A stretch of 64,000 bases of DNA, taken from Schmidtea polychroa. Lineage: Eukaryota. Under the pieces are notes generated by a model. The model was not told the DNA's origin. It made no database searches and worked only from the letters and a program-made list of their open reading frames with translations. The DNA lies in contig CM097888.1 in assembly GCA_044892525.1 (NCBI GenBank), forward strand, positions 74,586,001 to 74,650,000. The letters run 5' to 3'. A program made the translations under genes and the position numbers. Of this stretch, positions 1 to 64,000 are shown piece by piece (position 1 is the stretch's first letter; each line of letters opens with the position of its first letter).

Positions 1-266
1 ATTCGTTCCTGAACTTTCCCAAAATATATCTGTATTGTTGTCTATTTTTACAAAGAGATACAAGCAATAAAATACAATAAAGTAAACCACTAACCGAAAA
101 GACTTGGAGCATTATCACTGTTGCTTGTTACAGAACAACTGAACAGACCTGTGATATCCATTGGAGATTGAATCTTGATTGAGTTTTCGTGAGTTGAAAT
201 GGTCCGGTTGTTGAGAGCTTTCGAATCATCCAAATGATTGAGAAGTTCACTCAAACAAGAAAAAAC
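1..266 (-). CDS. MYCBP2: MYCBP2 exons 266-95 and 41-1: start of the DOC/APC10 domain
   Basis: Translation VFSCLSELLNHLDDS...PMDITGLFSCSVTSNSDNAPSLF|DNNTDIFWESSGTN resembles human VFHHINNILSKSDDG...[36 protein letters not shown]. The 53-nt GT-AG intron (42-94) is phase 1 on both sides. Confidence 0.85.
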
Positions 267-3200
267 CTAACGTTATTTAATATTTATTCAATGTAATAAT
301 ATGTTTTAAAGGTACCTAGACATTTGGTATAAAATAATTTAGTATAAAAAAAATTTGGTATAAATAAATATATAATTTAAAAGATTTAGACCAAAAAAAA
401 TTTATAATTTAATTCATAAATTTAATTCACATTCGAAATATCTTCTACGGGTTTGAGTATAAATGCGATATTGTTCTTCAAAAGTATCCCTATCATATGA
501 AGATAAACTGCCACCTCCCGGTTTCTTTTGTATTCTTCGTACGCCTTAAAAATGGAATAAATTCTTTGATTTGATATCTTTTTTTGATGGGATGGCGAAT
601 ATTGCGATGTCCACCAAGTAATTGCGCGATTATAACCTCATTATCCATAATATATTCGCCATTACACAGGATTTTCTTACTCTAATTGGTTTTAGTTAAA
701 GTGAACATATGGTCGTTTTTTTTAAAATTATTTTTTATTTGACACATTTTGATATAAAATCTATTTTACTCCAATTTTTTTAAACGAAATTTATTATCTA
801 TGAAAATTGTTTTATACCAAATATTTTTATACCAAATGTGTGTGGACCGTTTTCAAATAGTTTAGAAACGTAGTCAAATATCACAAAATTATATATTAAT
901 ACGACCCCGGCGAGTGCAAATTCGTTATATTGCCACCGACAATTAAAAAAAAAATTTTTCAGACACTGGCCTTGACAGTGCGATAAATCGTCATAATGAG
1001 TGACACATAATGTCCTTGCTCACTTACAAGCATATAAATGTACACAGTAATTCATGAGTGTGAGTGATACAAAATAACGTCACTCTGTGGATCCTAGTAG
1101 ATACAATTTACATACATACAGTTGACCTAGTTTAGCTTTGCATTCGAAAGAAGAGTGACGTCTTAGCTGTGATTAAAAACGCGTGTTAATTATTCTAAAA
1201 AGTTTTTACCAAGCAAGCATAAGGCTTGGACGACACAAATTTTATTTATGGACTGGTTCAAAACTTGTTTCTACCCAGCAATTAAAAAATATTACGAGGA
1301 TATTGGAGTTGAGCCTCGACCTCTTCTGGTGCTGGACAATGCACCAGGACATCCTTTGAAAGTTGAGACGCTCTGTAATAATTTTCCCATTAAAGTGGTA
1401 TTTTTACCTACGAATACCACTTCCTTCATACTTTAAAATTACACGGTGAACCCTTGACTAATGAAAAGCTACAGGAAATGAAGTGTCATACACCCTAGAA
1501 AATGACGTATCCGAACCTATTCCAGTCAGAAATTTGACTGTAAAAACTATGGAAAAGACCCTTCCTCTTCACAATCAATGCATGGAGTTGTTAGAAGAGA
1601 ACGATGAAGATTACGAGCGATTAAATGCTGTTAAACGTGGCTGTAATGCATTGCTTGATGATTATCGGCAAATTTTGAGCAATAAACGTAGATAAGTCAA
1701 ACAAGAAAATCTAGATTCCTTTTTACAACATCGAGAAAAATGAATAAATTATAAATTTATCCACTGTATTTTTTTTTAAATTCTTAATGCTATTTTCAAT
1801 GTTTATTTAATTTTTTATTCTTAATGTTATTTGCCTTATTATTATTCTAATTTTTATTTAATAAATATAAAGTTTTTCGAGTCTTTTTTTCAAAAATTCC
1901 CAGTTGAACGCGATCATGTCCAGAACATGTACCCGCGTTAAACGAGGGTTACCTGTATTACTTATTATGGAAAAATCCTTTATATAATATTTGATAAGTA
2001 ACCAAAAGAAAATACAATTTTTAAAATAAATTTTTATGTAGTTAAAATTTCATAAATGCCTTCATATTTATTTCTAATATTTTTATAGACACCTAAAGAA
2101 CTATATACATATGTTAGGGTAAAAAAGGTTTTAGATGCATAAAAATTACAGCTAAAGAAAAGTTTTTCTCTAAAAAACCAAAAATGAAATTTTGTTTAAA
2201 TATAATAAAACCCGTATTTTTGGTAATTTTGGAAAAATCTATGATTTAGTTGAGTTTCACAATGTGATTTGTTTTGTACTCATGATGAAAGCAGATAAGG
2301 ATGAAATGATTGAACAGCTTCAAGAATCATATGAAAGATATGACCAGTGATGTTATTCAATTTTCTTTGGAACCTGTACTCTTTCCAAATTTTCATCGAT
2401 TTGTAAAATGAAAAATCAGTACACACTTACTAGAACTTATTAAGAACCAGGGCGAGTGTAATTGTGCGTACGATATGACCCATTCTAAGTAAACAAATTT
2501 TCCTTCTATAAAATACTAATGAAATTTTAAAGTAAATCATATTTGATTTATAATTTTTTAAAGTTTCTAATCAAAGGTTTTTTCAATTGTATCTAAAAAG
2601 AAAGGAAAAATATTTGTTATTTGTTATAAATTTAGTGAACATATTCAAAACAGACATCAAAGGGATTATTGCAATTTTTAAATCCCTCTCTCTCTCTATT
2701 GTCCTAACCTATCAAATTTAACTGAATATTTAAAATCTTTACATCTAAAATTAAGATTGTTTTAAATTTTCAAAAAAATAAAATTTGAAGAAAAAAATAA
2801 ATTACTTGTGATTTTTCAAAATTGATAAAAGATTGGGAAAAAGATTCATCTGCTCCATCGGCGAACAGGAGAAGGCTCGAAATTTTCACTGTCATTTCCA
2901 ACAGTTTAATTTCCGAGACTGATAAATTATTCAAATTCGAATTGTGTATGATATTGTCTAGAATTCGGTAGAACACAGCACTACCTACTGCCCAAAGCTG
3001 CTGTGAACAAACTTTTAAATTCTTTTCTTCAATTAGACTTATTTGAGGTTTATTGCATTTATCTATGGACTTATGTTTTTCCAGAAGATTAAACATGCAC
3101 CATATCACGATTTGCAAACTGGAGTTATTTCTCACATTTTCCAACAACCAGAAATAAGTCTGTGATCCATTCTATAAAAAGTAAATGAAAACAATCTAAG

Positions 3201-6200
3201 AAACCTGATAACTGTATTGTTCAATTGTCAGTGTTCTAAGGCTAATTTCCAAAGCCAATCGTAACTCAGCTATAAATGAATAGCACAAGCAAAATCGCAT
3301 TTCTAGCATTCCACGAGTTGAACAATCTTTTTTCAATAGATTTGATCCAGTCATACTGCGTTCGAAAATCTCCATTCCAGAAGAAGACGATGCAACAATG
3401 TTGACTAACAATGACATCATTGACTGCAATAACTGACTTATAACATTAGTTGATTTATAACAAGAACTGGATCCTTTTCATAAAGTTATAACTGTAATTT
3501 GTAAAAAATAAATTTATCTTACCAATGTGGGGTTTAATACTGGTAGAGTTGGAGTCGGAGCTAGTAATGACATTATGCTCCCATGAAGAATTAGCTGTTC
3601 TACTTAATTTAAGCATATGTTGTTTCATTGCCGTTGACGGAAAGCCTGCACCAAATGATGAATTTGGTACGCTATTTTCTGTTAAATTCCCAGAACTGAA
3701 ATTGGCTTTGGTTTTCGGTTCTAATTCTTTCAATAGTGGCAAGCAACTCCAACAGTCACATTTCAAATAAATTGAACTATCATCATAGCTAACTGCGGTA
3801 TTAATTTGANNNNNNNNNNNNNNNNNNNNNNNNNNNNNNNNNNNNNNNNNNNNNNNNNNNNNNNNNNNNNNNNNNNNNNNNNNNNNNNNNNNNNNNNNNN
3901 NNNNNNNNNNNNNNNNNNNNNNNNNNNNNNNNNNNNNNNNNNNNNNNNNNAATATATTTATCGTTTTAATATCAAGATCATCAAATTTGTGTTTATTGTT
4001 AAATTATAATATATCATTGTACTGGTCATATAATTCAAGTATAATCATATTTACAATACATTAACAATTTACAAATATCATATTAAATTATCTATATTTA
4101 AAAATGATATCAATTTATTTATAATTAAATTATTATTTAATTATTTACAAAATAGAAAAAAGATTGCTTTAATTTACAAGCAGGGTTGCCAGATTTTGAA
4201 AACATCATGTCGGGAGTAACGAAAAAAAAATGAAGGATGAAGGATGGCTGACTAATAATAAACACTACATTTATTATATAGCATTTTACAAATCGGGAGT
4301 TTTTGGCATGTATATCGGGAGTCGGGAAATATACTTTCATAATGGGAGACACCCGACGAAATCGGGAGGTCTGGCAACCCTGTTTACAAGAAAGGACTTT
4401 CCCGACAAAATGCGCTATGAAAAAAGAAGAATGTCGGAAACTAAAAATTTCCGATCAATTGCTGAATCGATTCATTGAATCATGAATATCATCGTCAAAA
4501 ATGTATTCATAGAAAATTATTGCAAGTGCAACTACTAGGGTGACCACCTTTCCAGTTTCATCTGAAGATCTCAGTTTTTTCAACATATCTCTGGTCTCCG
4601 GTCGGGTGAAGGCATTTCTCGGGTTTTTTATATTAGAAATATTTAAAATCATAAATTTGAAATTATACATTCATTACAACAAATAATTTGAAAAATCAGA
4701 AGCAAACGGTAGCTGAACTCATTTGTTCAGCATAGTATTAGTCTGAGCGCCTTAGACTGTTCAATGAAATTGAGCTCTCTTGTTTTCACTGATTCTGCTT
4801 TTGCAAAATCGATTCACTGTCGATCCACTTTGTTAACGATATTTTGATCCAGATATTGAAATAAAAAATCGATTGATGAATTTTTATGAAGATCACGATG
4901 AGAGTTCAAAAGCAATTTTTCAACAAATAATTGATAGATTAGAACAAGTACATTTAAACATATCAAGAATGTCATCTTTTTCTGGTGATAATATAACGAA
5001 AGCCTACTGTTTGGCTCATATACTAAGTAATTCTGGAAGAGGAGGCTATAATTGTTTATCCTACGATATTGAAAGTTTGGTGCTAAAAGTATATGCAGAG
5101 TTTTTGCACAGCGCTAAACAAAGAGAAGAATTAAGAGACTGTTTTGAGTTTATGGAATTACCTTTTGACAACATTTTGAAACATGTCAGAACAAGATATT
5201 TTCTTTATATATTGCTGTGGGAAAACTTATTAAATGTTGGTCTGCAATCAAGACATATTTCATTAAAAAAACTGGTACCAATCCAATAATTTGGCGATTT
5301 GTGAAGGATGAACAAGATGAATTAAGGAACTATTTAACATGCCNNNNNNNNNNNNNNNNNNNNNNNNNNNNNNNNNNNNNNNNNNNNNNNNNNNNNNNNN
5401 NNNNNNNNNNNNNNNNNNNNNNNNNNNNNNNNNNNNNNNNNNNNNNNNNNNNNNNNNNNNNNNNNNNNNNNNNNNNNNNNNNNNNAATTTTTATCAGTTT
5501 CAATTAAAAAGTTAAAATCGCAAAACTTATTGAGTTCTGAGATTTACGATACGATGTTTGATCTTAAAGTAGGATTAGAAAAAAGGATCCGTGATAATTT
5601 TTTTGGTTCTAATGTGAAGTCCTCTTTAAACTCAGTAAGGCCAAATGAAGCTAGAAAATTCGTCAAGGAAAATGTCAACTGCTTTGAAAGAACTTTGGAA
5701 TATCTTTCTTTTTACTTTCAGATTTCTCCCTTTTAGACATATGACTTGTTTAAATTTCAGTGACAATGTTATTGATTACGACAAGCTTTCGAAAATTGTC
5801 ACCATTCTTAAAATTCAAGTTAACGAAGATATATTGTATGATAAAATAGGAGCAATTGATACTGTTTTTTCCTGAGTTAAATAAACTCAATCTGACAACT
5901 GAAAAATAGGTTTACTTATTCACCACATCTGCCAATTTCAACTAGTAACGCGTTTATCCAAAGGATTTTCCCACTAATGGAAAGATTGTGGAAGGATGAC
6001 AGAAACCAAATGCAAGTTGAACCGGTTAACATTGAACGCACGATCAAAGTAAATTTCGACATGGATTGTGAAGAATTCTTTAAATATTTGCAGTTGGATG
6101 CTCAATCATATTTTATTAAGGCTTTAGGAAGCCGAAGATATGCGTTTACATTTAATAAATAATTTTAATAAATAATAAATAATTTAATTATAATCTTGAA

Positions 6201-9200
6201 TAAAATCAGAAAAATTTAGTGAAAATAAATTATCCGTTTTTTTCAAATTCTCCGAGTTTCTATGAAAGACTTTCCGGGTGATTGTAAAATTAAGGTGGTC
6301 ACCCTACCAACTTCAAAAAGTTTTAATTCATGGATTTATTCGAAAATTGAAACTTGACCAAAAATGTCTCTCAAAATCTCTAAGAATTACTAAACATGTA
6401 AACGAATTACAAATATGTTAAATGAAGCTCTCACCATTTCATCGAGATTTAGACTATTTCCAAATGTATAAGGTCTCTGTAGATTATGAAGAGGCCAAAA
6501 GTTTGCATAAATTTTTGTAGGACTATGGGATTTTAATTTAATAGATCTCGACAGGTCTATTTCGGATTCTGGAAAGTATTTACTGGAACATGGAATAACG
6601 AAACATGATTCGAGACTTCGTTTAGGCTTTCGATTTTGAAGAATAGCATCATCTTCATGATTGGGCGATAAAATCCTAGGAGGATCTCCAATTTTTGAGT
6701 TTGCATTTTGGTCTCTTGAAATTATTGGAAAAGCTGATTTTGCTGATAGATTTGCAGGTTCAATTTCCAAAAGAAGCATACTATTATCATAAACCTTTTG
6801 GTAAAAATTCGTTGAGATGTGTTTCATGTTAGTCATTTCTTCACAAATGCTAGAAACAATTTTTTTATTTAATTTATAATTTAATTTATACCTGTTTCCA
6901 CTTGATATCTGTGTTGCCTCACTAAATGATTCTTCTTTGCTGAATTGGTTTTGCTGCTCCGAAAGAGTTAATATAACTGAGACTGTGTCCCATAATTTGG
7001 TAAGTTGATTAAGTTTGTTAAGAATTTCACTTTGTAAATTTTCACCTTAAATTAAAATGTAAACTCGATTTTTATCAAAATAAAATACTTAATCGGCAAT
7101 TTGAGGACGAAGAAGGTTTACCAATGTTCAGCAATTCTTCATCCAAAGAGACATGCAAACCTAATTTTGTGGTTTCCTCTTCCTTCACTTGACTATAAAA
7201 CCGATCTCGATAATGAATTGGACCATATTGGCCGCTCAGAATAGATCTACCGTCCATATGAGACTGACTTCGTTTAATACTGCCAATTGGTATTGGCGGA
7301 CTTTTATTACTACTCAGTGAGAGGTCATTGAATATTGACTATTATTATGATGAAATTATAAATAAAAATATAATGAAAATGTATAATTTGAATGAAAAGT
7401 TGTTTTAATTTTAAGTTTAATTATTCCAAAAAAACAAAAATACTATGCTAAAATTTCGTATTCATCCCTTCATCATAATTACTAAAGTTTTAGATATATT
7501 TATGTACACCTAAACTTCGATTTGGGTCGTTAATTGGGACCGTAGAAAGACGACGCAAATCGAAATCATTTATCGTATGTGTTTTTACCAGTTTTTCATT
7601 ACCGTATTTTAGCGCATATAACGCGCACGTTATACGCATTTTTACAAACCGTGCACCCCCCATGCGCGGTATCTGTGGGTGCGCGCTTTATGATTTATAT
7701 TTTACACGTGGCGGCATTGCCAGTGGAAATATTTTTATGATGTGACAGTAACCCTACCATCGGTTTTATTGTTTATTGTAATCAGATACCGTGCGCGTTA
7801 TATGCGCTAAAATTTCATGAAAAAAACAAAATTTTATTAATAAAAACATGTTTTCATATCATAAGTGTATATCAACAAAAACTTAAATTCATTATAAATT
7901 AAAACAGTACATTAAATAAAAAAACTTAAAAAATTATTTAATTAAAACGAAAGTTCGCTAAATTCATAAAAATTATAATTTTTACATTTTATAATTTTTT
8001 AAATCCTTTAATTCATTTTAAACTTAAAGACCTCACATTAAATAAAACAACATAAAAAATTATAAATTAAAACAACAAAAATTCAATAAATTTCACAGAA
8101 AGTATAATTTTTAAAATAGCATATCTTTTTTATTCTGAACTTAAAGATTCTATATTTGAAATGATGAAAATTAATTAACAACGCAACTTCGAAAACGACG
8201 CAAATCGAGGTTTTGGTGTATATCATAATAAGGAAATAGATAAGTAGTCAAGTGTGAAGTCGTTCAATAAGTCATATATGTCAAAGGGACGGTGAAAAGT
8301 ATTATTTCGACAAAAACATTAGATACATTGATTGTTAGTGGTTTATTAAGTATAAAGGAGGAATTTGTTCCAGTCTACTGCCCTCAAGATGTAATCAAAA
8401 TATCTAATTTGTAGCTTTGCATACAGCCTACCATGGGTCACTTCACAGATCTCCAAAAGTTGGTTATGCAACTTAACATTACAAAGTTTTCCATATTATG
8501 TTTTTCTCCACGTTCCACTGAATAATCTGAATCACCGCAAATTAGAGATTCTGACTAAAATCACTTGAATCCATTTTGAAATTTATCTTCAAATAAGGTA
8601 ATTGTAAATAGTACACTTGTGCAATCACTAACTCCTTTGTATTGGATTAAGTAATGTTCACTAAGACGATTACCTATTCGATTTACGTGAGTAAATTTTC
8701 TTGCTTGCATAAATTAAATTTTAATTAGCCAAAATGATAGAATTTCGATACCATGGACTTGAAATTCTAGCACAAAATTCTTGACAAATATGATTTCGTC
8801 TAATGCGGTCTTTATGATTGACCTATATTATTTTACTAAACGCCGTGTCGGGTCGGGCCATTTCAGTTTTTCGGGCCGGGACGGGTCGGGTAAAAGTTTT
8901 ACTTGCCAGTGCAGGTCTCTGCTATAAATGCATTATATGTTAACATTGCTCAGAATGTGAAAATACAATAATAAATATACAAAATTTTCAACGATTACTT
9001 TGACATCTAAAATTTTCAAAATATTTTGTTTCTGAAATACATAAATTTCTCAATAATTTATACAACATAAATCAATCTATGGAATATTTTCAAAAAATAT
9101 ATTTTAATCTTTTAGATATAAACAGTGAAATTGAAGTTACATAATTAAAGTTATCCAAACACTTGGCTCAGAGATAAGGTTGCCACCTCAGATCTGGGTC

Positions 9201-12200
9201 TAGCCGGGAGATAACTAACTGAAACCCGGAGAGGTGAGAACCCTCCTCAGAGGACTCATAAATTCCCAAGCTGCCAGTTACAATGAATTGTCAAATAAAT
9301 TGTAAAATATTTCTGTAAATCATTTAGCTTCTTCACAATTGACCAATTTTTGATCTCTCATATTCATTTCTCTTTTGTAGATAACCAATAGATACATGGT
9401 CGGCTCTTCCCTAGAGCGAAATTGGCATTAGCCAAGAGCGCCAAAGAGTTAGGAGCACTCGCTTTGCTCTCATAATTCGAAAAAAGTTGTTACAAAATTA
9501 TTTTTTATAAAGTTGTATTTTACGGATTTTTGTTTTTTGCTTTCTAAACATTTTCTTAATATTAAATTCATTACAAAATCAATGTATGTATTTCTTTTCA
9601 TTTGATGATATAGGTATACTTGTATCTTGTTGAAACTATATAAATTAGAAAATAACACGAGATAATTACGTTAGAATTTTTATTATAGATATTTTGTTTC
9701 GTTTTATGCAATACCTTTTTTATAAACACTTAAAAAATATAGTAAATATAGTAAAATATAGTAAAATTTCGCATTAAATATGAAACAAAATATTGATCGA
9801 TAGTGCCTTAATAATCTATAAACTTACTCACGGAACCATAATTTAAAATAAAGTTTCAGATTTTCTAATGCAACAAGCTTAGGCATTCGTTTTCAAAGGA
9901 AGTTCACTTTGATTCATTTAGAATAAAATGAATAGTTTCATAAAAACGAAATTTGCAAAAAGATTGGTGTTAAATGAATGTATTTTTTTCACGCAAAGAA
10001 TGTTTTTGGAACCCCTCCAAAGTTTTAGGAAACCCAGATTGAAATACACTGGTCTACAGAAACATTTTCTTAATTTGCGGTATTTTAGCATGAATCTAAT
10101 CAATTAATTGAAATTAAATAAATTTACGTTTGATGTAGCAGCTACAGCATTTGCTACCAAATCGGCTAATGAGGGCAAAACTCTTGGTATTGCTGAAATT
10201 GAGAAATTTCTCAACCCCCCGCTGTCAGAAAGCAAGCTCATATCGCCAGTATTTTGTGAGTTACTGCGAGTTATCCCATTTGAAAGTATAGGAGCAGTAT
10301 CAAATGGGGGAATATTTCTATTATCATCGATATTTGTTGAAGTGTTAATTTGTTTTTCCAATTGATGGTAGGCCGAATATAAATTGATGGATTCAGCGAT
10401 TTGTATTAAATCAGAAACAAGTCCATTTTGCCATATTATTGCTGCAAATAAAGCTCGCTGGGTTTCAGCTTGAAGTGGAGATAGCGCCTTTATTTTACCC
10501 TTTTAAATTTCAATTTAATTGATTTAAATTAATTATAAATAATCGAACTGTCATTTGAGTGTTCTGTGAAGCTGTACCTTTAGTAGATCTTCGTCTTATA
10601 ATACCGGGACTGTTTGGTTGACTGGATGATGCGGAACTGGAAATTGTTAATTTATTTTGAGTTTTTCGCCTAGAAATATTTAAAAATTGTAATAAAATTT
10701 ATTAAAATGGCAAATAAATGAAGTTAGTTCTTATAATAGTTATATACAATGTAGTGCCTTCGCTTTACGATTACATATATAAATGTTTAATTTATTTAAA
10801 TATAGATAGAATATAAAAACGTTTGTTTAAATAACGGAAAATAAAGAAACATTCAATATTCAAAATGCAGAACAAAAAGCAGAAGCAGAAGAAGAAAAGA
10901 AAAAAATTAAATCTTGTTATGAATAAAATATTAATTCTGGATTGTATTTTATTCACTAAATACAATATTATAGAGTTCTATAATTTTGATGTACATGATG
11001 GAATGAGATATTGATTTTGGTAAGAATTTCAGATATTATTTTTAATAATTTTATCTCCCAGTAGGATTTTGAACTTGATGAAATGAAATAAGAGTTTAAA
11101 TGTTGGGATTGTCATTGTTTTAAATGAATCCTAATGAGTTCATTGCCGAATATTGTATCTTATTATCTCTTTTACTTCCCATCGCTCAAGTACAAACGAG
11201 TTCAATATACAGAATAAATAGAAAAATTAAGGCAAAACAAAATTTTAAACCGACCTTAGCGTCATGTCTGGTGAATTTGGCAGTGAGATTGCTACTGTAT
11301 TTGATGAATATTTAGAAAATTCGGCTTGGTTCGTGCGAGCACTTTGTCTCCTTTTGTAAGGCAATGTTTTCGATAAAACTTTGTCCGGGGAATTATTCAG
11401 TTGATTTTGTGTGTCAGACAAAATCTAAAATAAATATTATTATAGAAAAGTTATATTTGCGGTGATTTTGTGCTATTTATAAATAATTTAAATATGATAT
11501 AACATGACATGTTTTCCCTCATTTTTTTCAGAATTTTTTTTCAAATTTTTATTCTCGGTAGTCTTTTACAGGTGTTCTTGAATAGGAAGTTCTAAGATTT
11601 GTGTTAAATAAATAAAAACTAATAAAATTTAATGAAATTGAAAATAAAAATAGATATATAATAAAAAGATCTTTTATCTTTTGATTCTTCAACTTTTTTC
11701 TTTAAATTTTTTGTTCTTTATTCTACAAATTTAAAAAAATTTAATTTTTAAAAATAAAAGAGAAAAATCGATCGAAAGATTAAAATAAAATTTCAAATTT
11801 TAAAATATCAATGGTTTTTGTGTATCACCTAATGATCAACGAATAATAAAAAGAGATAATAATGACTGTTGTAGGAACATAAGACTAATCGGTACAACAT
11901 ATTTATTGAATTCGACATCTTTGTACAAAGTGTGTCTGGTATTTGCAAATTTAGGAATGACATTACATTTCATCGAATACAACTCTCCTTATTTCGAAAT
12001 TCGATTGTGATGGCGCAGTTGTTGAGCGTAATTGTTGATTTGAACTTGACGTCTCCATTGACTGCAGCAGCTTTTCGAGATTTATCATTTGCAATGTGCA
12101 TTCAAAATATATTGGTGAAGAATTTCGTTGATCCACAAATTGTTCCAATTCGAGAGTTTTGAGAACATTTTTATTGATTAGAAAGATGGAGATGTTTGAC

Positions 12201-15200
12201 AGAAAAGTGTATATATATGAATTTTAAAACAATGTTTTAATTTATTTAATTTAATAGTGTATTTGCAATTTAATTATTAAATTAATATATTTATTAATTT
12301 GAAAGTCAGAGGCACTACTGAGAAATATTAGAAATGAAGAACTGTTAATATATTTAAGCTGATTAAACACGAAAAAAATACTTTATTTAAATAAAATACA
12401 AATTTAATACAAATTCTAGAGTATCGTTAAGATTAAGGAAAACTGTATTCCTTTCAGCCCAAAAGAACATTACAACGACAATATGCTTATTACATAACTA
12501 AATGACTGTCATATTGTAATATACAAAGTTTTTAAATATATTTATTTCTTTTTCATCTTCCATTATGGCTGATTTAAAATTCAGAAGAAATGAAAATCGG
12601 TCTACGAGGCCTAGAAGCCGAACACTGTGGTCTCAAATGTTCGTCTTTAATTGGTTCACAATCTCTACAATAACTATTCAATTTTGTTGTTCCGTCAAAA
12701 CTTGAATAAGCCTTTTCATATTATAGGAGTCTTCATGGAACCTCATTTCTGAATCCTGCAAACGCTTTGAAACTTTTCCCATATAATTTGGAACCAAAAT
12801 ATTTAATAAAGCTATAAATGAAAATTGTTAAATATAGTTCAAAAGCAATCTTGTATCAGATTTTGTTTCCCTGGAAAACTTCTCTTCCTGTTGTTATTAA
12901 ATCTTGCAATGATGTAGTTGAGGTTTTTGTGGGTTACTTGCACAGCATCGTGGCGGGAACTTTATATAGTATTGAATTGTCTTTTTTACAATTCGCGAGA
13001 TAAATGATTTTAACAGTTTTCAATAGAAATTATATATAGAAAATAAAGTAAAATGTTTTTTCTGAATACCAAAACCTATAACCCAAACAGGTTGAACTTC
13101 AATTGCATGTGCTAGGTTATTAATTAATAAGTCGGTTAATTTCTGATCACTCGTGTCCATTTTACTAATCAAATGACTAAGATCCAACACAGAAAAATTT
13201 TATTGATTCTCAATTTAAGTTACAAATCGTCACAATATTTGCACTTTTCTTTCTAAAACTTATTTGATTAACATTAAGGCAGACAACCCAATGGGTGATC
13301 GCCTTGTCTGGAACGTTAAGTTAATTTAGAATTATACTTAAAGTTTGTTTCTTTCGTTTCACTGACCTCTGATTGATTCCTTTCTATTTCGCCTCAAATA
13401 ATTATTTATCTTATATTTTTCTTCGACTGACTGGCAATTCATCTCTTTATGCTTTCTTTTTGATTCTCTTCATAAGATAATGATTTGAATGATACCGGGC
13501 AATTATTTCCCAATTTTGAGCCTAATTGTGCCAATAACAAACTATTTCCCCCATTTTCCCACTTCGTGCTTGAGGCATTTTATCACTAATTATTTTGTTG
13601 ATTGTTAGGTTTTCCACATAGGTCGGCCTTTTATATAACTCGGGTTTTCAACATTGCTTCGGATTTCCCATTGGTTTGAACTGTCCATTATAGAGTTAAT
13701 TAATTTTAATTATTTTGTTATTTCGTTATAGCTTTTCCTAGAAACCTCTCACTTATTTTTTTTATTAATTTTGGGGTCGTCTTATCATTCGGCGTTCGAA
13801 CATACCCGCTTCTCCCGTACAATATTAATTTAAAAACTTTTAAAGATTTTAATTAATTTTACACTTTTATTATTTTTATTATTTTTATTGATTTCACTAA
13901 TTTATTTTTACTTAATCCCAAATATAGATATCCGGATACTCGTCTTCCGCGTCACTGATACTAAGTCATTATTTACATAAAAATACATAGATTTTAACAC
14001 ATTGACTGCCGTGGCAATTTTCAGGGTTCCGTTCAAAAACACAATTTGATTTTAACCACTAAATAAGTCATAGTCGGCTTTCTTGACCGAAAAGGCGATT
14101 TCGTCTTACCTAGTAGTTGGCAGCCAAAGTGTTAAAAAAAGATGTTGAGTAACAAATAATTCATAAATATTATATACTTTTTGTCCCCAAAAATTGAAAT
14201 TAAGCAGAATTCATAATATTAAACTTATATATAACGGGAGTTGTCGATTGAGCCACACAATTAAGGAAGTAATCTTCACGTTTTTCATTGAAATGTTATA
14301 AGATGCATTTGCCAGTTATTACCTAAGTTATGTGGAAAGGAAATAGAAAGGAAGTTAATCACCAAAAACCAAATATAAATTACTTTGAAAATATTTTCTT
14401 TTTGCAGAATTTCAGCAGCGTAATTTATTTTTGCAGGAGTTAAAAATATCTTATTTAAATGCTCCTTTAAACACCATCCTTCTGTGAATGGTTTCAAATT
14501 GGATTTAACAGTTTTTTTGCAAAATCCAGAAGATTTGATTTGTGGTTTGACAGTGACAGCTTTCCTCCGAAATGGAATCGTTTCTTGATTTGACACCGCT
14601 GGTTCAATAGATACTATTGGTCTTTGATCTAGTGGATCAGATGGATAATATCCATACCACTGATTAAAGGAGTCAAAATGAAGCCTAACCCAGACACTGT
14701 TTTCAGTGAACAGCTGAAATGTAAATTAATTTTAATATCAACAATAATAAAAATAAATAAATAATGATTTTAATTGAAAGTAATGACTTCAACTTTACTT
14801 CTTCTTCATATCGTAATACAGTATTACATGGAATTATTCCTAAAACAGGACTGTTGAAAGAGGGTTGAGATCGAAGACGAAGTCCAGAACTTTGCTTTCC
14901 TTCAAACCAAAGATACTTCGGTTTGTCATTTTTATCTAAGAATTAAAAATGTTTCAAACTATTATATTTGAATAATGGTATTTTCTCAAATTATCTTAAA
15001 TTAATATACAACTACCACATTTTAGCATGTTTGACAAGCGGATTATACATTGATTTTTGTTTTTGAGTTGTTTTGAGGGGCAAAATGCGGGTAAAAATGG
15101 GTGCGGAAAAAGTGGTTTTAAATATTATTTATATATATATATATATCACAATATGATTAATTAATTAATTTAGTTTTTTGATAAGCCAATTGATTACTTT

Positions 15201-18200
15201 TATATATTATTACTCTTTTTCTTTGATACATATTAGAAAATAAAAGTTTCTTGAAAGGTTTTGCATAAAAATTTAGTTTTCTTTATAAAAAATGAAATTT
15301 TTATGTATTTGCTTTAAATTTTGTTTCCTGAATCTTTTATATTATTGAATCGCTTTAATATATAAACTGCCTTATTTTAGTTGACCGAAAGTAATAATTA
15401 TTATTATGTTTAAATAATATTTAAAAATAAATTTTATTATTTCAACATAAATTAAATCATAAATAGCTATTATAATTTTTAAATATTTTATTAAAAAATA
15501 ACAAGTTAGGAAAAATGACAAAAAAAATTTCTAGAAGAAAATGTATTTAGGAGACACACAATATTTTGCTGTTTTATTTTATTTGACTCAAAATTTTTCT
15601 GGATAATTGAAAGGAAATACATACGAAAAAATTAATGAAAGGATTAAATTAATAATTAGGAAATTAAATTCTCTTAAAAATAGAAAATAAATCAACAATT
15701 TTACAAATTAATGGGTTGAACATTCTTCTATACCAATTAAAACAATAAATTAAAATTTTGATTGCAATAAAATAGAAAATTTTATTTTGAGAAACAAAAT
15801 TTTATTTTTTTACAGTCAAATAATTATTTTATTACCATTAAGTCAAAGGCGTACAAAGCAAACTTTTAAATTTATTAAAAAGGATTTAAAATTAAAAGTG
15901 GATTAATAAATTTTCCATTCCAATTAATAGAACTGGATTTGTTTTATTATTATTTTTTAAACATGACAATAAAAACTCAAATTGTAAAAAAAATATTGAA
16001 AATAGTAAAATATCTAAAAGTTCAACAAAAAAAAAGGAAAACAAAATAGCAATCCTTCCACCACTTGAAACAACAAAACAGCAAAAAAAGAAGCAAAATC
16101 CTTCATTTTTTTGCTTTTGTTTACTGTTGATCTGTTTCTTTTGATTTCATTAATTTTCATTATGAATGTAGGTCAAAATTAATTTTTTATGTAACACAGA
16201 TATTCGGCGCTGCATTTATTAAGTGTTATTCCAGAAACTATAATGATTTCTAATAGAAAATATTTTGGAAATCTAGGAAATTCATCAAATACAAGTCTGC
16301 GTGATAACTAAGCACTTGTAAACAATTTCTGTGTATAGACGGTGTTTCCAGAGGCGAATATGATTTTTCATACTTTACAAGTTTACAGATATTTTTTCTG
16401 TGATTTAGCTAATTTGCAAGTGATGTGATTTCCAGTGTACCAGGGAAAGTATGCAATAGAGTTGAATCAGCAATATTGTATAATTTCCTGGACGAAGAGA
16501 AATCTTTGCGTCTCCTGCATAGTACTGATGAGAGCCAAAAGCTCGAAACTAGTCTACTATTGGGATTTGCACTGGGTATCACAAAACTTGTAATGATTAT
16601 ACAACTAATTTTGTCTATACAGTTTCAGGTCAAAATATTGTATAATTAAGCATTAAATTTGAGGGTAGTAAAATTTAGATTCAATATTTCACGAAAGAAA
16701 ATCAGTTTTTATCTGTTAATATAAAAATTTCTTTCAGACTATTTGGAAGAAAACGTTGAAATACTCAAATATTTTGTGCGAGAGTATTAATACAGGGACC
16801 AAATTAAAAGAAATGTGTGGCAATTTGAATGAAGTCTGAAGAAATTTTAACCTCCCGGTAAAGATTACTATCAGAAACCTTTTAACAAAAGATGGCCTTT
16901 GAGTTTAATATTTCTTAGTTATCAATGTCGCCTATTAATAAAAACCTCAATAGGAATTGGAGTTTTGAAATTAAACAACAGTTGCCATCACATGATTTAA
17001 AACAAGTGTTACTTAAACTTTATTTTTAGCATTTTTTTACACCATTTTTCAAATTCAATCTGCTATAAGCATGAAAATGTGTGTACTGCCCGGTGAATGC
17101 ACAAACACTTACTGGAGACATACAGTCCAAATCACTGGGTAAGCGATATATATCCTGTTCTATCTACAAACATCATGATGAAAAATGAGTACACAATTTT
17201 AAGGTAATTACGTATTGGTATGTAACCACAAAAATGTCATGTGAATATTAAGTACAAATTGTCTACCCATTCAATTTGAAAATTGAAGCAATATAGATTA
17301 CAGGCAAGATTGGTGATAAAATCTCACTCATACTTACTTGTAAAATAATAGTTATATATAACCCCGTTGAAATTATATATTGGATCAGCAATTTTTACAG
17401 TACATTATAAATTATTGGAATATTGAAAAAAAATCAAATTCATTAACAAAAAATGTTATAAAAAAATATGAGGAAATACAAAAAGTAATAAAAGGAAATA
17501 TATTTTAATTAACCCCTTTACCGTCAACTTGTTTTTCTGAAATCGACCCTTAATTGGCGACTTTATTTGCGGCTATAAAAAAATTAATCTTTTAATTATT
17601 TTTCAAACATCTTTATCCACAATAACGAACAACTAATAACGAATAACAGTTAACTAATTTATAACAAATCAAGCAGTTTTTAGTATTGTTGTAAAGTAAT
17701 GAGTAGTGGATAACAAGGTACTGAATAAGATGAACAATTGTTTTGCAAGTTTTTTGTGTCTTTTGCTCCAAATCTTTGTAAGAATTTTTTTGTATTGTCT
17801 TCAATTTTATTTATCTGACACACTAGAACAGCATAATAATAGTTGTTGTGACGATTTAGCCTATAGCGATGGGGTAATACAGCTACGTTGAGGTTTGAAA
17901 CGTTTTCTGAGATTTCATGGGAAAAGTTTTTTTGTATAATTTTTTATTTTGTTTAGCCCTGCCATACATTCTTGCCCTCAGCAGGGCTAGAGTTGTAGTA
18001 GAGTGCATGGTTATTATGGTTTTATGTTTCTAAATGACCTAGAACGACGTATTTACGTTTAGCCGAGTATACTCGGGTCTACCGTGCTGCACTACGCTTT
18101 CAAATATATAAAACGAGTATCCTCGGGTCTACCGGTAAACGGGTTAATAATAGTGGAGCATAATTGGCAGAGAAGTACTTGGCAGACAGAACAAATGAAT

Positions 18201-21200
18201 ATTTTGATCTTTTCTCAAATTTTATTGTTGAAAATCAGTAGGTAACGCCAACACTAGAATGGATACGACTGTACTGACTGTAAACGGTAAATGGTACGAA
18301 CTTGTTGACGCGCCAGAGTATGGTGTAAGATAGAGAGTGATAGATGGAAATAAATCTAAAATGTTGGTGTTTTTAATATGCTCAGGGATCGTACTATTCC
18401 TATGAAACTCAAAGGGTTAAGTAACAATTTTTAAACCACAAGTTCAGCAAATTTATCACTTAACAGACTAAAGTAGATGAAAATTTTCATTATTTAATAA
18501 TTTCTTCAGATGATGTCAACTTCTATATTAATAGTCATGATAACCATCCAAATTTCTGTTTTTAATGGTAAAGAAAACTCCGTCGTTCTTTTTTTGTTTT
18601 ATTCTTTTTCACATATGTCTACGGCAATAAACAAAACTCGTGTTTGGACTTGATTTTTAGCTTTAAAGATGGCTACTAAACATGAATAAGGCTGTACCGG
18701 AGGGATAAACATATTTTAAGTTTCATATTAACACAACTTTAAATAAATTACCTTTTATATTTTCAGTTCTTTTTCGGATTTTCTCTACAGGCCCATTTTT
18801 AACTATGGAGGGTTTAGTAACTGAAAAATAAGATGATATTTAAAATTTAATGAAAAATTTGATAAAAATTAATTATTATTTTAATTCATACCATCTATTT
18901 TTAATGTAACATTGTCGCTGGTTTTATTATTTTTTAATATTATTTTATCAATGGTTATCACTAAATTGTATTTCCCACACGCTTTTGGTATCCAGTCAAT
19001 GAAAAAGCAATTATCTTCTTCGTTCCACCGGTATTTAATTCTTTGGGATTTGCATACTGTTTCTTGGAATCCGGCGGCTCGAATTTCTTCAAAACTGTGG
19101 GCTTCATAATTCTATAAATAAAATAAAATGTTATGAAAAATAATAATAATTTTTTGGAGATATTATAAGAGTTGAATTGAAAGGGAAACTCTAAAATATA
19201 AAAAGGGATTGTAAAAATAAAATTAATTGATTATAAAAAAAATTAATTTAGGATATACAGGTTTCTCTCATATAACACGAAATTAAATTTATTTTTATTA
19301 AAATTATTTTTCGGAACGTAACTTATAGTTTTGTTTAGTACAGTTTTACATAGCACTAACTACCGTGTTATAGGAGGAAATTTTACACGCATTTAAATAT
19401 TTTAAAGTTTTATATAGAAATTTTTATAATCATTTGGAAATTATTTTTTTGTGACAAATTCATAATTAGATTATTATTTCCCTATATTATTTATATTATT
19501 TATCTACTCGAGAGACGAAAGCGAACGTTCTAATAATGATGACTGTTAAATATTTATTAATATTTTTTAGTTTCTCCACATTTATTCAATAATTTACAAT
19601 TACATTTATCTTCATTCTTTGAAACTACAGGTCAATATGATACTTTCTATATCTGAAAGAATGAAGATTTTACATATTAATTTATTTGACGTTCTATTTT
19701 TATTAAATAGTTAATTTTTTATTTTTTATAAAAAGCAATAATATCTTTACACTTAATATCCTTTTAAAAATAAATATATTAATAAACTAAGCCCTCCCAT
19801 GATAGTCGTATAAGACTCATAAAATTATAAATATAGTTTTTTACATGGTTTACTAACAAAGATTTTAAAAAACTTAATTATCAATAAATTTACTTTTTAA
19901 ATAAGTTAACATTGATTTTCCGCGTGACTCACATACACACAGTGCATTGTCATAAGTAAATGGACAGTCGACAAAATTTATAATTGTTAACACTCATCAA
20001 AGAAACCGAGTCTAACGGTTTTTAATATAAAATAACGCAGTAGAATAGACACAGGTATAACATCGTCTTTTGCTATTTGGGCAGCTGTTGTACAATGATC
20101 AGACTCAACACTTCGTCTCACAGACCGAAGAATATGCTCAGATAGTCTTGGCCGTCCATTACAAAGATTGGTACTGGATTTTCCTGAATTGCAAAATTGA
20201 CTCACAACATTGTTCACTGTCGACAGAGGCACCTGCAAAGCAGCCGCAGCGTTTCTTTGTGATCTTCCTGACTTGCATTGTTCAATATTTATACCTTTTT
20301 AAAAATCTGACAGTTCTGATAACCAATGGGAAGATATTAACTAATCCTAGTTAGCTTTCGCACAGCGACTAACGATAGGGCTATGTAAATTTTGTATTCT
20401 AACTTTATTGTAGTTCTTGCAATGTGATATCACTAATAATTTTAAGCATCTTTTCTATTTTAAGTCCATTTACTTATATATATATATATTTACCTTATAT
20501 ATTTTAATTTCAAAATTATTTTAAAACTCTTTAACTTCTTATTTAGTGAAGTTAAAACAGAATATTTCAATTGACTCAGGTAATTAATTTTTACTAAATG
20601 CAATAAAGCAATATTTGCTGTTTACAAATATAAAATGTAATATTTTCTTGGTTTAAAAAATAATAAAACTTGTTTAAAATTGTATTTAAATTTGTATTTA
20701 CATTGTTGTTAAAATTTATTTATAAGATTTGATATTTAATGACAATCTCTTACTTTCATCATTGTTATACTTTGATATATATCTTTTCCAATTATCGTTC
20801 TCTCAAAGGGTACGGTGGTATTTGGGACTGGATGCCCTCCAAATAATTTTTCATTTATCTATATTAAATTAAATTCGAAAATAGTAGCATATTTTTCATT
20901 CTTTTTTTCAAGATTTAACTTACATTTATAAAAGGATTATTTCCTTTGTGATTATAATTGAAAATAACTTCTATATTGCTCATTTGGGATGTCACTTGAT
21001 TTTCATATTGGTCAAGCAATTCCAGTTGAAGATTAATTTCTTTATTCAGTTCCGCTGTAATCTGATTTCCGACAATATTTGTTTCTGATGAATTTCTAAA
21101 AATGTAAATATTTGGATATTTTATATTTTTAATAAATCAGTAATTTAGAATAAAACTTGATTCGAATATCAATCATGAAAGTTCTCAGAGATTTGTCAAA

Positions 21201-24200
21201 ATTTATTACAAATTAGATCAGTACAAATGGAAACTGTTGGATTTTATTATTCATTTTAAATTGAAATTGTAAGGAGTTAATTAATTAAATAAATATTTTT
21301 TTAAATTTTTTTAAAATATTTTATTATAATCATTTATACTTATACTCAATGTAATTTACAAATAAATAAACGTGAACATTTTATTGACGAAATTAGTAAT
21401 AATTATTTAGAAAATCGTTAATTGATTTTGTTTAAAAGAAGTGAAGAAAAGATTTTTTGATTTCTTAAAAATAAAGTTTCATTTAATTGTTTTATTTTCA
21501 TATATTCAAAACGATTACAGAAATCGTTACTGTTTTCGTTACGCTAAAAATAATTAATTAATTCTTTAACTGTGTGAAACGTAATTATACGTTTAGCTTG
21601 ATTTTCACAAAATATGTTTGATGATTACACCAACATCAATCTTATTTGAGGAATGGTTTAGAAAATAAAAAGAAAAATATATAGTTTTCAACATTTTTTA
21701 ACGAAATTCCATAAATATTCTATCATTTCATCAAAAATAAATCCCCATTAAACATTAAATTAAAAAAAATCAATTAATTAAATCGAGTTAATTAAAACAA
21801 AGAAGAATGATCAATAAGTTGTGAAGTGAAAAGATGAAATTGAATAACTGTTTATGAAATAAATAAATGAAAAATAATGTTTACGTAATGGGGGCTCTTA
21901 AGAACTAAATGCAAAAAAAATTATTAAAAAATATTGTTATGATTAAAAACCATTGCAATTATATATATAAAAACTTGTCCTTTGACAACGATAATGAGTT
22001 AACATGTCAAATACAACTATTTTATTATAAGAACTTGAGAAACAAAATGGCAACTAATTATAGTGCATTATCTATTAAACTAGTCTATATAAAACATGTA
22101 CTTTCCAAAAGTTCCCGTCTGTTTGAAAAAAAATAATTTCAAAGGAAAAATGACGAAAGGAAATAAATTCACTAAGTAGTTCAAATAAACATTATTCTCA
22201 TATAATAGTATCAATATCTTTACAGATTCATAGTCAATTTTTTTAATAAATACAATGTCAATTAAAATGAAATCAGAGGTGANNNNNNNNNNNNNNNNNN
22301 NNNNNNNNNNNNNNNNNNNNNNNNNNNNNNNNNNNNNNNNNNNNNNNNNNNNNNNNNNNNNNNNNNNNNNNNNNNNNNNNNNNNNNNNNNNNNNNNNNNN
22401 NNNNNNNNNNNNNNNNTTTCAAAGTTAAATGGAAAATGCTATGTAGATTCCATTAAATATTATAAGAATATGGGAAATAAATACTGGATAGGATATCAGA
22501 AGGAAAACCCATATGAAATTACTTTGCATCTGTTATTTTGAAACAATAAGCAATTATTTACATGTATGAAATAAAGCAAACATAATATACTTTGAAACTA
22601 CATATTTTGACTCAATTACATATTTTTTTAAATTTCCTCATAAATTATACAATAATAATTTCTGTAATAATTTAAAATTACGCAATTCCAAAATATATAA
22701 AAGAAATCTTAAATTCTAATGTTATATCAATTAAATGCAAAATTATATAAATGCCAGTTCTAAAAGAATTCTTAATGAATTGAATCGTATCCATAAAACT
22801 AAGCCAGAAGGAATTTCAATTCGATTAAAATCACAAAACGATACTTCTAAACTCATTGGAACTTTCACTGGATTTCCAGATTCTCCATATCAACAGGGAT
22901 CTTATGAAGTAGACTTCAACATTTCCAAAGAATATCCATTAAAACCTCCACAAGCTTATTTTATAACAAAGGTTTGGCATCCGAATATCAGTTCCGTAAC
23001 TGGATGTATTTGTCTTGACATACTCAATGATAAATGGGCATTACATCATACTTTATTGTCGGTTACGGTTGGAATATCTTCATTACTCATTCAAGCAGAA
23101 CCGAATGATCCTCAAGATGCAATCGTTGCTAGACAATATTTAAACGACAAAGATTTATTTGATAAAACTGCAGCATTTTGGAATCATTTCTATGCCGGAG
23201 GTCCGAGAAAAGAAGAATTCGATGAATTCGAATCAAAAATAGCTCAGTTGCATGACATGGGATACCCGACAGACGTGTCAATCCACTCATTGTCAATGTG
23301 GAATTGGGATTTAGATGAAGCAAAAAGGGACTTATCGAACAACTGAGACATTATAATTTTATATGATTTTCATTAAAACGAAAACATTGTTTTCATTTTA
23401 TTTTCATCTTTTGTAATGAAATATATTTAATTAGCAAATGTTGATTTCTTTGATTTTTGGTGTACTTTGAGTTGACAAATTAAATAAAATAGAAATTCAG
23501 AATTATATTTTTGGGATTAATTAGCCGTAATAACGTTGTTGAGGTTCCAGCGGCTACTACAAGTTTAATTGTACAGAAAATCAAAATTTAGTATTTGAGT
23601 AAACAATAAATATATTTTGGTGGATAATTTTCAATTAGTAAAAATTTCAAAAATATGTTTTCAAAAAAATGTTTTTCTATTATTCTACAATGAAATTAAT
23701 GTATTACTTTAATTCATCCAAATATTTAGCGGGCATCGAAGTAGGGACTAATTTAAGTCGACAATTACTGACAATAACCACGGAGCACGATTGAAGCCAC
23801 TTAGATAATTGAACTGCCGGAGAAGAACATAAGGTTTCAGGATAATAATTTGATCCTTCTACAAACCTTTTGACAAATGTCGTCTATAATTATATTTTTA
23901 TTCGTTAAATATAATGTAACAAAAATTAACATAAAACTATTATAATAAAAATCTGTTTTTAAATATAAAAATACTTCGAAAAATTTCAACATACTTTAGT
24001 TTCAGAANNNNNNNNNNNNNNNNNNNNNNNNNNNNNNNNNNNNNNNNNNNNNNNNNNNNNNNNNNNNNNNNNNNNNNNNNNNNNNNNNNNNNNNNNNNNN
24101 NNNNNNNNNNNNNNNNNNNNNNNNNNNNNNNNNNNNNNNNNNNNNNNNNNNNNNNNNNNNNNNNNNNNNNNNNNNNNNNNNNNNNNNNNNNNNNNNNNNN

Positions 24201-27200
24201 NNNNNNNNNNNNNNNNNNNNNNNNNNNNNNNNNNNNNNNNNNNNNNNNNNNNNNNNNNNNNNNNNNNNNNNNNNNNNNNNNNNNNNNNNNNNNNNNNNNN
24301 NNNNNNNNNNNNNNNNNNNNNNNNNNNNNNNNNNNNNNNNNNNNNNNNCAAATGAAAAAAGGAGAAAATTAGATCATACTTGTATTGAATTTATGTACTC
24401 CAATTGAGATTTATTTAAGCAATCTGTTAATGTGGGTAATTTGGATAATGAGAGGCCTTGATCTAAAATGCTTTTATAGGCTTCACATTTCTAAAGATTA
24501 ATAACATTAAAAAGTTTAATCAAAATTTTTATTACTTGAAGAATATTGGTTTCGTGTAATAATTTGATGACTTTTGATTTCTTTCGAAATTCCAACAAAC
24601 TAGTGGCGCACCTAGATGCCAAATATGTCAAAGCATTTTCTAGCAGCTCAATGGACTAAATTAAAATTTAAAATTTTATTTGTTAATTTGATAAGTGTAT
24701 TTTTTAAAGATGTGTATAAATAAAACAAAATAAACATTTTAAAAATAACACAGGTTTTTAACTAATTTTACTATTTGTATTATTATGATGAAAATGATAA
24801 TAATCTATGAAGGATGAAACATGATTATGAACTGCATCATCTATTTGTTAAAATCTGTCATTTATACATTATTGAGCTCTTATACAAGGAAAACTATACT
24901 GCTAACAGTTGATTGTAAGTATTTTGCCCATTAGTAAGTCTTGCTAATGTATAAATTTCTGTAATTTTCATGTGAAAAAATATCGACTTTTCATATAGAG
25001 ACATAAAAATTAATCTTTCATTGTATTTTATGAGAATTCGAGATAATATGTCTTGGGAAAGTGAAAACTGTTGCTTTCACGAAGATTTTCCCAGTAATTA
25101 ATAAAATGCCAAGCAAACTGCATTTGTCTATCAAAACTATGTTTAATCCAAATATCCTAAGATCAATCGTTTAGGTATCACAACTTTAAAATATTGTATA
25201 TATTCAAAAAGATACATTTTTTGGATCAATTAACAGTCTTCATAAATTAGGAAAAATCTAGAAGCAAATTTCAATCGGATTAGGAAAATTCATCATAAGA
25301 AAATGAAAAAAATTATAAATATTTAATTTAATTTAAAATAATTTACTGAATTTTCTCCGAACCCTAAGAAAAAATTAACTATCATTATGTTGTACAAAGA
25401 ATTTCGAGTAAGCATACAAGAGTGACGTTTATTATATTGTTCACAATGTATTTTTAGATGCATGAAATATCAAATGGATTCAACGAATATATGCTTTAGA
25501 ATTTGCTTTAGAAATCTCCATATTTGCAGTACTGGAGCATATTCATAGAATTATGACACATTCCCATTTGAAGCATTGTTCAAAAAGATATTTATTCTAC
25601 AAAAACACAATTTATCCTCGACTTAAGCATCAATTGGTTTAAAGTTAACCACAATACCTCTATTCACCTCAGAAAAGCTATGCCTCAAGTGAGACATAAA
25701 CTAATAATTCATATGTAGTACTTCAGTATTCGTTTAGTGAATTTATTGGTGATAGAAGGAACATTTTAAATACATTAAAGAAACAGCAAAATTAGAAAGA
25801 GGGTAAAATTGAGCAGCTCATTGACAGCAAACTTCTACAGAGCAGGGGAAAATCCCATGATTGCCGAACATATAGTAGGTAATCACTTGAACCGGGACAT
25901 TATCAAATTCCTAAGAGGTTTAATTATAAAATCTTACACTGAGTAAAACGTCATATTCAACTGTAATTAATTGAAAGATTTTTGTAATCAAACCTATAAC
26001 AAAAAATCTTTAAAATGTATATATTTTATCGTTAGGTATATGATGTCGATATTATTCAATACCTTAATATTTCATGAAATACCAGCTAAATATTATAGAA
26101 TATGATAAAATTTAATTTATATCAGTATTTCTCAATCGCCGGTTCGCGAAATACCTTAAAAATATAAGTCAGGAGAAAGGGAAACTGCATGTGTGCGTCA
26201 TTCTTGTGTGTGATACTTATAAATAAATAATAAATAAATAGTAAATATCAATGTAGTTTGCAGTTTTTTTACAGCAAAGTATATTTCTAAATAAAAAATA
26301 ATATCACCAGTCTGCGTAAAAAAGAAAATATCTTGCGGTCCGTGGAAAATGTTATAGTTAAACAAAAATTAAACATAATAAAAACTTGCAATATCAAAAT
26401 TGAAACTTATTTAATATTTAATTATTTCATATAATAACAACATTGTGACCATAAAATACATATGTTAGATTTTTGATAAATTAAATGCATTGAAACAAAA
26501 ATTAAATTGAAATAATATTTACTGCATCAATTTTACTGCAATGTCCAACAATGGAACACTTGAATCCGTATGTCGACTCTAAAGATTCCTCATATAAAGA
26601 AGCAGTGTGGAATTCGAAAACGATTTCATTTCCTGAAATTATTTTAATATTGTTTTATATTCTACTACCAGAAAATTACCTTGAATTATGACGGCTTTTT
26701 TTGGCCAATCAGAAATTATATTACTCAAATTTTTGAATATTGATTTCCATTTATTTTCAGATTGATTTCCATTAGATTTATTTGTACGAGCTTTAACCGT
26801 TAGAAAGTCTTCCGGTTGAGCTGTCACGCAATGACCATCGAATGTGACACTGATAGCATCAACCGAATCGGGAAATTTTATCTTTTAAAATGAGTAAAAT
26901 AAATCAGTTTCACTAGTTCATTATGAACAAATTTACTGTGTTATGCAAGAGTTTAGCCTGTTCATATGGATGATTGCTTTCGATTATAGTGAAAAAGTCA
27001 TTTTCTGGGCTTATTAATTTGTCAGTAGTTTTCCAATTTTCTTGAATTACGATTAAAGTTTCTCTTACGAATGTTATGGATAAGCATGTTATCTGAAAAT
27101 AGTTGAAAATAAATAAATTGTTATTGTCTTTCTCAGTTGTAAAATTTTCCAAAAACTTTAATATAGTTCTAATGTCTTTTAAGACAAAAACATTGTCTAC

Positions 27201-28237
27201 ACCCTCTATCATAATTACGCGTTCTATTGCAACTTTTGAAAGATTTTGAAATTCAAGAAGACTTAATTGCTGTAAAATAACGACTTTTAATTGAAATCTC
27301 TCTTTAAAAATTCGTAACCGTATTTTTGGTTGTAGAAAGAAATTAATGAAAAATATCCAAATTTGTGGGAGGCAATTAAACTTTATTTCCTTGCTTTCTC
27401 ATCGTCTTACATGGCTTAACACGGATTTAGTGCGGTTTCTAAACTTATTACCAAACAAAGAAACCGCCTGCATATTGTAAAAATGGGAGATTTGAGACTT
27501 TTTCTAAGCGACATCGAATATAGATTGAGTGAGGTTCAATATATAATAAAAGCTAATGGAAAACAGAAGAGGAATGTTGGCTCTTATTGTGAAAAGGAAT
27601 ATATAATACCAATTGTCTTATTCTTTTGTACATAAAACCCAAAAGCGCTAAGAGAGCTTTCATATATTTGATAAGTGGTAAATATTTTAAAATAAAACAC
27701 AAATTACATTATATCAAGGACAAGACTGCAAATATCTATTGTAAGAACTTGAGGTCTGAAGATGTACAAGACTTCTTTCAAGAGAAACAAATAAGACTTT
27801 GGTTAAAAAAGAGAGCTGGCAAAGATAATATTGAGTGATAGTTTTGAAAACTTGGAGGAAAGAGGAATTGATTTAGTTGAAGGACAGTATTAACCAGTGA
27901 TAACTTAATGGAGTACATTTCTTCAAACTCCAAGTACATAACAGAAGTGATATTGAGATAAAACATCAAAAAAAGAATGTATAGTAGAAAATCTATCGCA
28001 GATAATGCAAAACCTTAAACCCAGATTTCCTTCACTAATATAACGACAATATAATTCATGCAACCAATTTAAAAGAAAACATATGAAAACCCAACTCTGA
28101 TTAGTAGCAAAGATAATTGATGCTCCAGAATCATTACTTTCGATGTTTTTACGATATTCATTTATTCAGTAATCATTAATTGTTGCAAATTTTTCAAATA
28201 GCTACTTAATATTTCGTGAAATTTCTCTATTAAATTG

Positions 28238-28304
<67 letters not shown>

Positions 28305-31300
28305 TATGTATTAAAACAAATGTCAATTATGAGAAACTATATATCTAGTATTTATATTTCATTTTTTATTGCAAATAAAAATTTATTTAAATTTCAGTTG
28401 TTTCTTAAAAAAAGGGTATTATTGAATGCGGCAGTTTAACTTTCCATTCACCAAGAATATTATTATTTACTATTAATATTAATTATTAATCATAATTAAA
28501 ATGTTTATTAAAAAATTATTAACGTAATTTATTTTGAAAATTCATTACTTTCTTGGAAACATTTGACACCAACTGTAATTCGTGACAGAAAAATGGCAAG
28601 TACGAGTCTATGAATAATTTCTGTCCTATGCTAAATAATTCTTCTGAAATTGAAAATGAAAATAATTTAGTCTTTAATAATATTTCACCTGGATTCGTTT
28701 CTCTAATCATCGTGACCAATCCGTATTTGACCTGTGCTATTAATTCAATTAGACACATTTTTACACATTTTCGTTCCAGCCGTTGATTATCTGTGACCGA
28801 TTGTGGCCTTATAAATTAAATTATTTTGAAAAATGATAAATTGAAAGAATATTATTAATATTTATTAACAAACAGTTGAAACAAATGTATTGATATTGTT
28901 TAATTTTCATTGAAATTTGAACCAAAGTTGATATTTCTGAAAAAACTTTATTGTCATAAATCTTTACGAATATTTACACCGCACTTCATTATGCTGCTAT
29001 AAATCGCCTCACGATCACCGTACATAGTATGAGGATGGATTAAATGACAGATATGTGTAGCAAATAATGTTGGAGATTCAATATTAGCATCTGACGTAAT
29101 TCCAGCCACCGCACATTAAAAATCTTTTCAGAGACGATTGTTTCATCATCCTTCATAACCATTCCGAAAATAATACCAGAATGACCCACACCTTCCATTG
29201 CAAATTCAACTTGACATAAACTACCATCCGGAGGAAAAAGTAGTTGTTTGGTAATTATATCTTGGATCCATTATATATGTTCCCATAAAATTTAAAAACA
29301 AACAAGAGAAAAGTTTTGAAAATATCTTCATTTTCAAAACTTGCCAAAAAACCTTTTAAAACAAAAACTTGCTTCCAGAAAATTCTACACATAAATTCCA
29401 AAAAAACAATCGATATAAAAATCTAAAATACATTGCCTCGCGCCTGTGTACGCACTCCAACAGGCAGATACAATCAATAATCAACACACACACAGACACA
29501 ATTCATAATTAACCAAATATAAAATACAATTTTTATAATATGGATTTCCCCAATGTGAGATATCATACTAATTTCAACTATCTATAGTTGCAATTATACA
29601 ATTCAAATAAATTACCATGTAAGCCATTTTCACAGTGTTTATTCATAAAAGGATAAATATTGCGAAAATGGCTTAGTAATTTATTTTAATTATAATTTCT
29701 GTAATTGTAATTAAATTTGTTTTAATATGCAGATATTGTGATACAAATAGAATTTGAAAAACGTTGTGATTTCATTATGTCAATAAAACTACAAGCTATC
29801 GTGGCCATATCATGGACAAGATGATACCTATTTTCAATGGAGAAGGTGACGTTCAACAGTGGATTCAGAAAGTGAAGCTAGTGGCAAAAATTCAAAAAAT
29901 CGTGGAGTTGGAATCAGTAATTCCTTTATATCTAGATGGACCAGATTTTGCAGTATATCAGCATTTGAGCGCGGAAGACAAAGGCAACGCATTGAAGATC
30001 GAACATGCCTTAATCGATGTCTATTCGATAGATATGTTCCAAGCATATGACCGATTCCATGAACGAAAGTGGTGCAATGAGCCAGTAGATGTCTATTTGA
30101 ATAATCTCAAAAACTTAGCATCTCTAGCCAAGATAGATAACGAGATCATAATTAAAAGAGCATGGGTTTGCCAGCAGTGTCGTCACAACAGTTACGATCC
30201 AATGCCAATATTCAGCAGATGTCTCTTGTTGAGGTTTTGAAACAGTCTCGTGTCTTAGTAAACTGTGACAGTATGGAAATGTGTTCGGCTGTCGTGGGAA
30301 AACAAGACAAGCAAAAGAAATACTCGTATTGCGGAAAGAATGGTCATCTAGAAGAACGTTGTTTCAAGAAACAAGGAAAGAAGTGTTAGTTAGCAGAAGT
30401 GGGCCACATTGCAAAGGAGTGTACCAGGAATTCAGAGTCGGAAAATGCCAAAGGAGTAGCGCGTGCGCCAGCGTCTACTCTAGCGCGAATATGATGGCGC
30501 TGCAGTTTATTTCAGTCATAATCAATGGGGAATCCGTGAAAGCATTGATCGACTCGGGATGTTCCAAATCCGTTGTGTCAGCCAAAATTGCGTAGAAACA
30601 ATTTATACAGAATGGGAGTATCATGACTGCAGATGGATCACTAGTCAAGTGTATGCGTGATGTCAAAGTTCAGCTGATTGTTGGTGGTAGTTTATTGAAT
30701 GTTAATTGTGTTTCGTTGATGAAACTACCACTTAATGTTGAAATGATTTTAGGAATGGACGTAATAGGGATGCTGGGAGGTCTTAAAATTGACAAGACGG
30801 GTGTATCTTTTCCAGGTATTGCAAACGTATCGTGCGTGGCTGAGAATCAGTTAAATGAGAATTTGCGAATTGAAGATGGTGATTTTTCGGCAGCATTCAG
30901 TGACGGCAAGTGGAACGTGAAGTGGAAACCATCGTACAATTAAACGCATGACAGCAAGAACCAACAAGGGAATATTGGAAATGGTATATTGGTATAACCT
31001 AGCACCCAAATACAAGTGCTGAACGCCGCCGTCTTCATCCGTGGTTTCATATTGCTGGAAAGGAGTTGGCGCTTGTTATACAGAAGAGAAGACACAGGAA
31101 ACATCGTTCCAATTTGGCGATGCAGTTCACGTTAAACCACCAAACGCGAAGTGCACATCGACATGGGGTGAAGGGATTGTAACGAAGGTAAATTCATCGA
31201 CTAACTTCGACATCAACAAAATTCCGCGTCACTATTCCGACATACGACCGGCTGTCAACGAAGCGTCAGTGGAGAACAACGACGATGATAGATTAACAGA

Positions 31301-34300
31301 CGTAGACAATCCTATACTCAACTCACTGCGCCATAGAGGCATGATAAAAAGACCTCGATATCTTGATGATTTTGAAACCATTTTTATCGAGAACGAAGAT
31401 GAAAATCATGCGGAGATATAATTGCATAATTAAATTTATTTTAATATGCAGATATTGTGATAAAAATAGAATTTGAAAAACGTTGTGACTTCATTGTGTC
31501 AATAAAACTACAATTTCACAACTTATTTCGCTATCGACAAGTTTTTTTAAAGATTACAGTTAACTAAATTAACTATTAAATTAGTTATCAGTATTATATT
31601 TTATTTATAAAATATTTGAATGAGATATTATTGGTTTTATTAGATTATTTACATTTGTCATTCGTCAATATTATTACTTTGTTATAGTTGACTTTATGAA
31701 ATATGCTTTACCGTATATACTCGCATATAAGCCGAACCCCCAAATTTGGTTGATTAAAATGTCAAAAATAGATGATAAATAGATGATAATTAACATTTAA
31801 TACATATGAGGAAGTTGATAGATTCTTCTAGATTTAATTAGAAATTTTGTTAAATTTTAAAAAAATATTTTTTATTGAAAAATATTTTAAGAGGAAAATT
31901 GAAATTTGTTTAAATAAAAAAATAACAAAGACAAGTTTTTGAGTGTAAAATTTATTGAATAAAATTTATGGAATTATTTAGTGATTTGCAAATAGATATT
32001 AATGTTGTAACGGATGAGAATCCTAATAATATAAATTAATTATTGAACCATAATTATTTTAATTAAAAGTAGGTTCGCGTATAAGCCGACCCATCAATTT
32101 TGGAAAAAAATTAATTCAAAATTACTCAGCCTATACGCGAGTATATACGGTATTTAAATAAATATTTCTAGTGTGATTCTTTTGTATTTGACATTCATCA
32201 TTTCTACTTGTAATGATTAGGTTGGTCAGGATGGTTGGTCAGGATCAATGACTGATTAAGCTCTCGTTGAGTCCAGGGCCTCTGCATACTGTATCGTTTT
32301 TAATAAAAAAACTGAAATTTAAATAATTAAATAAAATCAAAACAAGCGATTGTGAATCAAAAACAAACAATACAGTGAATTGTTCAGCTATATTGTACAG
32401 TATGCCTTTATAACTCGGACCACTGATGTAACTCAAATACCCTTTCATTGCGCCGCCACTGCCAAGGCATGGTGCCTAACGCCGCTGCAAAATTCACTTC
32501 ACGTCGTTTTGAAACATTATAAACTCACAGAAAAAATACATAGTCAATCGGGTTAAAATGGTAAAAAAATATTTAGTACTTTTTTAAGTTAAAAAAACAA
32601 AATTGGAGAAGATATGCATTATCAAATCTAGACAAATTATAGAAAAATAAAATATTGTATTTCTGATATAGTATTTTCTGAATTTCATTTGGTTTTTTAC
32701 TACTGTTGGGTTATTGAGTTGGTGACAATATTTGTAAATTCAAACTTACTCTGGCTTCAAAGCGTGTTTATTAATTCACAATTCAACACTTTCGAACACA
32801 ATGAGCTTTATTAATATCCACACGGAATAGTACAAATTTCAATTACAACCAATTAACTATAAACCAATTTATCACACAGAGCTTATTTCGACACTACGTG
32901 AAGAATAGCCCTTTCTGTAACCACAACAATAATCACTAGCAGTCAATTACTCAATTACAGAATACGTTGATCGATTGTTCTATTTGCTTTGACCACACAA
33001 TTTATTTACTCCACTTTTACTTTATATTCAATTTTATAAAAGATTCTTGTCACTTCTCTTTTCACTCTGTTTTGATTCTCCTTTTTAACTCTTTCGTCTC
33101 TAATTTTACTCTACATTTTGTCTCTAATTTCGTTTCGTTTTGTTCTCAACTTTGTTCTGTTTTCGTTCTACTTTTTGTTCTAATTTTGTTCTAAATCTGT
33201 TCTAAATTTGTTCTGATTTCTCGTCCACCAGTTTTCCTTTATATAGTTGTTTTGTTTATGGCACTGGCGACAGATTTTGTTTTTCTATTTCCATTTGCTT
33301 CTGCGTTCCCCAATGTCAGCCTTATCTCTGACAGATGTCGAGATATTTTTCCTTTTTCCCATTTTTGTTTGACCGCCTTCTTCCAGCAATTACGTTATCA
33401 CTGGCAGGCTGTCGAGATAATAATATTGTTGTTTCCCTTTTTTCCTGATTTCAAAATTCCTTTTCCTTTTTGTACTAATTAATTAGTACTGACCTTGGCT
33501 TTTATTTTCATGTTTAATTCCTTGTATTTCCTTTATCTTTCTAATTTTTAATTTTTTTACTTCCGTTTTCTTTTCTACGTTCCCATAGATCGTCCCGTTT
33601 GCCATGACGATCTTCCCCTCCCCAGGTAATTTTATTTATTTATTTATAAATTGTTTATTTAGGTATCCTCAACACTACTATAAATAAATTTTTAAAATTT
33701 AATTTTAATTTATAAGTTTTCCTTTCTAGTAATGTATTAATTCTATTTAGGATAAATGGATAAATTGTTTTAATTGTTTTGTACCATTTTTAATCCGACT
33801 TAAATAATCCAAATATTGTTAGTAAACTAAAAGAGTAAGTGGTCTGTGCATCCATAATGGCTATTTTATTTGACTCGCCTTTGGAAACTGTTTTATTGTC
33901 GTTAATAACCAACTTACAAATGTTAAGATATCACATGAAAATGCAGTGAGCAATGTGCAAAAAGAAGGTAAAAGTATGTAAATAATATTATAGTTAGAGA
34001 ATAAAACAAAGATCTACCTTGTGCTGAAAGAATATAAAAGGGAAAATATGATTCCTTGTCGAGAATTCTGATTTGCTGTCGTTCGCAATTTCGTTTCATA
34101 AAGATTGAAATGGTATCCAAATCGAGTTTCCAATCTCGATACGGGATACTGCCCAATGAGAGTCTTTTTATTATTGGTAGCTATTAAAAATACTTTAACC
34201 GCATATCTATATGTTTCCTAAAGAAATAATAGATGAGATATTTTATATTTTGTTTTAAGTAAATTTATTTCGGTACCAAGAAAACTTTATTTAATTTCAA

Positions 34301-36187
34301 TTATTTAGTTATAAATTTTACTTCTAATTTTAGCTTCCTTTTAAAAATGAGATCAGAAGCTATTAAATCGTGTTCCTCATTTTTCCATTCGTATTCCATG
34401 GGAATTAATTCCCATTTTTCTTGAATTCCCTCTTGGAAATTCTAGAAAAAAAATCGTTTAAAAAATCAAGTTTTTTCTGACAAATTTTTGTCATTAATTT
34501 TACCTTTGTTCTATAAATATACGCCGAGCATCTAGATTCTGTGAAATTTGAGCAGTATACTTTTATTCCCTCGAGATAGATGACATTTTCTCCCACTACT
34601 TCAAATCCGTTGATAAATTGATACGTGTTCCTATTTATTGCAAAACATATGACATCTTCTATTTCATGTTCCGCTTGTTCAACAAATTTCTGTCTGGGAT
34701 TTTCTGCAGATTTGTCTAACCAAATAACTCTTTTAAATCGTGATTGAGTGGTCAGTATGATGTCCTCTAGATATGTCTGGTTGTTATTGTGACCATTTTG
34801 TTTAGAATTTGTTGAATTGACTTGGGACTATAAGAAAAATAAAATTATCATTCGATCAAGAAAGATAAAATTAGTTAAATCGTGTTTAAATAATTTATTT
34901 GGAGGGAACATTTTTAAAGTGCAAAAAATAATTAAATTTTTTATTACATTTAATCACATTCTATTGCCATACGACACGTTATTTACTTTTATTAGTGAGA
35001 AACTCTATAGTGAATAGTTTCGATAGATTTGAAATGNNNNNNNNNNNNNNNNNNNNNNNNNNNNNNNNNNNNNNNNNNNNNNNNNNNNNNNNNNNNNNNN
35101 NNNNNNNNNNNNNNNNNNNNNNNNNNNNNNNNNNNNNNNNNNNNNNNNNNNNNNNNNNNNNNNNNNNNNNNNNNNNNNNNNNNNNNNNNNNNNNNNNNNN
35201 NNNNAATTGTTATTAAAATGAAAAGAAGTAATTGTTATTTTTGGATTTCCTTCAACGAAACCAACTGTTCGTAAAAATGTATTATTAATTGAATATTATT
35301 TTTCAATAACATATATTACATGGATTTCATGTAGAAATTAAATTATTCTCAATTTTTTCAAACTGATCCATAAATTTTCACCACATAAATAATTATCAAA
35401 AGCTACTCACCATACGAAAAGCCGGAGTTTTTGCTGATTGATTCAGTTGATCAACTAGTAGACGTGTGATATTCGATAAAATTTGATGCGAAGCATTAAT
35501 TAAATTTGTCATTTCCAGCTGGAAAAGTTTTTTTTCTAAGACATCATTTTCTGTGACACATGAGGAATTTATTTGTTTACAGGTTTTGTATGCGGTTTTA
35601 ATATCCAACGTTATAATTGCTAGTAAACAGTGAATCATAGTAGAAGTGCTTGCTAAAATATCAGATGAANNNNNNNNNNNNNNNNNNNNNNNNNNNNNNN
35701 NNNNNNNNNNNNNNNNNNNNNNNNNNNNNNNNNNNNNNNNNNNNNNNNNNNNNNNNNNNNNNNNNNNNNNNNNNNNNNNNNNNNNNNNNNNNNNNNNNNN
35801 NNNNNNNNNNNNNNNNNNNNNNNNNNNNNNNTCCCTATGTATGCATGTGAATGAGTGATTATGTGATAACGCTTAATTAAAGTCACCAAATGCCAAATTT
35901 TATTATAATTTTTAATTCATGATTGAAAACGTCACATTTTAATTTAAATGTTTTCTGAAAATCGACTTTCCTCTATCGAATGATGCATAATTTGTCCAAT
36001 TTTGACCATTAATTCTTTTTTATTTCTTATGTTACTCATTTTTGCTTTAATAAATTTTAATAAATATGAATTAAACTACAAATTGAATTTTTTTTTAACA
36101 GACAAATCTGTGGAGAATTGTTCATTTGGATTGATAACATGATTGCGTCATTTTGAACAGGTAATAGTTAATATTAATAATAAAAAA

Positions 36188-36237
<50 letters not shown>

Positions 36238-39200
36238 TTATAAGACATCAAACCCATTTACCTTCCATATAGTTCGCATATATTCCCGAAGAAGTGGAAA
36301 TCTGTCAGCAAAATTATTTTCTGGATTAATTTTATTTTCCTCTCCAGATCGTGTGATTGAGTTTTCCTTGTGAGTGAATATTAACAACCCTTCATTTGCC
36401 GAATTGATTGCAGTCAGTAGCGAAGTGAGAAACATAATTTTTCCATAATTGCACTAAATTACCTTTTTAATGATCAAATTTCTTTTAAAACAATCAAACC
36501 AATGTATCAGTTGATTTATTGAAGCAAAATTCATAAACTTTAAGTAGTGCATCTTGAAGAGTAGATCTTTGATCTTCAATTTCAGGATAAAAGGCATGAA
36601 ACGAATGTTCAAATGTTTCTTTATATACAGGAATTAAATCATCTGTGAACAATTTCCAGCATTCTACATATATTAATGAATCAGCTCCATAAGTAAATTT
36701 TATTGACTGGAGATAGTGACAGATTTTACACTCTAGGAAAATGTTTCGAACAATTATTCTAAAATCTCCAATTACGACTGATGTCTCTTGGCTTTCAGTA
36801 TCTTTAGAATACCCTAATAAAGATTTTTATCAAAGTTTCTTTTAAACGGAATAATTCTTAAAATTTACCATTAAAAGGATAGAGATATTGAATATGTTTC
36901 CTTATAACTTTTAATGTTGACGAAAAAGCTTTAGAATAGAGTTTCAACGTTTCAAGAGATTTGAGTAATTTGTATGAGTAAGTTTGCGTGCTGGAATCAT
37001 TTTGTAAGTCAGGTAGTTCACTGAACATACAGGTCAAACCGGTGTAAATCCAATTTAATAAGGCAACTGCCGAGGTTAGAGAATTCTAGAATAGCAAATT
37101 TCGATTAATTAAAATAATAAATAAACAATAAATTTTCAAAATTAAAATAAAATGAACTTCATAAAGGTATTAAAACTGGGATTGCCGCTAATTTATAAGT
37201 GGATATGGTATTGAATTAAAGAAAAAATTTAGTTTTTTATTGTATGATTTTGAATTTTGTGTTTAAAAGAAATTATATTTATTCAATTTTAATATTTAAC
37301 ATTGAAATTAAAATCAGATGACTGAAGAAAAATTTAGCAATAAATTAGCAGAATATTAAAACAATAAAATTAAAAATTCACGGATTTCCACAGAAATTTG
37401 GGGGAGGGAGGAATAAGAAAAACATTTTAAAAAATACACAAATTTGCGGAAAAAAATAAAATTTTAAAATAAGCAATTTGTTTGACAATATTTTTCGGAT
37501 ATTTTAAACAAATTCAAGCCTCTAATTTGTAATTACACTCATACCTCGCTTTAAGGCCTAGATACGTTCCAGGAAAGTTGGCCGCAAAGCGAAACGCCGC
37601 ATAACGAATCAAATATTTTGATACAATTTCATACACTTTCACATACACAATTCACACTTTTTTTTGGCCGTATAACGAAACATTTTAGGCCGTAAATCGA
37701 AAAAGTGCCGTAATTAAAGTAGGCCGTTATAGCGAAAAGCCGTATAAAGAGCAGCCGTATAGCGAGGTATGAGTGTAATTTTAATATTTAGCCCCCTTAA
37801 ATTGAAAATAATTTTTGATTGTGTAAAACAAATAAAATTTATTTTAAATTAAATTTAAATTAAATTTAAAATTTTAGTAAAACTGGAAAATTACATTTTC
37901 TAAGACGATGGAAAATATAGCATGAAACAATTTTATTGCTGTTTATTAATGAAAATTGGGCTGAATATGGAATTAAATTTAGGATTGCATGAATAATATT
38001 TCCCAAATGTTACGTAACAGTATCAGAATCCAAATAAATAATTTCAATGAATAGATATATTTAGATAATTTTGGAACATTTCCATATGGAAGAAATTTCC
38101 CAAAAATCACTTCAGTACTTATTTTGCTTCAAAGTCAACCAAACTTTACCACCAAAAATTGAAATATTTACAGAAAATAAAAAGAATATTGTTAATTTAA
38201 ATGGAAATCATTTTTATTATACATCGTTATTTGTTTGTAATAAATAATTTGTCATTAATTCTTAGAAGCTCAATGACATAGTTGCTAATCTGAGGACCTT
38301 GTAAATGGTGGATGTAAATGGAATATTCTCCATTAAAGCTCCTGGTACATAGGATCCGACAGACAGCATATGATACTTTAAACTACATAAAATTAGTTGA
38401 TAAAATAATACAAACTTGATACAACTTTTGTTTTGATTATTAATAATATTGGAATAATTGATATATTGTAATATATTAAACAAATCTGTTAATACTTCTG
38501 TTACTAGTCAGTGGTAACATAAAATTTATCTATTATTTATGTTTTGGTTTGACAGTTGTAATATTTTTTTTATTGTAATCATTAATTATAAAACAATATT
38601 TATAAAATATTGGCCAATTTCTTTCAATTAGTTGTGCACACGGACCTCCAAATATCCTTACGTGGCTAGTGACGTAGTAAGGATGGTTGGTACATGGCAT
38701 AAGATTCATATATTACACCCCCCCCCCTTTATTACTTTGAAATCCTTTTTCTAAATAAAGTAAAAACCATCCAATGTACTAAAGCGGCTACTAAAGAGAA
38801 GAAGTATTATATATGAGGTGGTGTCCTTACACACAGATTATAGTGCATTCATAGCAAATTCAATTTTGGCGCCTCCTGATCTGGCACCCGCAAACACCTG
38901 TCCATCTTTAATACCCCTAGCTAAACCTCTGTGCGTGACTTTGGTCAACCTATAACAACGGTAGGCAAATGCGGCTCTTCGTTGAGTAAACTGCGGCTCA
39001 TTGATAATTGAATTCTTGATAATCGAATTCGATTTTTTATTTTGAAATTTTTCACTGAATGTTTTGAGAAAAAATTTTTTGTTGCAATTGTATTTTCATA
39101 AATGTCAAAAATTAACGAAACATTGTTTTTCACATTTTACTGCTTTTTAAAATTATTTTGTAGTAGGCGGCGCTTTGTTATAACAACGAGAGAGAAGCAT

Positions 39201-42200
39201 CAAAAATAAATTTAGTGAATTTTGATTGGTTATTATTTTGTTTGTACAAGATTGCGGTCGTTTGTATATTTTAGTATAGTTTTCTATTCGTGTTTTTTGA
39301 AAAATTTGGTAAGAAGATTTTTTTATGAAGCATTTTAAAATTTTAAACTAATTAAAATTAAATTAATGTCTTTTTATTATTTTGTTTAAATTTCAGCCAT
39401 TTAAATTTATTATTATAATGACATCAGAAAACATCTAAAAACGAAAATACAGACAAGAAAATAGAACTTTTCAAGAAGAATGGACAGAAAAGTTTTTTTT
39501 ATTGACAATAATGGTAAATCGTTGTGTCTTATTTGTAAAGGTACAATTTCCAACTACAAAGTAACCAATTTACGTCGACACTATGAAGTAAGTCATCCAC
39601 ACTTATCAATTCAATATCCACTCAATTCAAACTTGCGGACAGAAAAACTTAAGTCATTGCAATCAGGGCTTCAAGCCCAACAAGGACTATTATCTACTTT
39701 TAGTCGAGAAGATGACAGTGCCAACGAAGCTAGTTTTTTGATAGCTTGGAATATAGCTCGTGCTAAACGTCCATATGGAGAAGGTGAATTTATTAAGAGA
39801 AACTTGGAAGAAGTGATTAAAGTTTTGGATCCGGACAACTCAAAACTACATAAATTGATCTCACGTATTCCTATTTCACGTCGTACAACTGAGCGTCGAA
39901 TTGGCCAAATTAGCGAAAATGTTGAAAATAATTTGATGTGTGATTTAAAAAATTGTACAGCATTCAGTTTAGCTCTCGACGAGTCTACTGACATTCAGGA
40001 TGTTCCACAATTAGCCGTTTTTGTCCGCTTTGTATCTTCTGACGTAAAAGTGAAGGAAGAAATGTTAGACCTAGTAGCTCTTCTCGAAACAACTCGCGGT
40101 ATCGATGTCAAAACTGCGCTTGATGTAGTTATGGACAGGTTCGAATTGACTCGTGACAAACTTGTAAGTGTTGCGACAGACGGAGCGCCTGCAATGATGG
40201 GGAAAAATCAAGGTCTCATTGGTCTTTTAAACAGAGATCCTAATATTCCTCACTTTTTATCTCTTCACTGCATAATTCATCACGAGCATCTCATAGCGAA
40301 GTACTTTAAATACGAAAATGTGTGGAAGATTGTTTTGAAGATTGTGAATTTAATTAGAACAAATGCCAAAACACATCGTCAATTTAAAAACTTTTTGGAA
40401 GAATTAAGATTAAATGAGGAAACAGATGATTTGCCTAATGATGTCTCCTTATGGTGTATTGTTAGATGGCTGTCAACTTACAATGTTTTGAACCGTTTTG
40501 TGGAACTCCTAAATCCTATCATAATATTTACCAAAGAAAACGGAATAGCATACCCAGAATTAGAAAATGAAACTTGGCTTTCTGACTTAATGTTCCTTAC
40601 AGACATTATGGAACATTTGCAAACATTAAATTTGGCTTTACAAGGAAAAGAAAAGATAATTATTGATTTGTCACAAACGTTATTTAGTTTTGAAGCTAAA
40701 CTTCGGCTTTTTGTGAACGATCTTAGGTCGAAAATATTTAATCATTTTCCACGAATAAAAGCTAATATATTGTTGTGAATCTTTGTACTCCACAATGAAG
40801 TTCGTAAAGTCGAAATATCGTTCACAGTTGACCAATCAGCATCTTACAGAATTGCTGCGAACAGCTTTAACAAAGTATACACCAAATTTCAAAGATTTGA
40901 CCAAAAGTCTTCGTTAATTCAAGAAATTTTATTACTTTTTATTAATGGATTTTTATGTTTGTTACTTAATGTTTGAAATAATTATTTTGTTTTTTTTTAA
41001 TAGCGTTTAAGTCTCTTTAATCAAATTAATGAAATAAAAAAAAATATGTACTTTACTATGGTGGCTCTGTAAAAAATAAATTTTCGGAAAATGGCTCTTA
41101 TTGAACCCATGCGTGCCCACCCTTGACCTATAATATCAAAAATATATCAAAGAAACTATAATTAATAATCAAAATTTAATGAAATTTTATTTGATAAAAA
41201 CAATTTATATTTTAAATAATATATTTCAACGAATTTGTTAACTTACTAAAAAATTAATATTTATATTATTAATAATAGTCGTAATATTATTAATAATAAG
41301 AAATATCCCATAAATTTTACCTTTTTAAATTTTTTGTGTCGAAATACATTTTTAAATTTCAATTTCGTTTAAAACAAAAAAGAGTCTAAAAGTAATTAAA
41401 ATAAATTTCAAAATAAGACTTTTTTTGAATTGATTTCTATTGAACATTTAATATAATTTTATTTAATATCGCATAAATTACCGCAAGGTTTTCATATTTT
41501 TATCCAAAATTATGTATTAGAAAATTGCGAAATACATAAAGAAAAGTGGGATTATTGTAGGATTAATGTTGGATGATGAAGTTAAGACCATCACCGCATT
41601 TGTCCTAAATAAATATTACAAGACAGGGCAAAAAGCTACAACGAAGAGCGGCAATAATCCCAAAAAGATCAAATTAAATTCAACAAGATCAAACCAACCC
41701 AACACTTTCTGCGAAAGACATTTTTATTTCAACCTTTGACAATAATTTTGATGTCATATTCTAGACAATAATTATCTTATTTGTGAATGGTGTTTACTCT
41801 CAATAATTATTATCTTAATGTCTTTATTATTTATTTAAATAATATTTTAAATCTATTATTGATATGTCAACCTTATTTTATGTAAATAACATTTTCATTT
41901 TGTGTTCACTTGTATTTTAAGAGTACATATAAATACAATGTCAATTGAAAAGAAATCAGAGGTGAAAAATGAAAAAAAACATAAATAAAAATATAAAAGT
42001 AATGTAAATAATAATTTTAATTGATTATTATAGTGTGAGAACATAAAAGAAAAAATAATAAATGACATAATAATAATAACATCTGTNNNNNNNNNNNNNN
42101 NNNNNNNNNNNNNNNNNNNNNNNNNNNNNNNNNNNNNNNNNNNNNNNNNNNNNNNNNNNNNNNNNNNNNNNNNNNNNNNNNNNNNNNNNNNNNNNNNNNN

Positions 42201-45200
42201 NNNNNNNNNNNNNNNNNNNNNNNNNNNNNNNNNNNNNNNNNNNNNNNNTAATGAGCATGTGTAGGGTACATAACACAGAAAAATAATAATAGTTAGCATG
42301 TGAAAAAAATAAATTAAATAATTTCATTATTAAACAACAAGTATAAATAAGTGCCCTAAAATCAGTCAACTTGGCCAAAAATAAATCCAAAAAAGAAGCG
42401 ACCTTTTAAGGATAATCTGAAAGAGGTCTAAATCTAAAGGGAACAAACCAAAACATTCCACAATATATTTTTGCACGGATAGCACAGCATTGCATACATA
42501 ACAGATACAAATTGCATAACAAACAATAATAATAGTTTTGATAAATCATTGTTGAATTCAGAAAGCCAAGTCTAAATTTATGAACATTTATTGATCGATT
42601 GTCATTTTCGGTAGTTTTTGCTATTTAATAATATTTAAAGGCAGACTTATTTTTGTTTTATCTATATAGGAATCACCAGTGAAATTTGAGCCATCAATTA
42701 AAAAATTGAGACCTCAACATTAATTACGACGGAATTCTCATATTGGATAGTGTAGTCTTTCTTTAATAAAGATGTTTTATAACTTTTCATTATACAAAAT
42801 ATAGATAAATAATTAAAAAGAAACCTTTTACTGCTAAAATAGAAAACTTCATTCAGACAAACAAATTAATAATATGTAAAGGTAATAAAAATGAAGAAGA
42901 AATTAATTAAAAAAAATTTTTTAAATCCCTCACCAAAATTTATTAGTTTTAGACTTTTACAGAATGAAAGGATTTCAAGATTTTAATTGGAAATTCTAAG
43001 TTCTGCCTTTCAAATAAAAATTTTCGAAACAAACTAGTTCCATTATCCTAAATTAGACGAAAATAATCAGATTAAAAACAAATTAAAACGATTAAATAAT
43101 AAATTCATCTAGTGATTGTGACAAAACTGGACTTGTCTCAAAACCAAATACTGTTTGAAGAAACTCAAATATTAAAATATCTATAACTACTATTTTTATA
43201 ATTACAGAATTTTAGAACATATAATGAAAAACATTAATAAATGGAAATTTATTTCACAAAATTTTAAAAATTGAGTTAATATTTTTTCATGAATAATGTG
43301 CGACATTATTGTTCAGAAAATAAATTTTAAATATGACTTAATACTAATATATTTCATAATGTTGTTTTTTATATGAATATTTGGAAAATAAAATTTTTAT
43401 ATATTTTTGCAAATCACAATATCTAATATATTAAGATGAGAGTTTTTTTGTTTGTTTGTTACCCATAGAATTCCGCACCGTTGTACCTAGGGTGCTGAAA
43501 TTTTGGATGTGACTCTCATTTGACTCTAAACAGAACATAGGTTGTTTCACCCTCAGGTGACCACCCTAGGTACCCTAACCCTACTCCGGGTACCTTGATT
43601 TATTACAGTAGATATATCCCCAGTAGATACGCATTAACATTTTCCAAATTTTTAAAGTGCTATTATACTTAGTTTTAAATTCCATCTATACATTGTACTA
43701 CTGAAAATTGCATCAGAAGTAGGCTTCACATCGTAAAATCTGGTCCCCAAAAGCAACTTACGAGATTTTTTAATTAAATTATATTGTATTTTTTAAATTA
43801 TTTTTTTAATGAATGAATTGAAATAAATTTCTTTATTTTGAATCTGTTTACTATTTTTTAAATCGTGCAACGCCGGGTACCCCAGCTAGTTATTTATAAT
43901 ATTAAAAATAAAAAAAAAATAAAAATTTTAATTTATCGTACAAATTTCTTTTTTTATTTTTGGAAATCACAATATTATTTATAATATTAAAATAAAATAA
44001 AATTTTAATTTATTGCACAAATTTCTCTTTTATATAAAAAGGTCCATACTTTTCTTTGTATATTTTGTTATCATTTTAAGATATGATTATTTTGGAGTAA
44101 TTGATATCTTCAATTGCAAATGTCGTTCTTGCCAATAAATCTTGTTTTTAAATTTTGATCCATCATAAATTGTGTCAGAAATAAGCTTCTCCTTGTCAAA
44201 TTCTATTTATGTTATCATGTAAAAAATTTTTTAAAAAAATGACTTTATTTACAATTAAATTAAATTTGAAACAACAATTTTATTTTAATTGGATTTTCAT
44301 GCATTCATCTTTTTGTTAAATGTTCTTTGTAAATAAATATGTTTGTCAAGAAAGGCTTGTGCTCAAAATCGTCCCACCTTACCATTTAAATTAGAATACT
44401 TGTATTTGCAAACTATTTAATTTGAATTTTTATATTTAAAGTTCGAAAGGTGAGTTTTGAGATATGTTTATTATATAAAATTAATCTTTTGTTATAACGT
44501 GTTACTCAATCTTAGAAAGAGTATATAGATGTAAGAGCTTTTATTTAATAAAAATAATTAAACTACATTTATTTTAAAGTTACTATTAGAAATATATTTT
44601 CAATTTATTTTACCATTGAAATTTGACTCGAGAGGTATTCTGTAAAATTTGAGGCATTTATCAAATAATCCGATTTTTGTTTATCATTTTTCGATTTATG
44701 AATATCAGGCATTCTAGGAGAATAATAGATCTCAGGAATTTGACCTTCCTTCACATGAGTGCCATTTGAGGAATTTTTTGATTGCTTAAACTTAAACGTT
44801 ACCCTGTAATAAAGAAAGCAAAAATAAAATACATTATATCCAACAAAATTTGCATACTTTGTTGTTCAAAAATTAATAATATTTCCCAAAAAATCATCCA
44901 TTGTGAACAATTTGTGATGTTGTTTTATTATTGTATTCATATATTACAATAAACTGTAAAGCAAACATGTCGTCAAAATGATAATGAAATTTTTAATGCA
45001 AAAATTGATCTTGCAAGAACAATAAAAGGAAAGAAGAATAGTGTAACTTCTATAAACAGGCACGAATTTTCCCATGTGCTCATGGAAATATTTTAAAAAA
45101 CATATCTAATGGGTATCAAAAATTAAATATGCCAATAATTATTAGAAATAGCAAAGAAAGCTGGAAATTTGAAATCAAAAACGCCAAATAAACATACGAA

Positions 45201-48200
45201 ATATGTTTATACAAGACAATATTTAAACTAAAATTTTTATTAATACTATTAATATTATTTTAACGCAAATAAACAAATGATTAACTGAATAAAAAGAATT
45301 AATTATTGTTAAAATTTAGAACATATTGAATAAATAGACATTTTTTGTTCACAAAATATGACTTATTATTGTTAGTTTATAAGGCTGGTAACTATTTTTA
45401 TATTAGATAATTTAAAATACTAATAAAAGAAAATTTAACCAAATAATAACTTACCAAAAATCAGTTGCCCCGCTTGGATAAACAAAAATTCATATGCTAA
45501 AATGACCCGCTTATAAAAGTTATACTGTACTGTAATTTTCCTGATTTTATAGAAGAAATAACATAAAATAATAAGATAGTAACATTGCTAGATTTCAATA
45601 GGATAAAAACTGTAATCTGGCTCAGTGCTTTCAACAAATAACAAATGTATTTTCATGACAAATGCACAAGTTCTGAAAATGTTGACTAGTAATTTAAACA
45701 GAACTTCAATTGATAGAATTTCTGATTACTTTTACTAAGGGGAAACTTTCCTTTATAACAGATGATATTTTAACACAATTCATATGAAAAAATAAGAAGA
45801 TGAGAAAAATTAATACATTTTCTGCAGCAAATCTCTTATCATTTACTCGTTTAACATTTAATTTATGTTATTACCAAGAATCCATCATTTTAAATATGTT
45901 AGTATTTGTAATAATATCAGTATTTATGTTCTTAAAAACCTTAACTAATAATGAACAAAACAACTCAAAACTTGCCAATACATAAGACAGTAAAATGAAA
46001 ATGATGATTGCGAAGGTAAATAAAAGGAAAGGTATAATATAAAGTCAACTATATCACAAGTACAACTGCTACAGGTATAAATTTTATATTTCTTAATAGC
46101 ATCATATCTAATGTTTTATTGTCAAATATTGGGTATATTTTCCCATGCTTTCGACCCTTAATCAAATTACTAAAATGCAGCTCCAACAAAAATTAAATAA
46201 AAACTTTATCTCGAAATGTTCGTAATCAAATTACAGAGTGCTATAAATTTGGAAAAATAAAAATGAATATTTATTTTCTAAATTTTGTTTCATAATGATT
46301 TTGTTTATTGTCATTTATTTATTTTTAAATGATAATATAAATTTCAAAATACAAAATCATTAAACAATAAAACAATTATACAAAACCAGTAAACACGAAA
46401 TGTAAGAAAAATATTACAAAATTACACACATACTTTTTATTTCTTAAAAAATTGCAACACCAAATGACATAAAAAGATTAGTTTTATTGTATAAATAAAG
46501 TGAGGAATACTAATTTTAGCAATTGGTACCAACCAAAATATAAATGGGAATAATTACTGTCAAAATATGAACACGCCAAAACGTTCACTTTTCGCGGTTT
46601 TTTAAATTTTAAATTTCAAAACCGTGTATAAAAAGTACCGCGGAAATTGAGGGGTAGGTGTGTATTTTTAAAATAATTGCAACAAAATTTGACATACAGG
46701 CAACCAACGTTCCCTCTAAGCTGCGCGCGTGCGTGCGCTCGCAGCACCTCCAACTCCCCAGCGCAGTATACACCAAACCCCACTGAGATACGTTCTCTAT
46801 AGTGGTGGTCTGCGTGTAGAGTGATTGCTCACTCACCAATTTACTAATGAATTTTATACTGAATTATGTACTGATGTTGATTAAATTGTTGTTGAGCAAA
46901 GTTGTCATAATTTGTTTTACATCATGAAATTTATTTTAGCCATTTTAGAAATGGTTTTCAGGTAAGATATTAAATTTAAAGTAAATTTTAAGACTTGAAT
47001 TTTGATCCATATGGATATGAGATCATTATTCAAGTTCTTAAACATTACTTTTAATCAACAATATAATTATAAATTATTTTTAATTAATTTTCAGGCTTTT
47101 TTTTAGGAATTTTATGTCATTTATGTCATTTATTATGGAATTATTTCGAAAAAACGTGAGTCCGATATGTTTTTAATTATAATTAATTAAATAAATAAAT
47201 AAATCCCCAAAAATTTGTATTTTTTTAAAACATTTTGGGAAAAATCGCCTAGTATGAATAAAGTAATTTTTTAAATTTTTGTAATTTTCTTTTCTGAGTT
47301 CAATATCAAGGGCTTCTTTCAGGAAATCATATCTTGATTGAAACGACATTGATCCAAATCCTTCTGCTCTTGATATTCTTTTCCTAATATTAAATTTAAT
47401 CTTACTAAATATGCTTTCAATTGGATTGACGAATGGGCTGTATGGCGGTAAATGCTCAATAATATTATTTGGCGATAATGCTCCTCCATGAATTGAGGCA
47501 TTATCATGAATGAATCGATATTCCGTTTCATTCAATTTCGATGTTATCTCCCAAATAAAAGTTTGATAGGTATCCTTTTTATAGGATCCTATAATTAATT
47601 TGTGGTGAATTGGCCCTTTGACGCCTATTGCCAGAGCCAAGGACATATTTCGTCCTCTGTTTGCTGGTTCGATTTTGTACAACCTTTCACCTTTTTTGTT
47701 CCTTCCCCGTTTCTGGCTTGTCCAGCTATTAAATCCACATTCATCGATATATATCAATTTTTTATCTCTCCATCCTTCTTCCAGGAATCGAGTTACAAAC
47801 TGTAATCTCATTTCCATTACTCGATCTGAATTACGTTGTTATCAGATGTTTCTTCAAGAAACGAGAAATCGTCATTTTTGATACGTGGCAGTTTATGGAA
47901 ATGAGGTAAATTCTCATTTCTTCAATTGAAGCGTATATGTTTCCTTCGACAAAGTCCAACAATTTGTATCCTTCTTCTTCTGATATTTTTTCTTTGCTGC
48001 CACCTATCTTGCCCTTTGACCAATGGCCAAATTTTTTATATTTGTAAACAATTGATTTTATTGAGCTTTTCGATATCCCCAATAATTTCCCGAAGTGTAA
48101 ATAATCTTCGCCATTTTCCATGGCATTTATTATTCGGACTTTGTCAATTTCCGAAATACTAAGAAAATATTATATAATTTAAAATTATAAATAAAATTTA

Positions 48201-51200
48201 CAATTTATGTTCTTTTTTTGCGGTTACAGGCATCGAAGACGTTCCAGCAACATCTTCAACCCTATCAAATAATAAATTTATTAAAACTCATAAAGAAATT
48301 TTACAACATCATTCCTTCACCTTCACGAAACAGGAGAGTTTCTATAGAAATATCAGAAATTCTAAGGAATGTTTAACTTCATTTTAACTGAAAAAATAAA
48401 TTTTACGATGATATTTCGTCATTTTCATTACATTTTAACGTATTTTCATTAAAAATAAATTTTAAAAAATTTTCTGCCATCTTTTTTTCTCAAAATTGTC
48501 TAAAAATAACTTATTATAGAAACGTATCTCAGCGTTACAATAAAATGAATCAAAAGTTTGTATGTGTTTTTTATTATGTGTTATGCTTGTGTGCATTTTT
48601 TAATTTTCCTTCCACTTTTCAGATTTCTATAATATAAGATGTATCTCATTGAGCTACATCAGCGTGAAATCAAAGTAAGTATGTATGTTTCTATAATGTA
48701 AGATTATTGATTTTTTTGTTATATTATAGGAAATGCTTCTCAGTGGTGTTTGGTGTATTTAATTCAACCGTTTCATGGCAGTTGTTCCTAGTAAAAAGCA
48801 CACGGAAATTGTCGATGTAAATGGAGCACCAGCAGCGAAGACCGGTTATCTACTTAGTTTTCAACATAGTCGCTACAGTTATAGAATACAGTGTCGTTTT
48901 AAAACTCTTACAACCACGTTATAGCATTTTGACGCTCATTTGTATTTAAAGACTGCTCAGTGCATCTGACTTTGCGCGCACTGCTGCTTATGGCTTAGAG
49001 GGAACATTGCACGCAACCATTGTATAAGGAGATTAATTGGTTTCTTGCTATTCAAAATCATGCTATAAGAAATTTGGAATTTTAGAAAAATATAATTTTT
49101 TCACACGTAATATCTCAAATTATTTAACTATTGTGAGCAACAAACAATTTTAAAATCGTAATTCAAGTACTGTGTTATACGAGGATTATTTGTTTTAATC
49201 AACGTGTTAACAGATTATTTTGTATCCCATTAATAATATATTAGCCGTCATTAATTTGTCAGTTTGTTTATATGTGTGTCAGATCAAATCGAAATTGGTC
49301 CTATTTTATATAGTTTATAAGGAAATTTTTGATATGTAAAATTTAACTTTGAGTTACTTGAAAAATTTTAAAAATAAAATTTGCAAAAAATTTGCTTTAT
49401 TTTTATTATCATTTTAACTTTTCACGTCATGCTTGACCGGGGATTATATTAGTAAATTAATATTGTTTGAAAATATTTAATCGTGTGAAAAATGGGCAGA
49501 CATTTATTCAGAAAATAAAATTTCCTAAGCCTGTTGGTAGGACGAGGCTGAAAATCCAAAAAAATATTTTATAGAAAATAAAGAAATTCAGAATACATTT
49601 AAACAATGACATAAAGCGAAAAAAATATCTTTGGAAATTTCATTTTGCATAACATCTGACTTATTAGAAGAAATATCATTTAATTAAAACATTTTAAGAA
49701 TTATACAAAGCGTATTTTACTATCCAAATATTGCTAAGAAGATATTGCAACGAAAAATGAATAAAAAATTCCATGTTGAAATGAATTGTAGTGACTTTCT
49801 GTTAATAAATATATTAATTTAGTAGTTAATTTGCAAATTCACCTGCCGGAAATAGCGGACAAAGGCGTCATTGTAAAAATCGTTGATCCTGTTGTCCTAT
49901 ACTGAGTTTCGTTAGTGAGTGTTGGTAAACTCCTGAACCTCTTCCCATTTAATCACAATGTCCTCAATGACAGCATTTGAGATTAGTTGATTAGATTGCT
50001 CCTTCTCGTTGTCAGGTGAAGCTTCCCTTAGAGTTTCATTATGCTGCTGGACTAAAGGTGCTTGGCATTGAATACTTGTTGCGAGCAGTATCTTTCATCC
50101 TTTAGATATTTACTGCCACTATTTTCAAGAGACTTTTTTAAATCATCATAAATGACTTTGGCCTTATGACAGATGATATAATCATTATATTATAATGGGT
50201 AAAGATATCACTTTTCAATTGCCTGTCTTTAATCAAAATTACCAACAACCTTTCCATTTCCTTCTGTATTAAAGGCCTATGCTTTTCATGGAAAAGCTTT
50301 GACACTCAGTTGGCCACCATGGCCGACTTGATGTCATCCTTGGCCAAAATGGTGCAAATGGTGGTCTTGTTCAGACCAAAGTCCTTGACCTGATCTCACT
50401 GTGTCACCCCACATTCATTCCTAATTATTTCTTGTTATATTTCAACAGAAATCAATCACCTTCCTGCATTTGTTAAAAGCCATAATATAGCTACACCAAA
50501 TATATTTATTAAAACAAACATGTGACTGAGATAATCACAGAAAAGAACGACTGTTGCGCGTTGATGCATGCCATTTTCGAAATTTGTTTCATACAGTAAA
50601 AATTAAGTAATTCTTTTATCTTTTGTAATTTCAAATGGAATAGTTTAAATAAAAAATGAAGTTTATTTTTGTTCTGAACAAAAAACACAAGAATTTCTCT
50701 AATTTCTTAAATTCTAGCCCAAAAAATGTAAAGGCATCAATAGTGGGCGTAGGAACGCATTTCAACTGTATTGTGAGGAATTGATATATTGTGAAATTTA
50801 ACCAACAGTAAATAATTTATTATTAATATTTATCGAATCTGACATAGTTAGAAACTAAAAATTAATTTTTAGCAATAATAGATTTCCTGTTAATTATTTT
50901 GATGAAAAGAGAAAATATTTTACCCGAGATCGGTGTCAATTTTCGATCGACCATGAAAACCAAAATCTGTACTGTCTCCAGTTATAGTAGCAAAAATTAC
51001 ATAAAGTTTGTTGGAGAAAATAATAATTGGAGAAGGAAGCATAAGACGAATGATTTTCCTGAAATAATAAATTTTGAAATAATATTTTTTTAAATTATAA
51101 ATAATTTTTGAATAAATAATTACACATACATGGCAACGATTTAATTATAAGAAAACACCACTCAAACATTTGTTATACGATATATTTCGACACATTTCCT

Positions 51201-54200
51201 GTCATCATCAGGTAGGCTATAATAACTATAAAAATTATAGATTTTTAAAAAGATTTATTGATTATATTAATTATATCAATTTTTTAATAAAAATATTTTA
51301 TTCTTTAAAAATTATAAAAATTATAATTCAAATAATAAATCATTTTTTTAAATTTTAGCAATCAAATATAAAATTTTAAAATATTGAAATTTAATAATTT
51401 AATAATTATTTAATTTAACAACAACAATATACAAAAAACTATTTAAAAACATTTAAAAAACAAGTATTCACTGCATTTTGCACGTTGATTTTCGAACCCA
51501 ATGACTTTACCAATAACACTTCACAAATTACACGTTCCCAAGAATTATTATTGAAATTTTTAAATAAAATTTTAAAATCAGACATATTTATTTATCTCTT
51601 ACAGCCTTTATTGTGTTCACTAATTACATCACCCATTAATCACCCATTACATGTAAATTGATAATCATGATAGAACACTATCCAACAGGAGTTTTCGACT
51701 TATTAATAAACATATTACGTACTTTACACAAATTCGACTCAATCTTAAAATTTAAATTTCCTAACGGCTTGCTTATCTTTCTTTTATAATCTTTAAAACC
51801 TTCTTTAAAATACCAACACAAATTTAGGCTCATATAAATAATTTAATAATTGTAATTTTAAAAAACCTTTTAAAAAATATTTTTAAAATACATTTTTAAT
51901 TTAAAAACATTTATATTTAAAAAAAATTAATAAGTTATTATTATATAAATTTACATCATTGAACCTTTTAGTTTTTTCAGCATTAATCAATTTTCATTTT
52001 TTTAATTTCTTTTGTCTTTCTTTTCGTCAAATTATATAGACTGCAAGAAATAAAGATGAATGAAGTCGAAAAAATAAATCAATATAATTTTCAATGTAAT
52101 TATGATGTTATATTTGAAAAATGTATATAAATTTAAACATTACTTATTTTCCATATTTTGAACTTCAACTTTATCAGTTTCGGTCAAAAGTAAAAGCGAG
52201 GAAAATTGACTATCATAACTGAAAAGGTTTGTGTTCAATAAGTCATCAGTATCAGAATCATGTCCAGTTTCTTCGTAAATTTTTATACTCATTGTATTTT
52301 CACCAGGACCTGTATATAGTCCAATACCGTGGATGTAAATAGTTTCAGAAACTGAAAACTTTATTGAATCGTGAGCATTTGGAGAATATAACCAGTTGCT
52401 ATTTTCTTCTAAATGGATAAAATAAAGAAATTTTTATTTCATATAATAAGTAATTTGAATCAAAAAAAATATATTAATTTATTAAAAACCAGTATGCGGT
52501 AGAGTCAAAAAGAGAAATAAATATCACGCAATTTTGAAAAATATATTTTTTTCAATTTCATCTATTTAACCGATTTAAAGACGCCTATCTTAAAATGAAA
52601 AATATGATGGATTTCTTTCATCCGACAAGACTGTCTATATTATTGAGAGATTCTGTACTTTTTCGTCGTCAAATTTATGGGGGCCAGTCATGATGCGAAG
52701 CGTAAATCACCTGAATAAGTATTTACATTCACACATTCGAACATTATACTACCAAATTCATCAATAGTGATACTAAATCTCGTTTGATTTACTTTGTTTA
52801 AATAAAGCGGTTTTTATTTCCTTTTTCAAAGTATTTTCAACCGTTGTTTCAATTTTGGGAATGTGGTCTATTTCCACTTTACAAATCCACAAATAGCTTC
52901 AGACAACGTAGATGATTGCAATACTTTACTTACTCACAGAACATCAGGAAAGTCTAGTATTAACAAAATAAAACTTTAAAAGTACTAGTTATTTAAAAAC
53001 TCGTGTTTTAGGATTCTAAAATGCAAGAAATTGATTAATAATAATTATAATAAATAATTAGATTTCAGAGGTATGGGAGATGTCATTTTAGAGTCACCTA
53101 TACATTAAATAGAAAAGTATCCTTAATTTCTATTTGTCTTCCTATTGTCTTGGTATTTCGGATACAACAAAATGGTATTTTTATTAAATATTTACTNNNN
53201 NNNNNNNNNNNNNNNNNNNNNNNNNNNNNNNNNNNNNNNNNNNNNNNNNNNNNNNNNNNNNNNNNNNNNNNNNNNNNNNNNNNNNNNNNNNNNNNNNNNN
53301 NNNNNNNNNNNNNNNNNNNNNNNNNNNNNNNNNNNNNNNNNNNNNNNNNNNNNNNNNNNNNNNNTGTGAATCTTTTGATAGTAAATATTTCTTTATTTGA
53401 TTCTACAGTTTTAATTTCAATATTGTTCTGAGGATCTGTATATTTTTTCAGCAAAAGTTTTTCAGCACTGACTATAAAAATCATATAAGGTCAAACATCA
53501 AAAGGTTAGAATTACCCAAAACGTTTAAAGCGATTCTGTACCGCTGACTGGAGAAATTTATATCATCTGGTAAATCAATCAGTTGATCAAATTTATCATG
53601 AAAATTATCATTTTGGAAAATGTTGCTTTTTGAGTATTTAACTGTGAATTTCTTTGATCCATGTCCACTGTCAATACTCCACAATACCGAATACCTTGGA
53701 TCAAAATATGAGTTCATTAATGAACTAAAATTTCCTTCTTCATAGTCTGGCATTATTTTAATAGCTCCGGAAGATATATTAATTAGCAATCCTCTTTGTT
53801 CATCCGACGTCAATAAAATGTTGTTGTCTTTTGCTAGAAATTTAAACTGATCTTGATGGCAGGATTTTCGCTTTGTTGACAACGTTAACGGTTTCCTTTT
53901 CATATAGAAAATGTTTTGCTTGAGAATACAAAATATGATTTGTTTTTTATAAATATTTGTGCTTAAATTGAAAAAGATCGGCTGAAGGTTATCAGTTAAG
54001 TCATTTGGATTTGAGATTAAGTCCACAATTTGCGGGCTTATTATTTTATTGCCGAATATGAACACCTTTCCATTTTGACTTAAAATTCCAGTACTAAAAG
54101 AACCCGTAGTAATTCTAACAGATTTACATTGAATTGGGACGACCTTTGGCAGTTCTCTGATAAATTGTTAATTATTAATAAGTAATAAATAATAAAATAT

Positions 54201-57200
54201 TTGATTTGCTTTAAATAGAATGTTAAATAAATTTGCAAAAACTATAAAATTTAAAAATAATATTGTTATTAACCTTTTAAACGTCGCAAATTATTTCTAC
54301 GGCTGTGTACTGCAGACTAAGAAATTTAAAATTTTAGAAACTAATTTTTTAATAAATAAATTTCATTTTTAAACACTGTTTATTAAATTTAATAATTTTT
54401 ACATTCTTAGATGTAATTTTACATTCACATCATTTTGCACATTTGTTTTCCATGTATCACTTCAAATACATCAATACAAACACATTATTTTATGCATACA
54501 CAGTACAGCCTAATTCCTCATTGCAGTACCGGCCTTAGATAATTTAGTGCTACATAAAAAGTGCTATATATTTTTTGTCTTATATAAAAAGTGATATTAG
54601 TAGGACGAAGAATAACAAATAATTTTAAATTTTAATTTTTCATAATTTTGCCGCCCATTAAAATAGGCAGCCGCCTATGTCGCTTATACAAAAGCCGGCA
54701 CTGCCTCATTGTGTTCGCTAATATTAATCAATCTCTTAAGTTGACCGTGATCAAGAACGTTATACGGATATGGCGAGTAGTAATTTCTAAGTAAGGTATT
54801 GCAGCCAAAATTTGTATATTGATAACCAAGATCCAAGTACGATTAAAAGAGGATTTAAAATTCATTATTTAATTCACTTTGGGATTATTTCGTCACAATA
54901 TTTTAAGAAATTAAAATTTTATAATATTTTGGTTTTTGAAACACGTCATGAATAATAAATATATATTCAATATATAATTAAGATATTTTTATAAAAATAG
55001 TTTTTGAAAGAGCCTGCACTGAAAGTTTGTGTTAAATAAATAAATCTATAGTCTAGAAGTAAATGATGATAAAAAAACTGAAAATAAAAAGAAATCCATA
55101 GAGAAAGGAATAAAGAATTGTACTTATTATATAACTAAATAATGAAAAATAATATTTCTAAAATTGTGAAATCGTTTTCTTACTTGATTGATAAATATCC
55201 GCGACCCAACTGATTGAATTTATTATTACCAAATGAATAAACGTCGCCATTTACTGTCAAAATAACAGTGTGATAATGTCCACATGATATTTGCTGAATT
55301 CGTAGGAAATTAGAACGGTTTCTAATTCCGGAAGAGGCATTTGTATCAGAATATATGAGTAACTTTTGAGGCTTTATTGTCGGAACTTGATGTTTTGATC
55401 TAAAATTGAAAATAATATTTATATACATCACATAATAATGATTGTTAAAGTTTCTTCATTGGACAGTGATTTACAGATAAAATAATCTCTTCATTTACGC
55501 AATAAAATTAGTTTTTTTCTTTTGTGGGTCGAAACGTTTTAACTAAAACAATTGCTTTTAATATACATATTTATAAGAAGTTACTGATAAAAAAATGTAA
55601 ACTTTTTGATACAACTATCATTTATTTTCATAATAAAAAAGTAATTAATGCATATAATGTTATTGTTACTTATCCAGACTTACTTTCGATAAAATAATTT
55701 TTTGTCGTTATGCCACTATATTTAAATTATATTATTTTAAGTAACATTGTAATTATAAATTATTATGATGTTCACAAAATTATTATAGAAACGACCTTAA
55801 CCTACACAGATTGCATTGATAATTTTATGATCATTGGTCTTGATTTTTATTTAANNNNNNNNNNNNNNNNNNNNNNNNNNNNNNNNNNNNNNNNNNNNNN
55901 NNNNNNNNNNNNNNNNNNNNNNNNNNNNNNNNNNNNNNNNNNNNNNNNNNNNNNNNNNNNNNNNNNNNNNNNNNNNNNNNNNNNNNNNNNNNNNNNNNNN
56001 NNNNNNNNNNNNNNNNNNNNNNNNNNNNNNNNNNNNNNNNNNNNNNNNNNNNNNNNNNNNNNNNNNNNNNNNNNNNNNNNNNNNNNNNNNNNAGCCTTTT
56101 GCTGCAAATAATGTATTTAATGAAAAAATTTTCGACTATAAGATATTGTTATTATTATTAATATTATTTTTTTTATTATTATTGATTGATTAAGTGATTA
56201 ATTAATTCATTGATTGACATGATTTCCAGACATCTGCTGGTTTGACGTATGTACTTTTTATGGTAAAAATATCTCAAAGGAAAAATATATACAAATTATT
56301 CAGCATCATTTCACGAGCTAGATGATAAAATTTAAGTAAAAATGCCCGGAATTCTTGTCAGTTAGCTATAAAATCAGTATTTGTATTTTTCCTTGACAAA
56401 TTTACAAATATAAGAAACTATGAAATAATGAAACAACATTTATGGTTTGTTACCTTGTTTGAGAACAACTGTCGATATTGTTATTATCAATTTCTTGCAT
56501 AATTTCGTTATATTTCCCATCATTATCCCCACTGACACATCCACATTGATAATAGTTATTAACACCGAATGTTATTAAATATCCATTTCTTGATAAGCAG
56601 GCTCCATGGGATTTTCCGAGAGATATCTAAAATATTAAATTAAATAAGTTCAATTCTCTCAAGCATGACGTAAAAGAATTCCCAGTGTTGATTTTAAACT
56701 CTTGCTTTATCATCATTATTAATAAACACTATACAGCTTTTTAAATATTTTTTTTTAATATTTCTTTTAAAAATACAAGCCTTCAAAGCATCCTTGTTAA
56801 CAAAAAAGGTAACCCCTTGAACAATGTTATTATAGTTCTTGAAATTTAACTATGATGTTTACTATCGTCTGTATATTAATTAATACTAATGTGTAAAGGA
56901 AAGGTTTGTTAGAACCTAACAGAGTCTCCTGTAAAAATCTGTGTCGGGACTGTTAGGGTGTGTGTATGTAATGCTTATTACAATACCAATAAGAATAAAA
57001 TCAAAATATAAATATCAAAACGACTAACGAACTATAAACATAAAATTGTAATTTTATTAATGAACATAAGGTACTTTAAATATACCAAGGAGATTGACTT
57101 CGAATGCCAATTAGTATAATTCTAATTTTCTTTTATATGGCAATCTCTTTGTACGGTTATCTTTCCAATTTTCTGTTCGGATAATAATTTACTCTGGTAC

Positions 57201-60200
57201 AGTCTCACTTCTTTCAATCTAATTTTCCTTTGTAAGACAATCTCTTTGAACGGTTATATTTTCAATTTTCTCTTCAGATAACAATTTGCTCTGGTACAAT
57301 CTAGCTTTGTTCGATTCTAATTTTCTTTTGTAAGTTATAGGATCTCAAATCTTGTGTTGATTAAATTTTCGATTTTATTTTTATTCAATTTACTATAGCT
57401 ATATAGTTTTTTTTAAATTTCCTTTCCCCAACGCTACGGGGACGATAATAAATAAAAAACACAGAACCTAATTAGGATATTGTTGACAACAATTATTTAC
57501 AATTATTTTCAATTATTTGCAACAATCTATTACAGCCAACTTTAAACATTTTTTAAAATTAAAATACAAATTGTTTTAAACGCTTGATCAAAATATTATT
57601 CCACAAAATTTAATCTAAAATATTATAAACAGATTTTTTGTTACTTTTTAAATAAAATAATTATCTAATATTAATAAAGAAAAGATTGAAATGATATATC
57701 AAAAACTTTTGTTAATTTTTGTTTTATTGATCATTTGTTGATGGATAAAAGAAAAGAAAGTGAAAATATTGTAAATATAAATAACCAAATACTAAAAATA
57801 ACAAAAAAATTACATAGACTAATCAGAACTGATAATATTTGAATTATATTATTTTGTGAGATTTTGAGAATCTTGATATGAGGTAATGAAGATTATCAAA
57901 ATATGCAAAAGAACTGCAAAATTATCTTTTACTTATTTCGAATTAAAGTTCAGGCCTTAAACTTCTATTTTTTGATTAAGTTGTTTTGAAAGCTTTTATT
58001 GTTTTTCCAGGTATATATATTTTTTAATTATAATTTAATATTAATTTTAATATAGTTTAATGTGATGATTACTTGGTAGCAGCATTAATTAAAATTTAAA
58101 ACAGTTAAATGATAATTTAAGCTTTTTTCTGAAAATAATATATTTAGTACAAATGAAAAGATTTCACCATTATCACTTTTTAAATATTCTTTAGAAGTTC
58201 CTTTTTAAATGTTTTTAAAGTTTTAAAAAAAAATTGATTTTTAAATTAAAAGTATTTATTTAATTTTTAAAATTGTTTAAATTGCGGTTTTGATTAATTA
58301 CAAATTAAATTTTAATTAAATACAAAAATGATAATGAAAAAAAAATAAAATTGAAAATGAAAATAAAAAGGTTCAAATATTGTGATAAAATAAAATAAAT
58401 ACCTGCTTAAAAGATAAAAATAGGATTAGAGAAAAATAAACTAATAAAATTGGAATTGTGCCAAGAATTATTTAATGACCTTATTAAAATGGATATAATT
58501 TTAAAGTTTGAAACGTAGACTCTGGAGGTAAGGGTATTGTTGAGAATTTAATAGTTTTCTTAATTTGGTAATCTAAGAGGATCATGATCATGAATCCAAA
58601 GATTTTGCAGCTATTATGAAGCTAACTTTGATTTCTTTATTAAACTTGAAGTATAACCGTGTGCTATAACTTAGACAAAAGAAATACATTAAAATAGTAT
58701 AAAAATATAAAAAGTCAATTTCTTTTTAATTAAATCATATAAAAGTTAATATCAAATGAAAAGAATTTTTTGACTCATTTATAATTTTAACTATGAAGTT
58801 TTATTTTTTAATTTAATTTATTTATACTTCATAACAGAAGAAACTGAAATCTTTACTTGTGTGACATGATACGGACTCAATAAAGCTCCATAGCAAGTAG
58901 ACAGAGAATGAATAGAATCTTTCTCTAAAAATAGCACTTGCCCTTCTTTCGATACCAGAGCAAGATTATCTTTGGAATAACTGCCAGATGCCCATGTTTT
59001 TGAAACAAATCTTGAATCTAAAGATATATTTAGTTTATTTTTATTCAAATTTTAAAATAATTAATTTGGACGTGTGGTTATAAAATGAATTAATTTCAAG
59101 TAAAAATCCTATTCAATATCGGAATTAAAATTTTGGTTGCTTTTAATTCCCTATTAATAAGTATATTTTTTGTGCAAAGAAGATTTTTCGGGAAAATTTT
59201 ATCGAAATTGACAAGTTTGAAAATAAATAAAAAAAATTAATAAAAAATAAAAATAGGCAAATTTGTAGATATGTTAAAAAATTTTTATCATCATTGTACA
59301 TTATAGAAAAATATTTTTTATGATTTAATTTTCGGCATTGTTTATTTATCTTTTATTAGAAAAAGCTTTTGCAAAAATTCCTATTAAAAAATATAAATAT
59401 TAATTTATAATCTGTAATGAACATTCAAGGAAATTGATAATGGATGACTGATTAAACTGATATTATTTATTGAGTATATGTTTATTTTTGTTTTAATTGT
59501 GATTTTTATTTTTTATTCATATTTTTTGTAATATCAGCATTGTCGAATAGAATATTTTTCTATATATACTTTTGAATTATAAAAGCTAGTTGTGAGTCTT
59601 CACAATGATGGCCATACATTTTCCCCAAAATTTCAAAACTTGACATTTCAAAAGTATTATTTACATAAGTTGTTTCGTAGATAATTTATATATTTAAAAA
59701 ATGAAAACTCTTACGTTGCTAAACATTGAAAAATTGACACTTAAAAGTGCATCAACATGTTGAAAAATTATGTTTTCCAAATTGAAGCGATGTTGTCAAA
59801 AAAAAAGATTTTATATGAACAATACGATTATATAAAAAATTTTGCACATTTTTATTTGTTTATTTAATTTATAATTAATAATTTACTTCAACTATAATTT
59901 TAAAAACTGATAAAAAATTTAAAAATATCTGATATAAAATGTACATAAGATCTAATACTAATTTAGTTGATTATACGATTCAAATATGCAGATGCAATCA
60001 TAAGAAAACGCCACTTGAACATTTGTTTTACGATATATTTCGACGGTATTCCTGTCAGTTATTGATGTCAGTTATATATTTTATGAACAAAAATTTCCTA
60101 ACATCTCCTTTACCTCTGACCAGATTTTCAAATTTTAATTCGAAAAAACCCCAACAAACCAAAAAGTCACAAAACTTACTTGGCATAAGTCTATCCAAGC

Positions 60201-60707
60201 AAAGAGTTCTAGGTTGACTATGCCTGTTTACGTTTATCCGCCATAATCCGTCATCAGAAATAGCACAAATAAATTTGCTGTCTATTCCGCCAATTAATTT
60301 GATGAATTTAGCCTCTATATAATCGTTATAATATAAACGCGTCCAGTTTTCTACTAAAAGAGATTTTAATTATTATATTTTTGAACAAATAATAAATACC
60401 ATTATTGTTTCGCTCCACATTGTCGATATCTTTGTAAAATATCTAAATAGTAAAACAAATTTTATTCAGTTATTTTTAAGTTGATGACCAATTAAATTTA
60501 GTTGGGACACCTAATGGGTCTTTATAGAACATACCATATATAAGATGCAATAATTAACTTCAGGAACAACTCATACTTAGAAATGCATATTTTTATTCCC
60601 TTGTTAATGTATTCATCATATATTTTTTCCAGATAATGTCGGCTGTAAACATAAAAACATGTGCATTGTCCAATGTGTATACATCCGGTTCTATCCACAA
60701 TCATCAA
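1..60707 (-). CDS. MYCBP2: Giant multi-exon E3 ubiquitin ligase of the PHR family (MYCBP2/PAM/Highwire/RPM-1 orthologue), partial. It runs off the left edge; further candidate upstream exons lie at ~61574-62240 and ~63400-63520.
   Basis: Minus-strand exons with GT-AG boundaries match recalled human MYCBP2 segments in collinear order: RCC1-like repeats, PHR domain, 'IIESNHPYEQA', 'ITMMK|NYEAHSFEEIR', 'GLRLRSQPS', 'FTEGWCLKEHLNK', 'ALFAAIIWQNGLV', 'FWLLENV', and DOC-start 'DNNTDIFWESS'. Consecutive exons 24655-24536, 24490-24380, 23883-23708, 21095-20924, 20858-20754 and 19111-18911 join in phase. Confidence 0.92.
311..848 (-). mobile_element. Internally deleted Mutator-like (MULE) element
   Basis: TIRs are ggtacctagacatttggtataaaa and ttttataccaaatgtgtgtggacc, with degenerate gtttt(c)aaa flanks. 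The minus-strand remnants 'MFTLTKTN*SKKILCNGEY' and 'EVIIAQLLGGHRNIRHPIKKRY' resemble MULE transposase termini. Confidence 0.65.
1119..1955 (+). mobile_element. pogo/Tigger DNA transposon remnant
   Basis: DDE_1-type motif 'LLVLDNAPGHP' (ORF 1248-1436) and a C-terminal fragment (1483-1695). The right TIR cgcgttaaacgagggttacctg is followed by TA; the left TIR is degenerate. Confidence 0.75.
2806..3770 (-). CDS. MYCBP2: MYCBP2 exons upstream of the DOC domain
   Basis: The ORF-track fragments 2770-3147, 3196-3429 and 3455-3766 are exons. 'YFWLLENVRNNSSLQIVIWCMFNLL' resembles human 'FNWLLCNVIQTTSLHDILWHFVASL'. Exon 3171-2806 is 122 codons; there is a 33-nt intron at 3172-3204. Confidence 0.8.
4181..4382. 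mobile_element. hAT-type MITE
   Basis: TIR CAGGGTTGCCAGA / TCTGGCAACCCTG, perfect 8-bp TSD TTTACAAG, and repeated subterminal TCGGGA motifs. Confidence 0.9.
4536..6306 (+). mobile_element. hAT element with Blackjack-like TIRs and a decayed transposase (contains an N-gap)
   Basis: TIR TAGGGTGACCACCT / AGGTGGTCACCCTA; flanks gcaactac and ccaacttc match 6/8. Fragmented ORFs include 'CLAHILSN' and 'ILKHVRTRY'. Confidence 0.8.
6390..7330 (-). CDS. MYCBP2: MYCBP2 exons, low-complexity central region
   Basis: Three exons with splice signals. 'LNKLNQLTKLWDTVSVILTLSEQQ' resembles human 'LTLQHLVAFWEDISLATIKAASQ'. Confidence 0.7.
7507..8218. mobile_element. TA-flanked MITE containing a nested second MITE (7602 to ~7813)
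   Basis: Outer TIRs are TA|cacctaaacttcgatttgggtcgtt and aacgacgcaaatcgaggttttggtg|TA. Inner TIRs are ccgtattttagcgcatataacgcgcacg and cgtgcgcgttatatgcgctaaaat. Confidence 0.7.
8250..8921 (-). mobile_element. Probable hAT (Ac-like) element end with decayed interior
   Basis: The minus strand begins CAGAGACCTGC, followed by clustered ACCCG/CCCG subterminal repeats. The partner end was not found. Confidence 0.4.
10110..10500 (-). CDS. MYCBP2: MYCBP2 exon
   Basis: 'ALSPLQAETQRALFAAIIWQNGLVSDLIQIA' resembles human '[31 protein letters not shown]'. Confidence 0.85.
13998..14131. mobile_element. piggyBac-type MITE
   Basis: TTAA|cacattgactgcc ... ggcagccaaagtg|TTAA. Confidence 0.75.
14380..14935 (-). 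CDS. MYCBP2: MYCBP2 exons (14935-14799 and 14713 to ~14380)
   Basis: 'SSGLRLRSQPSFNSPVLGII' resembles 'SAGLRIRSHPSLQSEQIGIV'; 'ENSVWVRL' resembles 'DDGVWLRL'; 'FTEGWCLKEHLNKIFLTP' resembles 'YTEAWCLSFNQHLGKSLLVP'. Confidence 0.88.
16519..16560 (+). ncRNA. Minimal type I hammerhead ribozyme motif (family A)
   Basis: ATAGTA-CTGATGA-GAGC-CAAAA-GCTC-GAAA-C-TA-GTC-TACTAT: complete core, 4-bp stem II, palindromic ACTAGT stem III, GUC cleavage triplet and 6-bp stem I. Confidence 0.88.
17513..18143. mobile_element. piggyBac-type non-autonomous element
   Basis: TTAA|cccctttaccg ... ccggtaaacggg|TTAA, with a duplicated subterminal motif gagtat(a/c)ctcgggtctaccg. Confidence 0.7.
18911..21095 (-). CDS. 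MYCBP2: MYCBP2 filamin / RAE1-binding region exons (21095-20924, 20858-20754, 19111-18911)
   Basis: 'LLDQYENQV', 'FGGHPVP...IYQSITMMK' and 'NYEAHSFEEIR...FIDWIPKACGKYNLVITID' resemble human 'TKDQYGDVV', 'YIAITMMK' and 'VYENYSFEELR...CANWTPGAIGLYTLHVTID'. Splice phases are consistent. Confidence 0.9.
19940..20477 (-). mobile_element. Tc1-family remnant (N-terminal HTH part of the transposase)
   Basis: ORF 19987-20238 contains 'STVNNVVSQF..SG...NGRPRLS...RRSV...TTAAQI'. There is an inverted pair ataagtaaatggac / gtccatttacttat, and a CAGTG terminus at 19940. Confidence 0.7.
22735..23346 (+). CDS. UBE2K: Ubiquitin-conjugating enzyme E2 K (E2-25K/HIP2/Ubc1/UBC-20-like), 203 aa, intronless, with C-terminal UBA domain
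   Basis: Uninterrupted ATG...TGA ORF. It has 'WHPNISSVTGCICLDIL' (catalytic Cys93), 'AEPNDPQDAIVARQY' and a UBA-like tail 'KIAQLHDMGY...WDLDEA'. It aligns end to end with recalled human UBE2K. Confidence 0.95.
   Translation: MQNYINASSKRILNELNRIHKTKPEGISIRLKSQNDTSKLIGTFTGFPDSPYQQGSYEVDFNISKEYPLKPPQAYFITKVWHPNISSVTGCICLDILNDKWALHHTLLSVTVGISSLLIQAEPNDPQDAIVARQYLNDKDLFDKTAAFWNHFYAGGPRKEEFDEFESKIAQLHDMGYPTDVSIHSLSMWNWDLDEAKRDLSNN
23708..24655 (-). CDS. MYCBP2: MYCBP2 exons (24655-24536, 24490-24380, 23883-23708)
   Basis: 'ELLENALTYLASRCATSLL', 'ILDQGLSLSKLPTL' and 'FVKRFV...VQLSKWLQS' resemble human 'QLEKELANLGGVCAAALM', 'ILGKGLALSHSPTI' and 'FLDDFI...GRLARWLQP'. Confidence 0.88.
26520..27090 (-). 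CDS. MYCBP2: MYCBP2 exons
   Basis: 'FTIIESNHPYEQAKLLHNTV', 'KFPDSVDAISVTFDGHCVTAQPEDFL' and 'WPKKAVIIQG|NEIVFEFHTAS...YGFKCSIVG' resemble human 'YAVIESEHPYKPACVMHYKV', 'TFPECVRWMTIEFDPQCGTAQSEDVL' and 'WPTMVLVLPGNEALFSLETAS...YGFKCFAIG'. Confidence 0.9.
27400..27545 (+). mobile_element. hAT transposase C-terminal dimerisation-domain fragment
   Basis: 'GFSAVSKLITKQRNRLHIVKMGDLRLFLSDIE' resembles Buster/Charlie-type C-termini. Confidence 0.55.
28240..28301. repeat. (TA)n microsatellite, ~31 units
   Basis: Directly visible. Confidence 0.98.
28954..29271 (-). pseudogene. PSMA4: Proteasome subunit alpha type-4 (PSMA4/PRE9)-like pseudogene fragment, intronless, with frameshifts and internal deletions
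   Basis: MDPRYNYQTTTFS-(frameshift)-PDGSLCQVEFAMEGVGHSG...SEKIF-(deletion/frameshift)-CAVAGITSDAN resembles PSMA4 [32 protein letters not shown]...SEKIY...CSVAGITSDAN. Confidence 0.8.
29700..31512 (+). mobile_element. Internally deleted Ty3/Gypsy LTR retrotransposon with very short LTRs
   Basis: LTRs are 29700-29793 and 31417-31512, with a perfect 5-bp TSD ATTTC. It carries Gag, CCHC knuckle remnants (CGKNGHLEERC; GHIAKEC), protease 'ALIDSGCSKS' and an integrase C-terminus ('HRTIKRM', 'FQFGDAVHVKPP'). RT and RNase H are absent. Confidence 0.9.
31711..32150. mobile_element. TA-flanked pogo/Tc2-like MITE
   Basis: TA|ccgtatatactcgcatataagc ... gcctatacgcgagtatatacgg|TA. Confidence 0.85.
32733..33623 (-). 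mobile_element. Possible solo-LTR-like remnant
   Basis: The minus strand has a purine tract ggggaggggaag followed by ~880 bp containing ctatataaagg and aataaa. No second copy or TSD was verified. Confidence 0.3.
34500..34780 (-). CDS. MYCBP2: Probable MYCBP2 second PHR domain exon(s)
   Basis: 'QSRFKRV...EDVICFAINRN' resembles PHR2 'RF...PDAICFSVDKP' and lies at the expected collinear position. The reading frame downstream is unresolved. Confidence 0.5.
36191..36234. repeat. (TAA)n microsatellite
   Basis: Directly visible, ~14 units. Confidence 0.95.
37536..37775. mobile_element. TA-flanked Tigger/pogo-like MITE
   Basis: TA|cactcatacctcgct ... agcgaggtatgagtg|TA. Confidence 0.88.
38956..41125 (+). 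mobile_element. hAT element of the Buster/SPIN (GTF2IRD2-like) group
   Basis: TIRs are caacggtaggcaa and gtgcccacccttg, with a perfect 8-bp TSD ACCTATAA (central TA typical of Buster elements). Confidence 0.9.
39480..40778 (+). CDS. hAT transposase (SPIN/GTF2IRD2-like); 432 open codons, N-terminal frameshift near 39435-39480, C-terminus deleted
   Basis: BED-like 'CLIC...NLRRHY...H', 'FSLALDESTDI', 'ATDGAPAMMG', 'HCIIHHEHL' and 'VRWLS'. Confidence 0.85.
   Translation: MDRKVFFIDNNGKSLCLICKGTISNYKVTNLRRHYEVSHPHLSIQYPLNSNLRTEKLKSLQSGLQAQQGLLSTFSREDDSANEASFLIAWNIARAKRPYGEGEFIKRNLEEVIKVLDPDNSKLHKLISRIPISRRTTERRIGQISENVENNLMCDLKNCTAFSLALDESTDIQDVPQLAVFVRFVSSDVKVKEEMLDLVALLETTRGIDVKTALDVVMDRFELTRDKLVSVATDGAPAMMGKNQGLIGLLNRDPNIPHFLSLHCIIHHEHLIAKYFKYENVWKIVLKIVNLIRTNAKTHRQFKNFLEELRLNEETDDLPNDVSLWCIVRWLSTYNVLNRFVELLNPIIIFTKENGIAYPELENETWLSDLMFLTDIMEHLQTLNLALQGKEKIIIDLSQTLFSFEAKLRLFVNDLRSKIFNHFPRIKANILL
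43422..43889 (+). mobile_element. Non-autonomous Helitron
   Basis: It is inserted between A and T with 5' TC and 3' CTAG ends. The GC-rich 3' segment is gcaacgccgggtaccccagCTAG, and there is a 5' (TTTG)n tract. Confidence 0.75.
44614..44803 (-). CDS. MYCBP2: MYCBP2 PHR1 domain, C-terminal exon
   Basis: 'GVTFKFKQSKNSSNGTHVKEGQIPEIYY' resembles PHR '[28 protein letters not shown]'. Confidence 0.9.
46705..49009. mobile_element. Non-autonomous hAT element hosting a nested IS630/Tc1-like element
   Basis: TIRs are caacgttccctctaagc and gcttagagggaacattg; flanks caggcaac and cacgcaac match 7/8. Confidence 0.8.
47144..48156 (-). mobile_element. Compact IS630/Tc1-like element; transposase split into ORFs 48121-47831 and 47817-47173
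   Basis: HTH N-terminus, 'IYIDECGFN', 'IHDNASIH' and 'LPPYSPFVNPIE'. Imperfect TIRs tttcgaaaaaacgtgagtccga and tcggactttgtcaatttccgaaa are flanked by TA. Confidence 0.85.
49850..50560 (-). mobile_element. Tigger-like remnant (CENP-B-type HTH N-terminus joined to the C-terminus; DDE core missing)
   Basis: Decayed frames 'GLNKTTICTILAKDDIK', 'EMERLLVILIKDRQL' and 'ICHKAKVIYDDL'. Confidence 0.6.
51170..51220 (-). ncRNA. Putative minimal hammerhead ribozyme motif (family B)
   Basis: The minus strand reads TAC-CTGATGA-T-GACA-GGAAATG-TGTC-GAAA-TATATC-GTA: core with an extra U, 4-bp stem II, palindromic ATATAT stem III and an AUC triplet. Proximal stem I is only 3 bp. Confidence 0.55.
52144..52408 (-). 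CDS. MYCBP2: MYCBP2 PHR1 domain, N-terminal exon
   Basis: 'WLYSPNAHDSIKFSVSETIYIHGIGLYTGPGENTMSIKIYE' resembles '[41 protein letters not shown]'. Confidence 0.9.
53481..60330 (-). CDS. MYCBP2: MYCBP2 RCC1-like domain exons (~60330-60180, 59017-58857, 56626-56454, ~55400-55182, ~54160-53481)
   Basis: Segments 'VSKEGQVLFLEKDSI...YHVTQ|ISLGKSHGACLSRNGYLITFGVNNYYQCG', 'ISCGHYHTVILTVNGDVYSFGNNKFNQLGRG', 'ITTGSFSTGILSQNGKVFIFG' and 'LLINISSG...FDPRYSVLWS' match the MYCBP2 RCC1-like domain in order. Confidence 0.9.
54524..54703. mobile_element. hAT-type MITE
   Basis: TIRs are cagtaccggcctt and aaagccggcactg, with a perfect 8-bp TSD CCTCATTG. Confidence 0.9.
57122..57334. repeat. Diverged tandem repeat, ~98-bp unit, ~2.2 copies
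   Basis: Units start ctaattttc at 57122, 57219 and 57317 and share caatctctttg-acggttat and ctctggtaca. Confidence 0.8.
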
Positions 60708-61256
60708 AATGACAAATAAATATACCAGTTTAAGTTAATAGTGTTAGTATATTTTCTATATAACCACAATAAAAGTCACGTAAATGTAACGTACAAATTG
60801 ACTGATTATAAGAATAAATAGATATAGATAGATATTTAAACTTTTGTTTAATTTGATATATGTCATTAGGACTAGTATTATTAATTATATTGCCAAACAG
60901 TAATGTAAGAAATAGACAAATTTAAAGTTAGATGACAGTATCTGCGTATATGAAATTAAAACTTCTATAATACAGGCTAGTGTGCAAACCAGTGAATGAG
61001 CCATAATTTGTGCAAATATTTTCTTTCAAATTATTAAATTACAAAATTTAGTTTTTTTGGAATTTTACAATTTAAAGTAATATAAGAACTTTTTTTTAAA
61101 TTTCATCACTCATTTCTTTTCCATTGACATTGTATTTATTAAATATCAGTAAATATATCAAAAACATCGATATATTTATTGATTCAAGCATTATAATAAA
61201 TACAATTTAAAGTAATATAAACATTACAAGCTTTGTGTTACCCAGTGCAAATCCCA

Positions 61257-61298
61257 ATAGTAGACTAGTTTCGAGCTTTTGGCTCTCATCAGTATTAT
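61257..61298 (-). ncRNA. Minimal type I hammerhead ribozyme motif (family A), inverted copy with a stem I mismatch
   Basis: The reverse complement reads ATAATA-CTGATGA-GAGC-CAAAA-GCTC-GAAA-CTAGTC-TACTAT; there is one G>A change in stem I. Confidence 0.85.
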
Positions 61299-61334
61299 GC
61301 AGGAGACAGTAAGATTTCTTTTCGCGTTTCCAGC

Positions 61335-61376
61335 ATAGTACTGATGAGAGCCAAAAGCTCGAAACTAGTCTACTAT
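61335..61376 (+). ncRNA. Minimal type I hammerhead ribozyme motif (family A)
   Basis: The 42-nt motif is identical to 16519-16560. Confidence 0.88.
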
Positions 61377-62569
61377 TGGGATTTGCACTGGGTAACACAA
61401 AGCTTGTAATGTTTATATTATTCAAATGTTAGATATCCGTAAAAATATTTTTACATAATTTAAGTTTTTATAATCTTAATCTTAACTTTTTGGTTTTGAT
61501 ATTAATTGCAACATATTTTCATTTTATTTATGCATTTTGAGAAAAAATAGTGAATATTTATTAAATAATTTTTTTATATTTTAATATTGACTTTAATAAG
61601 TTCGTCTTCAAATTTGCAAATTATAGAGATAAATGAACATTTTGGTATTACTAATAACCGTTTAAATTGGAATTCATCATTCTTTATTATTTTATAATTA
61701 AATTTTATCGAAAAATCATTTCTTTTAAAATTGGATATGGCAAGATCTTCGGCATTTAATTCTAAAATTGTATTTGCCTTTTTTATCAAATAATAATATT
61801 TTAAAAAATTTATTCCATTCAACATTTCTACGTGTATTTTTTAATGATTTGTGTTTTTATGTTTTATTTTTCTAGGTATTATTATTTTTATATGAAGAAT
61901 TATGAAAAACCTTTAGGTTCAGCAAAAGCGAAAGAGTTTTATCTTTTTATTCAGTTCGAAGATCAGATATGTTTCATTTCAAAGACAATACCATAATATG
62001 GTTCTCTTGCTGACTTATCTGTGTGGTTAAAAAAATAACTAAGTTTAAAGGTTTCAATTTATGGGAATTGATTGTATTGCGTCCATTTTGGAAATGTTTC
62101 AAAAATTAATATCTATAGTTTTCATTTAATATAAAACGCTTATCACTTTCATTTTTAAATAAAATTAATTACTTCTCCTGATTGATTACGAACAACACAA
62201 AATTCTTCTAAATTGAGAACTTCACAAGCCAAAGATAGGCTGGGGCATGTTTCGATTACTAAAATTTAATAAATTAATTAAAATATCTTAAGAAATTTAA
62301 AAATTTCATTTTTATTTTATCTCAGTTTTTGTTTTCACTTGAAATGTTGAATTTGATGTTTTTTATATAGAATAACAGAATAAATTTATTAATCAAAACT
62401 GCAGTCATCAAATAAGATTTTTCTTATTTTTTTCACTTCTGAATACATATCCCATTTCCTATATATTAATTGAACATACTGAACTTTTTATCAATAATAT
62501 TTGGTTTGTCGGTCAATTGAATTATTAACAACTTACGATTAGAAATTCTATTCTGTTCAGATTGTACTC

Positions 62570-63200
62570 TTTATCTTTCGTTTAAACCTTTCCATTTTCA
62601 CTTTATAATGTCACTTTTTATTTTTACTTCAATTATTTTATCGCCTTCATTTCATCTATGCATTTTCAAAATTTCCATGTTACGGTCCAAATTATTGGCA
62701 TTCTATTTTATACTATCATAATTCACTATTATGAACTATAGATAACAATGTTACGTCCATTTTAAAAGCTATAGCCAGACCTGTGTATTTTTTATTAAGT
62801 AATGTTCTTTTTCCTGTATAAATAATACTAGAATATACATCCCAATCTAGATTCGTATAAGATATAAAACTTTACACCAAATCTTGATCTATTAGACGCA
62901 ATATATTGCTTCCACGAAACCCTTACTTTGTAGCGCATAAGACTTTCATCGATTGCTCAGAAAATCTTTTATTTCTATATTCATAAAATGTCCATATTTT
63001 ATAAAATTTTGGACATGGGTGAATATTTTAATCGTATGGAATGCATTTTTCATCTCAATGTATCTTTTGTAAGATAAATTCTTTTCAATAAAAGGAAGGC
63101 TTATAATATCTCTTGTTGACCAATACATGTTTTAAACTGGGATTTTGACAATGCCTTGCAAATAATGATTACTAAAAAAATGAACATAAGTAAGTAAGTT
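62570..63200 (-). mobile_element. piggyBac transposase remnant
   Basis: 'YWSTRD...PFIEKNLSYKRY' and 'AIDESLMRYKVRVSWKQYIASNRSRFGVKFY' are piggyBac motifs; the frames contain several stops and frameshifts. Confidence 0.8.
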
Positions 63201-64000
63201 CGTTGCTGTTAAGCATACCTATTAGTTTCAACAACTAGGAGGTTGCAAATAAAATCAAAATTCAATTACTTAATTATAAAATTAATTTCCACAATTCCAT
63301 AATATATAATTATTATTAACAAAAACATTTCAAAATGTCTAAAATATATGTTTCACTTAATAATGCATTGACGAAATTCCAGTATAATTTTCCAAATCAG
63401 ATATATTAATTTGTATTCATGTCACCAAAATAACTATCGAGTATTGGATCTGCCTTATAATTAATTTGTCCAAGTTGGAAATTTATCTTGCCAAAGGCAG
63501 GGAGGTTGAAAAAAATTTTCTAAGTTAATAAAAATCAAAATCTGTTTATAAAAGATGATGGTTCATGAGAAATATGATTCTTCAAGTTTTTATTTTAATG
63601 TGTCTAATTTAAAACAATTTAAATTAACTAATTAAAAATAGAATTAGCATATGATATAAAATAAAAAAATTAATTTAACCAAAAAAACAAATTTTAAAAG
63701 AAAACTTTTATGCACTTAAAAAATATTTTTCTCTAGTTTTTTATCCAAAATTAAAACAGGTCAAAGGTTTTGTGCGTAAATATGGTTAAAAAGGATATTA
63801 TTTCAAGATTATTTATTATGAATTATCAACAATTCCTGTGGCTTCATTGAAGTCTCAAAGGGGTTTATCTTCAATCAGAAACTTGTGAAAAACCGAAATC
63901 TGGATGAAAAATTAAATGCGTTATAACTTTTACTCTTTTTCTTTGAAAATCAATAAAAATACATTTATTTAATGAAATACTATTTTTATAAATCTGAATA

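Follow-up and report, generated by a model that had tools for sequence, protein, structure and literature searches.

Introduction

UBE2K (E2-25K/HIP2, Ubc1 in yeast) is a class II E2 bearing a UBA domain at its C terminus, and MYCBP2/PHR (Highwire, RPM-1) is a RING-Cys-relay ligase. RING domains bind E2 cores in a generic way, and canonical E2s contact RING and HECT E3s through a loop-4 Phe (F62 in UbcH5, F63 in UbcH7). Small antisense genes are often found within introns of giant genes, the classical case being EVI2A, EVI2B and OMG inside an intron of NF1, and a lineage-specific expansion of intronless E2s is found in mammals as the testis-biased UBE2D-like retrogenes.

Here we describe a UBE2K-like E2 open reading frame that lies antisense within an intron of MYCBP2 in a 64,000-nucleotide stretch of the Schmidtea polychroa genome (the window, to whose positions coordinates refer unless a chromosome is named). 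The nested E2 shares with UBE2K the HPN motif, the catalytic Cys within GxICLDIL, an AEPxDPQDA segment and, in a UBA-like tail, the MG(Y/F) motif, but differs in being multi-copy, in having no intron in its coding sequence, in carrying Leu for the loop-4 Phe and in having a better ortholog candidate elsewhere in the genome. As with EVI2A, EVI2B and OMG, a compact, intron-poor gene sits on the opposite strand, enclosed by one intron of its very large host; unlike them, the nested E2, a gene predicted from sequence, is accompanied by many near-identical siblings elsewhere than in the host. With the UBE2D-like retrogenes it shares the pattern of intronless, partly tandem copies of an intron-containing housekeeping E2 that evolve faster than their parent (dN/dS ~0.4), whereas the scale here is 21 intact open reading frames and the parentage is that of UBE2K.

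Host gene and intron nesting

The host carries the MYCBP2 domains RCC1 repeats, PHR, RING and tandem-cysteine (TC), in order and all on the minus strand:

55183-55455, minus strand, RCC1 (profile search, within the window)
52143-52433, minus strand, PHR domain (profile search, within the window)
C4:74566681-74567007, minus strand, RING (E=8e-20 against human MYCBP2 structure 5o6c)
C4:74564184-74564525, minus strand, TC domain (E=1e-30 against human MYCBP2 structure 5o6c)

The RING and TC exons (C4:74.5642-74.5670 Mb), by which the 3′ end of the host was placed, are located 19-22 kb before the first position of the window, and the MYCBP2 gene here spans more than 85 kb. A search with PF03256 for the MYCBP2 DOC domain returned only ANAPC10-type genes on C3, and Pfam gave no match on several host exons, filamin-like and B-box-like ones included. 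By these domains and their order, we take the host to be a genuine gene of the MYCBP2/PHR type. The intron and its surroundings comprise the following features:

23708-23883, minus strand, MYCBP2 exon upstream of the intron (176 nt; last two bases are codon positions 1 and 2)
21096-23707, minus strand, single MYCBP2 intron holding the E2 (2612 bp, GT..AG; spliced out whole in an RNA contig)
20924-21095, minus strand, MYCBP2 exon downstream of the intron (172 nt; first base is the third base of a codon)
20754-20858, minus strand, following MYCBP2 exon (after a 65-nt intron; RNA contig)
18892-19111, minus strand, additional MYCBP2 exon (same RNA contig)
22735-23346, plus strand, UBE2K-like E2 open reading frame including stop (ATG to TGA, 203 aa, uninterrupted)
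22283-22416, no strand, intronic assembly gap (bridged by none of the contigs listed)
22210-22282, no strand, edge of a high-copy dispersed repeat running into the gap (contig depth 60-130x that of neighbouring sequence)

A 7151-nt contig from an RNA-like run (X1) aligned as 18892-19111, 20754-20858, 20924-21095 and 23708-23883. All of its joints read CT..AC, that is GT..AG on the minus strand, and the joint from 21095 to 23708 (side 172) omitted exactly 21096-23707. Exons 23883-23708 and 21095-20924 have AG/GT borders and leave an open frame when joined, the former ending in phase 2 and the latter supplying the completing base, as the original prediction had read them. The E2 open reading frame lies wholly within one MYCBP2 intron on the opposite strand; this arrangement, too, had been predicted, and the RNA contig bears it out by joining both flanking exons directly. 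We regard this joint as stronger evidence than residue-by-residue collinearity with the human protein would be.

The E2 open reading frame and exon 23708-23883 stand on one uninterrupted piece (22417-24007), and the nesting is therefore independent of the gap at 22283-22416, which is crossed by no reading frame. A stretch of 319 bp separates the gap from the ATG, and one of 210 bp separates it from the near edge of the paralogue-shared unit. This gap was probably caused by the repeat at its left edge, which gave 824 first-look candidates in a genome search and has copies of 90-96% identity on every chromosome; several of these copies have an inverted partner close by. A second gap (24008-24348) bounds the other end of the 1.6-kb piece. 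Contigs from two DNA-like runs (X2 and X3) extend from unique intron sequence into the duplicated unit (22417-22655) and connect the host exon with the E2 3′ flank (23342-23522 and 23499-23842). A joint from 22282 to 23410 in the same two runs was set aside as repeat noise, having a side of only 20 and beginning in the high-copy repeat.

The nested E2

The open reading frame encodes a UBC core with HPN at residues 82-84 (H82-P83-N84), a catalytic Cys93 and a UBA-like tail. A profile search matched it to Pfam UQ_con (E=5e-36), and its best solved-structure matches were human UBE2K/E2-25K (E=1e-48), to which query residues 9-199 align collinearly; the alignment with 1yla/3k9o takes in the UBA region as far as residue 199. 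Reading frame, profile and structure matches agree with the earlier description of an intact, UBE2K-like E2 of 203 aa with no intron in its coding sequence. The Pfam UBA match fell short of the threshold (E=0.058; 13.7 bits, cut-off 22.4); on these alignments the UBA domain is present, yet diverged. Identity to canonical animal UBE2K, itself strongly conserved across animals in the alignment made here, is only 43-47%, with HPN and the catalytic Cys invariant. The loop-4 Phe (YPFNPP) is retained in all canonical UBE2K sequences aligned and replaced in most family members read, being Leu69 in the nested E2, Ser in the cluster copies and N, H or I in the nearest relatives. Two canonical E3-contact positions, 69 and 102, carry Leu and Ala, residues of hydrophobic or canonical type, only in the nested copy, against Ser and Thr in the cluster siblings. 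An exact-protein look-up in public assemblies returned no match for the nested E2, which has no bearing on expression, and an Rfam search over 20500-24007 gave nothing at E<=0.1.

A family of intronless UBE2K-like genes

Genome-wide, we found 21 uninterrupted full-length UBE2K-like open reading frames, the nested copy included. Eight near relatives (87-97% amino acid identity) form a tandem cluster on the same chromosome (C4), 108-247 kb from the nested copy: three at 97% (C4:74412523, 74428078 and 74500217) and five at 87-88% (C4:74361669 to 74437309); two cluster copies are broken. Another 12 copies, at 44-51%, occur in small clusters on C2 and C3. The cluster copies lie at least 63 kb past the 3′ end of MYCBP2, leaving the nested copy alone inside the gene. 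With 21 intact members, eight of them clustered outside MYCBP2, the nested E2 is not a solitary copy. The literature searched yielded no report of a planarian UBE2K expansion or of nested E2 retrogenes.

The original prediction had also proposed looking for a second, intron-containing UBE2K, and a better-conserved candidate in split pieces was indeed present on C3 (C3:127310735-127311246). It matches annelid UBE2K at 58-64%, against 43-45% for the intronless copies (43% for the nested copy), and appears to be a conserved UBE2K with introns. By these comparisons the nested copy is not a one-to-one ortholog of animal UBE2K and belongs to a 21-member paralogous expansion. Intronless relatives (60-63%) were found on two contigs of one metagenome assembly, which makes the intronless subfamily older than Schmidtea polychroa.

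Between type A and type B copies dN/dS was 0.36-0.41 (p=0.005), and the E2 family is therefore constrained; on these estimates it is under moderate purifying selection (dN/dS ~0.4). For the nested copy against type A, dN/dS was 0.45 (7 N : 4 S), which is not different from 1 (p=0.18), the nested lineage having seven non-synonymous against 3-4 synonymous changes and the sibling lineage zero non-synonymous ones. The seven private amino acid differences of the nested copy are derived if type B is the outgroup; with an 82% relative (P0001) as outgroup, L69, Q73 and A102 look ancestral, so that their polarity depends on the outgroup chosen.

Duplicated unit and mosaic identity

Homology between the nested copy and its siblings is confined to 22626-23515 (~890 bp) and has sharp edges. 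Within this unit the coding sequence is identical to a sibling at 601/612 positions (98%), and the flanks are as follows:

22629-22734, plus strand, 5′ flank of the unit (106/106 identical to sibling C4:74412417-74412522)
23347-23515, plus strand, 3′ flank of the unit (~71% identity to siblings: 120 matches, 37 mismatches, 12 gap positions)

A dS of 0.034 in the coding sequence against ~24% mismatch in the 3′ flank means that purifying selection alone is insufficient, and from this mosaic we infer ectopic gene conversion across 108-196 kb.

The 5′ flank, which may be either a compact promoter or a 5′UTR, contains a TATA-like box (TATATAAAAG) at 22694-22703, 41 nt before the ATG. The box is kept also in the 88% type-B copies; such conservation would favour a DNA-level copy with its own promoter over retroposition.

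At the other end, AATAAA stands at 23483-23488 and the unit ends ~30 nt later. Position 23515 is not followed by a poly(A) run, and the two unit edges, in AT-rich sequence, lack a convincing direct repeat. The view of the E2 as retrocopied or relocated remains reasonable in so far as only an mRNA-sized, intronless unit of ~890 bp ending at a polyadenylation site is shared, but the poly(A) tail and clear target-site duplication of a processed retrocopy are absent from it.

Origin of the nested copy and alternative explanations

We consider it probable that the nested open reading frame is a dispersed member of a lineage-specific, multi-copy, intronless UBE2K-like family, kept up by gene conversion and nested incidentally, these three elements being taken jointly. 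The ~890-bp unit (106-bp 5′ flank, 612-bp coding sequence and ~170-bp 3′ flank) would have been copied from, or have co-descended with, the tandem E2 cluster, and would have been inserted antisense in an intron of MYCBP2, the largest target nearby. Ectopic gene conversion would then have held the 5′ flank and coding sequence near-identical to the cluster while the 3′ flank drifted. Because the nested copy is one of ~20 intronless look-alikes, its position inside MYCBP2 is most likely an accident. It looks coding-competent, since its active site is preserved, its 5′ flank equals that of conserved siblings and the family is under purifying selection.

It is possible, if rather doubtful, that the copy is instead silent and heading to decay, untranscribed and with a reading frame open only through recent conversion from the cluster. 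The only RNA-like run showed zero depth across the E2 (22454-23497) with the host transcript at depth 56, the changes on the nested lineage are indistinguishable from neutrality beside a sibling lineage without non-synonymous change, and two copies in the cluster are broken. That run, however, is small and kept as contigs, and so can show presence but not prove absence; moreover, an open frame of 203 codons at ~27% G+C is very unlikely unless selected or very recently copied, the 5′ flank, TATA-like box included, matches that of conserved siblings at 100% identity, and three of the private residues agree with the canonical or outgroup state. The same run gives no sign of the co-regulation with MYCBP2 raised in the original prediction, which had envisaged a possible E2-in-E3 unit working through co-regulation or transcriptional interference; on a functional reading the nested copy might also serve MYCBP2 as a dedicated E2. 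The physical nesting on which that idea drew is real, and Leu69 and Ala102 of the nested copy are its sole further hint, but the canonical loop-4 Phe is not restored, just 1/21 copies is nested, with the nearest siblings outside the gene, and the predicted E2 transcript would leave ~190 bp between its end and the host exon, so that no exon overlap is expected. The 18 papers naming both UBE2K and MYCBP2 do not pair them, and neither name stands in a title or abstract; in a review, the E2s listed for use with MYCBP2 are UBE2D1, UBE2D3 and UBE2E1. With a 21-copy family, zero E2 depth, an altered loop-4 residue and no literature pairing, we regard a functional unit as pure speculation and very unlikely. 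We give scarcely any credence to an assembly artefact in which the 1.6-kb piece at 22417-24007 is misplaced and the E2 belongs outside the intron: the piece is short and stands between two gaps, the left of which is bridged by no listed contig, and its coding sequence is repeated elsewhere in the genome, but it carries exon 23708-23883 in the order and orientation demanded by the spliced RNA contig, and overlapping contigs of the DNA-like runs lead from the copy-specific 3′ flank to that exon.

The nesting as such is ordinary, and with so many siblings elsewhere the idea of an E2-in-E3 unit loses its main support. The family itself is mildly worth recording, as ~20 intronless, fast-evolving UBE2K-like E2s beside an apparent intron-containing UBE2K, and could point to putative builders of K48 chains that act independently of an E3 or are re-targeted, perhaps in a tissue-specific manner. 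The mosaic of the nested copy would make a neat small case of a dispersed duplicate kept in line with its cluster by ectopic gene conversion.

A UBE2K-type gene within an intron of MYCBP2

The window carries an uninterrupted plus-strand open reading frame (ORF), which had been predicted to be an intact, intronless UBE2K-type E2:

22735-23346, plus strand: UBE2K-like E2 ORF, ATG to TGA, 203 aa

This identity was borne out by a UBC core (Pfam UQ_con, E=5e-36) and by a search against all solved structures, in which the best matches were human UBE2K/E2-25K chains (E=1e-48), collinear over ORF residues 9-199 including the UBA region; the UBA itself fell below the Pfam threshold (E=0.058). The ORF retains HPN at residues 82-84 and, within GCICLDIL, the catalytic cysteine Cys93. 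For DNA of ~27% G+C, a 203-codon frame with such a match far exceeds chance expectation, and its sequence marks it as a coding-competent paralogue of the UBE2K type.

The host was identified from the following exons, the last two of which were sought in the 200 kb below the window on the same chromosome (C4).

Diagnostic exons of the host gene
Window 55183-55455: RCC1 repeats
Window 52143-52433: PHR domain (Pfam PHR, 3e-9; MYCBP2 PHR structure 3gbw, 1e-7)
C4:74566681-74567007, same strand as the window exons: RING (human MYCBP2 5o6c, 8e-20)
C4:74564184-74564525, same strand as the window exons: tandem-cysteine domain (1e-30)

With all four present, MYCBP2/PHR, the RING-Cys-relay ligase gene originally proposed, is established as the true host; its length exceeds 85 kb and its end lies ~22 kb below the start of the window.

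On the minus strand, 23883-23708 and 21095-20924 are bordered by AG and GT, and the first stops after two bases of a codon that the second completes, leaving the frame open once joined. A 7151-nt contig from X1, an RNA-like read run, aligned in four blocks (18892-19111, 20754-20858, 20924-21095 and 23708-23883) whose joints all read CT..AC, that is GT..AG on the minus strand, and one joint omits exactly 2612 bases (21096-23707). X1 was labelled RNA by guess, its RNA content being shown by this spliced contig and by near-zero intron depth. Codon phase and the spliced contig thus uphold the predicted position of the E2, antisense inside a single MYCBP2 intron of ~2.6 kb. The same gene has very short introns at 20859-20923 (65 nt) and 18821-18891 (71 nt), both confirmed by spliced RNA contig and adjoining introns of 1.6-2.6 kb.

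The assembly gap at 22283-22416 is intronic and lies 319 bp before the E2 ATG, so no reading frame crosses it, and 210 bp from the first base shared with paralogues. No bridging contig was found among those listed. Immediately left of the gap, 73 bases (22210-22282) belong to a dispersed repeat with 824 first-look candidates (90-96% identical copies, all chromosomes) and 60-130 times the read depth of the adjoining sequence; the gap was probably caused by this high-copy repeat. Some copies have an inverted partner within ~100 bp, giving a MITE-like look, and X1 also holds short contigs of the repeat. The uninterrupted piece 22417-24007 carries both the E2 ORF and MYCBP2 exon 23708-23883, in the order and orientation that the RNA contig requires; contigs from DNA-like runs (23342-23522 and 23499-23842) overlap to connect the copy-specific 3′ flank with the host exon, and one contig runs from unique intron into the E2 copy (22417-22655). 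The nesting is therefore independent of the gap.

An intronless UBE2K-like family

Searched in six frames, the complete 781-Mb assembly yielded 21 uninterrupted, essentially full-length matches to the ORF.

Intronless siblings of the nested copy on C4
C4:74361669-74500825: tandem and inverted cluster, eight intact and two broken copies
C4:74412523, 74428078, 74500217: type A, three copies, 97% aa identity
C4:74361669, 74392801, 74406487, 74422040, 74437309: type B, five copies, 87-88% aa identity

Part of the cluster is a ~15.5-kb tandem repeat (99.7% identity) in which each unit carries a B gene and an A gene. The cluster also includes an inverted 4-kb segment, and the type-B copies have Gag-like retroelement ORF fragments beside them on the other strand. 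The C4 siblings reach no higher than 74.501 Mb and stay 63 kb or more beyond the MYCBP2 3′ end; only the window copy is nested in MYCBP2. Twelve further intact intronless copies (44-51%) form small clusters on C2 and C3.

With P0069, a canonical UBE2K of an annelid, as query, identity is 43-45% for the intronless copies. The same query matches split pieces, with stops between them, at 58-64% (C3:127310735-127311246, C50:299627-300180 and C51:296676-297229). The C3 locus is, by this similarity, the probable intron-containing canonical UBE2K ortholog, a second gene for which the original prediction had advised a search; the small contigs C50 and C51 look like alternative haplotypes. Outside this genome the nearest database protein is P0001 (82%), followed by a few at 53-63%, two of them intronless ORFs on ~1-kb contigs of one metagenome assembly, and then by ordinary UBE2K orthologs at 43-47%. 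These relatives imply that the intronless subfamily predates the species and diverged from conserved UBE2K. A literature search found no published UBE2K expansion in planarians, and the family is apparently an undescribed, modest lineage-specific expansion.

Constraint and E3-contact residues

Nei-Gojobori estimates gave a dN/dS of 0.36-0.41 between types A and B, significantly below 1 (p=0.005), which places the family under moderate purifying selection. Between the window copy and type A the value was 0.45 (seven non-synonymous and four synonymous changes), indistinguishable from 1 (p=0.18), and with 7 versus 4 changes no rate difference was demonstrable for the nested copy relative to the family. 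Polarised against type B, almost every difference is derived on the window-copy side; against P0001, three of the seven (Leu69, Gln73 and Ala102) look ancestral, gene conversion making this polarity unreliable.

The loop-4 Phe of YPFNPP is the main RING/HECT contact known from UbcH5 and UbcH7, and every canonical UBE2K sequence aligned carries it. At this position each cluster copy has Ser and the window copy Leu, with Asn, His or Ile among the nearest relatives; most family members read have thus lost the canonical residue for E3 docking. Among its near C4 relatives the nested copy shows the least changed residue, with Phe still absent.

Origin of the nested copy

Homology to type A is limited to 22626-23515 (~890 bp, sharp edges) and to type B spans 22633-23352 only.

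The shared unit, window copy against a type-A sibling
5′ flank, 106 bp: 106/106 identical; TATA-like box at 22694-22703, 41 nt before the ATG
CDS: 601/612 identical
3′ flank, ~170 bp: 120 matches, 37 mismatches, 12 gap positions; AATAAA at 23483-23488, the unit ending ~30 nt later

The suggestion of a retrocopied or relocated E2 held as regards relocation of an mRNA-sized unit, whose size and shape are compatible with retroposition, but the unit lacks a poly(A) run and its edges show no convincing target-site duplication. Type B shares the TATA-like box, which would suggest instead a DNA-level copy with its own compact promoter.

Purifying selection cannot account for the mosaic identity, as dS is 0.034 in the CDS beside ~24% mismatch in the adjoining 3′ flank. 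The pattern points to ectopic gene conversion that would keep CDS and 5′ flank matched to the cluster copies; an unsampled parent with a different 3′ end is the alternative source. The simplest reading is that a locally dispersed family member landed by accident in MYCBP2, the largest nearby gene, and underwent gene conversion afterwards. The proposed E2-in-E3 unit found no support: the copy is one of 21, its nearest kin lie outside MYCBP2, and nothing ties its function or regulation to the host. The nested E2 itself is confirmed and its original interpretation was partly right.

In X1 host exons had a depth of 56, and the E2 stretch 22454-23497 had a depth of 0 at ≥97% likeness, a threshold loose enough to catch type-A transcripts too; this is a weak negative because X1 is a single small run, available in contig form. 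The exact E2 protein had no match in public assemblies, records of the source genome possibly being excluded. Eighteen papers mention both MYCBP2 and UBE2K, and in the ten listed neither name appeared in title or abstract. A review names UBE2D1, UBE2D3 and UBE2E1 as E2s used with MYCBP2, and assigns UBE2K the role of extending K48 chains (PMC6769291).

Other elements in the window

A region richer in G+C (29770-31418, plus strand; 41% at 30-31 kb) has long overlapping frames that look like retroelement gag/protease, with no Pfam match for its first ORF. Other MYCBP2 introns hold the following, the first of which is probably a hAT-like transposase, either domesticated or in decay:

39465-40775, plus strand: 437-aa open frame, Spin-doc-type zinc finger and DUF4371
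47176-48169, minus strand: Tc1/mariner-type DDE_3 remnant (4e-17), split over two frames
1173-1692, plus strand: pogo-type DDE_1 fragment (3e-11)

Follow-up and report, generated by a model that had tools for sequence, protein, structure and literature searches.

A palindromic pair of hammerhead ribozyme motifs in the genome of Schmidtea polychroa, probably the relic of a head-to-head retroelement insertion

Results

Three copies of one hammerhead core lie in the window

The window, a stretch of 64,000 nucleotides from Schmidtea polychroa (GCA_044892525.1 CM097888.1:74586001-74650000), contains a 30-nt hammerhead core in three identical copies. Two of these lie close together on opposite strands at 61 kb (61341–61370, plus; 61263–61292, minus), where they form a palindrome, and the third lies alone at 16.5 kb (16525–16554, plus). 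No match to this core is expected in dinucleotide shuffles of the window (0.00 matches), and a looser hammerhead pattern was matched four times against 0.10 matches expected from shuffles. The window also carries a UBC ORF and a hAT ORF, neither of which gave an exact match in protein look-ups. Relatives of the hAT transposase are spread over beetles, aphids, Hydra and scorpions, at identities of at most 78%. A 194-aa ORF on the minus strand (53481–54065) matched no Pfam family and has one relative, on a 991-bp Logan contig. Nine runs of N (134–341 nt) are scattered through the window, none of them within 5 kb of the palindrome; clean splice sites were not found at the flanks of these runs, which do not follow exon borders. 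The original prediction had placed the palindrome within a putative intron of MYCBP2. The features of the two hammerhead loci are listed in Table 1.

Table 1. Hammerhead copies in the window, their parts and the neighbouring insertion.
Feature	Position	Strand	Remarks
Left 14-nt direct repeat, candidate target-site duplication of the solo copy	16472–16485		Exact; longest word common to the flanks; 0/2000 shuffles
Solo copy, 148-bp insertion	16486–16633	+	Hammerhead 16519–16560; predicted cleavage after 16554; 61-kb arms homologous up to 16601
Right 14-nt direct repeat	16634–16647		Exact match of 16472–16485
Left 20-mer copy	61066–61085		Probable target-site duplication, produced by a neighbouring insertion
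Segment bracketed by the 20-mer, 115 bp	61086–61200	-	A8 run at minus-strand end; about 54 nt match 41929–41978 at 86%
Right 20-mer copy	61201–61220		Final 8 nt shared with the left arm, at its outer end
Longer 5'-truncated copy, left arm and most of the spacer	61213–61324	-	3' end leftward; 109 nt against 16493–16601, 92.7%
Mirror-image hammerhead, minus copy	61252–61305	-	Predicted cleavage after C 61263; HH9 21.1 bits
Non-complementary palindrome centre	61308–61325		Minus-copy 5' end, together with the junction to the plus copy
Shorter 5'-truncated copy, right arm	61321–61420	+	3' end rightward; 97 nt against 16505–16601, 93.8%
Type I hammerhead, plus copy	61328–61381	+	Helix I 61335–61340 / 61371–61376; CUGAUGA from 61341; predicted cleavage after C 61370; HH9 22.3 bits, E = 0.0034

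The palindrome consists of two truncated copies with their 3' ends outward

Mirror comparison of the arms placed the axis of the palindrome between positions 61316 and 61317. The arms of the inverted repeat (61213–61307 and 61326–61420) are 95 nt each, lie 18 nt apart and are complementary at 92 of 95 positions (97%). Complementarity is perfect across the outer 82 nt, and all three mismatches are confined to the inner 13 nt. The original prediction had given the arms as 87/88 complementary around a 32-nt spacer, which is correct for the narrower bounds 61213–61300 and 61333–61420, and had described two complete hammerhead cores on opposite strands facing outwards; all core residues were indeed found in both. 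It had further taken the spacer to be the upstream part of the minus-strand copy and the plus-strand copy to be truncated at its 5' end. Alignment to the 16.5-kb copy bears out both points: the alignment covers 109 nt of the minus copy and 97 nt of the plus copy, so that the minus copy reaches about 12 nt further 5', through the spacer; both are truncated at the 5' end, the plus copy more severely. The two overlap by about 4 nt at the junction. At their outer ends, both arms terminate at the same element nucleotide and reach at most 3 nt past the homology to the solo copy, beyond which the flanks on either side are unrelated, unique sequence with sharp boundaries. Judged from the sequence, a pair of truncated copies placed head to head describes the palindrome better than a single element does.

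The solo copy was inserted as a single unit with a 3' extension

The copy at 16.5 kb shows what a single unit looks like. Because exact 14-nt direct repeats flank it, we read the sequence between them as a 148-bp insertion. Directly before the right-hand repeat lies a 3' extension, or tail, of 32 nt (16602–16633) that is absent from both arms at 61 kb. No likeness to this tail was found in either 61-kb flank, where 1999/2000 and 1009/2000 shuffles scored as well. The predicted cleavage site is 47–50 nt from the 3' ends of the arms; in the solo copy, with its tail, the distance to the end is 79 nt.

A block of 93 nt can be compared across the three copies, which represent two independent events. 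Within this block, both arms share three differences from the 16.5-kb copy, and two further differences are private to each arm. These four all fall within the 14 nt adjoining the centre of the palindrome, an outcome with a probability of about 5 in 10,000 if differences were spread uniformly. The 5' ends of the three copies lie within 20 nt of each other in element coordinates.

A target-site duplication was also sought around the palindrome, and none that is convincing was found. The flanks have a single exact word of at least 8 nt in common, which looks like a chance match, and the best candidate is an imperfect repeat of about 15 nt whose score was reached by 55/2000 shuffles. The lack of a convincing flanking duplication counts against reading the palindrome as the relic of an insertion.

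A neighbouring 20-nt repeat probably belongs to another insertion

The original prediction had pointed out that a 20-mer at the left edge of the palindrome (61201–61220) recurs exactly at 61066–61085. The repeat is real, and none of 2000 shuffles gave a 20-nt direct repeat at this place, but it is probably not part of the hammerhead element. Our slightly favoured reading is that the 115 bp between its two copies are a separate retroposed fragment that lost its 5' part, landed at the left edge of the palindrome and produced a target-site duplication of 20 bp. If so, this fragment arrived after the palindrome, because the duplicated target contains 8 nt of the arm. A third match to the 115-bp repeat, at 22242–22282, adjoins a run of N.

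The motif is a type I hammerhead whose helix III is predicted to need a partner

All three copies have the invariant positions of the hammerhead (C3 U4 G5 A6 N7 G8 A9, G12 A13 A14, the A15.1-U16.1 pair and C17 as the H position of the predicted GUC cleavage site), in the core strings CUGAUGA and GAAA. Helix I has 6 bp, followed by a 2-nt bulge and a 5-bp outer extension, and helix II has 4 bp, including the G10.1-C11.1 pair, with a 5-nt loop. One substitution in the minus-strand copy of the palindrome breaks one helix I pair.

Helix III is formed by the 6-nt palindrome ACUAGU. Within a single molecule it would have to close as a 2-bp stem with a 2-nt loop, which is sterically forbidden; the monomer ribozyme fold with a 1-bp (A-U) helix III is worth about -1 kcal/mol. 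The competing fold of the monomer, in which core bases pair with helix III bases, reaches -13.4 kcal/mol. In contrast to the monomer ribozyme, a double hammerhead between two sense copies, joined by a 6-bp intermolecular helix III, is predicted at -18.8 kcal/mol. Because ACUAGU cannot close helix III in a single molecule, the motif is, by these models, a dimer-dependent type I hammerhead. The energies thus support the earlier proposal of a short palindromic stem III that needs a dimer. The same proposal had called the ribozymes minimal, and this term applies only in part, because helices I (6 bp) and II (4 bp) do not have the dimensions of the minimal hammerhead ribozymes (min-HHRs) of Penelope-like elements (PLEs).

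An Rfam covariance search, named as a check in the original prediction, returned matches to HH9 over all three copies, with scores of 21.1–24.7 bits in permissive mode against a gathering score of 52; no hammerhead family was matched at its gathering score. As a control, we searched 20 metagenome hammerhead loci with the same helix III, two of which flank reverse transcriptase (RT) ORFs, and all 20 likewise failed the Rfam thresholds. Because control hammerheads, including those flanking RT ORFs, fail as well, the negative result is weak counter-evidence. Permissive matches to MIR161, mir-208, snR82 and Flavi_CRE lie far below threshold and were set aside as generic hairpin matches.

The window holds no coding partner for the hammerhead copies

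The original prediction had suggested looking for RT or GIY-YIG ORFs, or tandem arrays, next to the hammerhead unit, and neither turned up within the window. There is no ORF of at least 90 aa near any copy at either locus, the 10 longest ORFs of the window contain no RVT or GIY-YIG Pfam domain, and no tandem array in the window contains the hammerhead motif. When the proteins of two metagenomic RT ORFs flanked by hammerheads (loci L019 and L041, described below) were compared with the window by tblastn, nothing below E = 2 was found. As RT and GIY-YIG ORFs, tblastn matches and tandem arrays are all absent, the three copies are ORF-less fragments. The absence of RT and GIY-YIG ORFs near the copies also counts against a putative connection between these copies and an autonomous PLE of the same genome.

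Searches with the exact 30-nt core found nothing in viral contigs, in metagenome contigs or, as a text string, in the papers searched. A 74-aa spurious ORF that spans the 16.5-kb copy found no match in a protein search of eukaryote assemblies. In comparison with these papers and with the viral and metagenome contigs, this family of hammerhead sequences is therefore apparently undescribed.

Similar hammerheads and similar geometry occur in metagenome contigs

Scanning metagenome contigs for the core together with the same helix III yielded 93 loci, nearly all of which have complementary flanks for helices I and II. In L019 and L041, two direct hammerhead copies flank RVT_1 ORFs. Two further loci resemble the palindrome. 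In L053, a complete hammerhead copy stands opposite an inverted copy truncated within the motif, with arms of 57 nt, a spacer of 62 nt and the 3' ends outward. L004 is a eukaryotic contig that also carries SAMD1-like and eIF3g genes; its two hammerhead copies point outwards and are separated by about 500 nt, and one of them lacks part of the core. Because these two loci show the same arrangement, the outward inverted geometry is recurrent and not special to the window.

RNA from the palindrome is predicted to fold as a hairpin

A 232-nt RNA across the palindrome has a predicted folding energy of -169.9 kcal/mol, compared with -45 ± 3.9 kcal/mol for shuffles (z = -31.9). The best fold of this RNA that retains the ribozyme helices reaches -93.2 kcal/mol, against -169.9 kcal/mol for the hairpin. 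As had been proposed, any transcript across the locus, in either direction, would contain one ribozyme together with its own antisense; both strands carry this arrangement. The antisense arm would be transcribed first and would zip with the sense ribozyme into a hairpin of about 100 bp, so that the transcript, if there is one, would be a long double-stranded RNA hairpin. Because a second sense copy is absent in cis and the antisense sequesters the ribozyme, self-cleavage from the 61-kb locus would not be expected; this expectation takes nearest-neighbour energies alone into account and leaves aside tertiary contacts, protein chaperones and co-transcriptional kinetics.

Discussion

We consider the 61-kb palindrome to be, probably, a dead insertion relic, in which the 3' end of a hammerhead retroelement is present twice, head to head, in copies of about 110 and 100 nt that have been severely truncated at their 5' ends. 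With no coding capacity and only stubs of about 100 nt remaining, the element would no longer work. The class of element to which the copies belong, and the way in which two of them came to face each other, can be approached through what has been published on PLEs and retrozymes.

PLEs carry hammerheads within their terminal repeats, and most of the motifs found in genomes are solo remnants (PMC4209133). Their insertions are heavily 5'-truncated, with a tail of 30–40 bp that is optional at one end (PMC8557442). An inverted, 5'-truncated copy placed against the 5' end of another is likewise a published feature of such insertions (PMC4209133, PMC8557442, PMC11167929). In biochemical work with a purified PLE protein, both target strands were cut and extended, with the same internal RT start sites being used, and the tail corresponds to the stretch between two such start sites (PMC11167929). 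The loci described here resemble PLE insertions in several respects. In all three copies the hammerhead sits close to the 3' terminus of what was inserted, the target is AT-rich, and the palindrome is a head-to-head pair of 5'-truncated copies with their 3' ends outward and arms ending at the same nucleotide. The optional tail may also have a counterpart, in that one copy has a 32-nt extension and two do not, a comparison that extends over three copies only. Opposite-strand hammerhead pairs are themselves already published: dual min-HHRs lie about 100–700 bp apart on opposite strands in Schistosoma (PMC4209133). The spacer of the present pair is shorter (18–32 nt) than in those cases. Unlike PLEs, the loci have no RT or GIY-YIG ORF, and both copies in the palindrome are only about 100–110 nt long. 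The ribozyme differs as well: the min-HHR of PLEs has a helix II of 7–8 bp, a helix I of 4–5 bp and an unpaired base after A9, and this form with a long helix II is the usual one in metazoan PLE repeats, whereas the present motif combines a 6-bp helix I with a 4-bp helix II.

Animal hammerheads of the canonical type I are found mostly in non-LTR retrozymes (PMC7229834). As in these elements, the hammerhead of the copies studied here is of the canonical type I and has a helix III that is short and palindromic, the copies are GC-poor and lack an ORF (PMC7229834), and the target-site duplication of the solo copy is longer than 4 bp. In contrast to metazoan non-LTR retrozymes, the copies are solo or inverted, and the window contains no head-to-tail tandem array. 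A 2026 preprint derives retrozymes from the pLTRs of PLEs and describes families of 51–972 bp that occur as dispersed monomers, about 44% of them intronic (bioRxiv 10.64898/2026.07.22.740005). The hammerheads of newt and schistosome satellites and of SINE-like elements share with the present motif a helix III too short for one molecule, so that a double hammerhead is needed (PMC4209133), and most metazoan type I hammerheads are dimer-dependent according to Cervera and De la Pena (PMC4209133). In the newt and schistosome cases, tandem arrays supply a second sense copy in cis; the 61-kb locus, unlike them, supplies an antisense copy.

These comparisons point to an element of the PLE kind. It could be the truncated terminal repeat of a PLE, but a short non-autonomous element of the retrozyme type that uses PLE machinery is more likely. 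We prefer the latter because of the dimensions of the ribozyme and the clustering of the 5' ends. The link to PLEs and retrozymes made in the original prediction agrees with the published work (PMC4209133, PMC8557442, PMC7229834) and with the metagenome loci. Its further suggestion of a tiny ORF-less retroelement is plausible at the level of sequence, because the three 5' ends lie within 20 nt of each other. In a stronger form of this suggestion, the family would be a very small PLE-dependent hammerhead retroelement of about 115–150 nt that is present here near its full length, and its head-to-head insertions would be sources of hairpin RNA that feed small-RNA silencing; we regard this form as doubtful.

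In our view, the palindrome most likely arose in a single insertion event in which PLE endonuclease and reverse transcriptase cut both strands of the target. Both strands would have been primed from the same internal start site, giving two short cDNAs, which could then have been joined through a few bases of microhomology. A single event with two-strand priming would account for both the identical outer ends and the asymmetric centre.

The main competitor to this scheme holds that one truncated copy was inserted first and that the second arm was added without two-strand priming, either later or at second-strand synthesis, by snap-back of the cDNA or by a template switch during replication. Such folding back would explain why the arms are identical over their outer 82 nt and have their three differences from the 16.5-kb copy in common, and the short (18–32 nt), asymmetric spacer is like the loop of a hairpin. 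Preferential remodelling of palindrome centres would also explain why all arm-to-arm differences lie next to the centre. Simple copying, on the other hand, does not predict private changes near the centre in both arms, the terminal bases at the junction are poorly complementary for snap-back priming, and flanking DNA has not clearly been duplicated along with the copy, given that the arms run no more than 3 nt past the solo-copy homology. Two-strand priming from one site, moreover, has been demonstrated biochemically for a PLE (PMC11167929). Taken together, we judge a fold-back origin unlikely. A foldback or MITE-type DNA transposon that contains hammerhead sequences by chance in its terminal inverted repeats would also give long inverted repeats around a short centre. 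The arm that stands alone at 16.5 kb has a 14-bp target-site duplication and a 3' extension to itself, which argues that the single arm is the inserting unit, and no convincing duplication flanks the palindrome; such a transposon is the least probable origin of all those considered, to the point of being negligible.

Two other explanations concern what the palindrome is, and not how it was inserted. Hairpin-RNA (endo-siRNA) loci are long, near-perfect inverted copies of transposable elements with a short loop that fold into double-stranded RNA. The palindrome resembles them in its predicted hairpin, with long, almost perfectly matching arms around a short loop, and it could be a functional locus of this kind, whose double-stranded RNA, made from the host gene or as its own transcript, is diced into small RNAs that silence the hammerhead family or regulate the host gene. 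In its favor, either strand is predicted to form a near-perfect stem, about 100 bp long and worth -170 kcal/mol, and the permissive Rfam mode matched only generic hairpin models (miRNA precursors), well under their thresholds. Those sub-threshold miRNA matches reflect hairpin shape only, however, and formation as a by-product of insertion accounts fully for the structure, which makes a functional hairpin locus improbable. It is less probable still that the inverted repeat is an artefact of assembly, such as a chimeric fold-back read. Tandem and inverted PLE structures are troublesome in shotgun assemblies, according to Craig et al. (PMC8557442), but the palindrome has sharp bounds with unrelated unique flanks on either side, its centre is asymmetric, and the private differences of each arm can nevertheless be aligned with an independent copy 45 kb distant. 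In addition, the nearest run of N is more than 5 kb off, and the same geometry is found in unrelated contigs.

As a probable relic of head-to-head insertion, the palindrome represents a known by-product of insertion within a known class of ribozyme-bearing retroelements, and it introduces no new principle. Together with the solo copy, it would provide a small, clean case of three published features of PLEs, namely two-strand priming at one site, an optional tail and severe 5' truncation. It also suggests that a ribozyme motif with a perfect core may be masked by its genomic arrangement, which calls for caution in genome-wide counts of ribozymes.

Hammerhead-related sequences and neighbouring repeats

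The solo hammerhead copy at 16.5 kb is bounded on both sides by short exact repeats (Table). Its final 32 nt have no counterpart in either arm of the 61-kb palindrome, which is built of two head-to-head, 5'-truncated copies, and this extra sequence resembles the optional tail of Penelope-like elements (PLEs). Next to the palindrome, a segment of 115 bp is bracketed by an exact 20-mer direct repeat, and ∼54 nt of it match positions 41929-41978. This segment was probably retroposed separately, as a fragment whose 20-bp target-site duplication shares 8 nt with the palindrome arm.

A fourth hammerhead-like motif was found on the minus strand, with a helix I of only ∼3 bp. Rfam searches, including those in permissive mode, returned no match for it; the motif may be a decayed minimal hammerhead of the PLE type, or it may have arisen by chance.

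Features of the window
Feature	Positions	Strand	Details
Solo hammerhead insertion, 148 bp	16486-16633		Exact 14-nt direct repeats on both sides (whole 16472-16647)
203-aa ORF, no interruptions	22735-23346	+	Full ubiquitin-conjugating enzyme domain, E = 5e-36
GC-richer block	29812-31421	+	Weak match to retroviral-type aspartyl protease
hAT-type ORF	39480-40778	+	DUF4371 and Spin-doc zinc finger
Tc1/mariner DDE_3 fragment	47173-47817	-	
Fourth hammerhead-like motif	51176-51211	-	CUGAUGA, unpaired U, 4-bp helix II, GAAA, AUAUAU helix III
Tandem repeat, 97 bp, 2.2 copies	57121-57334		83% matches
115-bp segment between the two 20-mers	within 61066-61220		A8 run on minus strand

Other mobile-element remnants in the table are the hAT-type ORF, whose relatives occur in beetles, aphids, Hydra and scorpions, the Tc1/mariner fragment and the GC-richer block. 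The ubiquitin-conjugating enzyme ORF, which may represent either a retrocopy or a gene without introns, is flanked on each side by a run of masked N. Nine such runs, of 134-341 nt each, are spread over positions 3810-56092, and their edges do not fall on splice-site dinucleotides.

Short-helix-III hammerheads in metagenome contigs

Among the metagenome contigs scanned for a hammerhead core with the same palindromic helix III, six short ones (L027, L033, L052, L054, L066 and L072) carry hammerheads with the ACUAGU helix III head to tail, at a period of ∼490-730 bp. This pattern is either a retrozyme-like tandem organisation or the product of circular or tandem assemblies. In six others (L016, L019, L041, L085, L009 and L050), the hammerhead lies inside contig ends that are 100% identical; such ends are expected where the assembly of an RT-encoding element is circular or a collapsed tandem.

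None of 20 metagenome short-helix-III loci, including those that flank RT genes, reached the gathering score of any hammerhead model in Rfam release 15. Short-helix-III hammerheads are, as a class, a blind spot of Rfam-based annotation.
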